Shown here: positions 1 through 60,124 of the stretch, one piece after another
Layout: each line of letters opens with the position of its first letter
How positions within the stretch are numbered: position 1 is the first letter of the stretch
Source of the DNA: a virus
Taxonomy: Duplodnaviria; Caudoviricetes
Reading direction: 5' to 3' (one strand)
Length of the DNA: 60,124 nucleotides
Virus record (IMG/VR): IMGVR_UViG_3300029448_000032
Location: 1-60,124 of that record
Translations under genes and position numbers: made by a program
The notes under the pieces: generated by a model
Seen by the model: only the letters and a program-made list of their open reading frames with translations
What the model was told of the DNA's origin: nothing
Databases searched by the model: none

Positions 1-100
1 CTTATGGAAGAACTAATTACTAAAATTAGAACATCTGATGGTAGAAGAGGCGAGAAAAAAGATGGTGGTTGGAATTATGCTACAAATGTGAAACCACAAC
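1..100. repeat. Terminal direct repeat, copy 1 (circular assembly overlap)
   Basis: 1-100 equals 60025-60124 with one mismatch (position 2); lies inside a reading frame. Confidence 0.95.
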
Positions 101-609
101 TTGCTGCAGAACACGCAGTCACATGGGCTCGAGAAAATAATATAGATCTAAGTAGGCTTGGTGATATAGTTAACATGGCTATGTTGGATATGATAAGTCA
201 ATCAGACAATGAAAGAGCTGATGGTATGAAACCTGAGTATATAGAAGGATACTTAAATAGCGCTATCATTAAACAAGCAGGTGGTGAACCTGGGTTATTT
301 CAAGTTGATCCAGGTAATCCAGCAGCTGGTGGGGTTAATGCAAAAGAGTTCGCTCACATGAAGAGAAACATTGGCCACTTATTACTACGATCAGGACAAT
401 CCGATTCACTTACTGACATAAGTAATTATATTAATACTTATGCAGAACTTTGGAATGGAACTGCTCAATATGAAGGTAAGCCTCATCCAGAGAATTTAAG
501 TGATGCTGATAGAAAGAAATGGGAAGGCAAGAAGCTTAAAGATACTACGCCATTCTTTGAATGGTTACAAAATGAAATTGCTTTAGATCAAAAAGAATTT
601 ATGAAGTAG
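4..609 (+). CDS. C-terminal 201 aa of the ~1164-aa lytic-transglycosylase ejection protein starting at 57139
   Basis: ATG at 4 corresponds to in-frame ATG 60028 (60028-57139 = 963 codons). Confidence 0.85.
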   Translation: MEELITKIRTSDGRRGEKKDGGWNYATNVKPQLAAEHAVTWARENNIDLSRLGDIVNMAMLDMISQSDNERADGMKPEYIEGYLNSAIIKQAGGEPGLFQVDPGNPAAGGVNAKEFAHMKRNIGHLLLRSGQSDSLTDISNYINTYAELWNGTAQYEGKPHPENLSDADRKKWEGKKLKDTTPFFEWLQNEIALDQKEFMK

Positions 610-617
610 GAATTAAA

Positions 618-3600
618 ATGGAAAGAATGTCTTTATCAGAAAGATTAGCTCCTGTAGTTTCTAATACTGATCTAAATGAAGAGTTTAGATTTTTAGATGC
701 AGATACTGTAGAGTCTAAGGTAGACTTTGACGATCAAGGTAGACCATTAAGATTCCGACTTCAAGGAATAGATGCTCCTGAGGTTGCCAAGTATTTTGGT
801 GTAGATAATATTAAAGCTAGTACTTCTGGATCTAATAAAGCTAACTTAGCATTAATGAACTTAGCTAAGAAAGAAGGCTTTACTAACGTTATAAGGTCAG
901 GTAGATTTGATGCATTAGGTCGAGAGATAATTGACTTACAAGACGAAGCTGGTAGAAGTTGGGAAAATACTTTAATAAAAACTGGTGTCTTAGATCCAAC
1001 AAGATACACATCTAATGAAGCAATAAAAGCTAATATAGTAGCTGAAGCTATAGGTACTCATGGACAGGGAGAAGATTGGGACGTAGCTAGGAATGCTATT
1101 GCAGATGCTATATACGATGAAACTAAATACGAGACTATGATAAAGCAACAAGCTATAGACGAAACTGAGTTAGCTTATGGTGGTAATTACTTTATGCCTG
1201 GATCTGTAAAATACAGAAGTTTCGATAGAGATCTACGTAATAAAGCTACTAGTCCTTTTGCTACGGCTTGGGATGTAGGCTTAACAGGCGCTATTGAAGG
1301 TTTGTATGGTGCTGTTGAAATGACTGGCGAAACTACTGGATGGGACTGGGCTAAGAACGTAGGTGAGAATGGTATATATAGAGCTAGAAGAGAGATCGCA
1401 AGAAAACCTGAGATCGTAACTAGCTATAAAGACATAGATGGATTCTTCGGAAGAGATGGATTTCTACAATATGTAGCTAACAACGCAGCCATCTCCTTAC
1501 CTTACATGGCAACTACTATGGCAGGAACATTAGCAGCTCCTTTTACTTATGGTACTTCTTTACTTGCTCCTGTTTCTTTATATTCAGGTACTGTATGGAA
1601 TGATATGGAAGGAGATAATAAGAACGCGCCACTAGCTATTGTAACGGGTGTAGCTCAAACTGCACTAGATAGACTTGGCTTAGGGTTCTTAGCTAAAGGT
1701 ACGTTGTTATCTAAAGAAGGACGACAGACAGCAGTTAATGCTTTAATAAATAAAGCTAGAACAGAAGGAGTTAAGGTAAGTGGTATCACAGTAATACCTC
1801 GTGGTACAGAGTTATCTAAAGAAGCTGCTTCGAATTTGATATTAACATATAGTCGTCAAGAGACAGCTAAGCTAGCTACTGACGCAGCTAAGTTTGCTAA
1901 AGACCAGTTAAGAATGCGGAACGTAGTTAAGTCACAATTAAAGAGACTTGCGGTTGGTGGAACAGGTGAAGGTATAACTGAAGCACTTCAAGAATCTATT
2001 GGATATACTGCAGCTCACCATGCTAATGGATTTAGAGATTGGAATGCTCACGAGTTTAAAGATCGTCTTATTGATGCTACTATTGCAGGTACTTCTCTTG
2101 GTGGTGCCTTCTCCGTACCTGGAGGAGTTTACGACTACGGTGCTTGGACAGATGTAGCTTATAGAACTGGTACTAATACAGGTAAACAGACATCTAAGAT
2201 GGGTAAGCTAGCTGAAAGAGACATAGCTAAGAACGGACAGCAATATAATATTCAAGAAGAAAACGATACAAACAAATTTGAAACTGAGAGACAATCTGGT
2301 GATCCATTCTTTGATAGTAACGAAGATATAAATGACCAAGCAGAAAGACATGAAAAGAAATTAAAACAAAGAGATATGGCTCAAATAATTCGTGACTCAT
2401 TTACAAACTTTCCTAGATTGTATCGTGGAATTATGAGATCTGCATTCGGTAATATGGGATTTGCTGATGAGCTTCAAAATAATTCTACAACAGCTCGTAT
2501 AATGGCTGAAAAGTATGGTGGTAACTTACAAAGATCTGTTTCAGGTGAGTCATACGAAAATAGAAAGCACCATGAGATATCTAAGATACGTCATATACTA
2601 GGAGATGTATCTAATATACTTGCTGGGTTTGGAAGATCAGATAAAAGAAAAGCTCGTATTAAGTTTAGTCAAGAGTTTTATGAAGCTTTTAATAGAGCTC
2701 ATGAAAAAGCTGCAGCTGAAGGAAGAGAAGTTAATTGGGAAACAGATTTAGAAGGACCACTAAGTGAGAATATTCCTGCGTTTATAGCACTTGTAGGTAA
2801 GTTAAATGAAGTAGGAAATAGAATGCATAACATGCAGTCTAAACATAATCCTCAATTAGGAAAGATTAAAGATTATTTAGCTAGACATAGATCTATAAAT
2901 AAAGAAGCTGTTGAAAAGAATAGAGCGGGATTTGAGAATGCTTTATTAAATCTTAAAGATAGTAGAGGTAGACCGTTAGTTACACCAGAGCAAGCTTCAG
3001 AATTAACAGAAGCTATTATAAGGCAAGATGGAGTTAACGATATTTCTGATCTTACAGCAGGTAAAGATGGATTCTCTGTTGTATCTAAAGCTACATTTAA
3101 ACCTCAATCCCATAGGAAAAGAACTTTAAATCTATCTGATAATCCTGAGTTTAACGAATTCTTAGAAATGGATTTATTTTCTAATATATCTAACGCAGCT
3201 AAGTCTGCTGTACGATACACAGTACTAGAAGAGTTTGTTGGTGCTGATAATAAGAAAATTAATAATGATCTTGCTAAAGTTAAAGAAGAATTAATGGGCT
3301 CAGGCTGGAGTGAGGCTGATGCACAAAGCAGAGTAGACAAACTATCTTATGATATGAAAAGGTTTCTTAATGCTGAGTCAGGAAACTACAAGCGTATTCA
3401 AAATCCAATATGGTTATTTGCTCAAAAGAATTTATTATTTGTAACTACTATTACTGGATTACCATTAGCTACACTATCTAATTTTGTTGAACTCGCCTTA
3501 GTTAGTAAGAGTTTAAATGTAAGTCAGATCGTTGGGAAAGATGGTAGTATAGCTAGTATATCTAGAAACTTTGTAAATGAATTAAACAATACTGCTAGAA

Positions 3601-4715
3601 GAGGATTCGGTGCTGCCACAGGTAAAGTGACCCCTCATAGAAGAACATCTGCTGGATACCAGAAAATACAAGAATTAGGTTTCTTAGATTGGGAAGTAGG
3701 TGCAGCTCATACAACAGGCGTTAGTGAAACTGGTCGTATGCACCAACGTGTTTTAGATTTATACTTTAAAACTATTCTATTACAGCAATGGACTAATGCT
3801 ACTCGTGCATCAAGAGCTGCTATCGCAGGAGACTATATAGTAGATAAAATAAATATATTAATTGAAGCACAAATGCATGGAATAGTAGAAGCTGGAACTG
3901 ACTTTAATAGAAAGGCTACTTATACTAATGAAGTTGCAGAAGCTGAAGAAGCATTACGTAATTTAGGTATAGATCCTAGATGGATGGTAGACTATCATAT
4001 GGGATTTCCAGATATGGGTAGGGCTAGTGATCCAAGTTTAAATGTTAGTGATCTTGGTCGACCTAGCAGAGAACCTACTGAGATAGAAACAGAAAAATAT
4101 ACACGAATGATGAATGATGCTACGTTTAGTTTTGTTAATGAGGCTGTCGCTTTGCCTCAATCTGGAAACAGACCTTTGATCTTTCAAGATCCTAGGTTCG
4201 CTTTGTTTACTCAGTTCCAAGGTTTCATAGCTACATTCCAAGCAAACCATTTGCCTAAGATGTGGGCAGAAATGGCAAGACGTGGTACTCCTGCAATGAA
4301 GTATAATGTTTTTGCTACTATGTCTACTATGATTTTATTAGGGTTTGTATCACAACATCTTAAAGACTTATTAAAGTATGGAGAACCAACTCCTTATTTT
4401 AAAGATATGGAATACGTTAGAAGAGGTGTTGCATCCAGTGGATTATTAGGTACATCAGAAAGAGTTTTAGACTTTGTTTTCCCTATGTACCAAGAGAGAT
4501 ACAAAACAAATATTGGTTGGGCATTTGGAACTATATCAGGAGAATCTGCTGCATTAAGTAAAGCTCTTAGAATAGGAGAGTTAGGAGTAGATGTAGCTCA
4601 AGGAGAAAGAGGACTGGGAAGTGCTGCTATGAAGATCTCTCCTTTAGCACAAGCAGCTTATCAAGCACAGAAAAATATACCTCGATGGAATTTTGGAGAT
4701 AACACATGGCAATAA
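618..4715 (+). CDS. Large internal virion (ejection) protein with N-terminal staphylococcal-nuclease-like domain
   Basis: LDADTV, RLQGIDAPE and DALGR motifs in the first ~130 aa; no Cys seen; lies between the SLT protein and the vRNAP. Confidence 0.75.
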   Translation: MERMSLSERLAPVVSNTDLNEEFRFLDADTVESKVDFDDQGRPLRFRLQGIDAPEVAKYFGVDNIKASTSGSNKANLALMNLAKKEGFTNVIRSGRFDALGREIIDLQDEAGRSWENTLIKTGVLDPTRYTSNEAIKANIVAEAIGTHGQGEDWDVARNAIADAIYDETKYETMIKQQAIDETELAYGGNYFMPGSVKYRSFDRDLRNKATSPFATAWDVGLTGAIEGLYGAVEMTGETTGWDWAKNVGENGIYRARREIARKPEIVTSYKDIDGFFGRDGFLQYVANNAAISLPYMATTMAGTLAAPFTYGTSLLAPVSLYSGTVWNDMEGDNKNAPLAIVTGVAQTALDRLGLGFLAKGTLLSKEGRQTAVNALINKARTEGVKVSGITVIPRGTELSKEAASNLILTYSRQETAKLATDAAKFAKDQLRMRNVVKSQLKRLAVGGTGEGITEALQESIGYTAAHHANGFRDWNAHEFKDRLIDATIAGTSLGGAFSVPGGVYDYGAWTDVAYRTGTNTGKQTSKMGKLAERDIAKNGQQYNIQEENDTNKFETERQSGDPFFDSNEDINDQAERHEKKLKQRDMAQIIRDSFTNFPRLYRGIMRSAFGNMGFADELQNNSTTARIMAEKYGGNLQRSVSGESYENRKHHEISKIRHILGDVSNILAGFGRSDKRKARIKFSQEFYEAFNRAHEKAAAEGREVNWETDLEGPLSENIPAFIALVGKLNEVGNRMHNMQSKHNPQLGKIKDYLARHRSINKEAVEKNRAGFENALLNLKDSRGRPLVTPEQASELTEAIIRQDGVNDISDLTAGKDGFSVVSKATFKPQSHRKRTLNLSDNPEFNEFLEMDLFSNISNAAKSAVRYTVLEEFVGADNKKINNDLAKVKEELMGSGWSEADAQSRVDKLSYDMKRFLNAESGNYKRIQNPIWLFAQKNLLFVTTITGLPLATLSNFVELALVSKSLNVSQIVGKDGSIASISRNFVNELNNTARRGFGAATGKVTPHRRTSAGYQKIQELGFLDWEVGAAHTTGVSETGRMHQRVLDLYFKTILLQQWTNATRASRAAIAGDYIVDKINILIEAQMHGIVEAGTDFNRKATYTNEVAEAEEALRNLGIDPRWMVDYHMGFPDMGRASDPSLNVSDLGRPSREPTEIETEKYTRMMNDATFSFVNEAVALPQSGNRPLIFQDPRFALFTQFQGFIATFQANHLPKMWAEMARRGTPAMKYNVFATMSTMILLGFVSQHLKDLLKYGEPTPYFKDMEYVRRGVASSGLLGTSERVLDFVFPMYQERYKTNIGWAFGTISGESAALSKALRIGELGVDVAQGERGLGSAAMKISPLAQAAYQAQKNIPRWNFGDNTWQ

Positions 4716-7700
4716 GAGTAAACCCACAAGGAGCTTTAACAGAAGATACTAGAGCTAAGGTTGCTGAGAATGTAAAGCGCATGACAATGGCTGAAAGGTT
4801 TAAAGCAAAACCTTTACTAAAAACTCCAGTCGATCAGTTGAATGTAACAGGAGATCGTCCGTATCTTACAGCTGTAGATGATTACAAAGTAAATAAGTTT
4901 ACACCATCTGCTAACACAAGTCCTTACGCAAGTACTACAGTAACACGAAGCAGACGTGAGAGACTAGATAAAGAAAGAGAAGATGATATTAACGCAAAGC
5001 GTTATGAAGAAGATTTGCTTGCACAAAAACAGCTTGACCGAGAAGAAGCTCTTTCTGAAAGAGAACCTAAAATTCGAGCTATATGGAATCAAGGAGTCCA
5101 GCAAGATGAGGTAGGAAAAAGATTAACTACAGCAGAAGCAGATCAATTACGTCTTAGTACAGGTGTATCTGAAAGTGTAGTAGGAATAGGAGATGATGCT
5201 ACTGGACATATGATTAGAAGGGCTAATCGCTTTGTTAATCTAGCTCACGATACAAAATTAAACTTTACATCAGATGATTATGCTCGTAATATAAGAGCCG
5301 ATCAATCTACAATTTCTGATGAAACTTGGGCTAGACAATCAGCAGCTGCTAGAAAAACAGGTCAGACACTTACTGCTGCAGGGTTTCAACTTAATGATAT
5401 TATGAAAGACCCAACCGGTAGATTGAGTGAAGCTCAAATAGAAAACATAGCTCAGTTCGCAGCAGGCCCTAATGAAAAGTCAAGACCTAGAATTGGAGGT
5501 ATGTATATTCCTAAGCAAACCCGTGGTGTTAACTTAGGTAATGTGTATGAAGAAACTTCTTTAAGAAGAGGTGTGCAACAAGCTGAAGGTAGTCTTCCAC
5601 TAGTAAGCGATCCTAGAAATGAAGGTCAATATAGAGAAGCTACTTTTTTAGATCAGTATAACAAAGAGATAATATCTAGAACAGGTTCAGATAAAAATGT
5701 TATAGATCCATTAAGTGTTAAAGGTATTATGTTTAATCCTGACGGATTTGATGCTGGAGTATTTGATAGAGAAGGGAACATGGTAGTTGATCCAACAGCT
5801 TTAACTACTATGGCTTTAGCTACTGAGATCTTCCTTAATAAAGCACAGTATCAAAAAGATACTACTCCTATAGAAGGTGATGCAGTTCTAGAGAAAGAGT
5901 CTGTTAAAGATAAAGCCTTAAGAGAAGCACAAGATACTACTTTTTCACCAGAAGGTGGAATCGGAAGAGTTGAAGGTAATGCAGAGTTAGGAAGAGAAAT
6001 CTTTAAATCTTGGAAGCGTGAACAAAACTTAATGAACAATAGACCTAGTGACCAATATAATATAGACGCACTTAGTAACAATGAATTCGTAGCTTTAGGA
6101 ACTCTAGCTAAAGAGATGTATCATATGGCTAACCCACATTTACTAACAAGGATAAGTAATGAGGGAGGTTTTGATGCTGACGCAATAGGAGATCACGTTA
6201 ACTCTTCAGTTGAATTCAGGTTAACCGATCTAGGTAAAAAGGTTTTTCTTGAAACTCAGAAGTCATCTCCAGATGCTTTCAGAAATTATGAAATAAAAGC
6301 TAGACATAGCAAGAAATCTAGAGCTCTTCAAGATACAAGAACAGAGAAGGATGTTTATTTAAAATCAGCAACAACTGTTATTAAACCTGAAGTACATGAA
6401 GCTATAGAAGAAGCTCGCTTTAATATGGGTAATGTAGGTCATGTAATTGACCCGCTTAGACGTAAAATAGTTACGCAGCTTGCGATCACTGCACTGGCTG
6501 AAATGAAGAAACCCGGCGCGATTCCTAAGGTCGGTGACTTTTTTGATGTTGGCCAAGTAAAACTTGATGCCTTTAATGCAGAACTTAACAACAAAAGAAG
6601 AAGTCGTAATTATGTAGAGGGTGAGTATCGTCCTGAATATGAATTAGAGAAGCAGCTTACTAAACTAATAGAAATGCTTAATACTGTAGGAGTAAATAGT
6701 AATAAAGTTAATTACTTAGATTTTGTGTTACAAAGTCTTACTCATAGAATGCATGCAGGTCAAACAAGATTTAATCCACAATTAATTCCTTTGTTAAGGT
6801 ATATTACAGGTGGTGCAGTTCCTACTGCTGTTAATACTGCTGGTACTTCTGATGCTAACCTTATGTTTAAAGAGTTAATGGCTATTCATTTTCTTAAAGA
6901 AGATGCTGACGGTAAAAAGAGTAAATTCGATTTGCCTGAAACTAGAGTAAAGAACTTCGATGCAGAATGGGCAAAACCCAATCATGGTAGATTAGGACCT
7001 TATATCTCAGCTGGTAATGCTATTAGACAAAGCTTACTAAATAATGAGCAAGATGCTAAGTACACTGAAGCATTATCTAATATAAGATTAGAAGAAATAA
7101 AGAGTGATCCTTTAGGACAAGAGCAAAGTCTTAGTGATTTAGCTATTCAAGGAGGATTTGAACCTGTACCAGAATCTACTAGTCCTCTTAGTAAAAAAGC
7201 TCAAGGAATTGTTATACCCCCTGAATTACTTGATGTTCCTGGTTTAAATATGGGAGATGGTTTACTTAATGAAGCTAGTAAGGAAGGTATTGAAGGGCTT
7301 CATTTAGTTGAGGCAGCTCATGAGTTAGCTATGTGGGCTGAAGCTCGGAAGTCTAATGATCCAGCAAAGCAAACATTTAATTCTAATATAGGAGTAGAGT
7401 TTGACGGACTAACACATGGACCTGCTTCTTGGGTTGCAACATTAGGATCTATTGTAGCTGGATATAGAACAGGTATGTTTAGAAAACCTGGTGCTACTCA
7501 AAAATTAGATGAGTTCAATAGACAGAACATGTTAGATGTGTGGCTTGAACACCAGCCAGACGAGTATGTTGAAGCAGATCCTTCTCCTGACCAAGTAGCT
7601 GGAGATTTTAGAAATGCAATGGGCGTTTGGATGCTGTCTGAAGGGGAGAAGTATGCTAATCGTGTTAATCCTAGACATGCTGCAGAGTTATACGAGATAT

Positions 7701-9232
7701 TAGGAGAAGCTATTAAAGATAAGGAGTATTTTCTTAAGAAACCTCCTATGACTTTATCATATGGCCAAATGCTAGAGAATTTAACTGATTCTATAGGACA
7801 AGCAGTTATGGGTTCTTCTAGAATAAGAGAAATCATGAACAATAAAGATTTCAGAGAGTCTATTATTACTAGACAGCTGATAGCGCGGGGAAAAGATCCT
7901 TCTTCTATTGAGAAGTTAAGCCCTAAAGAGCGTAAAGAAATAGTTGGTAATGGTGTTATAGATTTTCTTCATAATATATTAGCAGATGCTATTGACTCTC
8001 AAATTCATCCAGGAATAACTGAAGTAGGCCAACTTATTAGAGCTAACGCTATGGTCTCTATAATGAGCGATGAGCTTATGACCATTGAAAGTGCGTTAGG
8101 TCTTCCAAATTATATAGGAGCTAAAGAAAGTCTTCAACAAACATATCAAGCTCCGCTTACAGGTACAGTACCTGGAAATAAAAGTATCGGAGATATATAC
8201 TTATTTAAGACTCAACCTTCTGGTAGTGCAATAAGAACAATCGAAACTCCAGGTGGGATTAAACAAATAGTAGGTGGATACACTTCAGGAAGAAGTATTC
8301 CAGCTATCATACAAGCTATTGATGGAGCTTGGATGAATAGGATGTTTACAGATTCTTTTAAAGGACCAAATGGATTACAAGATGCTTATATGGTACCTAT
8401 CTTTGATGCTGTTAAAACAGATTTAACAAGTGCTAGAAGAGTTAGAGAACATGCTAATCATAATTGGTGGAATGTTATAAAAGAGTATAATTACTTTGAT
8501 AGTCTTATGCAAGATTGGCAACCAAAAGCAAGTGAAAGGTTTACGAAACATCTTACAGATATCGGTGATACACCTATATCAAGCACTAATGGGTACGGAT
8601 TAACAGACGTAGCTGCATTTAATAGTAAAAAGCCTACAAGAAAGATACTTCAAGCGGGTAATCGCTATAAAGCTTTTCATGATTTCTTTACAGTAACTAG
8701 AGAAGACAGTAAATATTCTCAGGGCAATATGCTTAAAGAAGGAGATTTAAGTTTAGAAAATCTTATATCTGCATTTAAAACTTCAGGATTATTTCCTGCT
8801 CGTAAGAAAGGGCAAACAGTTAAGGCTTATAAAAAGCAAGTAAACGATGCAGCTACAGAACAAGCGAAGATGTTATTTCCTGAGATAGCACAATTTCATA
8901 TAGAGCAAAAACAGATTTTGAGTAATGTTAGGGAAGGAAGTATGACTGGGTTTCAAGGTAGAACTTGGGAAGAATACTATGCATTTTTAAATGAACATTC
9001 TACTAATGAACTCGGTGATAGACTAAGAGAGCTTAGAAGAATATATCAAATGGATCCTACTGGTAATGAGTTAAACTCCATATACCAAACAATAATAGGA
9101 AAATATGGTTTAGATTTAAAAGCTAGAAATGATAGTGTTACTAAGCAATATAGAAAAGCCCATGAAAACATGTTTAAGTTTGCTAAGAAATTGGCTAATG
9201 ATATTAGACTTCTTCAAATAGACATGGGATAA
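4706..9232 (+). CDS. Virion-encapsidated single-subunit RNA polymerase (mini N4-vRNAP-like)
   Basis: THRM..FNPQ, motif A VEFDGLTHG, motif B KKPPMTLSYG, PAIIQAIDG, motif C VPIFDA; no Cys seen; last gene of the ejection cluster. Confidence 0.85.
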   Translation: MAIRVNPQGALTEDTRAKVAENVKRMTMAERFKAKPLLKTPVDQLNVTGDRPYLTAVDDYKVNKFTPSANTSPYASTTVTRSRRERLDKEREDDINAKRYEEDLLAQKQLDREEALSEREPKIRAIWNQGVQQDEVGKRLTTAEADQLRLSTGVSESVVGIGDDATGHMIRRANRFVNLAHDTKLNFTSDDYARNIRADQSTISDETWARQSAAARKTGQTLTAAGFQLNDIMKDPTGRLSEAQIENIAQFAAGPNEKSRPRIGGMYIPKQTRGVNLGNVYEETSLRRGVQQAEGSLPLVSDPRNEGQYREATFLDQYNKEIISRTGSDKNVIDPLSVKGIMFNPDGFDAGVFDREGNMVVDPTALTTMALATEIFLNKAQYQKDTTPIEGDAVLEKESVKDKALREAQDTTFSPEGGIGRVEGNAELGREIFKSWKREQNLMNNRPSDQYNIDALSNNEFVALGTLAKEMYHMANPHLLTRISNEGGFDADAIGDHVNSSVEFRLTDLGKKVFLETQKSSPDAFRNYEIKARHSKKSRALQDTRTEKDVYLKSATTVIKPEVHEAIEEARFNMGNVGHVIDPLRRKIVTQLAITALAEMKKPGAIPKVGDFFDVGQVKLDAFNAELNNKRRSRNYVEGEYRPEYELEKQLTKLIEMLNTVGVNSNKVNYLDFVLQSLTHRMHAGQTRFNPQLIPLLRYITGGAVPTAVNTAGTSDANLMFKELMAIHFLKEDADGKKSKFDLPETRVKNFDAEWAKPNHGRLGPYISAGNAIRQSLLNNEQDAKYTEALSNIRLEEIKSDPLGQEQSLSDLAIQGGFEPVPESTSPLSKKAQGIVIPPELLDVPGLNMGDGLLNEASKEGIEGLHLVEAAHELAMWAEARKSNDPAKQTFNSNIGVEFDGLTHGPASWVATLGSIVAGYRTGMFRKPGATQKLDEFNRQNMLDVWLEHQPDEYVEADPSPDQVAGDFRNAMGVWMLSEGEKYANRVNPRHAAELYEILGEAIKDKEYFLKKPPMTLSYGQMLENLTDSIGQAVMGSSRIREIMNNKDFRESIITRQLIARGKDPSSIEKLSPKERKEIVGNGVIDFLHNILADAIDSQIHPGITEVGQLIRANAMVSIMSDELMTIESALGLPNYIGAKESLQQTYQAPLTGTVPGNKSIGDIYLFKTQPSGSAIRTIETPGGIKQIVGGYTSGRSIPAIIQAIDGAWMNRMFTDSFKGPNGLQDAYMVPIFDAVKTDLTSARRVREHANHNWWNVIKEYNYFDSLMQDWQPKASERFTKHLTDIGDTPISSTNGYGLTDVAAFNSKKPTRKILQAGNRYKAFHDFFTVTREDSKYSQGNMLKEGDLSLENLISAFKTSGLFPARKKGQTVKAYKKQVNDAATEQAKMLFPEIAQFHIEQKQILSNVREGSMTGFQGRTWEEYYAFLNEHSTNELGDRLRELRRIYQMDPTGNELNSIYQTIIGKYGLDLKARNDSVTKQYRKAHENMFKFAKKLANDIRLLQIDMG

Positions 9233-9280
9233 AAAAAATAAGGGATACCAAGGCGCAAGCCAAGGTATCCCTTTTTTTAT
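9231..9280. terminator. Bidirectional intrinsic terminator between the converging arms
   Basis: A-run, AGGGATACC-aa-GGC-GCAA-GCC-aa-GGTATCCCT, T-run. Confidence 0.85.
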
Positions 9281-9466
9281 TTAACCACATATCTCAGGAG
9301 CATATAGATGTTCAAGATTATGTTTCTTTACATAGTTCTTTATCCAGTATTGAGGAAAGTGGAATTCAGTTTCATCTAAGAATACTATTCCATATTTATA
9401 TATAAAGGCTATATCTTTATGATCTATACCGATTACTCCATCGGGTTTTATTTTAATAACACTCAT
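9281..9466 (-). CDS. Hypothetical protein
   Basis: ORF with GGAG RBS. Confidence 0.6.
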   Translation of the reverse strand: MSVIKIKPDGVIGIDHKDIAFIYKYGIVFLDETEFHFPQYWIKNYVKKHNLEHLYAPEICG

Positions 9467-9476
9467 CTTCTACTCC

Positions 9477-11837
9477 TTACGAAAAGAAATAATCGCTATC
9501 AGCGATTTCTTTTACGTTTAGATTTCCTAGCTTGTAGTTATAACTAAACTTTTCAGGTTCCATTAATAACATATCGGCTATATGTTGATAGTAATCGCCA
9601 TGATCGTACATTTTAATGAACACTTCTTTAGTTAAGTCTAATAAGCTAGCTACATCACAACCGTGAGTAGAAAATGAGTCATGTATTGCAGCGAAGTCAC
9701 CGTCCCAATGGTGTATAATTAACGCCATATGAGCTGCATCCATACTGTGAATAAAGTTTGGGCTTATGCCCGAAGCAAAGCCGCCAGGGCTTGCTATCTT
9801 TTTGCCGTATACAAGGCGGTGTTCCTTACCGACATGCTGGATTCTCATATCCGATATCCAGCTTTTCCATTTGATATCTTCCATTACGTAATTTTCATAT
9901 CGTACTGGAAATCCAGATGGAGTAGTCCACTCAATAACAGGCTCATTCAAGTCTGCTATAATGTGGTTTGCTATTGCTTGTAGATAACTCATAGTTTCTA
10001 ACGGACCGGGACAAACTTCATCTATCGCTTTAATTAGATTAAAAGATAGATCATTACAGTCTGACATAGATATATTATACTTACTATGGAATCCTTCAGC
10101 GTAGCAATCAGCGTACATATTTAATGCTATGGCTAAATGACCTGCGCTATAAGCTCTAGTCATAGACCCACGTTTAGAGATACCTTTACGGATATGTTTC
10201 ATAGGCATATCACGAGACTCAAACCACTCAGGCATACGAGCTATTAAAGCTTTAGCCGTTTGTACATAGAAGTCTTTAGGTATTTCTGTTTGAACTAGAC
10301 CTACAAGCTTACCAGCTTCTTTGTCTTTAGATATAGCAGCCAAGTGTTGCCACCCATTATTAGATCCATCAATAGGAATAGGAAGGTTTATATAGTAATC
10401 ATTCTCAGGAGATTGATCCCATAAAGTACACCATGCTTTACAACAAGCAAGAAAGCTAACAGGCTTCTCTGCTTTATCATGGATAGTACGGTTGATCCAA
10501 GTATTTCTGATAAAGTCTTCGTTATTAGAAACCCATTTAACTCTATCATCAATAGTCATCTTATCAACTGAGATGTCTGTCAACCTTTCATTTTCCAAGT
10601 GACTCTTATAATCAGCATCACACCACTCAGGTATGTTATCAATAGTATACGATTGATTATATGTACAGGCTGTATGTACTGCAAAGTAATACAAGCCTTC
10701 ATCAGTCATCGGTTTAGCACTTGCGAATTTAAGTAGACCACGTTCCATGTCTTTACCTTGATAGTTCAAGTAAGACTCTCTGTAATATAGTCTACCACGA
10801 TAATCTGTATCTACATATTGGAAAAAGATTTTATTCTCTAATGCTTCAGCTTTCTGAACAGTCATATTGTAAGCATCAAACTTACTACGGTTCTTTAATA
10901 ATACTAGCTTAGCATTCCAATTAGTAGCAGCGTTATCATATTTCTTTTGAGCTCTGACTAATGGCTTCTTGTCAGGTTTATTACGTAGTTTATTAGTTAA
11001 TCTTCTTAACTCTCCGTAATACCTTTTCTCTAAAGATTTATTACCTAAATCTGGTTTAAATACCACATCATTCCAGTATAAATCTTTTCCTTCCAACTCT
11101 TTGTTGTTACCAAATATACAATAGCGGTAGTTCTTACCGGTCTCATCTGATACTTTAAGAGTTTCAGTTACAAACTTACGTTTGTTTTTCTTAACCGCTT
11201 CTAAGATATCACTATCAATAGTCCAAGCTGTTTGCTGCAATTTGTTTATCGCATCTACAAATGGTTCATCTAATAACTCTTTAAATGATTCGGCTTTATC
11301 GAAACCCCAATGCTTTATTACTGGGTAACCATTCTCTTGGAATAGATTATGAATACGGTTTATCTTCGTAAACGAAGTGTTCTGTATTAACTCGTTTACT
11401 ACGTCACTGGGAAGTGATCCAATTTGTAACCACTTTTCAGAGGTCTCTATCATATATGGAGCTCTACTGAAAGGCTTTTTACCTATAGGATTAGCTTCCC
11501 ATTTTATTTGAGCTTCAGTTGGAGCTCTAAATATTTTTATATATCCACATTCATAGAACGCTTCAAGAACTAGGTCGCCGACTGTTACGTCAGCTCTAAA
11601 CCCTAGCTCTACTCCCTTCTGAAGCAACACATTCTTACCTATAGCAACCGAAGCTGCTGTAAGTTTACATGTTGCTGACTCAGAAGTTGAAGTCTTTGTG
11701 AAGTGGTATTGCAGTATAGTTAATGCGTCATATACTAACCGCTTCGGATCCAGCTTGTGTTCGTTCACCAGCTTTACTGCCCACCTCTGCGGTGTATTTA
11801 TAATTTTCTGTTCTAAATACTCTATTATGTTCTGCAT
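9477..11837 (-). CDS. T7-like single-subunit RNA polymerase (~786 aa)
   Basis: DYRGRLY, PIDGSNNGWQH, KRGSMTRAY, SPNFIHSMDA, AIHDSF, C-terminal YFFS; start placed at MQNII (11837) after AGGAG RBS. Confidence 0.95.
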   Translation of the reverse strand: MQNIIEYLEQKIINTPQRWAVKLVNEHKLDPKRLVYDALTILQYHFTKTSTSESATCKLTAASVAIGKNVLLQKGVELGFRADVTVGDLVLEAFYECGYIKIFRAPTEAQIKWEANPIGKKPFSRAPYMIETSEKWLQIGSLPSDVVNELIQNTSFTKINRIHNLFQENGYPVIKHWGFDKAESFKELLDEPFVDAINKLQQTAWTIDSDILEAVKKNKRKFVTETLKVSDETGKNYRYCIFGNNKELEGKDLYWNDVVFKPDLGNKSLEKRYYGELRRLTNKLRNKPDKKPLVRAQKKYDNAATNWNAKLVLLKNRSKFDAYNMTVQKAEALENKIFFQYVDTDYRGRLYYRESYLNYQGKDMERGLLKFASAKPMTDEGLYYFAVHTACTYNQSYTIDNIPEWCDADYKSHLENERLTDISVDKMTIDDRVKWVSNNEDFIRNTWINRTIHDKAEKPVSFLACCKAWCTLWDQSPENDYYINLPIPIDGSNNGWQHLAAISKDKEAGKLVGLVQTEIPKDFYVQTAKALIARMPEWFESRDMPMKHIRKGISKRGSMTRAYSAGHLAIALNMYADCYAEGFHSKYNISMSDCNDLSFNLIKAIDEVCPGPLETMSYLQAIANHIIADLNEPVIEWTTPSGFPVRYENYVMEDIKWKSWISDMRIQHVGKEHRLVYGKKIASPGGFASGISPNFIHSMDAAHMALIIHHWDGDFAAIHDSFSTHGCDVASLLDLTKEVFIKMYDHGDYYQHIADMLLMEPEKFSYNYKLGNLNVKEIADSDYFFS

Positions 11838-12186
11838 TATTTCTCCTAGTTTTGCGGAACGGATTATGTGTAACGTTAAACAGGTCACACCCATTCCTTA
11901 AGCAACATTTTATTTCATGAGATTCTACTACAGTAGCTTCTTTATCTGTCATCTGTCCACCTTTAATCACAACAACATCTTGTATTTTGTGGACAGACAA
12001 CTTATCAAGCAACCAAATATGGTGGTCATAACCACGGTTAGTTATCTGGTATGCTCTATGTAAAGTACCCTTACCAACGTATACTACGTTATCCGTTTCC
12101 GGATCTTTATGAAAGTAAACACAGTACATATCTTCAGGATACTTTACAACTTCATGGGTATCTTCTCTAATCTCTATCTGACGCAA
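11728..12186 (-). CDS. GIY-YIG-like nuclease
   Basis: YCVYFH...VVYVGKG..RA pattern; 3' end overlaps the RNAP gene. Confidence 0.55.
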   Translation of the reverse strand: MRQIEIREDTHEVVKYPEDMYCVYFHKDPETDNVVYVGKGTLHRAYQITNRGYDHHIWLLDKLSVHKIQDVVVIKGGQMTDKEATVVESHEIKCCLRNGCDLFNVTHNPFRKTRRNNAEHNRVFRTENYKYTAEVGSKAGERTQAGSEAVSI

Positions 12187-12613
12187 TTTCTACTCCATAT
12201 TTTTTGAGTAGTTCTAAAGGTTCTGTGTCAGGAACTCTAAGATCTAGCTCTTTACTAGGTTTACAGTATACTTTATCGTATACTAGTCTCTTAATACCCG
12301 CCTGTAATATGAGTTTAGTACACTCTTTACAAGGCGAGTATGTTAGATATAATGTAGCACCTTCAGAAGAAGAAGTTGAAGCAGCCAATTTAGCTATAGC
12401 ATTTGCTTCGGCATGAACGACTTCCCACTTAGTGTTTCCAGCACCATCGCGGGTTTCATTAATCATACCATGGGGAGTGCCATTCCAACCATAACTAAGT
12501 ATCTTATTACCATTAGCTATAACTGCTCCAACTTTATAGAGATTATCACGAGATCTTTTGCCAACTACTTCGGCCATCTTAAGATACATGTGATCGTCTT
12601 TAGATAACGTCAA
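12167..12613 (-). CDS. dCMP deaminase
   Basis: GWNG, HAEANAI, SPCKEC motifs. Confidence 0.93.
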   Translation of the reverse strand: MTLSKDDHMYLKMAEVVGKRSRDNLYKVGAVIANGNKILSYGWNGTPHGMINETRDGAGNTKWEVVHAEANAIAKLAASTSSSEGATLYLTYSPCKECTKLILQAGIKRLVYDKVYCKPSKELDLRVPDTEPLELLKKYGVEIASDRD

Positions 12614-14201
12614 AGCTATCTCCTTTCTGTAATCTACCGGTGCGCATATTATAATTACTTATACCTGCTGGTCCAGTTAATCCAGTAAACCTTGACTTTA
12701 ATACGGTCAACTGAATTTGATTACGATCTTCTTCATTAGGTGCGACAAGGTTTCTTGAGAAAGCTATAATATCAAACGATATTTGTTTGATACTACCACT
12801 ACCCTTTATGTCATCGATAGAAGCCATATTACCTTCTTCGAAAGCTTTACCACCTGACTTACGTAAGTGACTTACTATACCTAACCAGATGTTATGCTTC
12901 TTAACTACCTTAAGTAGATCAGACATAACCTTGTCAACCGCTTCGTTGCCTGATAGTCCTTCACTACCTTCAGATACAGCTATAGTTATATGGTCTAAGA
13001 ATAAATACTTACATCCCATAAGAGCCATATACTCTATCTTATCTAGTAATGAACTATCTTCAACAGAACCTTGGTGATCTAATAAAACAAGACGTTCGTC
13101 TTTAAATACCTTTTCAAAGCCGGTTCTCATTTCATATTCACTTATAGGTTCATCACCACCAATACGTTTATTAATAGTCATACCAATAAACTTCTCAGCG
13201 GTATCACCTACACTTTCTTCAAGAGATATTAAACCAATACGGTCATCTTTAGTAGTAGATAGTAGATGCCATATGATCTCTTTTATTACAGTAGATTTTC
13301 CAGAACCAGTACCACTAGTGAACAAAGTTATTTCACCGTGTCTCATTCCCTTTAGTTTATCGTTTAAACCTGTTAAACATTCAGGATAAGGTACCGACTG
13401 AACGTTCTGGCGTTCAACAAATTTATCCCATATACCTTCACCAGTAAGGATACCAGCAGGATTATATTGTTGAGCATTCCAGATAGCATGAGAAACTTCT
13501 TTACTTCCTTTACTCATAAACAAATCGCTAGCATCTTTCTCTTGTACAGTTACGACCTTAACTTTGTCAAAACCTATAATCTTACTAGCTTGAGATATAG
13601 CTTTCTTTCCTGCTTCATCATTGTCAAACCATAATATTACATCATCAAATCTTCTGATCCAATCTCGGTTATCTAATAGTATTTGTAGTTGATTAGCAGA
13701 AGGAATAGATACAACAGGATAAATCCTTTTACTTATATCTAACCAAGCTTGACCTATAGATAGAGCATCGAGTTCACCTTCAGTTATGACTAGCATTTTA
13801 CCACCACCATTAAACTTGTCTTGTCCAAATAGTTTCTTTGGTTTTCCTACTAATCTAAATTCTTTAGGTAATATTCTAATTTTGTAGCAGTCATCTCCAT
13901 AAGGATAGAAATGAGCTGGCTGGTTGTTATACTGATGAGTCTTTACTCCAAAGTATTTTACTACATTCTCTGAAATATTGCGACTAGGCATACTATGCCC
14001 AGGATAGTTAGAAATATCGGTGATGTCAGATTGTTTATTATTATTTGTATCGGTAATGGGTTCAATAGCATTATCTCCTTTAGTATATACGCCACACGCA
14101 AAGCAATAAGTGTGGTCATCAGATGGATCATGCATTAACCCATCTGAACTACCACAATCTTTGCATTCATATCTAGCATTATCGTTTAATTTCTTCAACA
14201 T
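12600..14201 (-). CDS. T7 gp4-like primase-helicase
   Basis: N-terminal Zn finger, TOPRIM EGELD/FDND, Walker A SGTGSGKST, LDHI, GSGSIKQ. Confidence 0.95.
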   Translation of the reverse strand: MLKKLNDNARYECKDCGSSDGLMHDPSDDHTYCFACGVYTKGDNAIEPITDTNNNKQSDITDISNYPGHSMPSRNISENVVKYFGVKTHQYNNQPAHFYPYGDDCYKIRILPKEFRLVGKPKKLFGQDKFNGGGKMLVITEGELDALSIGQAWLDISKRIYPVVSIPSANQLQILLDNRDWIRRFDDVILWFDNDEAGKKAISQASKIIGFDKVKVVTVQEKDASDLFMSKGSKEVSHAIWNAQQYNPAGILTGEGIWDKFVERQNVQSVPYPECLTGLNDKLKGMRHGEITLFTSGTGSGKSTVIKEIIWHLLSTTKDDRIGLISLEESVGDTAEKFIGMTINKRIGGDEPISEYEMRTGFEKVFKDERLVLLDHQGSVEDSSLLDKIEYMALMGCKYLFLDHITIAVSEGSEGLSGNEAVDKVMSDLLKVVKKHNIWLGIVSHLRKSGGKAFEEGNMASIDDIKGSGSIKQISFDIIAFSRNLVAPNEEDRNQIQLTVLKSRFTGLTGPAGISNYNMRTGRLQKGDSFDVI

Positions 14202-14556
14202 TTATCTCCAGTCTTTCTTCGCCTCGCTTTACAAGATGTTTGTAAGCAGCGATCTCATAACAGTATTTATCATTCCAATCGAAAACTTTTTGTAAAGCAT
14301 CTAAAGACGGTTTGAGTACGTTATCAAGGTCCGATGCTCTATTACTAAAGAACGCATTGAAAGTAACTTTTAAGTCAGCAGTCTTTTCAAACTGCCAACT
14401 CATTTCGTTAGTTGATTCTATAAAATTACTAAGAAACAACTTGTATTCTGTCGTCGGATACTTCTGAGCGAAGTTCTTTCCGCTCTTCGTTCTCACTGCC
14501 CTCATCCCTTCCATTCGGTTTGCTGACATTGGTTTCCCGTTTATAACGATCTTCAT
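14179..14556 (-). CDS. RusA-like Holliday junction resolvase
   Basis: DLDNVLKPSLDAL...ND motif. Confidence 0.8.
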   Translation of the reverse strand: MKIVINGKPMSANRMEGMRAVRTKSGKNFAQKYPTTEYKLFLSNFIESTNEMSWQFEKTADLKVTFNAFFSNRASDLDNVLKPSLDALQKVFDWNDKYCYEIAAYKHLVKRGEERLEINVEEIKR

Positions 14557-15247
14557 AGTTCCACTCCTCTAGATCCCATGTACGTTTCATATATATTAGA
14601 TTGCCGATCATATTAAGTTGTTTCTCCCAACCATTTCCATATAATCTTTTCCACTGGTCTACTACAACAGACATACGAGTGTCATAAGTAGTATCTGCTA
14701 AAGCTTTCTTAGCAGTTTTGATTCCATATCCTTTCTTTAGTTTAGGTATGTCATCACCAGCATCTCCAATAAGTAACTGAACACAGAAATTAAGATCAGC
14801 TTCTTCATCATCGACAAAGTAAACTTCTTTCTTGTTATAGTTATAATGATTTCCAGCAATTTGATTTATGTCTTTATCAATATGCGCAATCACAAAGTCT
14901 TCATCAGCAGCTCTTGCTTCATAAGCCCATATAGAAACTAAGTCATCAGCTTCCATACCATCAGCAGCAACAGCTCCCCATTTATCTGTAAGATATTCGT
15001 AAGCATTGTTGAGTCTATTCTTTAAACCTTCTTCTAATTTAGTATCTTTACGAGAGGATTTATAATCAGAATAGATATTGTAACGAAAGTTATTCTTACC
15101 TTTAACAGCAATATAAGTTTCATCAGCAAAACAATCAGCAATAGAATCTTCGATTATCTTACGAGTAACTAATCGAGTATTATGTTGAGTGTCTTGAGTA
15201 CAAGCAGCTTTAAATAAAATACTATCGGCATCAATAAATAATTTCAT
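14429..15247 (-). CDS. 5'-3' exonuclease (T7 gp6-like)
   Basis: IDADS, YKSSR, EADD, DKD, GDAGDDI motifs. Confidence 0.9.
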   Translation of the reverse strand: MKLFIDADSILFKAACTQDTQHNTRLVTRKIIEDSIADCFADETYIAVKGKNNFRYNIYSDYKSSRKDTKLEEGLKNRLNNAYEYLTDKWGAVAADGMEADDLVSIWAYEARAADEDFVIAHIDKDINQIAGNHYNYNKKEVYFVDDEEADLNFCVQLLIGDAGDDIPKLKKGYGIKTAKKALADTTYDTRMSVVVDQWKRLYGNGWEKQLNMIGNLIYMKRTWDLEEWNYEDRYKRETNVSKPNGRDEGSENEERKELRSEVSDDRIQVVS

Positions 15248-15375
15248 TTGATTCCCTTATTTTTATCACGTTTACGGTTATACTTTTTCTTATTAGGTAT
15301 AACTTGTTTAGGTTTCCTATTGCGCAATAATGCTCGCGCAACAGGGTTTATTATAGATTTAAAATTTATTCTCAT
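15244..15375 (-). CDS. Small basic 43-aa protein, weakly ArfA-like
   Basis: Translated by hand: MRINFKSIINPVARALLRNRKPKQVIPNKKKYNRKRDKNKGIK; 4-bp overlaps with both neighbours. Confidence 0.6.
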   Translation of the reverse strand: MRINFKSIINPVARALLRNRKPKQVIPNKKKYNRKRDKNKGIK

Positions 15376-15728
15376 TGATAGTATATCTCCGGTTTATCGT
15401 TGTTTTTAAGATGTACTATGTCAGCGTTATACAAAGGCTTTTTAGTTTCTTTATTAACAAATGTAGAATGTTTATAAGGATTATAAGTCGCCTGCTTGGT
15501 CATACTAAAATAGTCTTCACTGTTCTGTATATTAGATAGTGTACCTCTAACAAAGGCATGGACATTCTTTTTACGTTCAGTTAAAACTTTAGCACGACCA
15601 GCAGGTTGAACTACAAACTCAGCATCTTTTATAAACACATCATCGCTATGTAGTATAACTATACCTTTATATCTTACTGAGAATATCTTCTTATGTAAGT
15701 TATAGTATACGTCTACCTTAGACATCAA
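15372..15728 (-). CDS. Conserved phage hypothetical protein
   Basis: VYYNLHKK...KKNVHAFVRG...YNPYK pattern, recalled from marine phages. Confidence 0.7.
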   Translation of the reverse strand: MMSKVDVYYNLHKKIFSVRYKGIVILHSDDVFIKDAEFVVQPAGRAKVLTERKKNVHAFVRGTLSNIQNSEDYFSMTKQATYNPYKHSTFVNKETKKPLYNADIVHLKNNDKPEIYYQ

Positions 15729-17584
15729 TGTACCTCCGCGTAAGACTTACCTATTACATAGTCACCACCATCCATACACTCAACACCAAACCATTTAGGT
15801 GCTTCACGAAAAGATTCTTGTAGGATTTCTCCAACACGGTTAGAATCTTTATCACTTGCTATCCAAGCTTGTTCATCATGGTAGAATATAGCAGGATAAG
15901 CATCAAGCTTTTCCTCTTTAATCTTATTCATAGCATAACTAACAGAGGCTTTACAAGTAATACCTTCAGCAGTTTGAAGTAAGTAATTAAGAACTTGGTA
16001 ATCAGACCTAGCAAATATTTTACGACCATCAAGAGCTGGTATAGACCCATACTTATTGAACACAGATCGTAGTTTGTTAACTAGTCTCTCAAATCCTGGT
16101 AAGTTAGCCATGAATTTTCTTCTAGCTTCTTTACCCTTAGGTATACTACTAACTCCTGTAAGAGTTTGTCCAAGCTTAGCATCACCTGCACCAAACAGAA
16201 CAGCATAAAGAAATGATTTAGCTAAAGGTCGAGAGCAATTAAGAACAGCTGCGTTACGAGCATGTTGGTCTCCATTAATAACTAGATCTGTGTAAGCTTT
16301 ATCTCCTACATAATGGCATAGCCCACGTAACTGGTTGCCAGCACTATCAGCACCAACAACATTATAACCTGGTTCAGAGATAAATAATTCTCTTAGCATT
16401 TTACCATAGTCTGCATCAACTGCAGGAAGATTAACAATAACTTCGTGACGACATCTAAAAGAAGGCGTACCAATAGTAAACATTCTTCCATGAAGACGTA
16501 CTCTATCGTTATCATCTTTCCATAGTTTCTCTATCCAAGATTCTATAGTAGCTTTACGGTTCTTTATAGTATAGTATCTATCAATGAGAGTACCTCTGCT
16601 ACCTAGTTTTCTCAATGAAGTTGTTGTAAGTTTAGGCCCGGTCTTTATCCATTGACCGTGACTTCCCTTCTTTACGTTCCAATCATCAGGCTTCCATCCA
16701 ATAGTATGCAGCCAGCTTTTAACTAGATCCATATTACTAAGAGTAACCTTTTCTATAGAAGTTCTTTGGAACTCTGTTCCAGGTAACATAGGTGGAGAAT
16801 CAGATAGAGCATCTTCACCAATCACTTTGCGACCAAGAAACTCAGATAATATTCTAGCAGTAGTTGCAGTATACAATCCAGCTTTAGTATACTTAGGAGT
16901 CTTCGGAGCTTTATCAATAAAGACTTCAGTAGTTCCTAAGTTAGGTTCAATTATAGATTCAATCTTCATCATGTGTTTAGTCATGAGTCTTAAGTTTTCT
17001 TTAGCTTTATCTAAATCAAACAACCAACCCTTCTTACGTACCATAGATTCAAAGATTGCTATATCATGTTCAACACGTAGACCTTTCTTAATTAGTTCAT
17101 TAGATTCTACAGCTGTATGTAGTTCAGCTAGCAGTACTTCATAAACCTTTGTGTTAAGTCTTACGTCTTGTTCACAATACTTTATCATGCCGGGATCGTA
17201 TGTCTTAAATCCCTCATTAGCCCATTCAGTATTGTCCATCTTCTTAAACCCAAGATGTTTACCCCATCCAGCAAGACCATGTCTGTGTGGTCTATTATAT
17301 CTTAATACCTGAGACATAACCCAAGTATCAATCAATGCAGTATGGGAAGACGGTCTCCAGTTAAAGAGCTTCTCTAGTCCCATCAAGTCGAACCCAATAA
17401 TGTTATGGCCTATTAATGCGTCAGCTTTAGACATTAAGTCTAGACCTATTTTAATAGGAGTATCATTAGGTTGATCTGTATATCTATAGATCTTCTTAGT
17501 TATAACATCTTGGCATATAAGTACGTGACAAGTAGTCATCTCTTCTAAGAATCCATCTGTTTCTATATCAAATACAAGTTGCAT
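15725..17584 (-). CDS. polA: Family A DNA polymerase with 3'-5' exonuclease
   Basis: FDIET, GHNIIGFD, motif A GADSAGNQLR, motif B AKSFLYAVLFG, motif C YHDE. Confidence 0.95.
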   Translation of the reverse strand: MQLVFDIETDGFLEEMTTCHVLICQDVITKKIYRYTDQPNDTPIKIGLDLMSKADALIGHNIIGFDLMGLEKLFNWRPSSHTALIDTWVMSQVLRYNRPHRHGLAGWGKHLGFKKMDNTEWANEGFKTYDPGMIKYCEQDVRLNTKVYEVLLAELHTAVESNELIKKGLRVEHDIAIFESMVRKKGWLFDLDKAKENLRLMTKHMMKIESIIEPNLGTTEVFIDKAPKTPKYTKAGLYTATTARILSEFLGRKVIGEDALSDSPPMLPGTEFQRTSIEKVTLSNMDLVKSWLHTIGWKPDDWNVKKGSHGQWIKTGPKLTTTSLRKLGSRGTLIDRYYTIKNRKATIESWIEKLWKDDNDRVRLHGRMFTIGTPSFRCRHEVIVNLPAVDADYGKMLRELFISEPGYNVVGADSAGNQLRGLCHYVGDKAYTDLVINGDQHARNAAVLNCSRPLAKSFLYAVLFGAGDAKLGQTLTGVSSIPKGKEARRKFMANLPGFERLVNKLRSVFNKYGSIPALDGRKIFARSDYQVLNYLLQTAEGITCKASVSYAMNKIKEEKLDAYPAIFYHDEQAWIASDKDSNRVGEILQESFREAPKWFGVECMDGGDYVIGKSYAEVH

Positions 17585-17606
17585 ATGATTCCTTTCATAT
17601 TTATTA

Positions 17607-17633
17607 GTTGAAAAAGCGCGATGAATATCGCGC
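17607..17633 (-). promoter_or_regulatory. Hairpin element (GC stem), candidate vRNAP promoter
   Basis: gttgaaaaa-gcgcg-atgaatat-cgcgc just upstream of polA. Confidence 0.65.
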
Positions 17634-17646
17634 TTTATTAGGGATC

Positions 17647-17844
17647 TTAATAACCTTTAGTCTTATTTAATCCTTGTTCAATCTCTTTAATCCTATCTTT
17701 AAGTACATTGATAGTAATTAAGAGCTCATTATTTTTTACTGAAGTAACTTCCTCTAGTCTAGTAACTAAAATGTTTACTTCAATCTTTAAATAAAATAAA
17801 TGGTTGATGCTTTGGCTACTCATAGTTTTCATAACCGCCATCAT
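17647..17844 (-). CDS. Hypothetical coiled-coil protein
   Basis: ORF only. Confidence 0.5.
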   Translation of the reverse strand: MMAVMKTMSSQSINHLFYLKIEVNILVTRLEEVTSVKNNELLITINVLKDRIKEIEQGLNKTKGY

Positions 17845-18301
17845 TAGAATGATGTAGTATAATGTGAGTATCTCCTACGTTATCAGCATGGTTAGGTCCA
17901 ACCCATCCCTCTGGTTTAATCATATCAGGTAAACCTAATGGATTAGGTCTTGAAGGTTTCTTTCCAGGTTCTTTACTCATGTTAGCTTTATGAACCCTTG
18001 ACCAAGCTTTATTAGCGTCAACACCTAGAATATCTAACGTACCTATTGCTACCACACATAAATCTATAAGACCATCAACAACTTCTTGTGCGTTCTTATC
18101 TAACACGGCTGCAGCTTTAGTCTCGTTAAGTTCTTCTTCTAAGAATTTAATACGAAAATTTAAGAATTCTCTTAAAGTATTGTAGTCTTCTTCATCTATC
18201 TTACGAGCCATCCACTTATGCACACCAAATTTCTGATGCATTGCATGAATGTCTTCTGCCCACGAAGATCGTTTGCCATAAACTCCAGGATATTTCATCA
18301 C
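17816..18301 (-). CDS. MazG/PRA-PH-like NTP pyrophosphohydrolase (candidate dCTPase)
   Basis: EEELNE...DGLIDL...NMSK; adjacent to the dCMP hydroxymethylase. Confidence 0.8.
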   Translation of the reverse strand: MMKYPGVYGKRSSWAEDIHAMHQKFGVHKWMARKIDEEDYNTLREFLNFRIKFLEEELNETKAAAVLDKNAQEVVDGLIDLCVVAIGTLDILGVDANKAWSRVHKANMSKEPGKKPSRPNPLGLPDMIKPEGWVGPNHADNVGDTHIILHHSNDGGYENYE

Positions 18302-18359
18302 ACACTCTCCTTTATGTCGGTAATGTCGGTTAAGTTAAATAAAATTTTAAAGGTACTAC

Positions 18360-19106
18360 TCATCCAGACCTCATAGGTACTACATAGTCTTTAGGTTTAA
18401 TACATTCTTCTATTAAATGAAAATGTCTAGGATATACATGAAGGTTCTGAACCTGCCACGTAATATGCCCTGCTTCAAGACCGAGATCTATCGCAAGACG
18501 GTTAATTACTTTAACTTGCCAAGCATAATCATTAATGTACCCAAATACCGCATCGTTTGAGCGCATCTGAACTACACCATAGAGCGCTGTTCCTCTTTTA
18601 TAGTATGTTACAGCATTTGTACAGACAAAGTCATTCTTACCATGCTCTATGGCCGTCTGATGCATGTCTGGGTTTGTGTATATCATAGTAGCTCTTCGAG
18701 AATTAGGACGTAGCTTTAATTCTTGGACTACATTATTATATTGGCTGCCATTCTCTTTACTATAGATTAAGTATCCATAGTTAGAGTTAATGTCACCATC
18801 AGTATTAGCGGTTACATCCTTCCATATAGCAGGAACCTTACCGTAAATATCTCCTAAATCATTTACGTTTAGACTTTGAGAATCATACCACTCTAATTCA
18901 GCTTCAATGTACTTAACATTTCTTTCTCCGAATATAGTCGGTTCATCAGCAAGGAAGCTGGCAGCTCTTATCTCGAGCGTACCATCTTCCTGAAAGTCTT
19001 GGTTCTTATACAGTTGAATGAATTCTTTTTTGATTTCACCCGACAGCATTAGCTTCCTTTCTTCTATGTTTAAAATAGTGGTCAACCATTTGTTGGTCAC
19101 ATACAA
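18360..19106 (-). CDS. dCMP hydroxymethylase (T4 gp42-like, ThyA fold)
   Basis: ASFLADEP, ELEWY, INSNYG, SRRA.MIYT, DFVCTN, MRSNDAVFGYINDYAWQ, LHVYPRHF closely follow T4 gp42; true start may be MLSGE (~19049). Confidence 0.88.
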   Translation of the reverse strand: MYVTNKWLTTILNIEERKLMLSGEIKKEFIQLYKNQDFQEDGTLEIRAASFLADEPTIFGERNVKYIEAELEWYDSQSLNVNDLGDIYGKVPAIWKDVTANTDGDINSNYGYLIYSKENGSQYNNVVQELKLRPNSRRATMIYTNPDMHQTAIEHGKNDFVCTNAVTYYKRGTALYGVVQMRSNDAVFGYINDYAWQVKVINRLAIDLGLEAGHITWQVQNLHVYPRHFHLIEECIKPKDYVVPMRSG

Positions 19107-19437
19107 ATGTTTTACCTGAGCCTTGTTCTGTTATTTGATAAGGTCTTTTTCTAGCCTTACTCTTATAACCGGTAAGTTTAAATTGCTTACCATCTATCAT
19201 GGCGGTAACATTAGTATCTAAATCATGGAGTCTAGCCCATACATCTAAGTCTTTCTTTTCTTTAGACCTATTTCCTTTGATTCTAGCTATAACTTTAAAT
19301 GTAACTTCATCTTCATCGTAGCTAGCATTACCTACTTTAATATCTAAATCAGGTAACTCGTCATAAGCTCTCATATTTATAGAGCTTTGTAGTTGATTTC
19401 TAATTTCTTTAACAAGTTGTTTATTAAATGATTGCAT
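19036..19437 (-). CDS. Hypothetical protein
   Basis: ORF with AAGGA RBS. Confidence 0.65.
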   Translation of the reverse strand: MQSFNKQLVKEIRNQLQSSINMRAYDELPDLDIKVGNASYDEDEVTFKVIARIKGNRSKEKKDLDVWARLHDLDTNVTAMIDGKQFKLTGYKSKARKRPYQITEQGSGKTFVCDQQMVDHYFKHRRKEANAVG

Positions 19438-19453
19438 TATAGTATTCCTTTTT

Positions 19454-19921
19454 TTAAGATGGTATAGCTGAAGTTACTCCACTATGAGGGAATATCTCAC
19501 ACTCATGGCAGAACGGTTCTTCTAAAGTATTATCGTTAGGATCATCGTAAGATAACGAGTCTTGCCCACATATAGGACATAGACCACTATTAGGATTCTT
19601 ACGTTCTAACCATACGATACAACGACTCGCGTAGTTTATTAGATCTATTAAGCAGTCTTCAGCAGAATCAAAGTTAACATCACCATCTTGTTCCATTACA
19701 GACCGGAATCTTAAAATCTTGGTAGACATCATAGTGTCAAATGACTTCCATCCATGAGGATAATAGTCTTCATCACATACTGAGCCACCTTGATAGTCTT
19801 TATTCTTCTTACTCATAAGATCTATACATCGGCTAAGAACTTTCTTTGAGTCTTCTAAGTAAGATTCAGTACTCATAACTCTGAAGTCTAGATTATTATT
19901 GTTTCTTAAGTTTAATGACAA
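19454..19921 (-). CDS. Nucleotide-modification-associated domain (Nmad1/DUF1599-like) with C-terminal Zn finger
   Basis: KKNKDY...K..R...EDCLIDLINY; CPIC...CHEC. Confidence 0.7.
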   Translation of the reverse strand: MSLNLRNNNNLDFRVMSTESYLEDSKKVLSRCIDLMSKKNKDYQGGSVCDEDYYPHGWKSFDTMMSTKILRFRSVMEQDGDVNFDSAEDCLIDLINYASRCIVWLERKNPNSGLCPICGQDSLSYDDPNDNTLEEPFCHECEIFPHSGVTSAIPS

Positions 19922-19942
19922 AGCTTTCTCCTTTAATTTTAG

Positions 19943-19969
19943 GTTTAAAAAGCGCGATGAATATCGCGC
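19943..19969 (-). promoter_or_regulatory. Hairpin element (GC stem), candidate vRNAP promoter
   Basis: gtttaaaaa-gcgcg-atgaatat-cgcgc upstream of 19921. Confidence 0.65.
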
Positions 19970-19987
19970 CTTTTATCTAATCATCCA

Positions 19988-20842
19988 TTATGCTGCCAAT
20001 AAACTTTGAAATTGAGGAGAACTAGTCCATTTAGTTACCTCTTTTTCTCGGTTCCACATTGACACAGCTTGAGTATCGTTACCTGTGTTACGTAGTTTAA
20101 AACCATTACGCTTATCAGCATAACTAGCGTAGTTAGTGAATGCACTGTAGATAGAGTAAACGTTTTCTCCACGAGTAGATACTTCTTGGTTGTACAAAGA
20201 TACCATCTTCTCAGCTTGTTTTTCATTCATAATTTTCTTGAATAAATCTTCAACATCTGTATAAGCCGTTGATATTCTTGCCCAATTTTGTAGCATGTCG
20301 GCTTGCTCATAAAAATCGTTAGAAGATCTTTCAAGTTGAGTAGCGAAAGCTGCGATGCTAAAGCCTGAAGTGTTCTTACGTTTAACAATATCGTGCTCAC
20401 CTCTTATCATCTTGTTGGTGCAAAAGAAAGAGATCTGTCCATACACTACAGTGTTAGAGCATAAACCGTCTATTCCGTGTAAACCTATAATACGCTGACC
20501 GATTTTCTCTGAATGCTTGTCGGTAAAGATATCAAAACTTACGTTAGGTAACGTGATATCCATCATCATGAATCCCCCGTTACGAGCAGTACTCCATTTA
20601 ATATGGCAGTCTTGCAGCTCATTGTCGGTTAGTTTATCTTTCATAGTATTCCAAACTGTATGAGCAAAATTACTATGGTTAGTAGCTGTGAAGTCGTTAC
20701 CTACTACATTTAGGTACTGACCTGTGTCTTCTCGATATACATATTTCTTGCCATCGATTTTTGTCGGTTCATACCCTATATCAAAGCTTATATCATCGGG
20801 CACACTGAACTGATCTGTCCTTGTTGTAACATAATCTAACAT
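19988..20842 (-). CDS. DUF932-like protein
   Basis: REDTGQYLNVVG, HGIDG, FFCTNKMI, YSIYSAFTNYAS pattern. Confidence 0.7.
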   Translation of the reverse strand: MLDYVTTRTDQFSVPDDISFDIGYEPTKIDGKKYVYREDTGQYLNVVGNDFTATNHSNFAHTVWNTMKDKLTDNELQDCHIKWSTARNGGFMMMDITLPNVSFDIFTDKHSEKIGQRIIGLHGIDGLCSNTVVYGQISFFCTNKMIRGEHDIVKRKNTSGFSIAAFATQLERSSNDFYEQADMLQNWARISTAYTDVEDLFKKIMNEKQAEKMVSLYNQEVSTRGENVYSIYSAFTNYASYADKRNGFKLRNTGNDTQAVSMWNREKEVTKWTSSPQFQSLLAA

Positions 20843-20868
20843 TGTTATTCCTTCATTTGTTTCTAAGT

Positions 20869-21050
20869 GTGTAGGGAGGATTTGGGTTCACCTCCAACTA
20901 GTTCGACCGAGATACCATTCTCTAACCTACTAGAACTTGTTCCCACTCGGGAGAGTGATGTGATTCTTACTCGCTAGAGCTTGAACCTGGCTACCACGCC
21001 TGAACAATCAAGTTACGCCTCTTGGTAAGACGCGTTTCCTTGCACTACAC
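20869..21050 (-). ncRNA. Structured ncRNA, manA-RNA-motif-like
   Basis: Intergenic; terminal stem GUGUAG/CUACAC, stems CGCGUCUU/AAGAGGCG and GGAGG/CCUCC, long-range GGUUC/GAACC and CCGAG/CUCGG; family name is from recall. Confidence 0.65.
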
Positions 21051-21129
21051 TATTTGACCCGTCGGTCAAAACGGTTTATACGAGAAAGCCGTAAGACGTT
21101 TTGCGCCACATATTTTTCTCGTATTCTTT

Positions 21130-21228
21130 TTATTTTGCAGTGTATCTAGCTATTATATCTGCTAAATACCATATGACGTAGGCTAATGCTGCACCACCTG
21201 CAAAACTATATACTATAATTTCAATCAT
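21130..21228 (-). CDS. 32-aa single-TM peptide
   Basis: MIEIIVYSFAGGAALAYVIWYLADIIARYTAK, translated by hand. Confidence 0.5.
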   Translation of the reverse strand: MIEIIVYSFAGGAALAYVIWYLADIIARYTAK

Positions 21229-21230
21229 AC

Positions 21231-21551
21231 TTAACTTCTTTCGTGTACGTATACATCGAAATGAGTTGCCTTATCTAAGGGAAGATAGCAATCATAAGCT
21301 CTTGGGTGTCTTCCTTCTACCCTTGCCCATGCAGTACGCTGTCCTCGACCCATAAATCTAACTCTATGTTTAGTACTTGAATCTTTATTCATTAATTTCA
21401 CAGCTTGTTTCAAAGTTTTCACTGCTTCATCATCTCTATTTGTAACTGTAAATTTATATCCGCTTAATGGAGATCTCTCTTTGGTCCATCTTGCTAATGC
21501 TTGGCTTGATCTTTTCATATTGTTTCCTTTTCTTTGAAGTTTTGCATCCAC
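21231..21551 (-). CDS. Hypothetical protein
   Basis: ORF; likely start MKRSS (21518). Confidence 0.65.
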   Translation of the reverse strand: MDAKLQRKGNNMKRSSQALARWTKERSPLSGYKFTVTNRDDEAVKTLKQAVKLMNKDSSTKHRVRFMGRGQRTAWARVEGRHPRAYDCYLPLDKATHFDVYVHERS

Positions 21552-21700
21552 TCGGCTAGTAAGTCTGCTGCAGTTTCTCTATCTAAGTCGAAGTCTTCTA
21601 CTAAGTAAGTAACTGCTCCGAACATATTGACTTCGCCTCCTTCTCTTAAGCTATTTAAGAATTTGAAGATTCGGTTCTTTAAAGTTTTAGTAATTTTCAT
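21515..21700 (-). CDS. Conserved phage hypothetical protein
   Basis: FLNSLREGG.VNMFGA..YL pattern. Confidence 0.65.
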   Translation of the reverse strand: MKITKTLKNRIFKFLNSLREGGEVNMFGAVTYLVEDFDLDRETAADLLAEWMQNFKEKETI

Positions 21701-21930
21701 TAGTAATTCTCCGTTGGAACGAGCTCTAAGCAGAGCGTTTGCTTTCGACTGTACATCGGTTTATAGCTTAAAGGATTCTTGTAACCCTTTGAAAACGTTA
21801 TAAAAATCTCATCAGATCTTTCGTGACAAGCCTCATAACTAGTGTACGGTCCTTGAGTATCGAGAATGTAGAAACATTCGTTAGTATAAATGTGACATAG
21901 CAACAAAGCTACTTTGATGGGATACATCAT
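21700..21930 (-). CDS. Small Cys-patterned protein (paralog of 29632-29832)
   Basis: LC..C...DT.G.....C..R..E...C. Confidence 0.6.
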   Translation of the reverse strand: MMYPIKVALLLCHIYTNECFYILDTQGPYTSYEACHERSDEIFITFSKGYKNPLSYKPMYSRKQTLCLELVPTENY

Positions 21931-22139
21931 TAGCTTTGCTGCTTAATCAGTTCTTCGAGATACCACTTAGCTTTGTTCAAATCACTAGCTGCCTTACCTT
22001 TATATCGGTAACGCCAAATGTATTTGATAATATTGCCTTGTAGATATCCTTCATATCCATCACTACACGCTGCTTTTATGGCGGTTATGCATTCGATATC
22101 GCCTTGTTTGTAATGAGGTGGATTTATTTCGTTACTCAT
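21930..22139 (-). CDS. DUF3310 protein (T7 gp1.7-like nucleotide kinase domain)
   Basis: INPPHY..IECI...GNIIKYIWR..K....DL.KA.WYL. Confidence 0.85.
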   Translation of the reverse strand: MSNEINPPHYKQGDIECITAIKAACSDGYEGYLQGNIIKYIWRYRYKGKAASDLNKAKWYLEELIKQQS

Positions 22140-22581
22140 CTGGGTTGTATCCTTCCTCTAAAAAGACATCTAAAATCAATTGTTCAGTGAATTTATCTAA
22201 GTCTTTCTCTACGGTTGTTATGTAACTTTCTGAGACATTCTTTGATAATAGTAATTGGATAATCTCAGATCTGAAAGCGTTAAGAGCTTCAGTATACTGG
22301 TCACCAATAAATCTTTGAATCTCTTCAAATTTCTCGTTGGTTATAGTAGCTACTAGATCGTCAACATCATTATCTAAATGCTTATGAATGTTAGACTCTC
22401 CTTGGTTCTCAGCTCTTAATAGTCCTTCACGGACTAACTCGAATGATTTTCTATAAGCTTCTGCGACTTCAGGTTTTTGTTCTTTATGCGCAGTTTCTAT
22501 AAGATTATCGAGTTGTTGAGTAGTAGATTGAAATGCAGATCGCACTGCAGGGAAATGTAGTATGTTGGATATTGTTGTCAT
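22132..22581 (-). CDS. Hypothetical acidic helical protein
   Basis: ORF only. Confidence 0.6.
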   Translation of the reverse strand: MTTISNILHFPAVRSAFQSTTQQLDNLIETAHKEQKPEVAEAYRKSFELVREGLLRAENQGESNIHKHLDNDVDDLVATITNEKFEEIQRFIGDQYTEALNAFRSEIIQLLLSKNVSESYITTVEKDLDKFTEQLILDVFLEEGYNPDE

Positions 22582-22803
22582 CTCGCCACCCTTTCACTGG
22601 CTATCATTTGGTCGGTTATGTTCTAAAGTAGTTTCGCCAGCACCTAATACATCTTGGTGCCAGCGATAATTATTCCTGCAAATATTCCTAATATTATTAA
22701 TGTGTACAAAATTATCGCCTTTCCTGTAATATAATCAATCCAAGAATAACGAAACCTAGTACTATCCAGAACGATAGAGGCATAACGGTTCTCCTTTCTA
22801 AAC

Positions 22804-22837
22804 AGTACCAAGCCTAGATGTTTCTAGACTTGATACT
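22804..22837 (-). other. 15-bp RNA hairpin downstream of the SSB gene (processing site or terminator)
   Basis: AGUAUCAAGUCUAGA-AACA-UCUAGGCUUGGUACU; fully paired only on the minus strand through G-U pairs. Confidence 0.55.
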
Positions 22838-22846
22838 CAGAGAGGT

Positions 22847-23338
22847 TTAGAATGGCAATTGTTTCTCTTCAGCAGGTTTAGTTTCTGTTGATTCGACAAC
22901 ATCGAAACCAGCTGTTGGAGTATATTCAACTAATTCTACGACTTGAACCGCAGTTAGTGAAGTAGCTATGCCGCTACGTCCTGGAGCTTCATAAGCGTAT
23001 TGCCAAAGATTTACGTTTACCTTTGAGCCGTTGCCAATGTTGTCACCAGTAATTGGAGTTAGTTTAGCGTCAACGATTTTAACTGGAGCATTTGGGTTTC
23101 CATCGGCTTTAATGCCTTTACGCTTTAAGTTCACAGAGAAAAGCTTTTCGTCTTCTTTGTCTTGTTTGACAGTAAGACCATGATCTTTAAGCTCTTGAAC
23201 TTTTGCAGGATCACTAGTTTGAATCATCATTTCCCACTGTTTAGATCCAAATGGATTAACAGGAGCATCTGATCCAGAGATTCGGCAGAATTTAGCAGTT
23301 AAATCTTTAACAATTATTGAACGAGGATAATCACTCAT
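22847..23338 (-). CDS. Single-stranded DNA-binding protein (T7 gp2.5-like)
   Basis: IGNGS.V.V, L.AVQVVELVEY, acidic tail ending LPF. Confidence 0.85.
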   Translation of the reverse strand: MSDYPRSIIVKDLTAKFCRISGSDAPVNPFGSKQWEMMIQTSDPAKVQELKDHGLTVKQDKEDEKLFSVNLKRKGIKADGNPNAPVKIVDAKLTPITGDNIGNGSKVNVNLWQYAYEAPGRSGIATSLTAVQVVELVEYTPTAGFDVVESTETKPAEEKQLPF

Positions 23339-23382
23339 TTTTAAGGTTCCTTTATAGACTAAGTTAAGTTAAAAGATATTAT

Positions 23383-23409
23383 GTTTAAAAAGCGCGATGA
23401 ATATCGCGC
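23383..23409 (-). promoter_or_regulatory. Hairpin element (GC stem), candidate vRNAP promoter
   Basis: gtttaaaaa-gcgcg-atgaatat-cgcgc upstream of the SSB gene. Confidence 0.65.
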
Positions 23410-23442
23410 CTTTAACATAGGGTAGTAAGGTAGTATAGAGAG

Positions 23443-23640
23443 TTATTTAAAGAATATAATATAGAGAAGAGAAAAAGTCGCAAAAACAAAACATGTCATT
23501 GAGACTATGAATGCTATCACGTCGGGTTGATAGTATCCAAGATCGGCCACTCTAGTACTTTCCATAGAATTTAGAAATATAATTCCCATGTAAGTATAAA
23601 GGGCAGAAAGGGCAAGAAAAGAGATTCTAGTTAGTATCAT
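23443..23640 (-). CDS. Small two-TM membrane protein
   Basis: Two hydrophobic segments; start MILTR after GGAGG. Confidence 0.6.
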   Translation of the reverse strand: MILTRISFLALSALYTYMGIIFLNSMESTRVADLGYYQPDVIAFIVSMTCFVFATFSLLYIIFFK

Positions 23641-23720
23641 TTGAAGCCTCCTGATAGCCAGTAGCAATACCCGAAGGCAGCTAATAGTGTGGTTAATGAG
23701 ATAAAAATATTAAAGAGCAT
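23637..23720 (-). CDS. 27-aa single-TM peptide
   Basis: MLFNIFISLTTLLAAFGYCYWLSGGFK with AAAGGA RBS and ATGA overlap. Confidence 0.5.
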   Translation of the reverse strand: MLFNIFISLTTLLAAFGYCYWLSGGFK

Positions 23721-23737
23721 GTTGGTTCCTTTCGGGG

Positions 23738-23765
23738 AAAAAGGCGACAGCCCGAAGGCTGCCGC
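23738..23765 (-). terminator. Intrinsic terminator with UUCG loop
   Basis: GCGGCAGCC-UUCG-GGCUGUCGC followed by a U-run. Confidence 0.85.
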
Positions 23766-23779
23766 AGTTTGCACATTAA

Positions 23780-24046
23780 CTAGTTAACAAGGCATTTATC
23801 GTTATGGGTAGGTAATTTTTTAATCTTTTCCATGATTTCCATTACCTTATCCATTGATAAGCGGCCCATAACATCATCAGCTATTGGAGTATCATAACAG
23901 ATATCCCAGAAGTCAGAAAAGCCTTCAGATGTTTTAGTCCATTTGACTACAGCTAGTTCATATAGACCTTTTTCAGATCCATAGCCATTATCTATTATAC
24001 TAGCACCATAGCCATTATCGAAGCGAGAGATAGTTTGAGTCATCAT
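23780..24046 (-). CDS. Conserved phage hypothetical protein
   Basis: FDNGYGASII...GLYELAV...DDVMG pattern. Confidence 0.7.
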   Translation of the reverse strand: MMTQTISRFDNGYGASIIDNGYGSEKGLYELAVVKWTKTSEGFSDFWDICYDTPIADDVMGRLSMDKVMEIMEKIKKLPTHNDKCLVN

Positions 24047-24204
24047 ATTTCCTTTCTATTTGATCTATGTGATCTTCTCCAAATTAAAAACTTAGGGTCG
24101 TGATGTTTGCCATAACAATCGGCACAATAAGTATTTTGTGGTATTTTTACATATATAAAAGCATTAGGCTTACAACATGTAATGCACTTAGTTTCAACTT
24201 TCAT
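24043..24204 (-). CDS. 53-aa Zn-finger protein
   Basis: MKVETKCITCC...YCADCY...; GAAAGGA RBS; translated by hand. Confidence 0.55.
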   Translation of the reverse strand: MKVETKCITCCKPNAFIYVKIPQNTYCADCYGKHHDPKFLIWRRSHRSNRKEI

Positions 24205-24226
24205 TCTGTATCCTTTCTGTGTTTAT

Positions 24227-24333
24227 CGCGGAGGAAGGATCCGTGCCTTCCAACTTCTACCCCTAAAGCAGAAGAGCTTACCACTTACGGTAACCGAACT
24301 ATGGCTAGGTAACCATTATTATTCGCATCCGCG
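24227..24333 (-). ncRNA. Candidate multibranched structured RNA
   Basis: Closing stem CGCGGA/UCCGCG enclosing four short hairpins. Confidence 0.35.
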
Positions 24334-24426
24334 TATAGATCATAATAGCGCTTATATTACAAGAATTTTACTAATTAAATAGGACGTAGCGAGCGTCAAC
24401 GATTATTTCTATTACGATCTATATTC

Positions 24427-24819
24427 TTATAAGAAAAAGAGCTCATCTCTGGCTTTCATAAGTAGCTCAGGAAAAGCTTTTTTCCAATAGCCTTTTTCTT
24501 GGACATGCGTAAGTTCATATCCTTTAGTTTTCCATAAAGCTTTTAAAGCATAATCATGCTCATTAAAGCTCTTTAAAATAAGCTTATACATTAGAGTTCG
24601 ATTAATATCTTTATTGGCTTTATAGTTTCCAGTATGCTTTACACCATTATCCCATTTCTTATTATAGGTTAGTTCATCGAATGTTCCAGATTTCCAAGTC
24701 TGGTACGCATGCTCAACGGATTTATATTCTAGTCCGTTAGTATCTTTAAATGGTCTAAGAGAAAGATTGCTTAAGATAGCATTCTCTCCGGTTCCATAAT
24801 ATATATTTAAGGTTTTCAT
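24427..24819 (-). CDS. NADAR/YbiA-like protein
   Basis: LSNL..RPF...G.EYKSVEHAYQ..K, M..LI..SF, L..T.G.EL, LMKARDEL. Confidence 0.7.
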   Translation of the reverse strand: MKTLNIYYGTGENAILSNLSLRPFKDTNGLEYKSVEHAYQTWKSGTFDELTYNKKWDNGVKHTGNYKANKDINRTLMYKLILKSFNEHDYALKALWKTKGYELTHVQEKGYWKKAFPELLMKARDELFFL

Positions 24820-24847
24820 AATGTGCCTTTCGTATTATTTATATTAA

Positions 24848-24875
24848 GTTTTAAAAATTTTATGGATATAAAATT
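24848..24875 (-). promoter_or_regulatory. Hairpin element (AT stem), candidate vRNAP promoter
   Basis: gttttaaaa-atttt-atggatat-aaaat upstream of the NADAR gene. Confidence 0.65.
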
Positions 24876-24910
24876 GGATGTCGGCATACACTACGGTATT
24901 ACTTTGTTTT

Positions 24911-24935
24911 AAAAGAGCACCTTGCGATGCTCTTT
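24911..24935 (-). terminator. Intrinsic terminator with GCAA loop
   Basis: GAGCAUC-GCAA-GGUGCUC-UUUU downstream of the stop at 24944. Confidence 0.75.
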
Positions 24936-24943
24936 AGAGAGGT

Positions 24944-25393
24944 TTAATTAAGCGCAGGATCGCTAGTAGGATGCTCTATTTCAGTATTATAGAGAAACGT
25001 AGTAGGATCTTCGAGTGCAGTAGATACAGCAGGCCAATCAGGGCAGAATTCATTGAACTCTTTTTGTGTCCACTTATAGTTATTTTTGTTGTGGTAAGGA
25101 TCGTCGATTAATGCATGCATATTAGCATAATGCTTTATCCACGATGCGAACTCTATACGAACATATTGATCGACAGACCAAGGCGAGGTTTGCGGGCCAA
25201 ATTGCTTATGGATATCATTGCTGATATCGTCGACTGTTTGCAGCTTATTGGTTGTAGGATGGAACATTAAGGTGCGAACTAGTTGGCTTGCAATAGCTTC
25301 AGCTGCGAAGTTAGGTGGTTCAACATATGACTCAAGTTTAGCTGGATCGTATTTAATGTTGGTATTATATTTATTCTTTTTACGCATGTGCAT
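24944..25393 (-). CDS. Early hypothetical protein
   Basis: ORF flanked by its own hairpin element and terminator. Confidence 0.7.
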   Translation of the reverse strand: MHMRKKNKYNTNIKYDPAKLESYVEPPNFAAEAIASQLVRTLMFHPTTNKLQTVDDISNDIHKQFGPQTSPWSVDQYVRIEFASWIKHYANMHALIDDPYHNKNNYKWTQKEFNEFCPDWPAVSTALEDPTTFLYNTEIEHPTSDPALN

Positions 25394-25446
25394 AGACTTT
25401 CTATATTATTATTGTTGTTGATATATTAAAGATTAGATTAATATAT

Positions 25447-25474
25447 GTTTTAAAAATTTTATGAATATAAAATT
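25447..25474 (-). promoter_or_regulatory. Hairpin element (AT stem), candidate vRNAP promoter
   Basis: gttttaaaa-atttt-atgaatat-aaaat. Confidence 0.65.
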
Positions 25475-25631
25475 TGAGGAATGTAAAGGAAGTATATATG
25501 TTGAAGGATAAAGAGGTCCGCTAACCTTCAGGTTGGTGGGCTCGTGGGTGCCGCGAGGTGTCACAATAATCATGCAAATGTTGTACTTAGTAGAGGTATA
25601 GGGAGTGTTACCGCCCTGCCGGACCCCCTTT

Positions 25632-25647
25632 TCTCTAATAGGAGACA
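25632..25647 (-). promoter_or_regulatory. T7-style phage promoter (leftward)
   Basis: Reverse complement reads TGTCTCCTATTAGAGA, identical to the copy at 47970. Confidence 0.65.
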
Positions 25648-25711
25648 GTTCTGGCCTGCCTTACGCTAGGCGGTATATCACTACGGTGCAACCACTGCGG
25701 TGAAACTTTAA

Positions 25712-25739
25712 AAAAATAACCCCGTTAGGGGTTATTTTT
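25712..25739. terminator. Bidirectional-type terminator after the G-less gene
   Basis: aaaaataacccc-gtta-ggggttattttt. Confidence 0.8.
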
Positions 25740-25751
25740 AGTGTGTGGAAG

Positions 25752-26132
25752 TTAGAAGGGAAGATTAGTATTAGGAATAGAAGGTGGAGTAGAAGAAGTA
25801 GAGGTAGGAGTAGTGGTAGAAGTAGAGGTAGAAGGTTGAGATTGGATAGGAGAAGTAGAAGGAAAAGTAGAAGGTTGAGGGTTGAAAGGAATATTAGAGG
25901 AAGGTGCAATAATATCAGGAGTAGAAGGAAGGTTTAGTTTTTGGTTGATAGTATTGTGGAATTTAGGGTAGAAGGTATTAGTTTGAGTATTATAGAGAAG
26001 ATAGTAAAGTTGAAGAGATTTGTTAGTTTTAGAGATTAAATGGTTGAAGTTAGGATGGGTGAAGAAAGTATGAAAGTTATTTAATTGAGGAGTATTATAT
26101 AAAGGATTGAATATATTTGTAAATGGTGACAT
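25752..26132 (-). CDS. Outermost early gene with a near G-free mRNA; 126-aa N/T/P/S/F/L-rich protein
   Basis: Only 3 G in 381 nt; leader GAAAG(G)CACATTATG shared with 24819; own hairpin element and terminator. Confidence 0.65.
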   Translation of the reverse strand: MSPFTNIFNPLYNTPQLNNFHTFFTHPNFNHLISKTNKSLQLYYLLYNTQTNTFYPKFHNTINQKLNLPSTPDIIAPSSNIPFNPQPSTFPSTSPIQSQPSTSTSTTTPTSTSSTPPSIPNTNLPF

Positions 26133-26183
26133 AATGTGCTTTCTATTAGTTAATGTGAAATATTTTAAAAAGAGATAAAATAT

Positions 26184-26211
26184 GTTTTAAAAATTTTATG
26201 GATATAAAATT
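26184..26211 (-). promoter_or_regulatory. Hairpin element (AT stem), candidate first vRNAP promoter
   Basis: gttttaaaa-atttt-atggatat-aaaat. Confidence 0.65.
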
Positions 26212-26239
26212 TGTGGTTAAGAAAGAGAATTGATTTAGA

Positions 26240-26293
26240 ATAGAGAGAGATAGTGAGGAAGAGTTTGTTGAAGGATAGAGAGAGATAGTGAGG
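26240..26293. repeat. 19-bp direct repeat ATAGAGAGAGATAGTGAGG (two copies) at the strand switch
   Basis: Copies at 26240-26258 and 26275-26293. Confidence 0.8.
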
Positions 26294-26395
26294 GAAGAGA
26301 GAGAGAGGAATGATGAGGGAAAAAGTAGGGGGCCTGAAAAAGAGGGATGGGGTATATATATATATTATAATTTTTTAAGGTTTCTCTTAAAGAAG

Positions 26396-26411
26396 TGTCT
26401 CCTAGTAGAGA
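26396..26411 (+). promoter_or_regulatory. T7-style phage promoter upstream of the terminase
   Basis: TGTCTCCTAGTAGAGA. Confidence 0.65.
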
Positions 26412-26609
26412 TAACAATTGGTTAAATTTTTAGCCAGGAGGTAACTACTTGATAATAGTTCTCTGTAACGATCCTTGTGATGACATCTCAGGATCCGTAC
26501 TAGATTGGACTAAGAAAGCTACGTCTAACGTTAAAAGCCTTAATGAGAAGAGAATTAATAAAACTAACGAGAAGAACCAATCAGTTCTTGCTAGCTCTTG
26601 GGAAAAACT

Positions 26610-28253
26610 ATGGAAAATAAAAGGAAGCTCGCCCTCGTCAAAGAAGCGAGAAAACGAAAACTACTAAACGACTACAAAACTAATTTTGAAAATTTCTCCA
26701 AAGATCAAATCAAAATAATAACAAAAGATGCTGCTAGAGGATTTACTCCCTTTATATTTAATGATGCTCAAAGAAAAGTTAATGAAGCATTAGAGAAACA
26801 ACTTAAAGAAAAAGGAAGAGTAAGAGCATTAATCTTAAAAGCTCGTCAACAAGGTATATCTACTTACTGTACTGCTCGTACTGCATGGAAGAGTTTCTTT
26901 ACGCCTAACGCAAGATCGGTTGTAATGGCTCATGATAGTGCGACTTCAGATGCCTTATTTAGTATGAGCAAGAACCTCATAGATAAAATGGAAGACGAAT
27001 TCCGGCCTCAACTTATAGCATCAAATGCTAAGGAGATTAAATTTGAACATAACAACGCGGGTTATAGATTATATACGGCTGGCTCTCCGGAAGCTGGCCG
27101 TGGAACTACCCCTACAATTGCTCACCTTAGTGAGGTGGCCTTTTGGACTTTTGACGAGAAGATTCTCGCCGGACTATTCCAAGGTATCTCTCAAGCTGAC
27201 GGTACCGAAGTTATCCTGGAGTCTACGGCCAACGGTGCTAAAGGAGAATTTTATAGATTATGGAGGACGGCTGAACAAGGCTATGAAAGAGGCGATTCTG
27301 AATACATACCTATATTTCTACCTTGGTTTGTCACTAACGAATATAGGAGGGAAGCTCCTGAGAATTTTGAACCTGATGCAAAAGAGCGTGAGCTTATGGA
27401 CGAGCATGGCTTGGATTACAGCCAGCTTTATTGGAGACGCCTTAAAATTGCTGAGTCGGGCGAAAGGAAATTTGTCCAGGAGTATCCGAGCAATCCTGAA
27501 GAAGCGTTCTTAGTAACAGGTAGTAGTGTCTTTGATTTAAAGAAATTAAATTCTTTTGAACCTGCACCGTACCTTAAAAAGATGCATTTAGATTTAGATT
27601 CAAAATTCTTTGAAGATACTAATGAAGGAGATATAGAAATTTATGATTATCCTAACCATGATACAGGATATGTTATAGGAGCTGATGTTGCTTTAGGAGT
27701 AGGAAAAGATTATTCTGCTGCAGTAGTATTAAATGAAAATAGACAAATTGTTTCTGCTTATAGAAATAATCTTATAGATCCTAGTAAATTTGGCGATTTT
27801 TTATTTTACTTAGGAAGATACTATAATAATGCTTTGCTTGCTGTAGAGTCTAACTCTATGGGAATTGCTACTCTACAAAAGCTAGATGATATGGGGTATG
27901 TAAACCTATACAAGCAAACAAAGATAGCTAACGTCAGTAGAGAAGAAGGAGAAAGACTAGGGTTTAGAACTACTGTAGCAACAAGAAGTACAATCATAGG
28001 AAACTTGAAGAACGCTATAGAGAACGATGATGTATATGTACCTAGTATAGATATTATCCAAGAACTGAAGGATTATATAGTTAATGACCACGGAAAAGCT
28101 GAAGCAGCTCCAGGATGCCATGATGACTATGTTATGTCTCTTGCTATTGGCCTAGAGGTGTTAAGATCTCACTATGACCGTATAACAACTAACAAGGTAC
28201 CCTGGAACCAGAAGTTCTCTACTGTAGAACAGGATAATACAAAATGGTTATAA
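26610..28253 (+). CDS. terL: Terminase large subunit
   Basis: LKARQQGIST, HLSEVAFW, ESTANG, GADVALG, HDDYVM. Confidence 0.95.
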   Translation: MENKRKLALVKEARKRKLLNDYKTNFENFSKDQIKIITKDAARGFTPFIFNDAQRKVNEALEKQLKEKGRVRALILKARQQGISTYCTARTAWKSFFTPNARSVVMAHDSATSDALFSMSKNLIDKMEDEFRPQLIASNAKEIKFEHNNAGYRLYTAGSPEAGRGTTPTIAHLSEVAFWTFDEKILAGLFQGISQADGTEVILESTANGAKGEFYRLWRTAEQGYERGDSEYIPIFLPWFVTNEYRREAPENFEPDAKERELMDEHGLDYSQLYWRRLKIAESGERKFVQEYPSNPEEAFLVTGSSVFDLKKLNSFEPAPYLKKMHLDLDSKFFEDTNEGDIEIYDYPNHDTGYVIGADVALGVGKDYSAAVVLNENRQIVSAYRNNLIDPSKFGDFLFYLGRYYNNALLAVESNSMGIATLQKLDDMGYVNLYKQTKIANVSREEGERLGFRTTVATRSTIIGNLKNAIENDDVYVPSIDIIQELKDYIVNDHGKAEAAPGCHDDYVMSLAIGLEVLRSHYDRITTNKVPWNQKFSTVEQDNTKWL

Positions 28254-28356
28254 AAAGTCTTTTGATTATTTCAGTTACACTTATGTTTCTAACTAGTGAA
28301 GAAGATTTTATAAGACCTCGTCCTAGAGGAGGACAAAATAAAGAAATGAGTAATAC

Positions 28357-28782
28357 ATGATATTAAAAACTGCACTTATGTGTCTAGCATTAAATGTCTA
28401 CCATGAAGCTAAGAATCAATCTACGGTAGGCCAATTAGCTGTAGGACAAGTAGTATTAAATAGAGTAGAAGATACTAGATTCCCTAATACTGTCTGTGAA
28501 GTAATTGAGGAAGGTATCACTTATAAAGGTACAGATACTCCTGTCTTGCATAAATGTCAATTTAGTTGGTACTGTGATGGAAAGCCAGATAATCCTGATA
28601 AGTCTAGTAAAGCTTGGATAAAAGCTTTAATTAACGCTAATACAGTACTAAAAAACGAAATAATAGATATTACTGAAGGAGCTACTCACTATCATGCAAC
28701 TTATGTAAAGCCTTCATGGGCTGCAACAAAAACTAGAACAACAAGAATAGATAGTCATATATTTTATAGGTGGGAAAAATGA
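28357..28782 (+). CDS. SleB-like cell wall hydrolase (Hydrolase_2)
   Basis: CLALNVYHEA, VLNRV, CQFSW, GATHYHA, HIFY. Confidence 0.92.
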   Translation: MILKTALMCLALNVYHEAKNQSTVGQLAVGQVVLNRVEDTRFPNTVCEVIEEGITYKGTDTPVLHKCQFSWYCDGKPDNPDKSSKAWIKALINANTVLKNEIIDITEGATHYHATYVKPSWAATKTRTTRIDSHIFYRWEK

Positions 28783-28873
28783 TTATTAACATAATTTGTT
28801 TTGCTTTTATGGGAATTGGTTTTGCTGTAAATGTGGCTCTTTTAATCCATCTTTCACAAATAAAGGATCGAAT

Positions 28874-29584
28874 ATGATAAATGAGATAAAAGTAGATCTT
28901 ATAGATTCTTGTGGTACAGACTTAACTGTAGTTAATGCTGCAAGAGTATCATTCGATAAAGAAGCAGAGTGGGGTTGGGAGAGATACGATCAAGATGACT
29001 TTAAGAGAGTATTAAGACCAAGAGACAAAAAACTTATTGAGTACTTAGCTGAGCATGAACACTGGAGTCCTTTTGCCCACACGTTTTTGCAATTCAGAAT
29101 AACAGCTCCAATCTTTGTTGCTCGTCAGTTGGGTAAACATCAGGTAGGCCTAGTATGGAACGAGGTTAGCAGAAGATATGTAGACGAAGATCCTGTATTT
29201 TTTAAACCTAAAGAATTTAGAGGAAAACCTATAAATAAAAAGCAGGGAAGTTCTAAAGAAATAATAGATATAAATCCTTCTACAGGGTCTGGTCCTATGT
29301 TTGTAGATGAATATGATAGAGTCATGAACACCAGTAAGTGGACATATAATCAGTTATTAAGTTTAGGTGTATGTCCTGAGCAAGCACGTTTAGTATTACC
29401 ACAAGCAATGATGACGAGCTGGTATTGGTCAGGATCTTTGTTTGCTTTTTCGAGAGTATATAACTTACGAAGTAAAGAGGATGCTCAAGAAGAATGTCAA
29501 GATGTAGCTAAAGAATTAGATAAACATTGTAAACATAAATTTCCTATATCGTGGAAACACTTAACCACAGGAACTGTCCCCTAA
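28874..29584 (+). CDS. thyX: Flavin-dependent thymidylate synthase
   Basis: VVNAARVS, HWSPF, PIFVARQL.KH....NEVSRRY, EQARLVLP, AQEE. Confidence 0.92.
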   Translation: MINEIKVDLIDSCGTDLTVVNAARVSFDKEAEWGWERYDQDDFKRVLRPRDKKLIEYLAEHEHWSPFAHTFLQFRITAPIFVARQLGKHQVGLVWNEVSRRYVDEDPVFFKPKEFRGKPINKKQGSSKEIIDINPSTGSGPMFVDEYDRVMNTSKWTYNQLLSLGVCPEQARLVLPQAMMTSWYWSGSLFAFSRVYNLRSKEDAQEECQDVAKELDKHCKHKFPISWKHLTTGTVP

Positions 29585-29590
29585 TAGAGA
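29575..29590 (+). promoter_or_regulatory. T7-style phage promoter
   Basis: TGTCCCCTAATAGAGA overlapping the thyX stop. Confidence 0.6.
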
Positions 29591-29631
29591 ATTTAAAAAT
29601 TTTTGAGCTTTATATCTGAGAGGAGAGTTCA

Positions 29632-29832
29632 GTGCTTAAAACAATAGTATTAATATGTCAACTAAATAACCCAACAAATTGTTTATTATTAGAAGATACA
29701 GAAGGGTTGCATAAAACTTTTAATAAATGTGCTGCAAGAGCTAATGAACTTCGAGAAGCTTTACCAAATTATTTACCACATATGAGAGCAGTAGACTTTA
29801 AATGTGTTAAAGAAACAGAAACCCAAATTTAA
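29632..29832 (+). CDS. Small Cys-patterned protein (paralog of 21700-21930)
   Basis: IC..C...DT.G.....C..R..E...C. Confidence 0.6.
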   Translation: MLKTIVLICQLNNPTNCLLLEDTEGLHKTFNKCAARANELREALPNYLPHMRAVDFKCVKETETQI

Positions 29833-29843
29833 TAGGACATATA

Positions 29844-30209
29844 ATGAAAAAGTATTTTATAGCTTTACTTACGATCGCTGCTTCTTGTTCTCCAGTAGCT
29901 GCATGGGAATTAAGTAACGGCATATCGTTAGACAACTCAATAAAAGCACAGTATAATGTTGACACAACTATAACATCACTAACAATGGAATCAGGAATTA
30001 CTGTACCAGTATCTATTGTGGACTTAAGTGTTGATGCAGATTTCAATTTAGCAGAACTTAGTTTTAGTGATAACTCAGATGTATATCAAGGAATAGATAT
30101 TGGATTAGCAGTTAGTGCTGCATCTAATATTGTTTTAGAATTAAACACAGGAATCGATACTGATTGGAATAGAGAGGATTTAGTAGCATCTGTGACGTGG
30201 TCCTTTTAA
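29844..30209 (+). CDS. Secreted small beta-barrel / outer-membrane-protein-like
   Basis: Signal peptide, alternating beta strands, C-terminal ..VTWSF. Confidence 0.6.
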   Translation: MKKYFIALLTIAASCSPVAAWELSNGISLDNSIKAQYNVDTTITSLTMESGITVPVSIVDLSVDADFNLAELSFSDNSDVYQGIDIGLAVSAASNIVLELNTGIDTDWNREDLVASVTWSF

Positions 30210-30277
30210 ATATGACAGACGAAGAATTTAAGAAATATGTTAAACTATTATGTGATATTTGGAATATAAAAAAATAA

Positions 30278-30439
30278 ATGAAGAAATACTTTTACAAAAT
30301 GTGGAACAATTATATAGAATATAAAGAACGTAGAGCGGCCTATGTAACATTACAATCAATGCCTGATTACATGTTAAAAGATATGGGACTATATAGATCT
30401 GATATCCGGAGACAAGTATACAAAGAACACGATAGGTGA
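30278..30439 (+). CDS. DUF1127 (YjiS-like) small protein
   Basis: Translated by hand: ...RRAAYVTLQSMPDYMLKDMGLYRSDI... Confidence 0.8.
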   Translation: MKKYFYKMWNNYIEYKERRAAYVTLQSMPDYMLKDMGLYRSDIRRQVYKEHDR

Positions 30440-30442
30440 TAA

Positions 30443-30775
30443 ATGGATTTAAAAATATCTATAGGACTTGCTGTAACTTTAGCAGCTCAAATATGCGCAG
30501 CTGTATGGTATGTAGCCCAAACAGATGCAACTATAAAAACTTTAGACACTAAGGTAGCAGAGCTAAGCAGTACTGTAGCTATTGAAGAATCAGTTAATTT
30601 AAAAAGAGATGTTGACCATAATGCCAACAATATAACTAATATTGATACTGATGTTAAAACATTAAGTAATCATTTAGCTGTAGGCATCGGAGATAGTAAT
30701 GATATCTTAAGACGTATAAGCATTTTAGAAACTGAAATTAGGTTTATTCAAAAGGAGCTAGATAGAAATGATTAA
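30443..30775 (+). CDS. TM plus coiled-coil protein (possible spanin-like)
   Basis: N-terminal TM followed by heptad repeats. Confidence 0.5.
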   Translation: MDLKISIGLAVTLAAQICAAVWYVAQTDATIKTLDTKVAELSSTVAIEESVNLKRDVDHNANNITNIDTDVKTLSNHLAVGIGDSNDILRRISILETEIRFIQKELDRND

Positions 30776-30869
30776 AAATCTAAGACATTATTTTAAAAGA
30801 ATCTGGTGTGCAATATTAAATAAAGATTGTTGTGATACTTGTGACTGTTCAGTAGGTAAAAAGGATTAA
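30768..30869 (+). CDS. 33-aa Cys-rich peptide
   Basis: MIKNLRHYFKRIWCAILNKDCCDTCDCSVGKKD with GGAG RBS. Confidence 0.45.
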   Translation: MIKNLRHYFKRIWCAILNKDCCDTCDCSVGKKD

Positions 30870-30873
30870 GATA

Positions 30874-31113
30874 TTGGTAAATTTATCTGTTGGAAGAGGT
30901 GAAAAGCTTTCTGTTAAAAAGGGAGCTGGGTTAACCGCTAAAGGAGTAGCAAAGTATAGACGTGCTAATCCTGGATCTAAACTAAAAACCGCTGTAACCG
31001 GTAAAGTAAAAGCTGGAAGTAAAGCAGCAGGAAGAAGAAAATCTTTTTGTGCTAGGTCTAAAGGTTGGACTGGCGAACGAGGTAAGGCAGCTAGAAGAAG
31101 GTGGAAGTGTTAA
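30874..31113 (+). CDS. Small basic conserved phage protein
   Basis: GLTAKG..YRRANPGSKLK...RRKSFCAR...RRWKC. Confidence 0.7.
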   Translation: MVNLSVGRGEKLSVKKGAGLTAKGVAKYRRANPGSKLKTAVTGKVKAGSKAAGRRKSFCARSKGWTGERGKAARRRWKC

Positions 31114-31116
31114 ATT

Positions 31117-31524
31117 ATGAATAAAGTAAATCCAAACTCACTAAATAACTTACGCCCCTTCACTAAAGAAGGTGCGCGCGTCGGCCAACGTAACTCTGTA
31201 ATAGCTCGTAAAGCTAACAAAGAAGCTAGAGAAGCGTTGAAGTTAAGTATTAACGATTGGAAAGCTTTAAGAGATGAAGTTAAAGAAGACGCACCTGCGG
31301 CTCTAGATGTACTTAAGATTGCTATGACAAAAGCCTTAGCTATTGAAGACATGGATGAAGCTACTAGATTAGCAGCTGTTTTAGCTGAGTTTGAAGCTCC
31401 TAAGTTACAAAGACAAGATATTACTCAAGTAACTCAAACAGCAGATTTAACAGACGAGCAACTAAAAGAAGCACTAGATGAATTAGATATTCCATTTGGT
31501 GTAGAACCTAAAAACTTAAATTGA
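31117..31524 (+). CDS. Putative terminase small subunit
   Basis: NPNSLNNLRPF N-terminus, LTDEQL C-terminus; late arm upstream of the portal. Confidence 0.5.
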   Translation: MNKVNPNSLNNLRPFTKEGARVGQRNSVIARKANKEAREALKLSINDWKALRDEVKEDAPAALDVLKIAMTKALAIEDMDEATRLAAVLAEFEAPKLQRQDITQVTQTADLTDEQLKEALDELDIPFGVEPKNLN

Positions 31525-31538
31525 GGTAATTATATATT

Positions 31539-31697
31539 ATGCCAAAAAAGAAAAAAGGACTTTATGCTAACATCCATGCTAAACGTGCTAGAATAGCATC
31601 AGGATCAGGCGAAAAAATGCGGAAGCCTGGAACAAAAGGTGCTCCAACTACAGCTAATTTTAAACGAGCAGCAAAAACAGCTAAGAAAAAATATTAA
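31539..31697 (+). CDS. Small basic conserved phage protein
   Basis: GLYANIHAKR...KMRKPG.KGAPT, translated by hand. Confidence 0.65.
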   Translation: MPKKKKGLYANIHAKRARIASGSGEKMRKPGTKGAPTTANFKRAAKTAKKKY

Positions 31698-31711
31698 TAA
31701 GAGTAATAAAA

Positions 31712-32038
31712 ATGACCAAGAAATCACTACAAAACGATAGTGCATATAATGAATACGATGAAGATGGTGATGGAGTAGTTACTGACGAAGAACTTAAACA
31801 TGTGAAAGAAATTAAAACTATGGAACATGACTTACGAAAACAGAGAGCGCAGAGACGTATGGCCGCGGGAAGTCTTATAGCTATGGGAGCTTTTACTTTC
31901 CTTATGTTTTTACCTATAATACCATTAGAAAGAGTAGAAGCTTTATCAGATATATCTAATTTATTCTATATATCTGCAGCAGGTATAGTTGGTGCTTATA
32001 TGGGAACATCTGCATGGATGTCTAACAGAAGTAAATAA
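31712..32038 (+). CDS. EF-hand-like plus two-TM protein (candidate holin)
   Basis: DEDGDGVVTDEE then two TM helices; precedes the endolysin. Confidence 0.55.
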   Translation: MTKKSLQNDSAYNEYDEDGDGVVTDEELKHVKEIKTMEHDLRKQRAQRRMAAGSLIAMGAFTFLMFLPIIPLERVEALSDISNLFYISAAGIVGAYMGTSAWMSNRSK

Positions 32039-32049
32039 AAGGAGATATT

Positions 32050-32502
32050 ATGGCTTTTTCTTTATCACAAAGATCTTTAAGTAAACTAGAGGGAGTAAAC
32101 GAAGATTTAGTACAAGTTGTTAAAAGAGCAATAGAACTCACAAAAATCGACTTCGGTGTCATCTACGGAATGAGGACACAAGAAGAACAGCAGAAGTTGT
32201 TTGACGCAGGCAAATCACAGACTATGAAATCCAAACACCTAACGGGTGACGCAGTGGACTTAATGGCTTACGTAGACGGAAAGGCAAGTTGGGAACTCAA
32301 CCTGTACGATGACTTAGCTGATGCTATGAAGTGGGCAGCAACAGAATCTGGAACTAAGATTAGGTGGGGAGCAGCTTGGCATATAAATGACATATCTACA
32401 TGGAATAGCACAATGGAAGAAGCTATGATGGCTTACATTGACCTACGTAGATCAGAAGGAAGACGACCATTTATTGATGGTCCACATTTCGAACTTAATT
32501 AA
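32050..32502 (+). CDS. Endolysin, peptidase M15 family
   Basis: G.RT..EQ, SKHLTG.AVD, RWG, DGPHFEL. Confidence 0.92.
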   Translation: MAFSLSQRSLSKLEGVNEDLVQVVKRAIELTKIDFGVIYGMRTQEEQQKLFDAGKSQTMKSKHLTGDAVDLMAYVDGKASWELNLYDDLADAMKWAATESGTKIRWGAAWHINDISTWNSTMEEAMMAYIDLRRSEGRRPFIDGPHFELN

Positions 32503-32534
32503 AACAAATGATTGATTGAACCCAGGAGCGGATC

Positions 32535-32693
32535 ATGTCGAGATATATTCAAAAGTTGGTTGAACCAAAACCAAAAAAGAATCGTACAACAAAAAGTGAG
32601 ATGGAACGGAGATTACCTAAACCTAAAGAGTATTCTTCTGTTGACTTAGAAAAAGCAGCTAAGATATATTCTTCTATAGGAGGTAAATATTAA
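32535..32693 (+). CDS. Hypothetical 52-aa protein
   Basis: AGGAG RBS; TAATG overlap with the portal start. Confidence 0.55.
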   Translation: MSRYIQKLVEPKPKKNRTTKSEMERRLPKPKEYSSVDLEKAAKIYSSIGGKY

Positions 32694-34858
32694 TGGCTAG
32701 TTCTCATGGTTATAAAGAGGCAGTGACAGACGAACAACTTATAAATCTTATAGAACAAGGTGTTCAAAGTAGTACTGGTGATTTTTTAAATAGTGCGGAT
32801 CTTGCAAGAGAAAGACTGAAAGCAACTTATGAATATGCAGGCGTAGCTGCAGATCATTTGTCACCACAAGGAGTATCTACTATTGTTGATACTTCCACAA
32901 CAGAAGTGATTGAAGCATACACTGCGATTCTTTCTGATTTATTTCTATCTAACCATAGATTAGCTAGATTTGTTCCTTATGACGATAGTCCAGGAGCTTT
33001 TAAGTCAGCTAAAGATGCTAGTGATATAGTTAATTACTGTATGTTTAGAAAGAATAATGGATGGGAATTAATATCCCAATGGATTAAATCTTCTCTACTA
33101 TGGAAAAACTCTGTATGTAGATGGGATTATATAGAAGATTTTGATTACATCTTTGAAGATTACGAAGAAATATCACAAGTAAAACTTGACGAGCTTTTAT
33201 CTGATGAAGATGTAGAGATCGTTGGTGAATTGAACTTTGAAAATAAAACAATATTAACCGATGATCCTAATGAAAATGAAGTAGAGTTAGTTTATACTAA
33301 TGTAAGAATAAGAAAAAGAATAGATAAGTCAAAAGTAAAATTAGAGTTAGTTCCTCCTGAAAATTTTAGAATCTCAAGAGATGCAACAGCTATAGAAGAC
33401 GCACAATTCGTAGGAATACAAACACAAATCTCTAGATCAGAAATAAGAAAGTACTATCCTGATCTCTCTAATGATATAAATTTTGATGATATACATGATA
33501 CTGCTTGGTTAGGTTCTACAAAATACTCTGAAGATGTAGCTGCTAGAAAGACAGTTACAGGTCAAGAGTATTGGCAAAGTTCTGTAGGATCTACTGACGA
33601 TATGTCATTAGAAGCTAATATAAGTGTTAATGTTACTGAGTGCTGGATTAGAGTAGATAGAGATGGTGATGGCATTGCTGAGTTAAAGCATGTTATGACT
33701 ATTGGTACTCATATTATTCAAGAGAATGATGTGGAAGAGATACCTCTAGCTTCAATAGTTCCAATAGATATACCTCATGAATTCTATGGATTATCTATGG
33801 CTGACTTCACTAGAAGCTCTACATTAGCTTCTACAGCAATATTAAGAGGATTTGTAGAAAATACTTATCTTACTAATTATGCACCAAAGTTAGCTGATCC
33901 TAATATAGTAGATTTTTCTGCTTTACAAAATATGAAGCCAAAGCAGATAATACCTACAAATGGTAATCCAGCTCAAGCTGTTAGTACATTACCTCCTGAA
34001 ACTATTTCAACAGGTACAGTTCCTTTATTAGATCACTTGCAAACTATAAAAGAACAAGCTACAGGTATGAGCAAAACTGTACAGGGTCTTAATGATACAT
34101 TATATGTTTCAGGAAATTCGGAACAAAAGTTTTCCGCTGTCCAATCAGCCGCTCAGAAGCGCATCCAACATATTGCGCGACGCTTTGCTGAAACTGGATT
34201 TAAGCGGTTAATCGCTGGAGTCTACCAAACAATGCATAAAAATATGCAGCGAAAGATTTCATATAGTATGAATGGTATTCAAAAAACAGTAGACATGAAC
34301 GCACTACCATCTAAGATGGATGTTGAAATTCTTCTTGATATAGGAGAAAACAGTAATAACACTAAGTTAACTAAACTTAAAGTTATAGGCGCAGAAGTTC
34401 TTCCAGCTTTAAACAACCAAGGTGCTGGTATGGTTATAAAACCAGAAGCACCAGCCGTATTAGCTACAAAACTAATAGAAGCTATGAATTTAGATAGTAA
34501 TGATTTCTTAGAAGACTATAATACAGATGAGTTTAGACAAAAAGCTGAAGAAGCTAGTAGATCACAATCTGAAGCTGCGCAAGCACAAAGAGAAACAGCT
34601 AATAAGAAAGAACAGGCAGATGTAGCTTTAGCAGAAGCTAACGTAGCTTATACTGCAGCACAAGCTAAAAATACCGGAGATGATAATGCTAGACAACTAG
34701 CCGTATCTATAGATAAACATTTTCAAGAATGGGCAGAGTTAAGTATTAAAGCTGCTAAAGAAGGAACTCAAATGCCACAACATCCTTCTTACAACGAAAT
34801 ATTAATGATGGCAAAACAAATTTTAGGAGGAAACCCTAATGGGAACAGTAACACTTAG
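32693..34858 (+). CDS. Portal protein
   Basis: 721 aa; VPPENF, ECWIRVD.DGDGIAE, P.PHEFYGLS patterns of P22/SU10-type portals. Confidence 0.9.
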   Translation: MASSHGYKEAVTDEQLINLIEQGVQSSTGDFLNSADLARERLKATYEYAGVAADHLSPQGVSTIVDTSTTEVIEAYTAILSDLFLSNHRLARFVPYDDSPGAFKSAKDASDIVNYCMFRKNNGWELISQWIKSSLLWKNSVCRWDYIEDFDYIFEDYEEISQVKLDELLSDEDVEIVGELNFENKTILTDDPNENEVELVYTNVRIRKRIDKSKVKLELVPPENFRISRDATAIEDAQFVGIQTQISRSEIRKYYPDLSNDINFDDIHDTAWLGSTKYSEDVAARKTVTGQEYWQSSVGSTDDMSLEANISVNVTECWIRVDRDGDGIAELKHVMTIGTHIIQENDVEEIPLASIVPIDIPHEFYGLSMADFTRSSTLASTAILRGFVENTYLTNYAPKLADPNIVDFSALQNMKPKQIIPTNGNPAQAVSTLPPETISTGTVPLLDHLQTIKEQATGMSKTVQGLNDTLYVSGNSEQKFSAVQSAAQKRIQHIARRFAETGFKRLIAGVYQTMHKNMQRKISYSMNGIQKTVDMNALPSKMDVEILLDIGENSNNTKLTKLKVIGAEVLPALNNQGAGMVIKPEAPAVLATKLIEAMNLDSNDFLEDYNTDEFRQKAEEASRSQSEAAQAQRETANKKEQADVALAEANVAYTAAQAKNTGDDNARQLAVSIDKHFQEWAELSIKAAKEGTQMPQHPSYNEILMMAKQILGGNPNGNSNT

Positions 34859-35135
34859 TGCTGCAGGCGTTGGTGCCGCTCAATCAGGAACTGTAACTAC
34901 TGCTGCCGGCTCAGCCGCTGGGAGCATTATGGTTACTAATCACAGTGATGGAGCTATTACTTTCGACGTAGCTACAGCCGGAACAGTCGTACAATCAGGC
35001 ATTAGTTTAGGACCTAAAGACTATACAATAGTAACAGGTCTTAACGATGGCGCACAAACATTAACAAGTGTAAAGACTTCGCACGGTACCTGTGCACAAA
35101 GCGGTGAACTGGTATATAATACACTTATCGCTTAA
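34839..35135 (+). CDS. Small beta-rich structural protein
   Basis: G/T/A-rich ORF in the head module. Confidence 0.55.
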   Translation: MGTVTLSAAGVGAAQSGTVTTAAGSAAGSIMVTNHSDGAITFDVATAGTVVQSGISLGPKDYTIVTGLNDGAQTLTSVKTSHGTCAQSGELVYNTLIA

Positions 35136-35197
35136 ATTTAACTTAGACGTTGCCTAATGGGACGTCGCTATAATTCTTGCTTAAAGAGGAGAACCAA

Positions 35198-35623
35198 ATG
35201 AGACATTCAGATATTATCGATTTTTTTAATTTTCATACACCTTATGCTATCGGATTTGATACATTAGTAGAAAGACTAAATCAAACTTGTAAATATACTA
35301 ATACAGATACTTATCCACCATATAATATTATAAAGGAAAGTGCTGAAAATTTTAAAATAGAAATGGCTTTAGCAGGCTTTGATAAAACTGAAATAGAAAT
35401 CAGTGTTGCTGATGGAGTATTATCAGTTAAGTCTATTAAAGAAAACAAACAAAGTGATGATAATCTATACAGAGGAATCTCTTATAGAAAATTTGATAAG
35501 AAGTTTACATTAGCGGAAGATGTTGTCGTAAAAGACGCAGAGCTAATTAATGGTTTATTATCTATTAAACTAGAAAAAATACTTCCAGAGGAAAAGAAAC
35601 CTAGGAAGATTACGATTAACTAA
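35198..35623 (+). CDS. Small heat-shock protein (Hsp20/IbpA-like)
   Basis: YPPYNI, IEMALAGF, YRGIS.R.F, NGLL.I.L..ILPEEKKPRKI. Confidence 0.93.
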   Translation: MRHSDIIDFFNFHTPYAIGFDTLVERLNQTCKYTNTDTYPPYNIIKESAENFKIEMALAGFDKTEIEISVADGVLSVKSIKENKQSDDNLYRGISYRKFDKKFTLAEDVVVKDAELINGLLSIKLEKILPEEKKPRKITIN

Positions 35624-35632
35624 AGGACTAAG

Positions 35633-35968
35633 ATGGATAAGTATAAGAACGCAGCTGAGAAGAGGCTAGGAAATACTAAGTCATATGGAAATCACAAAAT
35701 CCATCCTGAAGAAATAGCAAGACAATCTCACGTTAAAGGAGTTTTTGCAGCTAAGGAACGGGATGGATTTTTCACTGAAGTATATGGTGACATATTAGTA
35801 GACTATTTTCTACAATGGTTAAAAACCGAGCCTCATGAAACTAAGTCTCGAGAGTTTTTATATGCATCTGCTATGGCACTAGGTAGTGTCAAAGAAAAGA
35901 TGATTGCTTTCGAAACTTACGGAAAAAATGTACCACTAATGAAGGAGGATGATGGTGAGGGAAATTAA
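35633..35968 (+). CDS. Hypothetical head-module protein
   Basis: ORF with RBS. Confidence 0.65.
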   Translation: MDKYKNAAEKRLGNTKSYGNHKIHPEEIARQSHVKGVFAAKERDGFFTEVYGDILVDYFLQWLKTEPHETKSREFLYASAMALGSVKEKMIAFETYGKNVPLMKEDDGEGN

Positions 35969-36155
35969 CCACAAAGATTTGTTGGAAAATATAGAGACAA
36001 TGATTAATACTTTAGAGTATGATTCAATGAGATCTGCAGGTAAAACTAAATTAAATTGTAGTTTGCTTGTTAACTTACATACTTTAAAGGATTTTTATAA
36101 AAAGGAATTAAAGAATTCAAAGCCAACCCCGAAAATGGAGGTAGCGAATGGATAG
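35949..36155 (+). CDS. Hypothetical protein
   Basis: ORF with GGAGG RBS. Confidence 0.55.
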   Translation: MMVREINHKDLLENIETMINTLEYDSMRSAGKTKLNCSLLVNLHTLKDFYKKELKNSKPTPKMEVANG

Positions 36156-37263
36156 TAATACAGAAGCAAGAGTGGACTCTACCCAAATGGATGAATCCCA
36201 AGCTAATGTAGATCAAACCGCAGATCAGTTGCTGGCTGACATTGTTCGTAATTCGGATTTTGTTCCGAACGACGAAAAATCTCTACCCGAAGAGCAAGTG
36301 CCTGAGTTAGATCCGGCTGAAACAGAGGAAGTTGAGACCCAAGAATCTGAAGAAGCTGTTAGTGAAGAAGTTGAAGAAGAAGTCCAATCTGAAAGTGAAG
36401 AGACTACAGGTGAGGATGCCGCTGAAGAAGCCGCTACCCAAAATTCTGAAGTTTATTCTCAAGAAGAACTAGACTTAGATGCTAAGGTTGCCGTCAAAAT
36501 TGATGGTACAGAAACCGAAGTATCTTTTAGTGATCTTATTAAAGGTTACTCTACTGAACAATCTCTTTCTAAAAAGGGTCGTGAACTTGGAGATGCTAGG
36601 AAGCAGCTTGAAGACGAGTATCAAAATAAGTTTAAAGAGCTAGGACAAATGTCTGAAGCTAGTTTAGCTGTACTTTATTCAAGTGAAAAGAACTTAGCTA
36701 ATCAATATCATGAAGTTGAAAAATCAATTACCGAAGCACGTAAAGAGAATGACTCTTTTAAAATGAGTGAGTTAAAAGATCAGCGTGAACAAGTACAAAA
36801 GCAGTATTGGCAAGCAAGAAGAGGTCGTGAACAACTCACAGAAAACCTACAACAGCAAGCTAATGAACAGAATCAAAAAGTATGGAACGAACAAATCCAA
36901 AACTTTAATGAAACCATTTCTACACTTATACCTGACTATGGTCAAGAAAGGGCTTCTCTTATTAGAGACTTTGCTTTATCAGAAGGAATAAATGAAGAAC
37001 TATTAGGTACCATAACTGATCCTGTAATTGTAAAATTTGTAGACGATTATCGAATACTTAAGCAAGGAGTAAAGCAAGGTGCTGTAAAGCGCAAAGCTGC
37101 TCCAGCTAAAAGAGCTCCAGTACGTAAAGCTAAATCTGTAAATAAACAAAAACAGGATGCTAAAACTGTACTACGATCTAAAGTGCTAAGTGGTAAAGGT
37201 GATTCAGGTGATGAAAAAGATTTTTTAAGGTCTATGGCTGAAAGATCTCTGAGTAATATTTAA
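36148..37263 (+). CDS. Capsid scaffolding protein
   Basis: Acidic N-terminus, VKIDG...VS..DLIKGY, coiled coil; directly upstream of the MCP. Confidence 0.85.
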   Translation: MDSNTEARVDSTQMDESQANVDQTADQLLADIVRNSDFVPNDEKSLPEEQVPELDPAETEEVETQESEEAVSEEVEEEVQSESEETTGEDAAEEAATQNSEVYSQEELDLDAKVAVKIDGTETEVSFSDLIKGYSTEQSLSKKGRELGDARKQLEDEYQNKFKELGQMSEASLAVLYSSEKNLANQYHEVEKSITEARKENDSFKMSELKDQREQVQKQYWQARRGREQLTENLQQQANEQNQKVWNEQIQNFNETISTLIPDYGQERASLIRDFALSEGINEELLGTITDPVIVKFVDDYRILKQGVKQGAVKRKAAPAKRAPVRKAKSVNKQKQDAKTVLRSKVLSGKGDSGDEKDFLRSMAERSLSNI

Positions 37264-37293
37264 TATTAACTCAAGCCTTGGGAGGTAATACTT

Positions 37294-38472
37294 ATGGCTA
37301 ATAATCTTGGTGTACGCGGAACAGGAGGACCAGCAGGTCCTGCGCGTGCTACAAACAAGGATGTCTCGGAAAGAGAGGACCTTGCTAACTTTATATCGAT
37401 GATTACAAGGGACGAAACTCCTTTTACATCTTCGATCGGGAAAACTAAAGCGACTGCTATTTATCATGAATGGCAAACAGACGCATTAGAGGCTCCTGGA
37501 AATTCACGTATCGGTGAAGGTACTGACTGGATTGCTCCTACTGATGATGGTAGTGGTGGTACAGGCGCAACACCTGCTACTGGTGCTAAATTTGCTATTA
37601 CTGGTCCTCACAGAACCAGACTAGGTAACTACACACAGATCAATGGTAAAACTATTGCTGTGTCAGGAACTAGACGAGCTGTTGATCAGGCTGGTGTAGC
37701 TGACGAATATGCGTATCAACTTAAAAAGCGTGGTACTGAACTTCGACGTGACGTTGAATTTGATATGATTCATGCTCACAACGTTTCTAACGCTGTTGGT
37801 TCTCAGAACGCTAACTCACGTTCAGCTGGCGGATATTCATCATTCGTTAACAGTGCAGCTACATGTAACTATGTAGGTCAATGGGAAGCTCCATCTGCTG
37901 CTACTACAGGCGCAGGTACTGATAATGAAGGTACTGCTATTCCTAGAGCTAGCATCAATGCTGGCACTACTGCTCCAACAAGAGGCTCTCTTGCTTTAAC
38001 AGATATTGATGCTGTTATGCAAAAGATCTATGAGGAAGGTGGTAAAGCTTCTAAAGTTATGCTTTCACCTAAGTTGCGCAGAGACTTCTCTGACCTAATG
38101 GTTAGTGATACAGGCGTAAGACGTAATATGGATGCTGACGGAAAACTTCGTCAATCTGTTGACGTATATATGTCTGACTTTGGCGACATTATGGTTGTGC
38201 CTAATTATATCATGGGACTAACTAATAACCATGCTGCTATCTTAGGTGATGGTCACGCATCTACTAAATTTACTGGTAATGGAATTCCAGATATGGCTGA
38301 CTATGCAGCATATATCTATGATCCAATGTGGTTCTCAACTGCATATCTACGATCTCTACAAGAGGTGGATGTAGGCCAGCAAGGTGACTCAACCAAAGGA
38401 ATGATGGTTGAAGAGTGCACACTCGAAGTACGTAATCCAAAAGGTTGCGGTGCTATTTACGGTCTTAACTAA
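37294..38472 (+). CDS. Major capsid protein (SU10/DUF5309 type)
   Basis: REDL...I...ETPF, HEWQTDAL, NYTQI, AYQ..K...ELRRDVE, Y.SDFG. Confidence 0.9.
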   Translation: MANNLGVRGTGGPAGPARATNKDVSEREDLANFISMITRDETPFTSSIGKTKATAIYHEWQTDALEAPGNSRIGEGTDWIAPTDDGSGGTGATPATGAKFAITGPHRTRLGNYTQINGKTIAVSGTRRAVDQAGVADEYAYQLKKRGTELRRDVEFDMIHAHNVSNAVGSQNANSRSAGGYSSFVNSAATCNYVGQWEAPSAATTGAGTDNEGTAIPRASINAGTTAPTRGSLALTDIDAVMQKIYEEGGKASKVMLSPKLRRDFSDLMVSDTGVRRNMDADGKLRQSVDVYMSDFGDIMVVPNYIMGLTNNHAAILGDGHASTKFTGNGIPDMADYAAYIYDPMWFSTAYLRSLQEVDVGQQGDSTKGMMVEECTLEVRNPKGCGAIYGLN

Positions 38473-38481
38473 GACATTTTT

Positions 38482-38514
38482 AAGGGAGGGTCTAACGATC
38501 CTCCCTTATTTTTT
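38482..38514 (+). terminator. Terminator after the MCP gene
   Basis: aagggagggtc-taac-gatcctccctt then a T-run. Confidence 0.8.
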
Positions 38515-38532
38515 AACTTAACGGAGGGAAAA

Positions 38533-38778
38533 ATGTACGTTATTAAAGCAGCAAATGGAAATATATATCCAGTAGAAAGGTGTGTATACAGAATAGGTGC
38601 AGCAACAAGTGGTGGTTATAAATTAACTCATCTATCACTTATGACTGTTACTGAATCAGCAGGTGCTGAACCAAATCCTGGATTAACTGATAATCCAGCA
38701 GCAGCAACAGCTGGAGATTTACTAGGTTATATTGGTAAGACTGGTAGATTCATTGCCATTACAGAACCTGCAACTTAG
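38533..38778 (+). CDS. Hypothetical structural protein
   Basis: ORF with RBS. Confidence 0.6.
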   Translation: MYVIKAANGNIYPVERCVYRIGAATSGGYKLTHLSLMTVTESAGAEPNPGLTDNPAAATAGDLLGYIGKTGRFIAITEPAT

Positions 38779-38786
38779 GAGTAATT

Positions 38787-39131
38787 ATGGCTAAACAAAT
38801 GGAATTTAATTTTTCAAGTGCAACAGTTGCGCCTAAGGAATCTATAAAAGCAGGCTTTGATTTAGAATCAGGACAATGGCAAGCTACTCAAAATATTCAA
38901 CAATACAAAGATCATGCAAAAGAGGAAAGAGACAAGCAGAGTTATTTTGGAAGAACAAAATATAAAGGATATCGTAAGATGGCTACTATACCAGATATAG
39001 TTGCTATAAAAATAAAAGAAGATCATCATATAGATCTTCATGATCCTTTGTTTTCTCAAGATTCTAACAATATGAAAAAGTTAAAAGTTATATTAAAGCT
39101 TGAATATCCTGATCTATTGATTAACACATAG
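38787..39131 (+). CDS. Hypothetical protein
   Basis: RKMATIPDIV pattern. Confidence 0.65.
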   Translation: MAKQMEFNFSSATVAPKESIKAGFDLESGQWQATQNIQQYKDHAKEERDKQSYFGRTKYKGYRKMATIPDIVAIKIKEDHHIDLHDPLFSQDSNNMKKLKVILKLEYPDLLINT

Positions 39132-39140
39132 GAGAATATA

Positions 39141-40010
39141 ATGGCTTTAACATATACTCAGCTAACAGCATTAGTTCGTAGTTGGTCTAATAGAGATGAA
39201 GAAGTTGTAAGTGATGCTATAATTCAAGATGCTTTAAAATACGCAGCAGACAAAGCATATAGAACTTTAAGAGTACCTCCACTAGAAAATGTTGCAGTAT
39301 ATGAAAAAACACTATTGGATTCAGGAACTATTGGAGCTAGTGCCCATCATCAAAGCAGAACACAAATAAAAGTTCCTTTTGATTTGATAGAGATTATACA
39401 AGTAAAAGAACTAGATTCTTCAGGTTTACCAACTAGAGTATGGAACGAAAAAGTAGATGTAAGAACTTTCAATGATCCTGGCGCAGAAAAATATACTGGA
39501 AATAATTATTTTACAAGAGAGAAAAATGTATTAATTCTTTCTCCAGGCTTTGGAGAAAATACATTAGGTAATCCTGCTAATTCTATTGAACTACTATATT
39601 ATAGAAGATTACCAGCATTAAACGCAAAATATGCTGTGACTACCCTTAACTATTCTGCAGGATTTCTTACTACGTCAGGAGGAACAACTGCGTTATATTT
39701 TGTAAACGGTAACACAACAACCGCTTACGCTACATCTACAGAAGCAACTGCTGCTGCAGATGGTGCAGGAACAAATACAGCTAACTATATAGGAACAGAC
39801 GTCCCTAACTGGTTACGAGATGAAAATGAGAGGATACTATTATACGGAGCGTTAGCCCAAGTGTTTGCCTTTGTCCAAGATGATGAACAAGCTCTAAAAT
39901 ACGAAAAAATGTTTGTAGATGAGATTGCACAGTTGAACGATGAAGATGCTAAACGCAACGCATCAGGCGGTAATATACAAATCAATTTTAACGGGAGAGG
40001 ATTGATATGA
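39141..40010 (+). CDS. Head-tail adaptor (SU10-like)
   Basis: TYTQL...WSNR, RTLRVP, YYRRLPAL, NWL...LLYGAL. Confidence 0.75.
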   Translation: MALTYTQLTALVRSWSNRDEEVVSDAIIQDALKYAADKAYRTLRVPPLENVAVYEKTLLDSGTIGASAHHQSRTQIKVPFDLIEIIQVKELDSSGLPTRVWNEKVDVRTFNDPGAEKYTGNNYFTREKNVLILSPGFGENTLGNPANSIELLYYRRLPALNAKYAVTTLNYSAGFLTTSGGTTALYFVNGNTTTAYATSTEATAAADGAGTNTANYIGTDVPNWLRDENERILLYGALAQVFAFVQDDEQALKYEKMFVDEIAQLNDEDAKRNASGGNIQINFNGRGLI

Positions 40011-41263
40011 CAACAGCAGCTAGACCCGGCCAATTTACTGGTGCTACAGATAATGCGGCTAATGGTGGATTATTTACAGACACGAAAATTGACGGGATTC
40101 CAGATTTAGTAGCAGCAGACGTTTTAAGTGCACAAACTTCTGCAACGACCGCTACAACTCAAGCAGCTACAGCTACTACACAAGCAACTACAGCGACAAC
40201 GAAAGCTACAGAAGCAGCGGCTTCAGCAACTGCAGCAGCTAGTTCCGCAACTGCAGCAGCTTCAAGCGCAACAAGCGCAGCGTCTAGTGCTACAACAGCT
40301 AGTAACTCTGTATCTTCTGTTAATACAAACGCTACAAATGCCGCTGCAAGTGAAACAGCCGCGGCAACTAGTGCAACAAACGCGGCAGCTTCAGCTTCAA
40401 CAGCTTCTACGCAGGCCACAAGCGCTACAACACAGGCAAACTCTGCCTTATCTAGTGCTTCTGCAGCGAGCACAAGTGCTACTAACGCAGCTAGTTCTGC
40501 CACAACTGCAAGTGGTCATGCTACAACTGCAAGCGGTCATAAAGACACAGCAACAACAAAGGCTAGTGAAGCAAGTACGAGTGCAACAAACGCAAGCAAT
40601 TCTGCTTCAACTGCTACAACAAAGGCTAGTGAAGCCGCTACAAGCGCAACAAATGCAAGTAACTCAGCGACTACTGCTACAACACAAGCTAGTACAGCAA
40701 CAACAAAGGCTAGTGAAGCCGCTACAAGCGCTACAACCGCTCAAAACTACGCATTAAAAGTGGATGGAGCTGTAGAAAGTTCTAATCATTCTGCTAAAGC
40801 TTGGGCTATTGGAGGAACAGGAGTTACTGATACTGCTGGTTCAGGATCAGCAAAGTCTTGGGCAGTAGAAGCAGACGCAGTAGATGGAACAGAGCATTCA
40901 GCAAAGTCTTATGCTATATCAGGTACAGCAATAGCCGCAGGATCAGCTAAGCAATGGGCTATAGGTGGTGGATCTGGATTTAGTACTAATACAGCTGTAG
41001 CTGGAGGAGTTTATTCAGCTAAGTATTATGCAGAACAAGCGGCAGCTTCAGCTGATTCTTTTGATGACGTATACTTAGGAGCTAAAAGTTCAGCGCCTTC
41101 ACAAGATAACGATGGTGATGCTTTGACAACTGGCGACTTGTATTATAATACTAGTGATAATGATCTATATGTTTATAATGGTTCAGCATGGGAAGTTGCA
41201 GCAACAAGTGTAGCAAGTCTTCCAACAGCAGGATTTACTATCGCAATGGGAATAGCCTTATAA
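40007..41263 (+). CDS. Tail fibre with Ala/Thr/Ser coiled-coil repeats
   Basis: ATTKASEAATSA repeats, SAK.WA repeats, FDDVYLGAKSSAP..DNDGDAL. Confidence 0.8.
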   Translation: MTTAARPGQFTGATDNAANGGLFTDTKIDGIPDLVAADVLSAQTSATTATTQAATATTQATTATTKATEAAASATAAASSATAAASSATSAASSATTASNSVSSVNTNATNAAASETAAATSATNAAASASTASTQATSATTQANSALSSASAASTSATNAASSATTASGHATTASGHKDTATTKASEASTSATNASNSASTATTKASEAATSATNASNSATTATTQASTATTKASEAATSATTAQNYALKVDGAVESSNHSAKAWAIGGTGVTDTAGSGSAKSWAVEADAVDGTEHSAKSYAISGTAIAAGSAKQWAIGGGSGFSTNTAVAGGVYSAKYYAEQAAASADSFDDVYLGAKSSAPSQDNDGDALTTGDLYYNTSDNDLYVYNGSAWEVAATSVASLPTAGFTIAMGIAL

Positions 41264-41275
41264 TGGGAGAAAGTA

Positions 41276-41647
41276 ATGGCACAAAATTTTAGAAGATATG
41301 CTCTTAGAAGCATTGGAACAACGGCAGCTGATGCTCCGGATGGAACGGATTTCAATTCGTATGATACAATCATAGGGATACATTTAGCAAACAGAACGAC
41401 TAACATGGTTAAAGCTACAGTATTTATTACAGATTATAATGATGACTCTGATGATGATCCAACTAATAATGCAGCAAATACTTATTACTTAATTAAAGAT
41501 GCTCCTATAGCCGCAGGAGGCGCATTACAACTAATGGATGGTGGAGCTAAAGTAGTTGTTCAAGATGGCGACAGACTTTGGATTCAAGCAGATACTGCTA
41601 ATAGTGTAGATGCTTGGGTTTCTGTAGTTGATGCAATCTCTACTTAA
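41276..41647 (+). CDS. Tail-associated structural protein
   Basis: MAQNFRR...YLIKDAPI..GG.L....KVVVQ.GD. Confidence 0.65.
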   Translation: MAQNFRRYALRSIGTTAADAPDGTDFNSYDTIIGIHLANRTTNMVKATVFITDYNDDSDDDPTNNAANTYYLIKDAPIAAGGALQLMDGGAKVVVQDGDRLWIQADTANSVDAWVSVVDAIST

Positions 41648-41657
41648 GGAGTAAATA

Positions 41658-42917
41658 ATGGGATACGTAGGTAATCAAACAAGTACTTCTTATACTTCAA
41701 TGGATAAACAAACCATTACAGGTTCTGGAGCTACGGCTTATACATTAAGTCATAGTGTAAGTTCAGAATCTGAGATAGAAGTATTTGTAAACAATATAAG
41801 ACAAGAAGGTGGATCAGGTAAAGCTTATACTGTATCTGGTACTACAATTACTTTTACAGAAGCTATAACGAGTTCTGATGAGTGCTACATTGTTTTTCAA
41901 GGGAAAGCTATACAGACTGTAGTGCCTCCTGATGGGAGTGTCGGAACTGCCAAGATATTAGACGATGCTGTGACAAGTGCCAAGCTGGACACGAATATCG
42001 CTATTGCTGGGGATTTGACTGTAGATACAAGCACCTTAAAGGTGGATAGTAGTGCAAATCAAGTAAGTGTAGGTCATACTGCTCCAACAGCCGTTTTAGA
42101 TGTAAGGCGAGGAGATGCAGATGGTAAGATAGCAGAGTTTCATACTAGCACAGGCTATGGTATTGAGTTAGGTTCAAGTCAAAACCACGCATACATAGAA
42201 GCTGGTTCAAGTCAGTCACTTCAACTGCATACTAATGGTGCAGAAAGGGCAAGAATTGACTCGTCTGGAACTTTGTTTGTTGGAAGAACTACTCAAATTA
42301 CCGCTAATGGTACAGGAGGTTTTCATACTTTTGAGCAAGGAGGAAATGCTCAATGGGTAGTAGCCGCTCACTGTAACCAATCTTCTAATTATGGGTATGT
42401 TGCTTATTATGCTACTGCACATGATGGTGCTAGTAATTCTTTTTTTATGGGAGTAGATACAGGTGCGGTAAGGTTTAGAGTTAATAGTGATGGAGATGTT
42501 GCAAATCACGATAATAGTTATGGTTCAACTTCTGATGAAAGAATTAAACAAGATATAAAAGATGCTAATTCTCAATGGGATGATATTAAAGCATTAAAAA
42601 TTCGTAATTACAAAAAGAAAGATGATGTTCGCCAATACAAGGATAAGGCTTGGGAGCAAATAGGTGTTGTTGCTCAAGAACTTGAAGCGGCAGGGATGGC
42701 AAAGTTAATAACAGAATCTTCCCCTGATGAACATGATATAAAATCATCAGCAGAGTTTGGAACATTAAATGAAGATGGCACTATTAAAGAAACTAAAGCT
42801 AAAGTTAAAAACGTAAAGTATTCTGTACTCTATATGAAAGCTATTAAGGCACTTCAAGAAGCAATGGCTAGGATTGAAACTCTTGAGACTAAAGTAAAAG
42901 CATTGGAGGGTAAATAA
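41658..42917 (+). CDS. Tail fibre with C-terminal peptidase S74 chaperone
   Basis: SDERIK, IGVVAQELE, KALQEAMARIE. Confidence 0.85.
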   Translation: MGYVGNQTSTSYTSMDKQTITGSGATAYTLSHSVSSESEIEVFVNNIRQEGGSGKAYTVSGTTITFTEAITSSDECYIVFQGKAIQTVVPPDGSVGTAKILDDAVTSAKLDTNIAIAGDLTVDTSTLKVDSSANQVSVGHTAPTAVLDVRRGDADGKIAEFHTSTGYGIELGSSQNHAYIEAGSSQSLQLHTNGAERARIDSSGTLFVGRTTQITANGTGGFHTFEQGGNAQWVVAAHCNQSSNYGYVAYYATAHDGASNSFFMGVDTGAVRFRVNSDGDVANHDNSYGSTSDERIKQDIKDANSQWDDIKALKIRNYKKKDDVRQYKDKAWEQIGVVAQELEAAGMAKLITESSPDEHDIKSSAEFGTLNEDGTIKETKAKVKNVKYSVLYMKAIKALQEAMARIETLETKVKALEGK

Positions 42918-43949
42918 ATGCCATTATCAAGATTACTACCAGCGTCATTTGAGCAACCTAATCCAGTTAACTATGTAATAAATTCAGATATGGAGGTTAG
43001 CCAGAGGGGAACTTCATTTACAACTGCGAGTGGTTATGGAGCTTATACCTTAGATAGATGGATGTCTGGACACACTGTAACTGGTAAATTTTCTATCGCC
43101 CAAGTTGCAGATGCACCAACAGGATTTAAGCATAGTCTTAAAGCTACCTCTGCCTCTGCGTATTCAGCAGGAACTAATGAAGAATTTATTATTAGACAAA
43201 AGATTGAAGGACAAAATTGTATTTCTTTAGCTTTAGGTACTTCATCAGCAAAAACTGTTACCCTAAGTTTCTGGGTTAAATCATCTTTAACAGGAACTTT
43301 CTCAGGGGCATTTTTAAACTCTGCGGAAAACAGATGTTATGTTTTTACCTATGCTATTTCATCAGCGTCAACTTGGGAAAAGAAGGAAGTTACTGTTGCT
43401 TTAGATACGTCAGGTACATGGCTTACTACAAATGGAATTGGTCTTACTCTTTATTTTTCATTAGGTGCAGGGTCAGGGTTACAAGCAACAGCAGGGTCTT
43501 GGATAAGCACAAAGGATTTGACTACTAGCAGTTCGGTTAATTTAGTTGGAACTAATGCGGCTACTTGGCAGATAACAGGGGTCGTTCTTAATGAAGGTTC
43601 TAAAGCTGAAACCTTTAAAGAAAGCTACGCAGAGACACTAGACAAGTGTTTAAGGTATTATCAGAAACACCTTGGTTGGATAACCCAATTCAACAGAGGA
43701 TTAGATAATAATTATGATGCTCATGTAGTTAATAATGGTGTTAATGTTATTGGTTTTATGAGAGCTACCCCTACAGAAACTATTGCAAATGTGTATCGGT
43801 GGGACGCAGGCGACAGTAATTGGACTTCTGATTCTACAGCGTTTTCTGCGGCAATATCATCCAGTAGTCAAACTTTTGTAGAAGGTTATTATGGAAGACA
43901 AGACTGTAATGCTGTTAAGGCTGATTGGGAATTAATTGCAGAATTATAG
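42918..43949 (+). CDS. Tail fibre / carbohydrate-binding-like protein
   Basis: INSDM.VSQRG, DRW, TLSFWVKS, C.RYYQ. Confidence 0.75.
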   Translation: MPLSRLLPASFEQPNPVNYVINSDMEVSQRGTSFTTASGYGAYTLDRWMSGHTVTGKFSIAQVADAPTGFKHSLKATSASAYSAGTNEEFIIRQKIEGQNCISLALGTSSAKTVTLSFWVKSSLTGTFSGAFLNSAENRCYVFTYAISSASTWEKKEVTVALDTSGTWLTTNGIGLTLYFSLGAGSGLQATAGSWISTKDLTTSSSVNLVGTNAATWQITGVVLNEGSKAETFKESYAETLDKCLRYYQKHLGWITQFNRGLDNNYDAHVVNNGVNVIGFMRATPTETIANVYRWDAGDSNWTSDSTAFSAAISSSSQTFVEGYYGRQDCNAVKADWELIAEL

Positions 43950-43958
43950 GAGATTATT

Positions 43959-44132
43959 ATGAAGATTGAATCAGCAAAATACGCTATTGACCGAAAGATT
44001 GGTAGCCCAAATATTTTCGCAACGATAGATGGTGTTAAAATGACTGTACCACAAGATCCCGACAACATGCACTTCGCAGAAATACAAAAACAAGTTGCAG
44101 ACAAAAAGCTAACAATCAAGGAGGCTGACTAA
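43959..44132 (+). CDS. Small tail-fibre-associated protein
   Basis: Translated by hand: VPQDPDNMHFAEI...TIKEAD. Confidence 0.65.
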   Translation: MKIESAKYAIDRKIGSPNIFATIDGVKMTVPQDPDNMHFAEIQKQVADKKLTIKEAD

Positions 44133-44596
44133 TGCCCTATATCGGAAGTGAGCCATTAACAGGAGAATTTATTCTTCTGGATAGCATAAACACCTCTGCC
44201 ACAGCGACCTATGCTTTGACAAGAAGTGGCGCGGCATTTGCTCCAGCAAGCGCAAATCAGCTAATTGTGAGTCTTAATGGAATAACCCAGCAACCAGTAA
44301 ATGCGTTTACTGTTAGTGGAACAAATATCGTTTTTTCTGACTCGCTAAGTTCGTCTGATGTGATCGATTACATACTCTGCTTAGGAGAGGTAGGCAACTC
44401 TGTAACCCCTACTGATGGCTCAGTTAGTGGAGCAAAATTATCGTCTACCATTTACCGAGAAGGCATACGAATTAACTCTGGAACTATCACCAGCAATGTC
44501 ACGATTGCTTCTGGAGAACGAGGAATGGTTGCTGGGAATATCACTATAAATAGTGGGGTTACACTTACAATAAATGGGGAGCTTACAATTGTCTAA
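44132..44596 (+). CDS. Tail fibre adaptor-like protein
   Basis: PYIG.EP, VSLNG..Q.P, P.DGSV; similar to the N-terminus of 41658. Confidence 0.7.
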   Translation: MPYIGSEPLTGEFILLDSINTSATATYALTRSGAAFAPASANQLIVSLNGITQQPVNAFTVSGTNIVFSDSLSSSDVIDYILCLGEVGNSVTPTDGSVSGAKLSSTIYREGIRINSGTITSNVTIASGERGMVAGNITINSGVTLTINGELTIV

Positions 44597-45083
44597 ATTA
44601 TATGTAAATGAAATACATCCAAAAACAGAGGGTGGTGTTGTTGTAATACCAAATAGACCAGCCTTTTATGTTCATACTCCGGGGGGTAGTGCTGGAGGTG
44701 GTGGCGATGGTACGGCTAATGGATATTTAGCTTTTACCGTAACTAAACATAATATAGGAAGCCATTTTGATGGAACAAATTTTGTTTGTCCTGTAGCTGG
44801 ATTGTATAGTTTTACTTGGCACATTCTTTCTACTGGTGTCAATCCTCCCAACTGGCACTATGGGTTTATATCCCATGCTCCTTCTGGTGGTTCTTCCTCT
44901 GCTTACGCTTATTCACAAAGTTATCTTTACAATGAAGGCAATATACAAACAGGAACACATCACGGAGCTACTGTTACTATTCTTTGCGGTGCTGGAGATA
45001 CTACTTCTCTTTATCATTATGGAAATTACTGTGACGCACACCAATCAAATTATAGTTGGTTTAGTGGACATTTAATAGGATGA
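44574..45083 (+). CDS. C1q-like receptor-binding protein
   Basis: RPAF, F.CPVAGLY.F, FSGHLIG. Confidence 0.7.
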   Translation: MGSLQLSKLYVNEIHPKTEGGVVVIPNRPAFYVHTPGGSAGGGGDGTANGYLAFTVTKHNIGSHFDGTNFVCPVAGLYSFTWHILSTGVNPPNWHYGFISHAPSGGSSSAYAYSQSYLYNEGNIQTGTHHGATVTILCGAGDTTSLYHYGNYCDAHQSNYSWFSGHLIG

Positions 45084-45093
45084 GGAAACAGAT

Positions 45094-45660
45094 ATGTCAG
45101 GAATAATTCAAGCAACAAATCTTCAGGTTGATAATATAAAACATAGTGGTGGTACTACTGGGATGACTATTAACAGCAGTGGTGACATTATAGAAACTAA
45201 TTACGAGTTAGATAACTGGAGCCTTACAGCAAATTTTTTAACTAATAACGGTACAATTACAGGTTGGTCAAGTAATAATGGTTTAACAGGTTGGGCTAAA
45301 ATAGGCACTGGAATGACTGAAAGTTCTGGTGTATTTAGTTTTCCAAGAACAGGTCTTTACTCAGTAAGAGCACAGGCATCATTTATTTTAACGACTGATG
45401 ATACAGGTTGTAAGTTTCAAACTTATGTTACATTAAATAATAGTTCTTACAGTCAAGTTGCTGAAGCTACGTCAGGTATAACTGATAGTACAAGTACAGT
45501 TCAAGGAGCATACTCTGAAATTTTTGTAAATGTTACTGACACTTCTAATGTAAAAGTAAAATTTGTTTTAGCTTCAGCCGGAACAGATAATGGAATGTAT
45601 GGTAGTAATAGTTTTCAACGTACTGGAGTATTTTTTGAACGTAAGGGAGTATCACAATGA
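45094..45660 (+). CDS. Short tail-fibre-like protein
   Basis: LQVDNIKH..GTT.MTINSSG; GMTESSGVFSFP.TGLY. Confidence 0.7.
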   Translation: MSGIIQATNLQVDNIKHSGGTTGMTINSSGDIIETNYELDNWSLTANFLTNNGTITGWSSNNGLTGWAKIGTGMTESSGVFSFPRTGLYSVRAQASFILTTDDTGCKFQTYVTLNNSSYSQVAEATSGITDSTSTVQGAYSEIFVNVTDTSNVKVKFVLASAGTDNGMYGSNSFQRTGVFFERKGVSQ

Positions 45661-46181
45661 CAAGTACTTTAAAAGTAGACAATATAGCCCACACTGGCGG
45701 TACAACGGCTATGACTATCAATAGCAGTGGGTTAGTGTTACCTAAATCTTTAATACTTCAAGCTATTGCCACCAACACAGACCAATCTATTTCTGCGAAC
45801 ACTGCCACAGTTATTGAATGGGAAACTGTTGTGGTAGATACTGGTAGTTATTGGGATAGTACTAATCACAGATATACTCCAAGCGTTGCAGGGTATTACT
45901 TATGTTCTGGAACAATAAGGTCATCAGGAAATGCTGTATCTAAAAAACAAATAACTTGGCGTAAAAATGGGTCATCTGGTTCAGGAATTGAAGCTCGTTA
46001 TCAATTAACTGATGACTATTTGACAAGCAATAATCTTCCTGCACCAACTACACTAATTCAACTTAATGGTAGTGGGGATTATATAGACATTACATTTAAT
46101 TCTGAGGAGTCAATGACAGTATCTAGTTCTGATGAACCATCTCACTCAGAGATTAACATTATATTGGTACACGCAACATAG
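45657..46181 (+). CDS. C1q-like short tail-fibre protein
   Basis: LKVDNIAH..GTT.MTINSSG; RYTPSVAGYY, LNGSGDY. Confidence 0.7.
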   Translation: MTSTLKVDNIAHTGGTTAMTINSSGLVLPKSLILQAIATNTDQSISANTATVIEWETVVVDTGSYWDSTNHRYTPSVAGYYLCSGTIRSSGNAVSKKQITWRKNGSSGSGIEARYQLTDDYLTSNNLPAPTTLIQLNGSGDYIDITFNSEESMTVSSSDEPSHSEINIILVHAT

Positions 46182-46190
46182 GAGGCACAC

Positions 46191-46682
46191 ATGGCACTAA
46201 CAAAGATTAATTACACTGGGCAAGGTGTTGTTCCTCATGCAAAGATGCCAACTGGTTCTACGTTGCAAACAGTTACTGCTGCTCAAGGTTCTGACAATAC
46301 TAATTCTACTAGTAACTGGACTGATACAGGTCTATTAGCTTCAATTACTCCTACGTCATCAAGCAGTAAAGTACTTGTACTTGTTACACATATTGCACAA
46401 GTGTCAAGAACAGTATCCGATAACTGGCTAGGTGGTATTAAATTGCTTAGAGGGAGTACAGTGATTGGTTGTGGCGATTCTTACACTATAGGTCAAACCC
46501 ATTCAAGTCACGACTTCGCAGGTAGCAATGGTGCGACTTACTGGTGGTGGAGTTCACACGAGTTAGACAGTCCAAGTACTACAAGCAGTACTACATATAA
46601 AACACAAAGTAGGGCAGATAGTTCTGGTAGTGTAATAACACTTTCTGAAAGCCGTATAACTTTAATGGAAATAGCCGCATGA
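46191..46682 (+). CDS. Short tail-fibre-like protein
   Basis: G..LQTV, ITPTSSSSKVLV, LDSPSTTS..TYK, ITLMEIAA. Confidence 0.7.
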   Translation: MALTKINYTGQGVVPHAKMPTGSTLQTVTAAQGSDNTNSTSNWTDTGLLASITPTSSSSKVLVLVTHIAQVSRTVSDNWLGGIKLLRGSTVIGCGDSYTIGQTHSSHDFAGSNGATYWWWSSHELDSPSTTSSTTYKTQSRADSSGSVITLSESRITLMEIAA

Positions 46683-46870
46683 GTGTAGAGCCAGAATTAA
46701 AAGTTGAACTGGAACTTGAAGCCCATGAAAAGGAGTGTGCATTGCGTTACCAAATGGTTGAGCAAAGATTATCAGCATTAGATAAAAGATTATGGCGACT
46801 AGAAGCTATGAGTATGGGATCTACAGCAACGATTCTAATATTAGCTGCAACTTTAATATTAAAACTTTAA
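46679..46870 (+). CDS. Coiled-coil plus TM protein
   Basis: HEKECALRY...LWRLE then a TM segment. Confidence 0.6.
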   Translation: MSVEPELKVELELEAHEKECALRYQMVEQRLSALDKRLWRLEAMSMGSTATILILAATLILKL

Positions 46871-46885
46871 GGAGGTTTTTAATAC

Positions 46886-47365
46886 ATGGATCCGTTAACA
46901 GTGGGCGCTGCGATTTCTACAGCAACAGCGGCTTTTAATGGGATCAAACAGGCTTTTAATGCGGGCCGAGATTTAGAGGCAATGGCGGGAGACCTATCAA
47001 GATGGATGGGCGCAGTGAGTGATGTAGACCATATTCACAAATCTTCCAAATCCCCTTCCATGTTAAAGAAAATGTTTGCTGCCCAAAGCGTAGAGCAGGA
47101 AGCGATAGAGTCATTTGCTGCAAAGAAAAAATTACAACAACAAAGAGATGATCTTAAGACATATATTATGTTTAGTCAGGGCACTAAAGCTTGGGATGAA
47201 CTTCTGCAGACAGAAGCTAATATTCGTAAACAAAGAAAGAAACTAATATACGAAGCAAAACAAAGAAGAGAATATATAATAAACGTAATAGGAGTTACGT
47301 TAGGATCAGCAGCTATTGTAGCTATGCTTACAGCAATAGCTTACATTATAATTAAGAATATATAA
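46886..47365 (+). CDS. Hypothetical membrane-anchored protein
   Basis: MDPLT...; C-terminal TM. Confidence 0.65.
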   Translation: MDPLTVGAAISTATAAFNGIKQAFNAGRDLEAMAGDLSRWMGAVSDVDHIHKSSKSPSMLKKMFAAQSVEQEAIESFAAKKKLQQQRDDLKTYIMFSQGTKAWDELLQTEANIRKQRKKLIYEAKQRREYIINVIGVTLGSAAIVAMLTAIAYIIIKNI

Positions 47366-47366
47366 T

Positions 47367-47609
47367 ATGAAAGCTCGCTTAGCATACGGATATAGATTTA
47401 AAAATTGGCAAGTAGAACTCAGAGATTCAAAAGGTTCTTTCTTTGCTAATAACCGTTTAATGTTTAAAGGTCAATCACATGATGCTTTAAAGTTCTTTGT
47501 CGATGCATGTGACCACCCTTTAATATATAACAAATTTAGAAACCAAGCAAGAAAGGAAAAGAGATATGCTTCAGAATCTAATAGGACCAGTAACAGGACT
47601 GCTGGATAA
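47367..47609 (+). CDS. Hypothetical protein
   Basis: ORF only. Confidence 0.5.
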   Translation: MKARLAYGYRFKNWQVELRDSKGSFFANNRLMFKGQSHDALKFFVDACDHPLIYNKFRNQARKEKRYASESNRTSNRTAG

Positions 47610-47961
47610 GTTTATTGAAGATAAGGATCAGAAAGCTAAACTTGCTCATGAGATAGCGACTATCGGCGAGAAGCACGCTCAAGAAGCTATGCTTGCTCAA
47701 CTAGAAGTAAACAAAGCCGAAGCAGCTAGTGGCTCTATATTTAAAGGTGGATGGCGACCTTTTATTGGATGGGTCTGTGGAGTTGCTTTTGCCTACCATT
47801 TTATACTACAACCTATTTTAATTTTTATATTAGCAACCTTTAGTGTTTCATTACCTAATCTACCTGAATTTGATATGAGTACATTACTACCTATATTAGG
47901 AGGAATGTTAGGAATCGGTGGATTACGTACATATGAGAAGCAAAAAGGGTTAACGAAATAA
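47566..47961 (+). CDS. GTA-type 3TM holin
   Basis: LDKFI.DKD, VNK.EA, GWRPFIGW, GMLGIGGLRTYEK. Confidence 0.85.
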   Translation: MLQNLIGPVTGLLDKFIEDKDQKAKLAHEIATIGEKHAQEAMLAQLEVNKAEAASGSIFKGGWRPFIGWVCGVAFAYHFILQPILIFILATFSVSLPNLPEFDMSTLLPILGGMLGIGGLRTYEKQKGLTK

Positions 47962-47969
47962 GAACATAG

Positions 47970-47985
47970 TGTCTCCTATTAGAGA
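47970..47985 (+). promoter_or_regulatory. T7-style phage promoter upstream of RNR
   Basis: TGTCTCCTATTAGAGA. Confidence 0.65.
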
Positions 47986-48012
47986 CCTGAACTTATTTTA
48001 AAAGGATATAAA

Positions 48013-49773
48013 ATGCAAGTAGATTTCATAGGACCAACAAAGAAAGTTTCTCAAGAAATAGACGAATTAAAGTATCGTCAGAAAGGAGAAAGCTTTAACG
48101 AAAAGATACAGAGAATATCTAGAGCTTTGAGCGATGATATTAATCACAGACATAGTTTAGAAGATATCTTAGGTACTATGAGGTTCTTACCAGCTGGCAG
48201 AGTACAATCAGCTATTGGATCTAATAGAATCACTACTGCTTATAACTGTTTTGTTTCAGGTAAAATAGAAGATAGTATGAATAGCATAATGGAGAAGGCT
48301 AGTGAAGCTGCTGAGACAATGCGTAGAGGAGGTGGCATTGGCTATGACTTCTCTAAGATACGGCCACGTGGTGACAGGATTAAATCTTTGGACTCACAAT
48401 CGTCGGGACCTGTTAGTTTTATGGCTATATTTGACGCTGTTTGCCAGACCATCGCGTCTTCAGGACATAGGCGGGGCGCTCAGATGGGCGTTTTACGGGT
48501 GGACCATCCGGACATTAAAGAGTTCGTTATGGCTAAACGTAATTCTGATAAGCTTACTGGGTTTAATGTTAGCGTTGGAATAACTGATGAATTTATGGAA
48601 GCACTAATAAATGAATCTGACGATTCTTTTCAATTAAAGTTTAATGACCAAGTATATGATACGATATCTGCAAAAGAGTTGTGGAAGGTTATTATGGAAT
48701 CCACATGGGATTGGGCAGAACCAGGAGTTTTATTTATAGATAGAATAGAAGAGATGAATAATCTTTCTTACTGTGAGAAGATAGCTGCTACTAATCCTTG
48801 TGGAGAGCAACCACTCCCTCCTTATGGAGCTTGCTTATTAGGAAGCTTTAATCTAACTAAGTACTTAGAAGAACACGATGTTGGAACTGAGTATAAACAT
48901 TATGTCTTTAACTTCGATCAATTCAAAAAAGATATACATGACGTAGTCAGAGCTATGGATAATGTTGTTGATAGAACTATATACCCACTAAAGAAACAAG
49001 CGGATGAAGCTAAAGACAAACGTAGAATGGGGCTTGGTGTAACTGGATTAGCTAATGCAGGAGAGATGTTACTACTACCATACGCTTCTGATAAGTTTAT
49101 GGTATGGGCAGAGAAAGTATTTGCTTGTTTAAGAGATAATACATATAAGGCTTCAGCTTTATTAGCAAAAGAGAAAGGTCCATTCCCACAATATAGACCA
49201 GAGTATTTGAAATCTAACTTTGTAAGAACATTACCAGCATCTGTTAAAAAATTAATAAGAGATCATGGTATTAGAAACTCTCATCTTACATCTATTGCTC
49301 CTACAGGAACTATTAGTTTAGTTGCTGACAATGTTTCAGGAGGTATTGAACCTGTATTTAGTCATTATTATGATAGAACTATTGAAACTTTTGAAGGTCC
49401 AAAAGTTGAAAGAGTAGAAGACTATGCTTACTCTCATGGAGTAAAAGGTAGAACTGCAAATGAAATTTCTGTTGATGAACATCTATCAGTATTATTACTA
49501 GCTCAACATTATATTGATAGTGCTTGTTCTAAGACATGTAATGTAGGGGATGAAGTTGAATACGATAAATTTCAACAGACTTATGTGGATGCCTGGAAAG
49601 GCGGGGCGAAGGGATGTACAACGTTCAGACTTAGTGGTAAAAGATACGGAATCCTTAATGCGCCCGTGGAAAAAGAAGAGGCGAGTACAAATGAGATTAA
49701 GGAAATTGAAGAACCGGAAAAAGTTGAAGCGTGCTTTTTTGACCCTACGACTGGGGCTAAGGAATGCGCTTAA
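48013..49773 (+). CDS. nrdJ: Ribonucleotide reductase, probably class II (B12-dependent)
   Basis: FLPAGR, NCF, TNPCGEQ, APTGTIS, C-terminal Cys pair; no beta-subunit gene seen in the genome. Confidence 0.85.
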   Translation: MQVDFIGPTKKVSQEIDELKYRQKGESFNEKIQRISRALSDDINHRHSLEDILGTMRFLPAGRVQSAIGSNRITTAYNCFVSGKIEDSMNSIMEKASEAAETMRRGGGIGYDFSKIRPRGDRIKSLDSQSSGPVSFMAIFDAVCQTIASSGHRRGAQMGVLRVDHPDIKEFVMAKRNSDKLTGFNVSVGITDEFMEALINESDDSFQLKFNDQVYDTISAKELWKVIMESTWDWAEPGVLFIDRIEEMNNLSYCEKIAATNPCGEQPLPPYGACLLGSFNLTKYLEEHDVGTEYKHYVFNFDQFKKDIHDVVRAMDNVVDRTIYPLKKQADEAKDKRRMGLGVTGLANAGEMLLLPYASDKFMVWAEKVFACLRDNTYKASALLAKEKGPFPQYRPEYLKSNFVRTLPASVKKLIRDHGIRNSHLTSIAPTGTISLVADNVSGGIEPVFSHYYDRTIETFEGPKVERVEDYAYSHGVKGRTANEISVDEHLSVLLLAQHYIDSACSKTCNVGDEVEYDKFQQTYVDAWKGGAKGCTTFRLSGKRYGILNAPVEKEEASTNEIKEIEEPEKVEACFFDPTTGAKECA

Positions 49774-49789
49774 AGTAGAGGAGATATAA

Positions 49790-52700
49790 ATGGCTGAAGA
49801 TATTCCAATAGTCGATATAGCTTCTAAAGGATTAGTTAAAGATACTCCTCCAGTTTCATTACCTACTAATATATTTACTGACGTTAGAAATGTACGATTT
49901 AAAGATGGCGCAGTAAGAAAAATGGAAGGCGAATTATTATTAAATAATATTACAAGTGATCTATCAAGTCCTAAATCATTTGGTAAAGTTAGATACTTCG
50001 CTTCTTGGGAGAATCCAAATAAACAACCTACAGGATGTTATTATATATTCGTAGTAGATCTATTAAATAACAATATTACAATTGGTCAGAAAGTCTATAT
50101 TCAAGATCATCTAGGAACTAAAAAAGATATAACTCCTGCTTCTTTAAATAGTGGTAATGGGTTTGCTTATACTGCTACTGGGTGGCAACATACTCTTTTT
50201 GCAGGTGGATTTTCTCTTATTATAAATAATGGAATTGATAAGCCACATTATATTTTAGATACTCCAGGAAATACTAATATAAATAATATTACATTAGCTG
50301 AGCTTCCAGGATGGGATAGTTATAATGCAGAGGTGGTACCTCATAACGATACATTTGTAACAGGTAATAGTAATGTATTTGACTTAGGACAGAAAGTAGA
50401 CTTTGTTGCTAATAGTATTATAGTAACTGGAACTACTGCGAAGACTGCACAAGCAGGATCTCCAGCAGGAAGTGGAACGACTAACACAGCTAACTTTGTT
50501 CCTGGTGATATGCCTGGATCTACTCCTTCAGTGACTGGTGATAACTTTCAAATATACACAGATACAGCAACTGACACAACTGTTATAGTTGTTGGTAATC
50601 TAGCTAATACTAATACGTTAAAGATTACCGTTAAGTCTAGAAATCCTGTTAATGTTAGAGCAGGTGTTGTAGAATCTTATGGTGATTTGCTAGTAGCTGG
50701 AGATCTTACAGAATTAGACTCGTCTAACAACACTACCGTGATAAGAAGATTGTCTGGAGTTGTAAGAACCTCAGACGTCGCAGCTCCTGGAGCTATCCCA
50801 AATAACTGGAATCCTTTTAAAGTTGGAGCAAATACAGCTGATGAATTTGCTTTGTCAGAGACAAGCTCTATAAAAGATATGAAACCTCTGCAAGGTAACA
50901 TGTATATCTATTCTTCTAATTCAATTCATGTTATGAGATTAACAGGTAATATAAATGCTCCTGTTTCTTTCTCCCCTGTGACAGATGAGTATGGATGTCT
51001 AACAACAGGTTCTATTCTTGAATTTGATGGAAAGCATTTCGTGGTAAGCAATAACGATATATACGTATTTGTAGGTAACCCAAGTAATATCCAATCAATG
51101 GCTGATGGAAGAGTACGATCGTATTTTATAAACAACCTTAATCCTATCCATGAGAAAGAATTATTTCTTTTAAATAATCATAGAGAAAATGAGATATGGT
51201 TATGTTATCCTACACTAAACTCTAAAGCAGGAGAATGTGACGAGGCTCTTATATATAATTACAGAGATAATACTTGGACTATACGTGACCTCAATGGCGT
51301 TATGTCAGGAGATACAGGCCCAATAAAAGGTGGAGGAATACCTACTGCTACTATTCATTTAACTGGAAACAGTGGTACATTTGGGTATACTAATAGAGGT
51401 AGAAAAGAAGTACAAGCTGTAACTATAAATGGTAAAACCCCTAAGGTTACTATAGGTACTAAAGCTAAGAAGACTGTAGCTGTTGACACATTTTCTCAAT
51501 TCCAAACTGATAGAAGAGAAATAGTAAGGTTTCAAAGTATAACAGGAACGACAGGACCTACTACGGTTAATCAAATAGCCACTCTAACATTTCCTTCGTC
51601 TGCTACGTTTACTTACGATAGAGATCAGAGTACTTATCTTGATGGTGGCGCTAGTGCTATTATAAAAGGTAGTGCGTCTCATGGTATTGGTGATGTTAGT
51701 TTCCCTGCTATTTCTATATTAGGAACAGATCAAGCTAACGATGCAACAATTAATATGACTACTTTTGTTGCTGCTGTAAGAGATTATATAAACTCTAATG
51801 CTGCTTTAGGAAACTTTACAGCTACTGCTAGTACAAACGTATTAACCTTAACATCAGATGTGCCTGGACCTAGAACATTTAATACTAGTACATTCGCTAT
51901 TAGTGGTGGATCTACAAGTAACTTAACTACTAATGTCAGTACTACTGGTGTAGGTGTATATGGTATATCTGCTAGTCAAAGTCCTGCAATATCTATGAGA
52001 ATACAATCGGCAGAAGCCAGTGGTATACATGCAGCTATAGATCAAACTATAACTTTAAATAAAAATCAACAAGGAACTGCTAATCATGCAGCTGATATAA
52101 TTGCTAAATTACAAGCACTTCCACAATTTAATGGTGATAGTAGCTCTATTTATACTGTAACAAATGATAGTAATAGAGTAAAACTTACGTCAAGAATAGG
52201 AGGTAATCATAATCCTATTACTGTTACTTTCAAAACTACTTATGATGGAACAGATTACACTGAAACAGAGTTTGGTGGTAATATGAACCTCACTGTAAAT
52301 GCACTTACAGCAGGTGTAGACAACAGTCAAGATCTTGTAACCTTAACTGTAACATTTCCTGACGCTACAACATCAAGTAAAGTTTTAGATGGCACATTTG
52401 ACAGAGCTGGTATTGTTACTGAAGTTAGTACTTTAATTAATGCAAGCAGTGATTGGACCACAGCTACAGCCACAGGATTAGTAACTGCTACATCTGCAGC
52501 CGTAGGAGTAATCTCAAACAACTTCAGTGTAGCTTTAACATGTGCTGGGTCGTTACCAACAGGTTTTACTAACAGTACGTTCACCGGAGCTCAAACGCGC
52601 GCTGGTGTGGCCGCAGCGTCCACTACAGACAGAGTTACGTTAACTCCTCCTTTAGGCAATGCGATCACTGTTAACTTTGACAACACTAGTTCTTATGCTG

Positions 52701-54046
52701 CTTATGATCCTGACTCAGGAGGAAGTACTGCTGAAGTTAGTGCTGATGATATAGCTGCCGCTTTACAAGCCGCTTGGTCAGATACAACTCACTTTACTGT
52801 TGGTAGATCAGGAGCTGTATTAACCTTTACAGCAGTTGATAGAAAAGCTATAAGCGGTACGTTCGCGTACACAGTAGTTAACGGAACCACCAGAACAGGA
52901 ACAGCGGTTAGTCCACTAATAGCTAACTCAAGTGGTGGTAACATATCAGTTACTGAAGGCGTTGATATTGCTTATGCAAGAGGAACAAGAGTTACATTAA
53001 CCTTCCAGACTACTAGTGGATCTACGGTATTATTTGATAAACATTATGGTGAAGGGCCTGGAAGAATATCTGATTCAACGTTTGTTAAAGCTGCGAATGA
53101 TAGCGACTATGGACAGACAGGTCATGGAAGTGATTCAGCTTACTTAGCTGCTTATTATAATACAGATGCTACTCAAAATAGTACAGAACTAGCAAAAGCT
53201 AATGGTGCTGTTCAGAGTATGCAGCAAGCTTTATTAGACGTTATAACAGCTTTGAATAATAACGCATTATTAGAATTAAATCCTGATAGTACGTCATCAC
53301 CTACTAATATAGCTATTTCACCTAGTCAGTTTAGTTCTACAGCTAATTACTTAACTGCGTTTGCTCCGGTTACAGAGATCGTTGCATCAAGAGTCGCGCC
53401 GACTACAACTACTTTAACTAACGCATCAGAAGGTTCTGCAGTAAGTGATGCTGCTCCTACTTTCAGTACAAGTGGAACTACTATAAGTACTACATTTGAT
53501 CTTATAAGATCTTGGGATAATACTAAAATAAATCCTAATAAGATCTTTCCGATATTCTTACAATCAGCTACAAGTGATGCAGGTGTAATTACAAATTGGA
53601 TTAGAGCTGCAGACTTAGGTTATGATTTTGCAGGATCAAACTATACTTCGTACTTCGAAAGAGAACAGATGTCTGTAACTCCTACGTTTGATACTGAACA
53701 AGTTGATAGTCTAGCGTTATGGGCTGATGGTGGTACTGTTACTACAGTAGGAGGAGAACCTCAAAGAGCTACTCTAAGAGTTAGAAGCAGAACAACAAAT
53801 AGTCCTGGAGAAAAAGCTTATATAACTACCGCTGAAGATAATACTCAAAGTAATGCTAAAGCTAACAAACTGGTTGTTAACGATTTCACAATTGCTTCAG
53901 ATTATAAAGTAGATTTAAGAGTCAATGGTAGATTACTAAACTATCGTGTTGATGATGCATCAGCGGACAACTCTAGCTCTCCTAACAATAAAGCTTGGAA
54001 TGTATCTGGTTTACAATTAGAAGTTAAGAAGTCAGGAGTTAAATAA
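49790..54046 (+). CDS. Tail nozzle / stabilisation protein with a large beta-rich insertion
   Basis: NVRF.DG, EIWLCYP...CDEALIYNY...W; ~700-aa T/S/A-rich insert. Confidence 0.75.
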   Translation: MAEDIPIVDIASKGLVKDTPPVSLPTNIFTDVRNVRFKDGAVRKMEGELLLNNITSDLSSPKSFGKVRYFASWENPNKQPTGCYYIFVVDLLNNNITIGQKVYIQDHLGTKKDITPASLNSGNGFAYTATGWQHTLFAGGFSLIINNGIDKPHYILDTPGNTNINNITLAELPGWDSYNAEVVPHNDTFVTGNSNVFDLGQKVDFVANSIIVTGTTAKTAQAGSPAGSGTTNTANFVPGDMPGSTPSVTGDNFQIYTDTATDTTVIVVGNLANTNTLKITVKSRNPVNVRAGVVESYGDLLVAGDLTELDSSNNTTVIRRLSGVVRTSDVAAPGAIPNNWNPFKVGANTADEFALSETSSIKDMKPLQGNMYIYSSNSIHVMRLTGNINAPVSFSPVTDEYGCLTTGSILEFDGKHFVVSNNDIYVFVGNPSNIQSMADGRVRSYFINNLNPIHEKELFLLNNHRENEIWLCYPTLNSKAGECDEALIYNYRDNTWTIRDLNGVMSGDTGPIKGGGIPTATIHLTGNSGTFGYTNRGRKEVQAVTINGKTPKVTIGTKAKKTVAVDTFSQFQTDRREIVRFQSITGTTGPTTVNQIATLTFPSSATFTYDRDQSTYLDGGASAIIKGSASHGIGDVSFPAISILGTDQANDATINMTTFVAAVRDYINSNAALGNFTATASTNVLTLTSDVPGPRTFNTSTFAISGGSTSNLTTNVSTTGVGVYGISASQSPAISMRIQSAEASGIHAAIDQTITLNKNQQGTANHAADIIAKLQALPQFNGDSSSIYTVTNDSNRVKLTSRIGGNHNPITVTFKTTYDGTDYTETEFGGNMNLTVNALTAGVDNSQDLVTLTVTFPDATTSSKVLDGTFDRAGIVTEVSTLINASSDWTTATATGLVTATSAAVGVISNNFSVALTCAGSLPTGFTNSTFTGAQTRAGVAAASTTDRVTLTPPLGNAITVNFDNTSSYAAYDPDSGGSTAEVSADDIAAALQAAWSDTTHFTVGRSGAVLTFTAVDRKAISGTFAYTVVNGTTRTGTAVSPLIANSSGGNISVTEGVDIAYARGTRVTLTFQTTSGSTVLFDKHYGEGPGRISDSTFVKAANDSDYGQTGHGSDSAYLAAYYNTDATQNSTELAKANGAVQSMQQALLDVITALNNNALLELNPDSTSSPTNIAISPSQFSSTANYLTAFAPVTEIVASRVAPTTTTLTNASEGSAVSDAAPTFSTSGTTISTTFDLIRSWDNTKINPNKIFPIFLQSATSDAGVITNWIRAADLGYDFAGSNYTSYFEREQMSVTPTFDTEQVDSLALWADGGTVTTVGGEPQRATLRVRSRTTNSPGEKAYITTAEDNTQSNAKANKLVVNDFTIASDYKVDLRVNGRLLNYRVDDASADNSSSPNNKAWNVSGLQLEVKKSGVK

Positions 54047-54216
54047 TGCCTAAGATAAGTAATCCTCCTCAAACGGAAGATCCTAACTTAAATTTTATTT
54101 TACTAGAAATAATAAGAGAACTAAATCTTTCTCAAGAAAACCATTTAAAATTGCTAGCAGACATTAGAGCTGCTAGTGATTTAGCTGATCTAAAGGAAAG
54201 GATAGACGAAAAATGA
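54046..54216 (+). CDS. Small hypothetical protein (56 aa)
   Basis: Translated by hand; overlaps both neighbours. Confidence 0.55.
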   Translation: MPKISNPPQTEDPNLNFILLEIIRELNLSQENHLKLLADIRAASDLADLKERIDEK

Positions 54217-54710
54217 TAAGAACAATAGGCCACAATGATGTAGTGGATGTTATATTATTAATGAAGAAATCTTTAGAAAGTATTAGTGTTCATAAATGTA
54301 TGGCTGATTACGATAGAGATGAAGCAAGTTGGATTCAGTTTTTAATAAACGCAATAAAAGAACAAGCAGCTGGTAATCCTAACTTTCTTGTTATAGGAGA
54401 TTTTGAATTAGACTATAAGAAGAGTAATTTAAAAGGATTTTTATTAGCAGCTTCTTTTAAAACGCATTACAATGAAAGAACTATAATGGATGTTAAAGAT
54501 TGTATAATAGATCCTGATATTAAACCAACATATACAGTTGTGAGGTTATTTAACGATATGATAGAACATGTAAAAAAGCATGGTGGAACCAGATGGAGAG
54601 CAGACTCTATTAGAGATGAAACTCAAAATAAAAACTATAATAAACTTTTAAGTTTAAAATACAATGCAGATATTAATTATTCTGCTCACGGAAAAATAGG
54701 AGAAGATTAA
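54213..54710 (+). CDS. Possible GNAT-fold virion assembly protein
   Basis: MIRT...DV start and GFLLA strand; position between nozzle and ejection genes. Confidence 0.45.
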   Translation: MIRTIGHNDVVDVILLMKKSLESISVHKCMADYDRDEASWIQFLINAIKEQAAGNPNFLVIGDFELDYKKSNLKGFLLAASFKTHYNERTIMDVKDCIIDPDIKPTYTVVRLFNDMIEHVKKHGGTRWRADSIRDETQNKNYNKLLSLKYNADINYSAHGKIGED

Positions 54711-55576
54711 TGGGAGGAGGAGGAAGCACGACTACTTCTGGAGTATCTAAAGATATTTGGGATGCAGGTGGAAAAAAGGTTTTTGGAGATGTTACCAAAC
54801 AATATATGGATACAAGAAATAAACCTGGCGACTTAGTAGCAGGATTAGACCCATCTCAAAAAGAGGCTTTAAAAGCTCAAGAAACCCAAGGTAGACAAAT
54901 GATGGCTGGCGAAGGGCTTTATGATCTTAGTGGTTTTGCCCAACGAGATTTACAAAATACTCTTGGTGGATTACAAGGACAAGCTTCTATGGGAGGAACG
55001 TTCGGATCTGCTAGATCTCAAGCAGCTACTAATAAAGCCTTGTTAGATAAATCAGGAGATTGGTTAAGTCGTAGACAAGAGTTGGCTAATGCTGGTGGTA
55101 AGATGCTAGGAGAAGCAGGAACTACTAGACGAGACTATGCGCAACAAAGGTTAGATGCTCCTCATACAGCAGCATCTAGATACTTTGGATACTTAGGATC
55201 TGCTCCACAAGAACAGACTACATCAGGAGGAGGAACTCATTGTTGTACTGCTGCACAAAGCGAAGGTCATATGACTTTTACAGAAGTTAAAAAACTTCGT
55301 GCTTGGCATAGAAAGCAATCTATGATTTGGCAAGAAGGATATGATGTTTGGGGTAAAGTTGTAGCAGATAACTGGATAATTGGACGATCTAAATGGTCGT
55401 CTGATAGAGTTAGAGATTTTTATAATCATAGGATCTATGGTAAAAGAACAATAGGTTCAGTGTATGCTGATATAGTAATTATTCCTTTATCTTATTTAAT
55501 AGGTATTTATAAAGTACTAAAGAAAAGATTTAACTTTGAAAAGATTTTAAGTGAGAACGCAGGAGTAAAAGAATGA
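54710..55576 (+). CDS. Small ejection (DNA pilot) protein
   Basis: MGGGGSTTTS, G.FGSAR; C-terminal GGGTHCCTA...GY..WG domain. Confidence 0.65.
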   Translation: MGGGGSTTTSGVSKDIWDAGGKKVFGDVTKQYMDTRNKPGDLVAGLDPSQKEALKAQETQGRQMMAGEGLYDLSGFAQRDLQNTLGGLQGQASMGGTFGSARSQAATNKALLDKSGDWLSRRQELANAGGKMLGEAGTTRRDYAQQRLDAPHTAASRYFGYLGSAPQEQTTSGGGTHCCTAAQSEGHMTFTEVKKLRAWHRKQSMIWQEGYDVWGKVVADNWIIGRSKWSSDRVRDFYNHRIYGKRTIGSVYADIVIIPLSYLIGIYKVLKKRFNFEKILSENAGVKE

Positions 55577-57120
55577 GAATTACAGCACCTATGGGAACAG
55601 AAGAATATACACGGCAAATGGAACAATTAGCTGGTACAGGTGGTATGCCGCCATTAGCTATGGCTAATATCGCAGCTCCAATGCCACAACATCAGCAAGC
55701 TCCTGCTCCTATTATTCAACAACCGCCTGGAGTTATGGGCCAAGCTAAAGATATGTTCGTAGATAAAGCTCTTGATGTGGGAATGGAAAAAGTTATGGAT
55801 ACCACAGCAGGCACTGCATTAGCAAAATTAGGAGCAGGTTTCGGTCCTATGGGAATGATAGCTGGTCAAGTTGCTGGTCAATTCTTACCGCAACTATTAA
55901 AAAAAGGACTTCGTCTTAATGAAGGTGGTCATATTGGCCCGTTAGGAGCTAAGTATTATAGTGTAGGAACTCCTGCTTTATTTGGTGACGCATACGCAGA
56001 TCCTGATAAAGCGGCTTCATTGTCAAGTTCAGCAGATAGGGCTAACTTATCAACTGCTGTAAACAATTTAAGTAAAGTAGACAGACCTGCAGTTGGATCT
56101 GATATACAAAGTAGTGGAGGATTCGGAGGATTGTTAAGTGGATTATTTAATTCTCCTGTGTTTGCTCCCTTAAGTAACCTTGTATCAGGTGTAAGTGAAT
56201 GGGCAGGTGAAGCATTTCCTGCTGCAGAATCTTCAGCAGCTGCAAAGGCAATATCAGCTGAAGCTAATAAAGGTAAGAATCCGATTGGTGCTGACTCGTG
56301 GACATGGAATGTAGGCAATAGGAATTTTACAACTATGACACCAGCAGCGTCTCATGCATTGACAGCAGCGGGTAAACCAGGTGGTATCTCAGATTGGCAA
56401 TATATGCAAACGCTAAAGAACACAGGTGGTTCGCCTTATAAAGGATTTAAAGGTAATACAAAAGCTGCACCTCCAGGAGCTCAAGGTGCTACTCCTATAT
56501 ATAATAAGAAGACTGACAAGACTAATTGGGTTTACAAAAATAAAGGTGGTAAGGTTCAGTATTACTCACCTGGATCAGCTCCTTACCGTGGACAGTTTAA
56601 TAAACCTACAACTCCAATACCTATTATGGAGTCTGTTAAAGCACAGCTTGAAAAACCTGCAACTGGTATACAAAATATAATTAACAAAGCTCCTAAAGCT
56701 AGAGTAGTAACTCCTAACGCTTTAAGCATAGCTCCTAAATTTATGGGACCATTAGGTACTATAACTGGAGTGCTTAATCCTACTCAAGCAGCAGTTGCTA
56801 CTAGAGATCCAGTAGACGCAGCACCAATGGGCTTAGAAGCTGAGATGTTTGAACGACAAGCAGCTTTAAACGAAGCTAAGAAGCGAGCTAGTAGAGAGAT
56901 GTTCATGGAAGAGTCTGGAATCGGTGGCATAAATACTGATGCGTTACAAGATGCTTATGAAGCAGGTCTTAATGCTGCTAAACAAGGAGTTAAAGACGCA
57001 GGAACATGGGTAATGCCTAAAGTAATAGATAGAGTAGAAGGATTAATGAACCTGCTTGGACCTCTTGCTCCAAAAGAAAAAAAGCCAGTATCTCAGGTTC
57101 CAATGGTATACGAAACATAA
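55573..57120 (+). CDS. Ejection / internal virion protein
   Basis: G/A/P/M-rich, no Cys seen, xxGG repeat motifs. Confidence 0.6.
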   Translation: MRITAPMGTEEYTRQMEQLAGTGGMPPLAMANIAAPMPQHQQAPAPIIQQPPGVMGQAKDMFVDKALDVGMEKVMDTTAGTALAKLGAGFGPMGMIAGQVAGQFLPQLLKKGLRLNEGGHIGPLGAKYYSVGTPALFGDAYADPDKAASLSSSADRANLSTAVNNLSKVDRPAVGSDIQSSGGFGGLLSGLFNSPVFAPLSNLVSGVSEWAGEAFPAAESSAAAKAISAEANKGKNPIGADSWTWNVGNRNFTTMTPAASHALTAAGKPGGISDWQYMQTLKNTGGSPYKGFKGNTKAAPPGAQGATPIYNKKTDKTNWVYKNKGGKVQYYSPGSAPYRGQFNKPTTPIPIMESVKAQLEKPATGIQNIINKAPKARVVTPNALSIAPKFMGPLGTITGVLNPTQAAVATRDPVDAAPMGLEAEMFERQAALNEAKKRASREMFMEESGIGGINTDALQDAYEAGLNAAKQGVKDAGTWVMPKVIDRVEGLMNLLGPLAPKEKKPVSQVPMVYET

Positions 57121-57138
57121 GAACTTAAAGGAGTTAGT

Positions 57139-60124
57139 ATGAACTTAAAGAAAATCATAAGGAAAGACGTTGACGGAAACTCTATGTCTTTCGAATTTGA
57201 TATACCCAAAGCTAATGTTCCTCCTGTAGATTCGATACCTAACTACGATCATCCAGGAGAACCAAAAGGTTCTGACACAGTTCCTGCTTGGTTAACTCCA
57301 GGAGAGAATATAGTTAATGCAGAAGCTTCTAGACTTCCCGGTAACCAACAAATAATAGATCAGATGAATAATCAAGGTCGAGCTATCCAAGCTCAGCAAG
57401 GAGGTAGTATACCTACTTATGCAGATGGAGGAGGCTTTATTGATATAGCAAGAACTGCTACAGACTACGCTCCATACGCGTTAGCTAGTATAGGATTACC
57501 TGCTTCATTAGCTGGTTTGTGGACTTCGTATAAGTCTAGGAATGCAGGTGGAATACCTAAGGGTTGGAAACCTATAGGCTGGAAACCTTATCCAGTTCAC
57601 CCGTTTCTATTAAGAAAATCCGAAGGTGGACCAGTGTATGCAGCAAAAGGAACTGAATCAGCTCCTGACACAAGTTGGGTTGATGGTATACTAGATGCTT
57701 TAAGATTTGTAGAATCCGGAGAAATTACTGATCCATCTAAGTTAATATCTTCTGCAGGTGCAGAAGGATTCTATCAAATTATGCCTGCTAACTTTGGAGA
57801 ACTAACTGAGAAAGACGATGCTGGCAATGTTACTAAAACTTACAAAGGTAAAGGAGCAGCTGGTTATGATACTCCTGTAATTTCAAGAGAGGACGCTTAC
57901 GATCCAGAAAAAGCTAGAGCATGGGCTAAAGCTTATCTTACTAATATGCAGTTGGCACATCCTGAATGGTCACCTTCTGATGTTTTAAGGGCTTATAATT
58001 GGGGCCCAGGAAACATGAAGAAGTTTATGAGGGAAGATGTTAGTTGGGATGAGGTACCTACTGAAGCTAAAGAATATACTGATAAAGTTTTTAAGCATTA
58101 CAAAAATTTAACTGGTGAAAACTTCTATGATACTACAAGTAATGCTCCTGAACTAGCAGGTTTACGTAATGCTATACCTGTTCCTGGTGAAACGGATATC
58201 CCTAGTGGCGATTTAAGCATGGCAGAGCTGATGATTCCAGACTATCCGGTAGATTCATCAGTAGAAATAGATGCAGATGGTCCTGGACAAAATTTAAAAA
58301 TCGGACCAGGAGGCGTACCTGATATGCCAATGAACTTTATGGGTTCAGCAAATCCTAGAAGAGGCTATGAGAGTGGTCAAGATTATATGAATACATTTGG
58401 ATTAATAGATCCTTTTAGTAGGCAAGTAAGTAAAATATATGATGGTGCTCCGTCTGTATCTGGAATGGATAGTTTATATCAAACCTATCCTAAAGAAATT
58501 CCTTGGGAAGAACATTTTGGTGTTAATCCTGTAGGATATCAAGATCCTGTGCAAGCAATGTATGGTATGGGAGAAGTAAACGTTCCTTCTTCTCCTTATG
58601 AAGGTACTTTGTTAGATCCTAATACAGTAATAGATGGTTATGAAGACTTAAAAACACAAGAACTATTAAATGCAGCTAGAAGCGGTGCCTTTGGTCCGTT
58701 CCCTGCTGCCTCAATAGATGGTGATGAGTTTGCTAAAGCCGCAGGAGCAGTAGGTTTACCTACAGATAATGATACATTAAATCAAATAGTTGATATGGTT
58801 AATCGTGAAAACATTAGCCCTCAAGAAGCTGCAGCAAAAATAAAAGAAATGTCTATAACGCCTTTAACTAATGCTATTCAAGGACCAGACACAGATCCTA
58901 ACGCTCCTGAGGTAAACCCTTCAAATTATTTATTTACTTCAGGTGCAGGTATTAATGTTCCTGGAGCAGGCGAAACTCCTATTCCAACTCTTGATGAAAT
59001 GTTTGATCTTGGAGATTATGATAAAATTCAAGAAGATATAAACAAAATACAATCATCAAACCAAATTGAACACGATACAAGAGTACCTACTTTAGACATG
59101 GAAAAATATGGGGATCTTTTAACTTCTCCTCCTTATACTGAAGGTTTTGAAGGTGTTCCTTTTACAGAACAGATGAGTCAGTTACATGAAGCTATAAAAG
59201 AAAAGTTTGAGAGTGCTGATAATACATCTAGTCTTCAAGCAATCCTAGATGGTGGTCCTAATGCTGACTCTGTAAATAATCAAGAACTTAAAGAGAGTAA
59301 AAAGAAAGCTGAAGAATTTAGAGCTGCTGAAGAGAAAGCTGCTGAACAAGTAGGAATGACTACTGAGTCACTAAGTCAAGATAGAGTAGATAAGTTATCA
59401 AAGCAATTTAGTGATATGGATTCTACTGAAGTTACAGAAGATACAACTACTGTTGAAAATAAATATAAAGAAGCTTATAAAGATGGACGTGGAACAGATC
59501 TTTATAAACAGCTTCCACCAGAAAACAAAGTTGCTGGGTTCTTTAAAGACTTATTAGGAGATATCTTTGACGTTAAAGAACTTAAGCGCGCAGCTGTTAT
59601 GTATCTAGGAGGTAGACTTTTAGGATATAGTCATGCATCTGCTGGTAATTTTGCTGTTAAGAATATGTTAACTCGTATGGATAATCAAGAAACAACAAGA
59701 GCAGCTAATATAAAAGAGTGGATGGGTTCATATAGTCCAAAAACTTTACAACTATATAAAGAAACTGGTGATCTATCTGTACTAGAACCAATTGGTGCTT
59801 CAGTATACAGACAAGGAGTATATCAGGACTGGTACGGAAGAGGAAAGAACGGACAACCTGTGAAAATAAGAGTTGAAAAAGTTCACGTAGGATCTGGTGA
59901 TAAGAAGCAAGTGAAGTGGTATGGTTCAGATGGAAAAGAATATAGAAAAGAAGACTTCAGTTTAGATGTAAGCGATTATCCTAAGAGTGATGAGTACTTA
60001 GATAAAAATACTAAATTCCAAGACCGTATGGAAGAACTAATTACTAAAATTAGAACATCTGATGGTAGAAGAGGCGAGAAAAAAGATGGTGGTTGGAATT
60101 ATGCTACAAATGTGAAACCACAAC
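57139..60124 (+). CDS. Internal virion protein with lytic transglycosylase (SLT) domain; continues across the junction to 609 (~1164 aa)
   Basis: AAGGAG RBS; GSDTVPAWLTPGE; FVESG...SSAGAEGFYQIMP...AYNWGPGN; in frame with the ATG at 60028; absent from the ORF track, consistent with no in-window stop. Confidence 0.85.
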   Translation, partial: MNLKKIIRKDVDGNSMSFEFDIPKANVPPVDSIPNYDHPGEPKGSDTVPAWLTPGENIVNAEASRLPGNQQIIDQMNNQGRAIQAQQGGSIPTYADGGGFIDIARTATDYAPYALASIGLPASLAGLWTSYKSRNAGGIPKGWKPIGWKPYPVHPFLLRKSEGGPVYAAKGTESAPDTSWVDGILDALRFVESGEITDPSKLISSAGAEGFYQIMPANFGELTEKDDAGNVTKTYKGKGAAGYDTPVISREDAYDPEKARAWAKAYLTNMQLAHPEWSPSDVLRAYNWGPGNMKKFMREDVSWDEVPTEAKEYTDKVFKHYKNLTGENFYDTTSNAPELAGLRNAIPVPGETDIPSGDLSMAELMIPDYPVDSSVEIDADGPGQNLKIGPGGVPDMPMNFMGSANPRRGYESGQDYMNTFGLIDPFSRQVSKIYDGAPSVSGMDSLYQTYPKEIPWEEHFGVNPVGYQDPVQAMYGMGEVNVPSSPYEGTLLDPNTVIDGYEDLKTQELLNAARSGAFGPFPAASIDGDEFAKAAGAVGLPTDNDTLNQIVDMVNRENISPQEAAAKIKEMSITPLTNAIQGPDTDPNAPEVNPSNYLFTSGAGINVPGAGETPIPTLDEMFDLGDYDKIQEDINKIQSSNQIEHDTRVPTLDMEKYGDLLTSPPYTEGFEGVPFTEQMSQLHEAIKEKFESADNTSSLQAILDGGPNADSVNNQELKESKKKAEEFRAAEEKAAEQVGMTTESLSQDRVDKLSKQFSDMDSTEVTEDTTTVENKYKEAYKDGRGTDLYKQLPPENKVAGFFKDLLGDIFDVKELKRAAVMYLGGRLLGYSHASAGNFAVKNMLTRMDNQETTRAANIKEWMGSYSPKTLQLYKETGDLSVLEPIGASVYRQGVYQDWYGRGKNGQPVKIRVEKVHVGSGDKKQVKWYGSDGKEYRKEDFSLDVSDYPKSDEYLDKNTKFQDRMEELITKIRTSDGRRGEKKDGGWNYATNVKPQ
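60025..60124. repeat. Terminal direct repeat, copy 2 (circular assembly overlap)
   Basis: Matches 1-100. Confidence 0.95.

Follow-up and report, generated by a model that had tools for sequence, protein, structure and literature searches.

We found that a marine phage genome encodes two single-subunit RNA polymerases (RNAPs) whose genes meet tail to tail, and that two classes of promoter-like sites are placed in a way that would let each polymerase transcribe the gene of the other. We consider it fairly probable that these elements make up a transcription program run by the phage's own two enzymes, N4-like early and T7-like late; for the further claim that host RNAP is dispensable, our confidence falls slightly short of even.

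The stretch of DNA analysed (the window) is a virus record of 60,124 nt, about 60 kb, organized as two divergent arms: a plus (late) arm and a minus (replication) arm. The ends of the record overlap (positions 3-100 are identical to 60027-60124), and the plus arm therefore runs from 26598 through 60124/1 to 9232. The features at the far ends of the two arms are as follows.

57139..60124 then 1..609, plus strand: first giant late gene, with an SLT transglycosylase domain; it spans the record end and appears as a 5'-open ORF at 1-609
618..4715, plus strand: second of the giant late genes, encoding a 1365-aa protein of virion structural or ejection type (phrog_6958)
4706..9232, plus strand: third and last giant late gene, 1508 aa (P0001), vRNAP-like by Foldseek fold and motifs
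9233..9280, serving both strands: bidirectional intrinsic terminator identified by folding, with an A-run, a hairpin at 9240-9273 and a T-run
9281..9466, minus strand: small ORF of 61 aa between the RNAP2 gene and the terminator, without a Pfam family
9477..11837, minus strand: T7-like single-subunit RNAP (RNAP2), one polypeptide, by PF00940, phrog_414 and motifs

The first-pass annotation had placed the two polymerase genes at the ends of their arms, meeting at a single bidirectional terminator. The 1508-aa ORF does end the plus arm, and the terminator is where it was described, with a hairpin that folds at -19.3 kcal/mol (plus strand) and -20.0 kcal/mol (minus strand) as RNA and at -15.1 kcal/mol (z -6.2) as DNA. 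No long gene of the minus arm follows the T7-like RNAP gene, though the 61-aa ORF sits between it and the terminator. Conservation of this layout had been proposed as a check, and it held: the RNAP2 gene lies just downstream of the vRNAP-like gene, on the opposite strand, in all 22 close loci and in all 24 loci of one distant clade. The terminator itself is less constant, with a similar one after the vRNAP-like stop codon in 11 of 17 genomes examined and no bidirectional terminator in the other six.

RNAP2 is a clear member of the T7-like family (PF00940, E 3.8e-54; phrog_414, E 1.5e-101) and carries motifs A, B and C, its translation holding the stretches DGSNNGWQH, RKGISKRGSMTRAYSAG and HDSF. 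It is unsplit, encoded by one ORF, and its N-terminal domain has no Pfam match of its own. The ORF is open to 11894 (9477-11894, minus strand), giving a protein of 786-805 aa depending on the start; we prefer the start at 11837 (Met20) because AGGAG lies 6 nt upstream. The best match, gp30 of Roseobacter phage CRP-7, is 32% identical over 98% of the length, with residues 16-805 aligned.

The 1508-aa protein had been called a single-subunit RNAP, and structure comparison bears this out. Its top Foldseek match is the N4 mini-vRNAP (2po4, E 1.9e-10), and the best 40 of 73 matches at E <= 0.001 are all T7, N4 or mitochondrial RNAPs. The matches to solved single-subunit RNAPs cover most of the domain, as expected of a right-hand polymerase fold: residues 1 to ~330 are variable, and ~320-1508 make up a complete single-subunit RNAP. 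Across 40 sequences with identity down to 19%, residues D900, G901, K1011, M1015, Y1019, G1020, D1234 and R681 never vary, and D900, K1011, Y1019, G1020 and D1234 are also invariant in sets of 22 and 14 sequences. These include the aspartates of motifs A and C, the lysine and tyrosine of motif B and the arginine upstream of FNPQ; their equivalence to particular N4 or T7 residue numbers is in part our assumption. Since the catalytic residues are invariant at such low identity, we argue that the active site works and that the enzyme presumably synthesizes RNA.

Sequence comparison places the protein far from known families. Pfam at E <= 0.01 (including PF00940), PHROGs (including phrog_2166) and NCBIfam yielded no match, and PDB searches by sequence and by profile were both empty. 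Alignment to the N4 mini-vRNAP by hhalign is weak (probability 11.5%, E 0.0026) and brings motifs A and B into register, pairing VEFDGLTHGP with N4 VEADGVTNGP and KKPPMTLSYG with N4 KNPLTITIYG; with a 140-sequence profile, the best stretch of N4 gp50 reaches 8.9 bits and gp50 as a whole has no score. The full-length proteins among the best 150 of 276 family representatives span ~1,080-1,680 aa (~1,100-1,700 aa for the family in round numbers) and carry the polymerase C-terminally, and at 1508 aa the protein in the window lacks the giant build of ~3,500 aa in which N- and C-terminal domains surround the polymerase. We regard the product of 4706-9232 as probably a homologue of N4's virion RNA polymerase that is compact and has diverged very far.

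The vRNAP-like gene closes a late cassette that resembles an ejection cassette by position: an SLT giant gene, a 'virion structural' giant gene, the vRNAP-like gene and the terminator. The SLT domain (PF01464, residues 201-299) scores 25.9 bits against a cut-off of 21.3, and the PHROG matches of this protein are a lytic tail protein and an endolysin; the domain may serve as it does in ejection or internal virion proteins. The second protein matches phrog_6958, 'virion structural protein' (E 7.5e-25), and is homologous to CRP-7 gp34 (BLASTP 5e-25). A published account describes the N4 vRNAP as an ejection protein (PMC13434306). This setting, together with very fast sequence divergence, could also be read to mean that the 1508-aa product belongs to the ejection or structural proteins and retains a polymerase fold, either as a DNA-pulling motor or as an inactive relic, with early transcription carried out by something else. 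We consider this highly improbable: across the 40 sequences there is no change in either catalytic aspartate, in the lysine or tyrosine of motif B, or in the arginine that precedes FNPQ, and a DNA-pulling motor of this kind would itself work by transcribing. Because the protein diverges fast while the T7-like RNAP is conserved, a virion or ejected role fits better than that of a housekeeping replication enzyme. We infer that virions package the protein and deliver it to the cell together with the DNA.

Candidate promoters for such an enzyme are found on the replication arm. We searched for stems of at least 6 bp around the loop AT[TC]C and obtained eight matches, compared with a mean of 0.41 and a maximum of 2 in 100 mononucleotide shuffles. 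Six of the eight are intergenic, lie on the minus strand of the minus arm and have the common top AT[ATYC]AT.

26191..26212, minus strand: hairpin 1, A/T stem, loop ATCC, 58 nt before the first minus-arm gene
25454..25475, minus strand: hairpin 2, A/T stem, loop ATTC, before gene 24944-25393
24856..24875, minus strand: hairpin 3, A/T stem, loop ATCC, before gene 24427-24819
23392..23409, minus strand: hairpin 4, G/C stem, loop ATTC, before the gp2.5-like SSB gene 22847-23338
19952..19969, minus strand: hairpin 5, G/C stem, loop ATTC, before gene 19454-19921
17613..17636, minus strand: hairpin 6, G/C stem, loop ATTC, 28 nt before the DNA polymerase gene

The two remaining matches are on the plus strand, within ORFs, and lack the shared top, in agreement with the earlier statement that hairpin elements serve the minus arm only. 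All six shared-top hairpins are in sense orientation, 28-60 nt ahead of start codons. Their loop and top two pairs are fixed, and five of the seven stem pairs change on both sides with 100% of cells paired; because the stems fall into two classes, this co-variation within the window comes close to a single event. The hairpins have the build of N4-type promoters: loop and upper stem do not vary, the lower stem is free, and early genes follow. Applied to N4, the same script recovered the early promoters of that phage (top GC[TYC]GC, a lower stem free to vary, then T-rich sequence) ahead of gp1, gp2 and gp15. N4 vRNAP reads the loop and the bases of the upper stem, while the remaining stem bases need only pair, according to a review of N4 (PMC4496689).

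Stem-loops followed by T-runs raise the question of whether these elements are instead intrinsic terminators or attenuators, or stem-loops for RNA processing or stability, and resemble N4 promoters by coincidence. TTTTT follows all six hairpins in the window, all are intergenic, and the three with G/C stems, which sit between genes, were detected as terminator-like. The three other stems, however, consist of A/T pairs only and reach just -4.1 to -5.1 kcal/mol as DNA, and one hairpin comes before any gene of the arm and would have no transcript to end. At the syntenic stem before the DNA polymerase gene, a T-run of at least 4 follows directly in only one of 12 genomes, that of the window. A terminator also has no need of a fixed loop and top pairs above lower stems that vary, and the remaining terminators in the window are all unlike in sequence. 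We therefore rate this explanation as improbable.

Comparison with relatives ties the hairpins to the vRNAP-like protein. Among 17 genomes, RNAP2 is 74-100% identical and the vRNAP-like protein 31-75%, save for two pairs at 96% and 100%. The window and its relative L004 share 99% identity in RNAP2 and 97.4% in DNA over 9.2 kb, whereas their vRNAP-like proteins are only 46% identical and the hairpins before their DNA polymerase genes have different tops, AT[ATTC]AT vs CC[ATAAA]GG. Along this stretch divergence peaks, after one indel, in the 60-nt bins that contain the hairpin; the change sits in a patch of ~180 nt that could be a recombination tract. Likewise, L007 and L010 differ from L017 in their tops, with RNAP2 98-99% and the vRNAP-like protein 45% identical, and L006, L007 and L010, with vRNAP-like proteins 66-75% identical, have the same tops. 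Two complete relatives have their own hairpin families, again on the replication arm only: six hairpins with loop AYAAR in G001, in two sub-types (four with ACAAG, two with ATAAA), and four of the form ATG[ARAA]CAT in G002. These comparisons support the view that hairpin tops track the vRNAP-like allele and not the T7-like RNAP, and because the two co-vary, we infer that the vRNAP-like enzyme uses the hairpins. The 16-nt T7-style promoter of the relatives, in turn, is conserved along with the T7-like RNAP.

This second class of sites is defined by the element TGTCTCCTATTAGAGA, which occurs at four positions with at most 2 mismatches; a fifth has 3 mismatches, and 1.19 sites would be expected by chance at up to 3 mismatches.

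26396..26411, plus strand: T7-style site that opens the late arm, ahead of the terminase gene; syntenic in G001 and G002
29575..29590, plus strand: T7-style site in the plus arm with 2 mismatches, found by mismatch search
47970..47985, plus strand: T7-style site before the RNR gene, the nearest upstream of the three giant genes including the vRNAP-like gene
25632..25647, minus strand: T7-style site in the minus arm; the first gene and a terminator precede it, and a G-rich leader comes next; syntenic in G001 and G002

Three of the four thus serve the plus arm, as first described, and G001 and G002 each hold four syntenic copies of the same 16-mer with the same 3:1 strand split. The sites form a repeated, conserved promoter-like element (of the ~16-23 bp class) before gene blocks, which RNAP2 would be expected to use. 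The site at 25632 faces into the minus arm, so RNAP2 probably also acts on the arm that carries its own gene.

The first-pass annotation had proposed that each polymerase may transcribe the other's gene. The nearest upstream sites fit in both directions, but a strictly exclusive exchange is contradicted by the site at 25632. For RNAP2, the nearest promoter-like site upstream, and the last hairpin before the gene, is hairpin 17613, and we found no strong terminator between the two. From the site at 47970 to the end of the vRNAP-like gene lie ~21 kb of one strand, and no hairpin of -15 kcal/mol or stronger with a T-run was found on the plus strand from 47970 to 9232.

Observed layout and putative functions can be combined as follows. 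The vRNAP-like protein would be made late, as the last product of an ejection-type cassette, packaged, and injected with the DNA, and would then start at the six DNA hairpin promoters of the replication arm. The resulting transcripts would cover early genes, SSB, DNA polymerase and primase, and read-through from the last hairpin (17613) would reach the T7-like RNAP gene. The T7-like RNAP would next act on the four 16-nt duplex promoters, three of which would drive the late arm, with the vRNAP-like gene at its far end, while the fourth (25632, minus strand) would re-enter the replication arm. Both arms would stop at the one bidirectional terminator. The polymerase fold and motifs, the positions of both classes of site and the conserved layout are observations; packaging, the assignment of sites to enzymes and the timing are putative. 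Contigs from metatranscriptomes were uninformative about where transcripts begin.

Host RNAP starts infection in T7 and phiKMV-type phages, and it could do so here from unrecognised promoters, followed by the T7-like RNAP, with the vRNAP-like enzyme a non-packaged late polymerase. That enzyme might then prime replication at hairpins in replicating DNA, or boost replication-arm transcripts late. Late-arm expression of the vRNAP-like gene and the T7-style site on the replication arm are both what this alternative would have, and the promoters of the host may be of a type that the scan does not recognise. We nevertheless think it unlikely. The first hairpin heads the minus arm, with no other conserved promoter-like element before the first gene; the vRNAP-like gene lies within an ejection-type cassette, as in N4; and the vRNAP-like protein diverges fast against a conserved T7-like RNAP. 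Sigma-70-type sites are at the chance level (48 found vs 49.5 expected), which, given that the promoters of the host may differ, neither supports nor excludes host promoters.

The preferred two-polymerase program has parallels in several known systems. Escherichia phage N4 (Schitoviridae) shares the gp50 polymerase fold with aligned motifs A and B, the position of gp50 as the last gene of a leftward late block convergent with the other arm, and early hairpins in which loop and top are constant, the lower stem varies freely and T-rich sequence comes next, 29-64 nt ahead of genes in N4. The template-strand loops are also alike, GRA in N4 and GRAT in the window. In N4, one vRNAP promoter stands immediately ahead of the RNAPII genes. 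Published work places gp50 in a three-gene ejection operon (PMC13434306) and assigns N4 late genes to host RNAP with N4 SSB (PMC4496689), whereas the late arm of the window has T7-style sites. The window further differs from N4 in its shorter vRNAP-like protein (1508 aa vs 3,500 aa for gp50), which has no family membership at the sequence level. N4 RNAPII is split into gp15 and gp16 encoded in the early region; RNAP2 is a single T7-like chain of full length, with a putative duplex promoter, and its gene lies at the replication arm's far end.

With T7-like and phiKMV-like phages (Autographiviridae), the window shares a PF00940 RNAP, a short conserved promoter repeated through the genome and an SLT-domain internal protein. 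Downstream of the major capsid gene there is a strong terminator, also as in these phages. In phiKMV-type phages the RNAP gene lies at the end of the DNA-metabolism genes. Early genes of T7-type phages depend on host RNAP, whereas the window shows no enrichment of sigma-70-type sites. The 60-kb genome with two divergent arms, the second, N4-type polymerase and the hairpin elements also set the window apart.

CRP-7 (MK613349), which holds the best RNAP2 match, is the closest cultured phage. It has the two-arm layout and three giant genes tail to tail with a T7-like RNAP after two small ORFs. The product of its last giant gene, gp33, shows no clear relationship to the vRNAP-like protein: comparisons by BLASTP and by hhalign were negative, and the sole match (HMMER, 16.4 bits) aligns a YG motif and an IHDA motif. 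Neither a repeated hairpin family nor a repeated 13-mer was found in the first 50 kb of CRP-7, and the CRP-7 paper names ORF30 alone as an RNA polymerase (PMC6918029).

The same logic is found in phiKZ/AR9-type jumbo phages, in which an injected early polymerase is followed by a second phage polymerase for late genes, including those of the injected one. By this two-polymerase logic phiKZ is independent of host RNAP. Phages of this group have virion and non-virion RNA polymerases (for AR9, PMC5312081). Those enzymes are multisubunit, two-barrel polymerases in genomes of > 200 kb, whereas the window holds a predicted single-subunit, right-hand pair in a 60-kb podovirus-type genome.

CheckV rates the 60,124-base record as complete. 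Comparison of the window ends shows that bases 3-100 recur at 60027-60124, which gives a genome of about 60,024 bp with either circular permutation or terminal redundancy. The overlap matches exactly from base 3 onward; base 2 is T versus G (window 1-2 versus 60025-60026), probably an artefact of the assembly end. A search for tRNA genes in the window gave none, and its protein-coding genes are arranged in two arms.

Arms of the genome and a terminator within the late arm
26132 down to 9281, minus strand: minus (replication) arm, with small early ORFs, gp2.5-like SSB, thymidylate synthase, MazG, DNA polymerase, exonuclease, primase/helicase, dCMP deaminase and T7-like RNAP
26598 via the window end to 9232, plus strand: plus (late) arm, with terminase, portal, scaffold, major capsid protein, fibres, RNR, a 1418-aa structural protein and three giant genes
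38484-38512, plus strand: strong hairpin and T-run (-19.4 kcal/mol), directly 3' of the major capsid gene

The last gene of the plus arm (4706-9232) encodes a 1508-aa protein that had been called a polymerase in the first-pass annotation. We found no match to this protein in Pfam, PHROGs or NCBIfam, none in the PDB by phmmer or with a 22-sequence profile, and none by tblastn against 50,697 phage records. The ESM Atlas gave weak leads (scores of 0.83-0.84), with two of the matches listed being PF00940 clusters, and a word-seeded search identified 21 relatives, none of which (0 of 21) carries a Pfam domain. AlphaFold models of residues 560-1508 (22 sequences) and 320-1508 (40 sequences) reached pLDDT values of 79.4 and 80.3, respectively. 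The top Foldseek match of the modelled protein was the N4 mini-vRNAP crystal structure (2po4, E 1.9e-10), and all of the best 40 matches listed were T7, N4 or mitochondrial RNAPs. Residues invariant in 40 family members, down to 19% identity, include R681 in the stretch ahead of FNPQ, D900-G901 of motif A, K1011, M1015, Y1019 and G1020 of motif B, and D1234 of motif C. An hhalign comparison with N4 mini-vRNAP was weak (probability 11.5%, E 0.0026) and placed motifs A and B in register. We conclude that the protein is a complete, and probably active, single-subunit RNAP. The polymerase call was right.

The enzyme, hereafter vRNAP-like, is nearer in build to the N4 polymerase than to that of T7 and belongs to none of the curated sequence families. 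When 1.84 billion representatives were searched with a profile, 276 family members scored at E <= 0.001. Among the best 150 of these, full-length members span ~1,080-1,680 aa, with the polymerase as the C-terminal end, and none of those listed is of N4's size.

The vRNAP-like gene lies tail to tail with the gene for the T7-like RNAP (9477-11837, minus strand), an observation of the earlier annotation that held in every element, with two small corrections. The T7-like RNAP gene is the last long gene of the minus arm, and a 61-aa ORF (9281-9466) intervenes before the terminator; the start assumed for the T7-like RNAP, at 11837, is the most likely one. Conservation of the arrangement had been proposed as a check, and in all 22 close loci the T7-like RNAP is encoded on the opposite strand just downstream of the vRNAP-like gene. 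A distant family member used as query led to 24 loci, all 24 of which have this layout, with T7-like RNAPs 43-51% identical to the window's; P0034 as a query for related loci found none.

Further comparisons used 17 genomes: the window and 16 of the 22 close loci, leaving out two near-duplicates (L003 and L011) and four loci with partial matches. A terminator composed of an A-run, hairpin and T-run follows the vRNAP-like stop codon in 11 of the 17 genomes examined. A consensus terminator scan missed this main, bidirectional terminator, and a loose scan was too permissive, so a cut-off of about -17 kcal/mol was applied to its hits. T7, like the window, has a terminator after its capsid gene. 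Identity of the T7-like RNAP is 74-100% among the 17 genomes, and that of the vRNAP-like protein is 31-75%, save for two near-identical pairs (96% and 100%). The vRNAP-like protein therefore evolves far faster than the neighbouring T7-like RNAP.

The position of the vRNAP-like gene bears on whether its product is packaged. Of the three giant late genes it comes last; the first encodes an SLT transglycosylase domain, and the second matches a PHROG of virion structural proteins as well as gp34, a giant-gene product of Roseobacter phage CRP-7 (MK613349). The N4 virion RNAP gene, gp50, belongs to a three-gene ejection operon (PMC13434306) and is likewise the final gene of the late block in the N4 annotation. 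By analogy, a virion location for the vRNAP-like protein is plausible.

Six hairpins on the minus strand are candidate promoters for the vRNAP-like enzyme. Each consists of five free stem bases, AT, the loop AT(T/C)C, AT and five pairing bases, followed by TTTTT and A-rich sequence. They lie 28-60 nt ahead of start codons, and the first heads the minus arm. Five of the seven stem pairs vary on both sides and all 42 cells across the six hairpins remain paired; the lower stems are G/C in three hairpins and A/T in three, and because there are only two classes this co-variation comes close to a single event. The same script run on N4 found its three early promoters, before gp1, gp2 and gp15, which combine a constant top, GC[T(T/C)C]GC, with lower stems that are free to vary and a T-rich stretch 3' of the stem. 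N4 vRNAP is described as reading conserved loop and upper-stem bases, with the remaining stem bases needing only to pair, and as starting where an A-run on the template strand directs (PMC4496689). The template-strand loop is GRA in N4 versus GRAT in the window hairpins.

That the hairpins are terminators only is less likely. T5 directly follows each of the six, so the three G/C hairpins could also terminate transcription. Three observations speak against this as their sole role. All 11 relatives that extend to the syntenic site ahead of the DNA polymerase gene have an inverted repeat there (two with an internal mismatch, by eye), but a T-run of at least four after the stem occurs in the window only. 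The A/T hairpins are weak, at -4.1 to -5.1 kcal/mol as DNA. Finally, the other terminators in the window all have different sequences.

A promoter role for the hairpins finds further support in how their tops differ between relatives. The window and the related locus L004 are 97.4% identical in DNA over 9.2 kb of replication arm and their T7-like RNAPs are 99% identical, whereas identity between the two vRNAP-like proteins is 46%. In their hairpins the lower stem is retained and the top differs, AT[ATTC]AT versus CC[ATAAA]GG. The hairpin bin and the adjoining ORF-end bin are the most divergent of this stretch, one indel aside, with 11 differences per 60-62 positions. Loci L007 and L010 likewise share 98-99% identity in the T7-like RNAP and 45% in the vRNAP-like protein with L017, and have different hairpin tops, whereas L006, L007 and L010 (vRNAP-like proteins 66-75% identical) have a hairpin top in common. 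Complete genomes of relatives carry hairpin families of their own, confined to the replication arm and the sense orientation: G001 has six with loop AYAAR (ACAAG in four, ATAAA in two), and G002 has four of the form ATG[ARAA]CAT, two further loose matches being taken as chance. In a small sample of related sequences, this is good circumstantial evidence, short of proof, that hairpin tops co-vary with the vRNAP-like enzyme.

T7-style sites, 16-nt duplex promoter-like elements, are the second class of site. The sequence TGTCTCCTATTAGAGA occurs in the window at 26396 (plus), 29575 (plus, two mismatches), 47970 (plus) and 25632 (minus). G001 and G002 have four syntenic sites each with the same 3:1 strand split: before the terminase block, before the small-ORF block, before RNR, and after the first early gene of the replication arm. 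The more distant G004 carries a one-base variant. No strong terminator interrupts the roughly 21 kb of one strand between 47970 and the end of the vRNAP-like gene, nor the path that leads from the 17613 hairpin to the T7-like RNAP gene, so each RNAP could transcribe the other's gene. A sigma-70 consensus scan gave promoter matches at chance level, with a consensus that may not be that of the host.

The proposal that each enzyme serves the arm encoding the other fits these sites and terminator-free paths, but the division is less strict than first drawn. Because of the T7-style site at 25632, the T7-like RNAP probably transcribes its own arm too. The reading with reciprocal promoters is the best-supported explanation of the sequence patterns, and we regard it as moderately probable.

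In N4, vRNAP is followed by a split RNAPII and then by host RNAP for late genes (PMC4496689; N4 annotation). Window-type phages are related to the CRP-7 type, reported by its authors to be widespread in marine viromes, and CRP-7 is the only cultured relative that we found; in the excerpted text of their paper, the RNA polymerase named is ORF30 only (PMC6918029). CRP-7 gp33, a giant-gene product and possible homologue of the vRNAP-like protein, was negative by BLASTP against the vRNAP-like query and family, gave probabilities of 0.2-0.3% in hhalign with A1 and A4, and scored 16.4 bits, at motif-like columns, against a 140-sequence vRNAP-like HMM. Neither a hairpin family nor repeated 13-mers were found in the first 50 kb of CRP-7. 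Among the literature titles and abstracts searched, we found no description of a T7-like RNAP in combination with a compact polymerase of the N4 type.

We offer, tentatively, a joint reading in which widespread ~58-60-kb marine phages finish their whole transcription program without host RNAP, using two single-subunit enzymes, each producing the mRNA of the other. The injected enzyme would form a fast-evolving matched pair with its hairpin promoters, the pair being exchanged or re-tuned between otherwise near-identical genomes such as the window and L004, while the late enzyme and its duplex promoter stay fixed. Independence from host RNAP is known for phiKZ. If the joint reading is true, no natural hairpin-reading RNAP would be smaller than the compact polymerase, whose fold spans ~1,190 residues, and a natural series of specificity variants would be on offer. 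The N4 hallmark, an injected single-subunit RNAP that reads DNA hairpins, would extend beyond Schitoviridae and a 3,500-aa protein to a compact form in a large unannotated family (276 representatives, 50% identity), and its pairing with a full T7-like RNAP for late genes would be the first all-single-subunit, possibly host-RNAP-independent phage program. The vRNAP alleles and matching hairpin tops would offer a direct route to how this enzyme class reads promoters, and the allele series could yield orthogonal single-subunit polymerases that start on single-stranded hairpin templates.

Several further features were observed.

Other features of the window
11728-12186, minus strand: 152-aa ORF with a TTG start, filling the 11838-12186 gap before the T7-like RNAP gene
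18360-19106, minus strand, and 28796-29584, plus strand: two different thymidylate-synthase-type genes, one per arm (phrog_160 and phrog_85)
20865-21069, minus strand: manA RNA motif (Rfam RF01745; 71 bits versus a gathering score of 55.2, E 4.4e-16)
25752-26132, minus strand: first minus-arm gene, low-complexity, with GTAGAAG-type repeats on the plus strand
26230-26330, plus strand: region between the first hairpin and the plus-arm head, with two tandem 29-nt repeats (TTG..AGAGAGAGATAGTGAGG) and a purine-rich run
40007-41263, plus strand: ORF rich in 21/63-nt tandem repeats with Ala/Thr/Ser-rich units, adjoining tail-fibre genes

The 152-aa ORF overlaps the first 110 nt of the T7-like RNAP gene in a different frame; by eye its product resembles a small GIY-YIG-type protein, with no Pfam match at E <= 0.01. 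The manA motif occupies a 388-nt gap between ORFs 19988-20842 and 21231-21551. L004 has an extra small ORF (~15493-15711, equivalent to window 18300-18420; an indel), hydrophobic by eye, between the MazG and thymidylate synthase genes. Three seawater metatranscriptome runs (contigs from one study) gave short, low-depth pieces without transcript starts; high depth at 25676-26342 reflects unrelated contigs drawn by the low-complexity repeat of the first minus-arm gene. After the minus-arm T7-style site lies a G-rich leader of ~150 nt (25480-25631, minus strand) that lacks an ORF and extends as far as the next hairpin; it is possibly a structured leader or a small RNA. The corresponding position in G001 and G002 also holds a G-rich leader, with little in common beyond a TATACCT stretch. 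A quick look at two distant, complete genomes of 57-59 kb (G006 and G007; loci L056-L061) found short hairpin families of their own at the replication-arm head, TGTTT[CAT]AAACA and ATCCC[TTC]GGGAT, and their own repeated T7-style motifs on both arms. Possible roles of the repeat-bearing region at 26230-26330 are those of an origin, of a packaging site or in regulation.

What the first reader, a model, noticed from the sequence alone, without database searches (positions are those of the whole stretch)
4706..9232. Compact (1508 aa) virion RNA polymerase with N4-vRNAP-type motifs
Seen: all T7-superfamily catalytic motifs. Motif A (VEFDGLTHG) and motif C (IFDA) resemble N4 vRNAP more than T7 (IHDS). 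I found no Cys, and the gene ends the ejection cluster. Known: N4 vRNAP is ~3500 aa, Cys-free and injected. Inference: an injected RNAP of under half that size, in a phage with an SU10-type head and T7-like replisome, possibly a distinct lineage.
Basis: partly seen in the sequence, partly recalled or inferred. Interest (0 to 1): 0.85.

Follow-up and report, generated by a model that had tools for sequence, protein, structure and literature searches.

The report
Compact Cys-free phage RNA polymerase, probably injected
A marine phage encodes, at the end of its genome-ejection genes, a cysteine-free RNA polymerase less than half the size of the only known injected polymerase of this type, which suggests that a large overlooked group of ocean phages bring their own small transcription enzyme into the host.

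Summary
ORF 4706-9232 (+) encodes 1508 aa with no Cys and carries VEFDGLTHG (897-905) and IFDA (1232-1235).

No Pfam, PHROG, PDB-sequence or GenBank-phage match exists. An AlphaFold model of residues 330-1508 (pLDDT 74) matches only single-subunit RNA polymerases: mitochondrial, T7 and N4 virion RNAP (Foldseek E about 1e-12, VIA Z 10-17).

Profile comparisons align the family collinearly with N4-like vRNAPs (97.3%, E 3e-11) and with T7-like RNAPs (96.2%, E 2.5e-9). Both values exceed N4 versus T7 (93.9%). The motif A, B and C residues are invariant or nearly invariant in 130 homologues.

The family has 295 representatives, mostly 1100-1300 aa, and 126 of 135 long members have no Cys. In all 64 related viral loci that carry the gene, it is the last gene of the structural strand. 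It follows Cys-free giant proteins and faces a canonical, Cys-containing T7-like RNAP.

Best reading, about 0.68: a packaged, injected minimal vRNAP transcribes early genes, perhaps from six tip-conserved DNA hairpins, and the T7-like RNAP then takes over. Packaging and activity are inferred, not shown.

I class it as a new variant of a known kind, with interest 0.75.

The parts
4706..9232 (+). Gene for the 1508-aa Cys-free single-subunit RNAP-like protein, the candidate compact virion RNAP
   Evidence: ORF and translation; 0 Cys; fold and profile matches to RNAPs
4706..5692 (+). N-terminal extension, residues 1-329. It is variable in length among homologues, only the first ~10 residues (MAIRVN...) are widely shared, and it was not modelled.
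   Evidence: Alignment A1; no Pfam match at E up to 10 apart from a chance-level DUF5364 hit at E 1
5693..9229 (+). Polymerase body, residues 330-1508. This part was folded. It spans mini-vRNAP residues 122-1063 and T7 RNAP up to its last residue.
   Evidence: AlphaFold2 pLDDT 74.1, pTM 0.70; VIA-align ranges
6734..6781 (+). SLTHRMHAGQTRFNPQ, the counterpart of the T/DxxGR...NPQ element. R681 and F689-Q692 are invariant among close relatives.
   Evidence: It aligns with N4 TRVGRMQMLGKYNPQ and with the T7-like RGR...N.QG element
7394..7420 (+). Motif A, VEFDGLTHG (D900). It fits the N4-type ExDGxxxG pattern.
   Evidence: It aligns with N4 VEADGVTNG (D559 by position). The pattern is quoted from passages of PMC10654107
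7733..7765 (+). Motif B, LKKPPMTLSYG (K1011/K1012, Y1019, G1020)
   Evidence: Invariant K, Y and G. It aligns with N4 AKNPLTITIYG and with the T7-like KRGSMTRAYS
8297..8335 (+). Pre-motif-C element, IPAIIQAIDGAWM
   Evidence: It aligns with the window's T7-like RNAP ISPNFIHSMDAAHM and with N4 IPFMTIGTGDGMMM
8399..8410 (+). Motif C, IFDA (D1234)
   Evidence: D and A conserved in at least 90% of 130 sequences. It aligns with N4 KIFDG (D951 by position) and the T7-like IHDS
9212..9229 (+). Conserved C-terminus, LQIDMG. In the model it ends where the last residue of T7 RNAP ends.
   Evidence: Q1504 and D1506 invariant among 16 close relatives; model residue 1177 is paired with T7 residue 883
618..4715 (+). 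Upstream 1365-aa Cys-free giant virion protein (family A4). It always sits directly before the polymerase gene.
   Evidence: phrog_6958 virion structural protein, E 7.5e-25; 0 Cys; synteny
57139..60124 (+). Cys-free protein with a lytic transglycosylase (SLT) domain. It continues into 1-609 across the overlapping window ends, giving 1164 aa, and is a candidate ejection protein.
   Evidence: PF01464 SLT, E 7.7e-6; window ends overlap; the joined frame is open and has 0 Cys
9477..11894 (-). Canonical T7-like RNAP, 805 aa with 13 Cys, convergent with the target
   Evidence: PF00940 E 3.8e-54; phrog_414 E 1.5e-101; Cys count
26191..26212 (-). Hairpin 1 of six. On the - strand it reads AAATTTTAT-ATCC-ATAAAATTT followed by TTAAAAC. 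It lies upstream of the first - strand gene and is a candidate promoter element.
25454..25475 (-). Hairpin 2, with an AT stem and tip AT-ATTC-AT
24855..24876 (-). Hairpin 3, with an AT stem and tip AT-ATCC-AT. It lies upstream of the NADAR-like gene.
23390..23411 (-). Hairpin 4, with a GC stem and tip AT-ATTC-AT
19950..19971 (-). Hairpin 5, with a GC stem and tip AT-ATTC-AT
17614..17635 (-). Hairpin 6, with a GC stem and tip AT-ATTC-AT. It lies 30 nt upstream of the DNA polymerase start codon.
24427..24819 (-). Early 130-aa gene with a weak NADAR match. The same domain is inserted inside the polymerase-like protein of four relatives.
   Evidence: Pfam NADAR E 0.0049, below the gathering score; blastp 53-60% identity to segments of the L061, L076, L012 and P0152 proteins

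Best explanation
The gene encodes an active single-subunit, T7/N4-type DNA-dependent RNA polymerase. The enzyme is made late and packaged in the capsid with the two Cys-free giant proteins encoded just upstream. It is then ejected into the host with the DNA. In effect it is a natural 'mini-vRNAP' that lacks the roughly 1000-aa N-terminal and 1400-aa C-terminal domains of N4 gp50.

Once inside the cell it transcribes the - strand early and replication block (26.2 kb down to 9.5 kb). It probably starts at the six hairpin elements whose tips are conserved. The last gene of that block is the canonical T7-like RNAP, which then transcribes the + strand structural block. That block ends with the vRNAP gene itself.

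Shown: the fold, the intact and conserved catalytic motifs, the lack of Cys, and the conserved gene position. Inferred: catalytic activity, packaging and ejection, hairpin promoters, and the relay to the T7-like enzyme.
For: Fold. The model of residues 330-1508 has pLDDT 74.1 and pTM 0.70.
- All 44 Foldseek PDB rows listed are mitochondrial, T7 or N4 RNAPs, with E from 1.1e-12 to 1.3e-9.
- All 50 VIA-align rows are the same three kinds, with Z 16.7-10.1. N4 mini-vRNAP 3c3l gives Z 15.8 with 689 residues aligned, and T7 1s76 gives Z 15.5 with 520 aligned.
- The top BFVD hits are N4-like vRNAP fragments and T7-like RNAPs.

Motifs.
- The family profile against a 7-sequence N4-like vRNAP profile gives Prob 97.3%, E 2.7e-11.
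- Against an 8-sequence T7-like profile it gives Prob 96.2%, E 2.5e-9, over 581 collinear columns that run through R..NPQ, A, B, pre-C and C.
- The N4 versus T7 benchmark gives 93.9%, E 1.6e-7.
- The catalytic D, K, Y and G residues are invariant in 130 sequences.

Ejection signature.
- The target has 0 Cys, as do the SLT protein, the 1365-aa protein and ORF 55573-57120. The replication enzymes have 1.3-1.9% Cys.
- Of 135 family members of at least 1000 aa, 126 have 0 Cys and 9 have 1.
- N4 gp50 has 0 Cys in 3500 aa.

Context.
- In 20 of 20 loci and 44 of 46 loci, the gene ends the structural strand and faces a T7-like RNAP with 7-14 Cys.
- The A4 giant protein lies directly upstream in 15 of 15 and 32 of 32 loci that reach far enough upstream.

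Hairpins.
- There are six hairpins with one shared tip, against 0.08 expected. All lie 25-60 nt upstream of - strand gene starts.
- Relatives keep a covarying GC hairpin upstream of the DNA polymerase gene, mostly without a T-run.
- In the close relative G001, the DNA polymerase is 99.5% identical but the polymerase-like gene only 39%. Its hairpin tips are CC-ATAAA-GG instead of AT-ATYC-AT.

Domain insertion. An early-gene domain (NADAR-like) is inserted in four family members, which would fit a protein that is delivered early.
Against: - There is no direct evidence of packaging, ejection or RNA synthesis.
- N4 needs the N- and C-terminal domains of gp50 for injection and encapsidation (stated in PMC3821669, passages read). 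This protein lacks them, and the upstream 1365-aa protein shows no detectable similarity to either.
- The three GC-rich hairpins of the window are followed by T-runs and also look like intrinsic terminators.
- The covariation of hairpin tip with polymerase allele rests on one pair of phages and two hairpins in the relative.
- Residue-level superposition of the Asp residues on a solved active site could not be done, because the tools return no coordinates or residue pairs.
- The model is of medium confidence and has 158 residues under pLDDT 50.
- Metatranscriptome contigs gave no transcript starts.
Confidence: 0.68

Rival explanations
1. It is an active RNAP that is not packaged. It would be a second intracellular polymerase made late, for example for a late gene class or for priming replication.
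For: The fold and motifs are the same as above. N4 also uses more than one phage polymerase (PMC3821669, passages read). Nothing here shows packaging.
Against: It is the last gene of the structural strand and sits directly after Cys-free giant virion proteins. Of 135 long members, 126 have no Cys, whereas the intracellular T7-like RNAPs of the same loci have 7-14. An enzyme made last has little left to transcribe.
Confidence: 0.1
2. It is an ejected protein whose polymerase fold serves mainly as a DNA-translocating or ejectosome component that pulls the genome in. It would not be a promoter-specific early transcriptase, and host RNAP would make the early RNAs.
For: It belongs to the ejection cluster and has no Cys. 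It evolves much faster than its neighbours, at 20-41% identity against 38-99% for the T7-like RNAP, as host-contact proteins often do. Hardies et al. describe ejection proteins that host cargo domains (PMC4819975, abstract and passages read).
Against: The nucleotide-addition residues of motifs A, B and C are invariant or nearly so across 130 members. That argues for catalysis and not only for binding. Sigma-70-like sites in the early region are at chance level: 58 found against a mean of 57.9.
Confidence: 0.12
3. It is a structural or ejection protein with a decayed, inactive polymerase fold, or a polymerase of another specificity such as a DNA polymerase or primase.
For: No Pfam, PHROG or PDB-sequence match exists. 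Family A polymerases share the palm and fingers fold.
Against: The catalytic residues are conserved. All 44 Foldseek and all 50 VIA rows listed are RNAPs and none is a DNA polymerase. Motif A is DGxTxG, as in N4 and in the window's own RNAP. The phage already has a family A DNA polymerase and a primase-helicase.
Confidence: 0.05

Closest known systems
Coliphage N4 gp50 virion RNA polymerase (Schitoviridae), in particular its 1106-aa polymerase domain, 'mini-vRNAP'
   Same: The fold matches (3c3l Z 15.8, 689 residues aligned). There is a collinear profile match at 97.3%. Motif A fits ExDGxxxG, motif C is IFD, and the D-to-K spacing is 112 residues against 111. Neither protein has any Cys. Both genes lie at the end of the ejection-protein genes and face the replication genes.
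   Different: The protein is 1508 aa and its family mostly 1100-1300 aa. N4 references are 2842-3820 aa (PMC10654107, passages read). It has no N4-type N- or C-terminal domains. No BLAST or HMMER-level similarity exists. The genome has a T7-like replisome and a full-length T7-like RNAP, and is not a schitovirus by these genes.
T7-like phage RNAPs (PF00940) and mitochondrial RNAPs
   Same: The fold matches, with Z 15.5-16.7. A 581-column collinear profile alignment covers all motifs. The model's C-terminus ends with the C-terminus of T7 RNAP.
   Different: PF00940 does not score it. It has no Cys, whereas T7-like RNAPs in these phages have 7-15. It has about 330 extra N-terminal and about 200 extra C-terminal residues. 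It is encoded among virion genes, and a true T7-like RNAP is encoded next to it.
Split vRNAP of Alteromonas phages AltAD45-P1 to P4 (1404 + 2481 aa)
   Same: It is a precedent for a vRNAP that is not one 3500-aa chain (PMC3821669, passages read).
   Different: The two AltAD45 parts together still equal gp50 and are BLAST-similar to it. The polymerase part has two Cys and its authors doubted that it is injected. Here the polymerase stands alone, has no Cys, and is not BLAST-similar to gp50.
Roseobacter phage CRP-7 gp33 (1235 aa, hypothetical), the nearest cultured phage by T7-like RNAP (32% identity)
   Same: The layout is the same: DNA polymerase, exonuclease, primase and RNAP facing three giant proteins, gp35, gp34 and gp33, all with 0 Cys. 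YGK, IQGGD and IHDA line up with motifs B, pre-C and C.
   Different: The similarity is not significant (hhalign Prob 0.5%, E 0.12). There is no blastp or HMM hit, and no DGxxxG motif A was found. The CRP-7 paper calls it hypothetical and mentions only ORF30 as an RNAP (PMC6918029, passages read).

Membership tests
Single-subunit (T7/N4/mitochondrial type) DNA-dependent RNA polymerases, structural superfamily | Right-hand polymerase fold with the N-terminal domain typical of these RNAPs | tested here: met
   Foldseek PDB: all 44 listed rows are such RNAPs, E 1e-12 to 1e-9, prob 1.00. VIA-align: Z 16.7-10.1, 511-728 residues aligned. BFVD gives the same kinds.
Single-subunit (T7/N4/mitochondrial type) DNA-dependent RNA polymerases, structural superfamily | Motif A with the catalytic Asp (DGxxxG) | tested here: met
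   D900, G901 and G905 are invariant in 130 sequences. The motif aligns with motif A of N4 and of the T7-like RNAP.
Single-subunit (T7/N4/mitochondrial type) DNA-dependent RNA polymerases, structural superfamily | Motif B (K...MT..YG) | tested here: met
   K1011, Y1019 and G1020 are invariant; M1015 and T1016 are conserved in at least 90%. The motif aligns with N4 K670/Y678 by position and with the T7-like K..MT.AY.
Single-subunit (T7/N4/mitochondrial type) DNA-dependent RNA polymerases, structural superfamily | Motif C with the second catalytic Asp | tested here: met
   D1234 and A1235 are conserved in at least 90% of 130 sequences. The motif aligns with N4 IFDG and the T7-like IHDS.
Single-subunit (T7/N4/mitochondrial type) DNA-dependent RNA polymerases, structural superfamily | T/DxxGR element followed by NPQ | tested here: inconclusive
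   R681 and FNPQ are present and aligned. In the window's subclade the Gly is His (THR), while the wider family has GR. The T/D position could not be fixed.
Single-subunit (T7/N4/mitochondrial type) DNA-dependent RNA polymerases, structural superfamily | Template-dependent RNA synthesis | not testable with these tools
   This needs an enzyme assay.
Pfam PF00940 RNA_pol (operational HMM family) | Score above the gathering threshold | tested here: not met
   No Pfam family at E up to 1. In one nearby ESM Atlas cluster of about 1216-aa proteins, 88% of members carry PF00940; this is a lead only.
N4-like virion RNA polymerase (Schitoviridae gp50) | Giant chain of about 2800-3800 aa with an N-terminal domain, an RNAP domain and a C-terminal domain | tested here: not met
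   The protein is 1508 aa and family members listed are mostly 1100-1300 aa. The polymerase body alone accounts for residues 330-1508.
N4-like virion RNA polymerase (Schitoviridae gp50) | ExDGxxxG motif, used as a filter in PMC10654107 | tested here: met
   VEFDGLTHG. The motif is quoted from passages of PMC10654107.
N4-like virion RNA polymerase (Schitoviridae gp50) | No cysteines | tested here: met
   0 Cys in 1508 residues. 126 of 135 long members have 0 and 9 have 1. N4 gp50 has 0.
N4-like virion RNA polymerase (Schitoviridae gp50) | Sequence similarity detectable by BLAST or HMMER to known vRNAPs | tested here: not met
   tblastn against 50,697 phage records found nothing with three family members. 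The family profile against PDB sequences found nothing. Only profile-profile comparison detects the relationship (97.3%).
N4-like virion RNA polymerase (Schitoviridae gp50) | Packaged in the virion and ejected into the host | not testable with these tools
   Inferred from Cys content and gene position only.
N4-like virion RNA polymerase (Schitoviridae gp50) | Hairpin promoters on single-stranded template upstream of early genes (feature recalled from the N4 literature, not read here) | tested here: inconclusive
   Six tip-conserved hairpins lie upstream of - strand genes. The tip differs in a relative that has a different polymerase allele. Three of the six also resemble terminators. No transcript starts are available.

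The most novel reading that the evidence does not exclude
A large, diverse clade of marine podoviruses may be fully independent of host RNA polymerase through a relay of two single-subunit polymerases. The clade comprises 295 protein clusters at 50% identity and includes relatives of the cultured roseophage CRP-7. An injected enzyme of about 1100-1500 aa would read DNA-hairpin promoters on the incoming genome and transcribe the early and replication genes, including a T7-like RNAP. That second enzyme would then express the virion genes.

The injected enzyme would be a third deep lineage of single-subunit RNAPs. It would show that about 1100 residues suffice for packaging, ejection and transcription, and that N4's 3500-aa gp50 is a fusion of such a polymerase with ejection-protein domains. 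Its rapid allele turnover together with changes in hairpin tip, and the insertion of an early NADAR-like domain in some members, would make it a swappable specificity module and a delivery vehicle for early effectors.
Probability: 0.35. Interest if true: 0.88.

Novelty: new variant of a known kind. Interest (0 to 1): 0.75.

Why it matters
Injected T7-type RNA polymerases are so far known only as the 2800-3800-aa proteins of N4-like phages. The main metagenomic survey of them discarded every hit under 2500 aa (PMC10654107, passages read).

A stand-alone enzyme of 1100-1500 aa would matter in four ways:
- It would extend the 'bring your own polymerase' strategy to a separate and abundant group of ocean phages.
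- It would give a natural minimal system for studying how a polymerase passes through a phage tail.
- It would bear on how gp50 arose and on the deep history of single-subunit RNAPs.
- It would offer a new family of small, Cys-free polymerases, possibly specific for hairpin promoters, for in vitro transcription.

CRP-7 is cultured and has the same gene layout, so the idea can be tested at the bench.

Tried and rejected
**Searches with the whole protein that found nothing**
- Pfam at E up to 1, PHROGs and PDB sequences by phmmer at E up to 10.
- tblastn against 50,697 phage records with P0001, P0060 and P0020.
- Profile A3 against PDB sequences gave only chance hits, E 0.66 and 3.8.
- The A1 HMM against the window's own proteins and CRP-7 gp30 and gp33-36 found only itself.

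**Weak single-sequence comparisons**
- hhalign against single sequences was weak: N4 Prob 9% and the window's T7-like RNAP 1%.
- It became significant only once both sides were profiles.

**The neighbouring giant protein and the ends of the target**
- I asked whether the 1365-aa neighbour is the missing N- or C-terminal domain of gp50. hhalign gave Prob 1.0% and 0.25% and a PDB profile search found nothing. This leaves the question open and does not exclude it.
- Pfam on the N-terminus of that protein, and on the N- and C-terminal parts of the target, found nothing.
- The idea that the RLKGIDAPE stretch of that protein is nuclease-like is recalled only and has no support from any call.

**Promoters**
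- A k-mer search of 12 + strand intergenic gaps found no shared late-promoter motif.
- The sigma-70-like scan was at chance level.

**RNA evidence**
- Three seawater metatranscriptome runs hold small shares of the early region as contigs.
- Laid on the window, they give patchy low cover and no starts. Contigs cannot show starts.

**CRP-7 gp33**
- Its motifs line up with the family, but the score is not significant.
I did not try.

- In one search I mistyped the pattern, one base short in the loop, and it found nothing. I replaced it by fetching the rest of that contig and scanning it.

**Not done**
- The SU10-type head comparison.
- Residue-level superposition of the model on a solved active site, because the tools give no coordinates.
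- An RNAP phylogeny, because identity to N4 and T7 is only about 10-14%.
- Supplementary files of the papers were not opened. Those of PMC10654107 may list the short vRNAP-HMM hits that were discarded, and these could include this family.

Full report
**What is there.** The window holds one ORF at 4706-9232 (+) of 1508 aa. It has no cysteine.

The window is a whole phage genome whose ends overlap: positions 3-100 equal 60027-60124. The + strand block runs from large terminase (26598) through portal, scaffold, major head protein and fibres. It continues with a 1418-aa virion protein and a 1164-aa protein with an SLT domain, which crosses the window junction. Next come a 1365-aa virion protein (phrog_6958) and finally the target.

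The - strand block runs from about 26.1 kb through small early genes to a T7-type replisome of DNA polymerase, exonuclease and primase-helicase. It ends at 9477-11894 with a canonical T7-like RNA polymerase (PF00940, E 3.8e-54) that converges on the target.

**Sequence searches fail and structure does not.** Pfam, PHROGs, PDB sequences and tblastn against 50,697 GenBank phage records give nothing. The large protein collections hold relatives: 15 by word search, and 295 representatives at E up to 1e-3 (189 at up to 1e-30) by a profile search of 1.84 billion proteins. Most of these are 1100-1300 aa.

An AlphaFold2 model of residues 330-1508, built on 19 sequences, reached pLDDT 74.1 and pTM 0.70.
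- Foldseek against the PDB listed 44 rows. All were single-subunit RNAPs: yeast and human mitochondrial, T7, N4 mini-vRNAP and full N4 gp50. E values ran from 1.1e-12 to 1.3e-9.
- VIA-align listed 50 rows of the same three kinds, with Z 16.7-10.1. N4 mini-vRNAP gave the longest alignments (689-728 residues, 13-14% identity, Z 15.2-15.8). T7 gave Z 15.5 over 520 residues at rmsd 4.4. These Z values are tied.
- The model's last residues align with the last residue of T7 RNAP.
- In BFVD the best hits are fragments of N4-like vRNAPs and then T7-like RNAPs, none above 12% identity.

**Motifs.** Comparisons against single sequences were weak but already placed VEFDGLTHGP on N4 VEADGVTNGP and KKPPMTLSYG on N4 AKNPLTITIYG. 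They also placed the IPAIIQAIDGAWM stretch on ISPNFIHSMDAAHM of the window's own T7-like enzyme.

With profiles on both sides the results became significant. The profiles were 130 family members, 7 N4-like vRNAP polymerase domains fetched, and 8 T7-like RNAPs from the window, the loci.
- Family versus N4-like: Prob 97.3%, E 2.7e-11.
- Family versus T7-like: Prob 96.2%, E 2.5e-9, over 581 collinear columns.
- N4-like versus T7-like, as a benchmark: Prob 93.9%, E 1.6e-7.

With a relaxed alignment threshold the N4 alignment also runs collinearly through R..NPQ, A, B, pre-C and C. By position, D900, K1012, Y1019 and D1234 correspond to N4 mini-vRNAP residues 559, 670, 678 and 951. That these are the catalytic residues of N4 is recalled from the N4 literature and was not read here.

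In the 130-sequence alignment D900, G901, G905, K1011, Y1019 and G1020 are invariant, and D1234 and A1235 are conserved in at least 90% of rows.
- VE.DG.T.GP and IFD are shared with N4.
- The phage's own T7-like enzyme has PIDGSNNGWQH and IHDS.
- The D-to-K spacing is 112 residues, against 111 in N4.

The family is thus a deep lineage of single-subunit RNAPs, about as far from N4 and from T7 as those two are from each other.

**Why I read it as injected.** None of this is direct evidence.
- Cysteine. The target, the SLT protein, the 1365-aa protein and ORF 55573-57120 all have 0 Cys, while the replication enzymes have 1.3-1.9%. Of 135 family members of at least 1000 aa, 126 have none and 9 have one. 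N4 gp50 has none in 3500 residues. T7-like RNAPs of the same phages have 7-14.
- Position. In 20 of 20 related IMG/VR loci, and in 44 of 46 loci found with a distant subgroup, the gene ends the structural strand and faces the T7-like RNAP. The other two loci are plain T7-like RNAPs hit at E 4e-4. The 1365-aa family lies directly upstream in all 15 and all 32 loci that extend that far. The remaining 5 and 12 loci start in, or within 300 nt of, the gene.
- Precedent. This is the position of gp50 in N4, after the ejection proteins and facing the replication genes. Papers read in part describe gp50 as being expelled with two further ejection proteins (PMC13434306, abstract). They also describe podovirus ejection proteins as hosts for cargo domains, including the N4 polymerase (PMC4819975, abstract and passages).
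- Domain insertion. A 130-aa early gene of the window (24427-24819, a weak NADAR match at E 0.0049, below Pfam's cut-off) occurs as a domain inserted inside the polymerase-like protein of L061, L076, L012 and P0152 at 53-60% identity. This would make sense for a protein that arrives with the DNA.

**Possible promoters.** Six hairpins share the core AT-G(A/G)AT-AT on the + strand, at 17614, 19950, 23390, 24855, 25454 and 26191. Mononucleotide shuffles gave a mean of 0.08 and a maximum of 1 in 100 trials. Read on the - strand, each is a stem, then AT-ATYC-AT, then the returning stem, followed by TTTTTAAA(A)C. Each lies 25-60 nt upstream of a - strand gene start.

The first hairpin stands before the first substantial gene of that strand. 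Only a doubtful 60-aa ORF lies further upstream.

Three hairpins have GC stems followed by T-runs, so they could equally be terminators.

Relatives keep a GC hairpin with compensatory stem changes upstream of the DNA polymerase gene, mostly without a T-run.

In contig G001 the DNA polymerase is 99.5% and the T7-like RNAP 98.6% identical to the window's, but the polymerase-like protein only 39%. Its two hairpins have the tip CC-ATAAA-GG and the same downstream TTTAAAC. A tip that changes with the polymerase allele is what a cognate hairpin promoter predicts. However, this is one pair of phages. N4's use of hairpin promoters is recalled and was not read here.

No shared late-promoter motif was found. 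Sigma-70-like sites are at chance level. Metatranscriptome contigs gave no starts.

**Comparison with what is known, and novelty.** N4-like vRNAPs are 2842-3820 aa. The 2023 survey of 'hidden' N4-like viruses removed all vRNAP-HMM hits under 2500 aa and used ExDGxxxG as a filter, a pattern the target fits (PMC10654107, passages read). AltAD45 phages have a vRNAP split into 1404 and 2481 aa that is still BLAST-similar to gp50 (PMC3821669, passages).

The nearest cultured phage by T7-like RNAP is roseophage CRP-7, at 32% identity. It has the same layout, with three Cys-free giant proteins. Its paper mentions only ORF30 as an RNAP (PMC6918029, passages). CRP-7 gp33 shows YGK, IQGGD and IHDA in the right order, but without statistical support.

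Six literature searches found no description of a compact stand-alone virion RNAP.

I class this as a new variant of a known kind: an N4-type injected polymerase in minimal, unfused form, in a different phage group and paired with a T7-like RNAP.

**Limits.** Activity, packaging and promoter use are all inferred. The model is of medium confidence. No residue-level superposition on a solved active site was possible. The upstream 1365-aa protein shows no detectable similarity to gp50's N- or C-terminal domains, so how a polymerase without those domains would be packaged and ejected is open.

Noticed in passing
window 24427-24819 (-); L061 9356-13456, L076 9779-13705, L012 5415-10214, P0152: A 130-aa early gene with a weak NADAR match (E 0.0049, below Pfam's cut-off) recurs at 53-60% identity as a domain inserted in the polymerase-like protein of four relatives. 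In two of them it lies between the fingers region and pre-motif C, and in the other two near the C-terminus.
   Followed up: partly
window 17614-17635, 19950-19971, 23390-23411, 24855-24876, 25454-25475, 26191-26212: There are six hairpins with one shared tip and one shared downstream TTTTTAAA(A)C, all upstream of - strand genes. The close relative G001 has a different tip (CC-ATAAA-GG) along with a different polymerase allele. They may be promoters, terminators or both.
   Followed up: partly
L002 versus window: There is a sharp mosaic boundary. The T7-like RNAP is 98.6%, the DNA polymerase 99.5% and the upstream giant protein 84% identical, but the polymerase-like gene only 39%. Across all 64 loci with the family gene, this gene diverges about twice as fast as its neighbours.
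   Followed up: partly
window 1-100 and 60027-60124; gene 57139-60124 plus 1-609: The window ends overlap by 98 identical bases, so the record is a circularly closed or terminally redundant genome of about 60,024 bp. The SLT-domain gene spans the junction as one 1164-aa Cys-free ORF.
   Followed up: yes
window 26092-26405: In two of three seawater metatranscriptome runs, the summed contig depth in this bin is 328 and 474, against 0-6 elsewhere. The bin holds hairpin 1 and purine-rich repeats (AGAGAGAGATAGTGAGG). It could be an abundant short RNA or low-complexity matches from other organisms.
   Followed up: no
window 618-1000 (N-terminus of the 1365-aa protein): A conserved stretch with RLKGIDAPE and invariant D27, D29, R47 and E55 recalls staphylococcal-nuclease-like domains. 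That resemblance is recalled only. Pfam gives no hit even at E 10.
   Followed up: partly
L021 (CRP-7) 17859-21566 (-), gp33: The cultured roseophage CRP-7 has a 1235-aa Cys-free hypothetical protein in the same position. Its YGK (774), IQGGD (945) and IHDA (977) fall in the order and spacing of motifs B, pre-C and C. It may be a still more divergent member.
   Followed up: partly
L044 12962-15485, L045 12961-15484, L018 1780-4129: In these three relatives the T7-like RNAP gene is in two ORFs. In L044 and L045 a gap of about 330 nt separates them. This could be an intron or intein-like insert, a frameshift or an assembly error.
   Followed up: no
L077 8302-8781, L078 1741-2238: Ordinary T7-like RNAPs were picked up by tblastn with residues 731-924 of a family member (P0060) at E 4e-4 to 5e-4 and 25-30% identity. 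This is a direct, if weak, sequence link across the motif B to C region.
   Followed up: no
window 40136-40756: The 418-aa tail-fibre-like gene contains at least eight copies of a 21/63-nt Ala/Thr/Ser-rich repeat.
   Followed up: no

What the first reader, a model, noticed from the sequence alone, without database searches (positions are those of the whole stretch)
17816..19921. T4-type cytosine-modification module in a small podovirus with no visible glycosyltransferase
Seen: a gp42-like enzyme retaining the dCMP-specifying Asp (NDYAWQ), flanked by a MazG-like pyrophosphatase and an Nmad1-like protein under one hairpin element. A DUF3310 kinase-like gene and dCMP deaminase lie in the same arm, and a separate ThyX can supply dTMP. 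Inference: genomic C is replaced by 5hmC or a related base, either unglycosylated or further modified by an unrecognised enzyme such as 19036-19437.
Basis: partly seen in the sequence, partly recalled or inferred. Interest (0 to 1): 0.75.

Follow-up and report, generated by a model that had tools for sequence, protein, structure and literature searches.

The report
Hydroxymethylcytosine cassette in a marine podovirus
A complete 60-kb marine phage carries a compact gene cassette that should replace the cytosine in its DNA with 5-hydroxymethylcytosine, and where close relatives have a sugar-adding enzyme it has only a small protein of unknown function.

Summary
Window 17647-19921 (minus strand) is a transcription unit between two exact copies of a terminator-like hairpin. 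It encodes an Nmad1-domain protein, a 133-aa basic protein (unk133), a T4-type dCMP hydroxymethylase and a MazG/PRA-PH pyrophosphatase.

The hydroxymethylase is 46% identical to T4 gp42. It matches gp42 at 15 of 15 active-site positions, including those separating 5hmC makers from 5mC, 5hoC and dTMP makers.

No glycosyltransferase, carbamoyltransferase or canonical dNMP kinase was found in the complete genome.

In 80 related metagenomic loci the cassette sits at a fixed place upstream of the family A DNA polymerase (PolA):
- 13 of 13 near relatives carry the T4-type enzyme.
- More distant relatives, including Pelagibacter phage Kolga, carry a ThyA-like N177D enzyme (predicted 5mC).
- 24 of 24 intermediate relatives have no cassette.
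- Each of the 13 near relatives has exactly one accessory gene: a TET-associated glycosyltransferase (TAGT, 3), a SAM methyltransferase (8) or the unk133 family (2).

Best reading: pre-replicative replacement of C by 5hmC, left bare or handled by unk133. The dCMP deaminase and DUF3310 genes belong to the backbone, not the cassette. Nothing here is chemically proven. I rate it a new variant of a known kind.

The parts
19936..19973 (-). Upstream copy of the repeated hairpin element. It looks like an intrinsic terminator on the coding strand and marks the 5' boundary of the cassette.
   Evidence: -18.1 kcal/mol, z -5.5, UUUUU tail; 3 exact copies, 0.01 expected.
19454..19921 (-). Nmad1 (DUF1599)-domain protein, 155 aa. 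Residues about 22-108 form a three-helix domain, followed by a C-terminal CxxC...CxxC zinc-ribbon-like tail. It is a conserved partner of base-modifying thymidylate synthase (TS) homologues. Biochemical role unknown.
   Evidence: 545 representative clusters at E <= 1e-3; invariant K39 Y43 K68 R71 D93 Y97; 23/35 DUF1599, 11/35 fused to PRA-PH; pLDDT 79.7.
19036..19437 (-). unk133: a 133-aa basic protein (pI 9.4) of a small unknown family. It occupies the accessory slot where relatives carry the TAGT glycosyltransferase.
   Evidence: (30 clusters at E <= 0.01; two distant ones carry a precomputed PF27402 label). The AF2 model is unreliable (pLDDT 54.3).
18360..19049 (-). T4-type dCMP hydroxymethylase (5hm-dCMP synthase). 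The longest ORF runs to the TTG at 19106; the probable start is the ATG at 19049.
   Evidence: 15/15 active-site positions equal T4 gp42; 46% identity over gp42 residues 1-242.
17816..18301 (-). MazG/PRA-PH-type all-alpha dNTP pyrophosphohydrolase, the presumed dCTPase (possibly also a dUTPase).
   Evidence: nearest solved structure DR2231, E 6.7e-7; E56/E57, E60, D76, D80 conserved; 5819 homologous clusters; linked to the cassette.
17647..17844 (-). 65-aa ORF at the 3' end of the cassette. It has weak homologues at the same place in relatives. Function unknown.
   Evidence: no family; 28-50% identical homologues in 8 loci.
17600..17637 (-). Downstream copy of the hairpin element, marking the 3' boundary of the cassette just before the PolA gene.
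   Evidence: (-13.7 kcal/mol, z -4.8).
15725..17584 (-). Family A DNA polymerase (PolA), which would have to accept 5hm-dCTP. It anchors the synteny across relatives.
   Evidence: (phrog_17, E 1.7e-84).
12167..12613 (-). dCMP deaminase. This is a backbone gene, also present in relatives without the cassette. It supplies dUMP for ThyX.
28796..29584 (+). ThyX flavin-dependent thymidylate synthase, a dTMP supply independent of the hydroxymethylase.
   Evidence: phrog_85, E 8.7e-64.
21930..22139 (-). DUF3310 protein, 69 aa, similar to the C-terminal third of the T7 gp1.7 nucleotide kinase. This is a backbone gene; kinase activity is doubtful.
   Evidence: (37% identity to gp1.7 residues 125-192, E 2e-7).

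Best explanation
Window 17647-19921 is a self-contained cytosine-replacement cassette in the replication arm of a complete, roughly 60-kb marine podovirus. The phage has an SU10-type capsid and a T7-like RNA polymerase, primase-helicase and PolA.

Proposed pathway:
1. The MazG/PRA-PH pyrophosphatase hydrolyses dCTP (perhaps also dUTP) to the monophosphate. This empties the dCTP pool and supplies dCMP. (Inferred.)
2. The T4-type thymidylate-synthase homologue adds the methylene of methylene-tetrahydrofolate to C5 of dCMP and hydrates it, giving 5-hydroxymethyl-dCMP. (Inferred from an active site identical to T4 gp42.)
3. A kinase raises 5hm-dCMP to the triphosphate. No such kinase was identified in the phage, so it may be a host enzyme or an unrecognised phage protein. 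(This is a gap in the pathway.)
4. The phage PolA incorporates 5hm-dCTP, so 5hmC replaces C. (Inferred.)

dTMP is made separately by the backbone dCMP deaminase plus ThyX.

The Nmad1 protein is an obligatory but biochemically undefined partner. In other phages it is often fused to the pyrophosphatase.

This genome has no glycosyltransferase. The accessory slot that holds a TAGT glycosyltransferase or a SAM methyltransferase in near relatives holds the 133-aa basic protein unk133 here. The DNA is therefore most likely bare 5hmC (my estimate about 0.45), or 5hmC tailored or shielded by unk133 (about 0.25).
For: Enzyme identity:
- T4 dCMP hydroxymethylase structures match at E 6.1e-55.
- Identity is 43-52% to T-even and Aeromonas gp42, which top a list of 1313 matching phage records, and 46% to T4 gp42 over its residues 1-242. 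By contrast it is 25% to RB69 gp48 and 26% to Kolga gp35.

Diagnostic residues, using the rules in PMC13326640 (I read sections 24 and 28):
- Catalytic Cys146 is present.
- N177 is Asp, which specifies dCMP.
- L143 is Asp, the hydroxymethyl-type signature.
- D169 is kept, so it is not the 5-hydroxy-dCMP type.
- In all, 15 of 15 positions equal T4 gp42, and the ThyA C-terminal tail is absent.

Tree: the window, 12 near relatives, T4, Serratia SP1 and 5 marine loci form a clade of 20 with support 0.83. That clade excludes the Microbacterium, RB69, Bacteroides, Xp12, Kolga-type and E. coli sequences.

Cassette linkage:
- Of 13 near-relative loci with at least 3 kb upstream of PolA, 13 have MazG, 13 have the T4-type TS and 12 have Nmad1.
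- Of 24 intermediate relatives with the same flank, 0 have any of the three.
- Of 3 distant relatives, 3 have MazG, Nmad1 and a ThyA-like N177D TS.

Partners recur in phages with known cytosine replacement:
- Xp12 (5mC) has a MazG-Nmad1 fusion next to its TS and dCMP deaminase.
- Serratia phage SP1 has Nmad1 next to gp42 and to alpha- and beta-glucosyltransferases.
- The MazG also matches Rhizobium/Agrobacterium phages of about 150 kb.

A hydroxyl acceptor is implied because TAGT (PF20691, E 7.1e-14, 1.1e-13 and 1.3e-4) lies beside the same TS in 3 near relatives.

Literature: PRA-PH, TS and PolA are listed among the top domains co-localised with dCMP deaminases on cytosine-modified metavirome contigs (bioRxiv 10.1101/2024.12.05.627091, passages only).

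Completeness: CheckV 100% and a terminal overlap of about 100 nt.
Against: - No chemistry was done. The product, the substrate and the extent of replacement all rest on homology.
- The pyrophosphatase's nearest solved relative, DR2231, is a dUTP-preferring enzyme by my recollection. It has no detectable similarity to T4 gp56. A dCTPase role is inferred only from gene linkage.
- No dNMP kinase able to phosphorylate 5hm-dCMP was found. Six-frame searches with PF02223 and PF01712 gave nothing at E <= 1, and T4 gp1 and RB69 gp45 have no match. In T4 the phage kinase is needed, according to the T4 record's own annotation.
- Known DNA glycosyltransferases are diverse, and some escape Pfam. An unrecognised one cannot be excluded among the unannotated ORFs.
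- unk133 has no catalytic signature, and its model is unreliable.
Confidence: 0.68

Rival explanations
1. The TS homologue is a dCMP methyltransferase and the DNA carries 5-methylcytosine, as in Xanthomonas phage Xp12.
For: - The same partners (MazG, Nmad1, dCMP deaminase) surround the Xp12 5mC enzyme.
- The closest cultured relative by PolA, Kolga, has at the same position a ThyA-like enzyme with L143, H147, Q165 and D177 and the ThyA C-terminal tail.
- Asp at position 177 alone is known to turn a ThyA into a dCMP methylase (PMC8670742, passages only).
Against: - The window enzyme has Asp, not a hydrophobic residue, at position 143. It lacks the C-terminal tail and equals T4 gp42 at 15 of 15 positions.
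- It is only 26% identical to Kolga gp35. Against Xp12 it gave no tblastn hit at E <= 1e-3.
- Three near relatives with the same enzyme carry a glycosyltransferase, which needs a hydroxyl group.
- No dihydrofolate reductase turned up among the family matches found in the window, whereas Xp12 has one next to its enzyme.
Confidence: 0.07
2. The enzyme is a flavin-dependent 5-hydroxy-dCMP synthase, as in RB69 gp48, and the DNA carries 5-hydroxycytosine.
For: RB69 gp48 and other gp42-like enzymes long annotated as hydroxymethylases turned out to make 5hoC (PMC13326640, abstract and sections 24 and 28). The MazG family also occurs in Rhizobium/Agrobacterium phages of about 150 kb; the paper reports 5hoC derivatives in Rhizobium phage RL38JI of the Pootjesviridae.
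Against: The diagnostic D169N change is absent: the window has Asp, like T4. Identity to RB69 gp48 is 25% against 46% to T4 gp42. In the tree RB69 lies outside the window-T4 clade.
Confidence: 0.03
3. 5hm-dCMP is made but is only a minor or intermediate species. It could be deaminated to 5hm-dUMP, or the cassette could mainly adjust nucleotide pools with MazG acting as a dUTPase. Either way, C would not be replaced wholesale.
For: - No phage kinase for 5hm-dCMP was found.
- The MazG's nearest solved relative is DR2231, which I recall as dUTP-specific.
- In a screen of 90 phage dCMP deaminases, 7 gave 5hmdU from 5hmdC forms (bioRxiv 10.1101/2024.12.05.627091, passages only).
- The window encodes a dCMP deaminase.
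Against: - The deaminase is a backbone gene also present in relatives that lack the cassette, and it lies 6 kb from the TS.
- ThyX already supplies dTMP.
- MazG is strictly linked to the Asp177 TS homologues: 13 of 13 and 3 of 3 loci with the cassette, against 0 of 24 without.
- Glycosyltransferases in three relatives imply 5hmC present in DNA.
Confidence: 0.12

Closest known systems
Bacteriophage T4 hydroxymethylcytosine pathway (gp56 dCTPase, gp42 dCMP hydroxymethylase, gp1 dNMP kinase, alpha/beta-glucosyltransferases)
   Same: The hydroxymethylase is a true homologue: 46% identity, 15 of 15 active-site positions, same clade. The logic is the same: a pyrophosphatase next to the hydroxymethylase, plus a separate dCMP deaminase and thymidylate synthase.
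   Different: - There is no homologue of gp56, gp1 or either glucosyltransferase.
- The pyrophosphatase is a PRA-PH/DR2231-like MazG.
- An Nmad1 protein is part of the unit.
- dTMP comes from ThyX, not ThyA.
- The replicase is a family A polymerase in a podovirus with a T7-like RNA polymerase. According to PMC10201439 (passage only), the characterised phages with derivatised 5hmC use family B polymerases.
Xanthomonas phage Xp12 5-methylcytosine module (MazG-Nmad1 fusion, dCMP methylase, dCMP deaminase, DHFR)
   Same: Same partner set and order: MazG and Nmad1 next to an Asp177 TS homologue, with a dCMP deaminase in the genome.
   Different: In Xp12 MazG and Nmad1 form one 257-aa protein. Its TS homologue keeps the ThyA-like C-terminal tail, lacks the acidic residue at position 143 and makes 5mC (product as stated in bioRxiv 10.1101/2024.12.05.627091). 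Xp12 also has a dihydrofolate reductase annotated beside the enzyme.
Pelagibacter phage Kolga EXVC016S, genes gp36-gp35-gp34
   Same: This is the closest cultured relative by PolA (38%). The order Nmad1-TS-MazG upstream of PolA is the same. MazG is 43% and Nmad1 36% identical.
   Different: The TS gene is a different lineage: ThyA-like with N177D, 26% identical, predicted dCMP methylase. There is no gene between Nmad1 and TS.
Serratia phage SP1 (Muldoonvirus), Nmad1 next to gp42 and HMC glucosyltransferases
   Same: An Nmad1 homologue (39% identity) lies directly upstream of a T4-type hydroxymethylase that has the same 15 positions.
   Different: SP1 is a T4-like myovirus with annotated alpha- and beta-glucosyltransferases downstream. 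The window has none.
TS-plus-glycosyltransferase and TS-plus-PRA-PH-plus-PolA neighbourhoods on modified metavirome contigs (MetaGPA studies)
   Same: The general pattern of Asp177 TS homologues, PRA-PH, dCMP deaminase and PolA on cytosine-modified viral contigs is already reported (PMC8670742 and bioRxiv 10.1101/2024.12.05.627091, passages only). Glycosyltransferases associated with thymidylate synthase are reported in bioRxiv 10.1101/2023.12.21.572611 (passages only).
   Different: Those studies are statistical. In the passages I read they do not describe this phage lineage, the fixed insertion site with alternative TS types, the three mutually exclusive accessory genes or the unk133 family. 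I did not read them in full, and supplements were closed.

Membership tests
T4-type dCMP hydroxymethylase (5hm-dCMP synthase, thymidylate synthase superfamily) | Thymidylate synthase fold or family match above the curated threshold | tested here: met
   PF00303 at 63.4 bits against a cut-off of 24.3; PDB 1b49 at E 6.1e-55.
T4-type dCMP hydroxymethylase (5hm-dCMP synthase, thymidylate synthase superfamily) | Catalytic cysteine (E. coli C146, T4 C148) | tested here: met
   FVCTN aligned to T4 FMCTN.
T4-type dCMP hydroxymethylase (5hm-dCMP synthase, thymidylate synthase superfamily) | Asp at E. coli N177 (T4 D179), which specifies dCMP | tested here: met
   INDYAWQ aligned to T4 RNDYAWQ. The rule comes from PMC8670742 and PMC13326640.
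T4-type dCMP hydroxymethylase (5hm-dCMP synthase, thymidylate synthase superfamily) | Acidic residue at E. coli L143, allowing water access and a hydroxymethyl rather than methyl product | tested here: met
   Asp, as in T4. The rule comes from PMC13326640 section 24.
T4-type dCMP hydroxymethylase (5hm-dCMP synthase, thymidylate synthase superfamily) | Asp retained at E. coli D169 (Asn marks the 5-hydroxy-dCMP synthases) | tested here: met
   MRSND has Asp, whereas RB69 gp48 has Asn. The rule comes from PMC13326640 section 28.
T4-type dCMP hydroxymethylase (5hm-dCMP synthase, thymidylate synthase superfamily) | Makes 5hm-dCMP from dCMP and methylene-tetrahydrofolate | not testable with these tools
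   Needs an enzyme assay, or in vivo expression followed by LC-MS.
Complete T4-type hmC system | gp56-type dCTPase/dUTPase | tested here: not met
   T4 gp56 has no tblastn match in the window at E <= 1 and none to the window MazG at E <= 1e-3. A PRA-PH-type enzyme, possibly analogous, is present instead.
Complete T4-type hmC system | gp1-type dNMP kinase that accepts hm-dCMP | tested here: not met
   T4 gp1 and RB69 gp45 have no match at E <= 1. PF02223 and PF01712 gave no six-frame match at E <= 1. No kinase family appeared in the Pfam scans of 66 ORFs.
Complete T4-type hmC system | DNA glucosyltransferase acting on hmC | tested here: not met
   PF09198, PF11440, PF00534, PF00535 and PF20691 gave no six-frame match at E <= 1. 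T4 beta-GT and SP1 alpha-GT have no tblastn match. A fold unknown to these libraries cannot be excluded.
MazG / all-alpha NTP pyrophosphohydrolase (Pfam PRA-PH PF01503) | Family match above threshold and acidic metal-binding motifs (ExxE ... ExxD) | tested here: met
   34.8 bits against a cut-off of 21.3. E56/E57, E60, D76 and D80 are invariant or nearly so in 39 homologues. E57, E60, E73 and D80 are invariant across the 8-sequence alignment that includes T4 and RB69 gp56.
MazG / all-alpha NTP pyrophosphohydrolase (Pfam PRA-PH PF01503) | Specificity for dCTP | not testable with these tools
   Only gene linkage to Asp177 TS homologues supports it. The nearest solved relative is DR2231.
Nmad1 (DUF1599, nucleotide modification associated domain 1) | Match to PF07659 | tested here: inconclusive
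   The direct match is below the cut-off (17.7 against 25 bits, E 0.0047). However, 23 of 35 longer homologues match at E <= 1e-3, and phrog_1485 gives E 2.6e-14. By transitivity I accept membership.
T7 gp1.7 nucleotide kinase | Full-length similarity to the 196-aa kinase | tested here: not met
   The 69-aa DUF3310 protein aligns only to gp1.7 residues 125-192 (37% identity, E 2e-7).

The most novel reading that the evidence does not exclude
The 133-aa basic protein at 19036-19437 represents a third, previously unrecognised way of finishing hydroxymethylcytosine DNA, an alternative to the TAGT glycosyltransferase and the SAM methyltransferase found in sister phages. It could be a new small tailoring enzyme. 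It could instead be a protein that binds or shields 5hmC DNA, for example against modification-dependent nucleases. In the second case this abundant marine podovirus would be a natural phage that packages bare 5hmC and replicates it with a family A polymerase.
Probability: 0.25. Interest if true: 0.75.

Novelty: new variant of a known kind. Interest (0 to 1): 0.58.

Why it matters
Complete replacement of cytosine by 5hmC is textbook biology for T-even myoviruses, where it is coupled to glycosylation and a family B polymerase. Four things here go beyond that.

- The same hydroxymethylase sits in a portable three-gene cassette (Nmad1, TS homologue, MazG) at a fixed site in a widespread family of marine PolA phages. 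Thirteen sequencing runs hold at least half of the sampled words, and the matching runs span 12 studies, one of them possibly the source.
- Within that family the cassette exists in a 5hmC-type version and a predicted 5mC-type version, or is absent. This is a natural experiment on how base-modification systems are exchanged.
- The 5hmC-type cassettes carry one of three mutually exclusive accessory genes. Only one of these, the glycosyltransferase, has an obvious role. The methyltransferase and the unk133 family are concrete candidates for new DNA chemistry or new protection mechanisms.
- If this phage really carries bare 5hmC, it would supply natural unglycosylated hmC DNA and enzymes of interest for epigenetic sequencing tools. 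It would also bear on how marine hosts with few restriction systems select for DNA modification.

The recurrent, undefined Nmad1 partner is an open biochemical question with a clear test system.

Tried and rejected
- **unk133 structure.** AlphaFold2 on a 10-row alignment gave mean pLDDT 54.3. This is too poor for a fold search, so none was run.
- **unk133 sequence searches.**
  - Nothing significant in PDB with a profile (best E 0.74).
  - No Pfam match at E <= 0.01. At E <= 1 there was only a chance-level DUF7490 hit.
  - The Atlas lead 'PF27402 Y4mA_C' (12-21% of members) and the precomputed label on two distant homologues could not be followed, because this Pfam copy lacks that model.
- **Nmad1 fold.**
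  - Foldseek against PDB found no match at E <= 0.001. Integron MazG chains appeared at probability 0.41-0.54.
  - VIA-align wide gave a best Z of 7.1. PRA-PH or MazG-like chains (1yvw, 7bgm; 2p06 by my recollection) were among many tied helical hits at Z 6.5-6.6.
  - This is inconclusive. I do not claim Nmad1 is a MazG-like fold.
- **Nmad1 profile comparisons.** Against MazG: probability 2.2%. Against DUF3310: probability 0.2%. No relationship was shown in either case.
- **Complex prediction of MazG with Nmad1.** No verdict (score 0.00), so it counts neither for nor against binding.
- **Nearest DNA relatives.** Megablast of 8 kb against 50,697 phage records found no match.
- **tRNA genes.** None found, so no host clue.
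- **Sequencing runs.** All 24 listed runs are kept as assembled contigs. These cannot show base modification, so I did not lay reads.
- **Literature.**
  - Two look-ups by id for the paper that, by my recollection, named the Nmad domains were not held.
  - Searches for 'Nmad1/DUF1599', 'Nmad, MazG, hydroxymethylase, phage' and 'dCTPase, MazG, phage, modified' found no characterisation of Nmad1 or of a PRA-PH-type phage dCTPase. The last search listed 15 of 148 papers.
  - A search for marine podoviruses with a dCMP hydroxymethylase found none.
- **Tools unavailable.** One script call returned no answer; I repeated the tree with FastTree.
- **PHROGs coverage.** The PHROGs scan of 37 ORFs displayed 25 of 30 families, so five families were not seen.

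Full report
**What the window is**

The window is a whole virus record of 60,124 bases, rated 100% complete by CheckV. Its last roughly 100 bases recur at its start, and the same 33-residue peptide is read at both ends. The assembly therefore closes on itself, and gene absences refer to a complete genome.

Genes on the plus strand at 26.6-60.1 kb and 0-9.2 kb are structural or lytic:
- terminase, portal, Hsp20 and two endolysins;
- an SU10-type major capsid protein at 37294-38472 and an SU10 adaptor;
- tail fibres;
- a ribonucleotide reductase at 48013-49773.

The minus-strand arm at 9.5-25.4 kb holds a T7-like RNA polymerase, dCMP deaminase, primase-helicase, RusA-like resolvase, exonuclease, PolA and a gp2.5-like single-strand binding protein (SSB).

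There is no nucleotide-level relative among 50,697 phage records. By PolA the nearest cultured phages are Pelagibacter phage Kolga (38%) and Roseobacter phage CRP-7 (35%). Near-identical DNA occurs in marine metagenomes: 13 runs hold at least half of the sampled words, and the matching runs span 12 studies, one of them possibly the source.

**The observation**

17816-18301 is a PRA-PH/MazG-type pyrophosphohydrolase.

18360-19106 is a thymidylate-synthase homologue. It matches the T4 dCMP hydroxymethylase structures at E 6.1e-55, with the catalytic FxCTN and the NDYAWQ motif aligned. T4 gp42 aligns from its first residue to the ATG at 19049, which has a good ribosome-binding site. The real gene is probably 18360-19049 and overlaps the upstream gene by 14 bases.

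19454-19921 carries an Nmad1/DUF1599 domain. The direct Pfam score is below threshold. Membership is nonetheless supported by PHROGs, by 545 representative homologues and by 23 of 35 longer homologues matching DUF1599.

The hairpin element is real. There are three exact copies of an 18-base palindrome in the window, against 0.01 expected by chance. On the coding strand each copy folds strongly and is followed by five U. Two copies bracket 17647-19921, so the four genes plus a 65-aa ORF form one unit between terminator-like sites.

**Which base does the enzyme make?**

A 2026 paper (PMC13326640; I read the abstract and sections 24 and 28) gives tested residue rules in E. coli ThyA numbering:
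- C146 is the catalytic cysteine.
- N177D means the substrate is dCMP.
- An acidic residue at L143 goes with hydroxymethyl rather than methyl products.
- D169N marks the flavin-dependent 5-hydroxy-dCMP synthases such as RB69 gp48.

I aligned the window protein with E. coli ThyA, T4 gp42, RB69 gp48, the Xp12 enzyme, Kolga gp35 and others. The window protein has C146, Asp143, Asp169 and Asp177. It equals T4 gp42 at all 15 active-site positions examined and lacks the ThyA C-terminal tail.

It is 46% identical to T4 gp42, against 25% to RB69 gp48 and 26% to Kolga gp35.

In a FastTree phylogeny of 31 sequences, the window and 12 near relatives are sister to T4 gp42, Serratia SP1 gp42 and five marine loci. 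That clade of 20 has support 0.83 and excludes the Microbacterium, RB69, Bacteroides, Xp12, Kolga-type and E. coli sequences.

The 5hmC reading is therefore clearly preferred over 5mC, 5hoC or dTMP. No chemistry was done.

**The cassette in relatives**

A PolA-guided scan of IMG/VR returned 80 loci. I sorted them by PolA identity and by BLAST with the window's genes.

| Group | PolA identity | Loci | Loci with at least 3 kb upstream of PolA | Cassette content in those loci |
|---|---|---|---|---|
| A | at least 70% | 25 | 13 | MazG 13/13; T4-type TS 13/13; Nmad1 12/13 (the exception is cut at the contig end) |
| B | 49-57% | 47 | 24 | none of the three, 0/24 |
| C | 45-49% | 5 | 3 | MazG, Nmad1 and a ThyA-like N177D TS, 3/3 |
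| D | about 37% | 3 | 0 | too short to judge |

The Group C TS is 44-46% identical to Kolga gp35. Kolga itself has the same Nmad1-TS-MazG order upstream of PolA.

The cassette is thus an insertion at a fixed site. It exists in two versions that differ in the TS lineage: a 5hmC type and a predicted 5mC type.

Group B loci still carry the dCMP deaminase and DUF3310 genes. These are therefore backbone genes, not parts of the module.

**Partners elsewhere**

- The MazG-like and Nmad1-like proteins are fused in Xp12 and its relatives, next to the Xp12 TS homologue, a dCMP deaminase and a dihydrofolate reductase. Xp12 replaces C with 5mC, and its TS homologue makes 5mdC, as stated in bioRxiv 10.1101/2024.12.05.627091 (passages only).
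- Among 35 longer Nmad1 homologues, 11 carry a PRA-PH domain.
- In Serratia phage SP1, a T4-like myovirus, an Nmad1 gene lies directly upstream of gp42, followed by annotated alpha- and beta-glucosyltransferases.
- Five marine loci, two of them from contigs of 135-151 kb, carry MazG (four of the five), Nmad1, a T4-type TS and a dCMP deaminase together. On one of these contigs, which also encodes a family B polymerase, the genes sit among sugar-nucleotide genes.
- The MazG family is very abundant in marine data, with 5819 clusters at E <= 1e-5.

This recurrent linkage is the evidence that the pyrophosphatase serves cytosine replacement. Its specificity is unknown. The nearest solved structure is DR2231, which I recall as dUTP-preferring. 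It shows no similarity to T4 gp56 in BLAST.

**What follows incorporation**

I found no glycosyltransferase, carbamoyltransferase, SAM methyltransferase or canonical dNMP kinase.
- Pfam was run on 66 ORFs.
- PHROGs was run on those and 14 more. Together this covers 80 of the 81 ORFs on my list. The one left out is a 48-aa ORF inside another frame.
- Nine families were searched in six frames with no match at E <= 1.
- T4 gp1, gp56 and beta-GT, RB69 gp45 and SP1 alpha-GT gave no tblastn match.

The near relatives are informative. Each of the 13 Group A cassettes with enough flank carries exactly one of three accessory genes:
- a TET-associated glycosyltransferase (TAGT, PF20691; E 7.1e-14, 1.1e-13 and 1.3e-4) between Nmad1 and TS, in 3 loci;
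- a class I SAM methyltransferase (Methyltransf_23, E about 1e-10) between TS and MazG, in 8 loci;
- a homologue of the window's 133-aa protein between Nmad1 and TS, in 2 loci, plus one more locus with 2,980 bases of flank.

The glycosyltransferase needs a hydroxyl acceptor. That independently fits 5hmC as the product of this TS clade.

The window's accessory gene, unk133, sits in the same slot as TAGT. It is basic (pI 9.4) and conserved at 29-32% identity in two other sublineages. Beyond that it has only distant homologues of unknown function. It could not be modelled.

I therefore cannot say whether it is an enzyme, a DNA-binding or protective protein, or an unrelated passenger. The mutual exclusivity could also reflect three sublineages each keeping its own insert.

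**Nmad1**

The domain has invariant K39, Y43, K68, R71, D93 and Y97 across 70 sequences. It models confidently as three long helices.

Fold searches and profile comparisons gave only weak, tied hints of a PRA-PH/MazG-like arrangement. A complex prediction with MazG gave no verdict.

Its role remains open. It could be a partner subunit of the pyrophosphatase, a specificity factor or the missing kinase. The fusions argue for a functional link with MazG.

**Verdict**

It needs correcting in three respects. Only gp42 is of T4 type. The deaminase and DUF3310 genes belong to the backbone. A kinase step is missing.

The general association of Asp177 TS homologues with PRA-PH, dCMP deaminase and PolA on modified metavirome contigs is already in print, as are glycosyltransferases associated with TS. 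The kind is therefore known.

In the passages I read and the searches I ran, I did not see the following described:
- this marine PolA-podovirus lineage;
- the fixed-site cassette with interchangeable TS types;
- the three mutually exclusive accessory genes;
- a variant that may package bare 5hmC.

Supplements were closed and may list such contigs.

I rate it a new variant of a known kind, interest 0.58.

Noticed in passing
L024:5397-6236 (also L016, L017, L020, L022, L025, L026, L027): In 8 of 13 near-relative cassettes, a 279-282-aa class I SAM methyltransferase (Methyltransf_23, E 1.3e-10) sits between the T4-type hydroxymethylase and MazG. It is never found together with TAGT or the unk133 family. 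It might modify 5hmC or the nucleotide pool; no known precedent comes to mind.
   Followed up: partly
L029:1327-2289, L030:3755-4708, L034:4189-5187: A TET-associated glycosyltransferase (PF20691) is paired here with a pre-replicative T4-type dCMP hydroxymethylase rather than with a TET/5mYOX dioxygenase.
   Followed up: partly
L009:4766-6420 (Pelagibacter phage Kolga gp36-gp34): The cultured SAR11 phage Kolga carries Nmad1, a ThyA-like TS with N177D (L143, H147 and Q165 kept, C-terminal tail kept) and MazG. All but the TS are annotated as hypothetical. This predicts 5-methylcytosine DNA in Kolga.
   Followed up: partly
L004:1635-10880: On a 151-kb contig with a family B polymerase, the genes for MazG, Nmad1, T4-type TS and dCMP deaminase are interleaved with sugar-nucleotide genes: DAHP/KDO8P-synthase-like, two cytidylyltransferases, a cupin and a UDP-glucose dehydrogenase. 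Two unannotated proteins of 313 and 326 aa lie there too. This suggests an unusual sugar on 5hmC in large marine myoviruses.
   Followed up: partly
window 24840-24880, 25439-25479, 26176-26216: Three copies of a 41-nt AT-rich element with an internal palindrome (AAATTTTATGnATATAAAATTT) lie in the region between the two divergent arms. They are probably early promoters or operators.
   Followed up: no
window 57139-60124 joined to 1-609: The last roughly 100 bases repeat at the start of the record, and a large ORF (about 995 plus 170 aa) runs across the junction. The record is a closed or terminally redundant genome, although it is labelled linear.
   Followed up: partly
window 35177-35623: A phage-encoded Hsp20-type small heat-shock protein (phrog_432, E 2.2e-40) lies between the portal and the capsid genes.
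   Followed up: no
window 48013-49773: A ribonucleotide reductase large-subunit-like gene (PF02867, E 3.2e-107) lies inside the late/structural arm, far from the other nucleotide-metabolism genes.
   Followed up: no
window 19988-20842 and L030:5421-6374: A DUF932-like protein lies just upstream of the cassette in the window (weak match, E 4.4e-4). A clear DUF932 protein (E 6.7e-39) lies inside the cassette of relative L030. Its function is unknown, and it seems to move around this region.
   Followed up: no
window 22132-22581 and L024:4377-4874: The 149-aa unknown protein of the window has a 32-48% identical paralogue family (149-165 aa). In 5 relatives this paralogue is inserted directly after the hydroxymethylase gene.
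   Followed up: no
window 25752-26132: A low-complexity stretch with 12-nt periodic repeats (GTAGAAG-type) gives open frames on both strands. It is probably non-coding or a repeat region at the arm junction.
   Followed up: no
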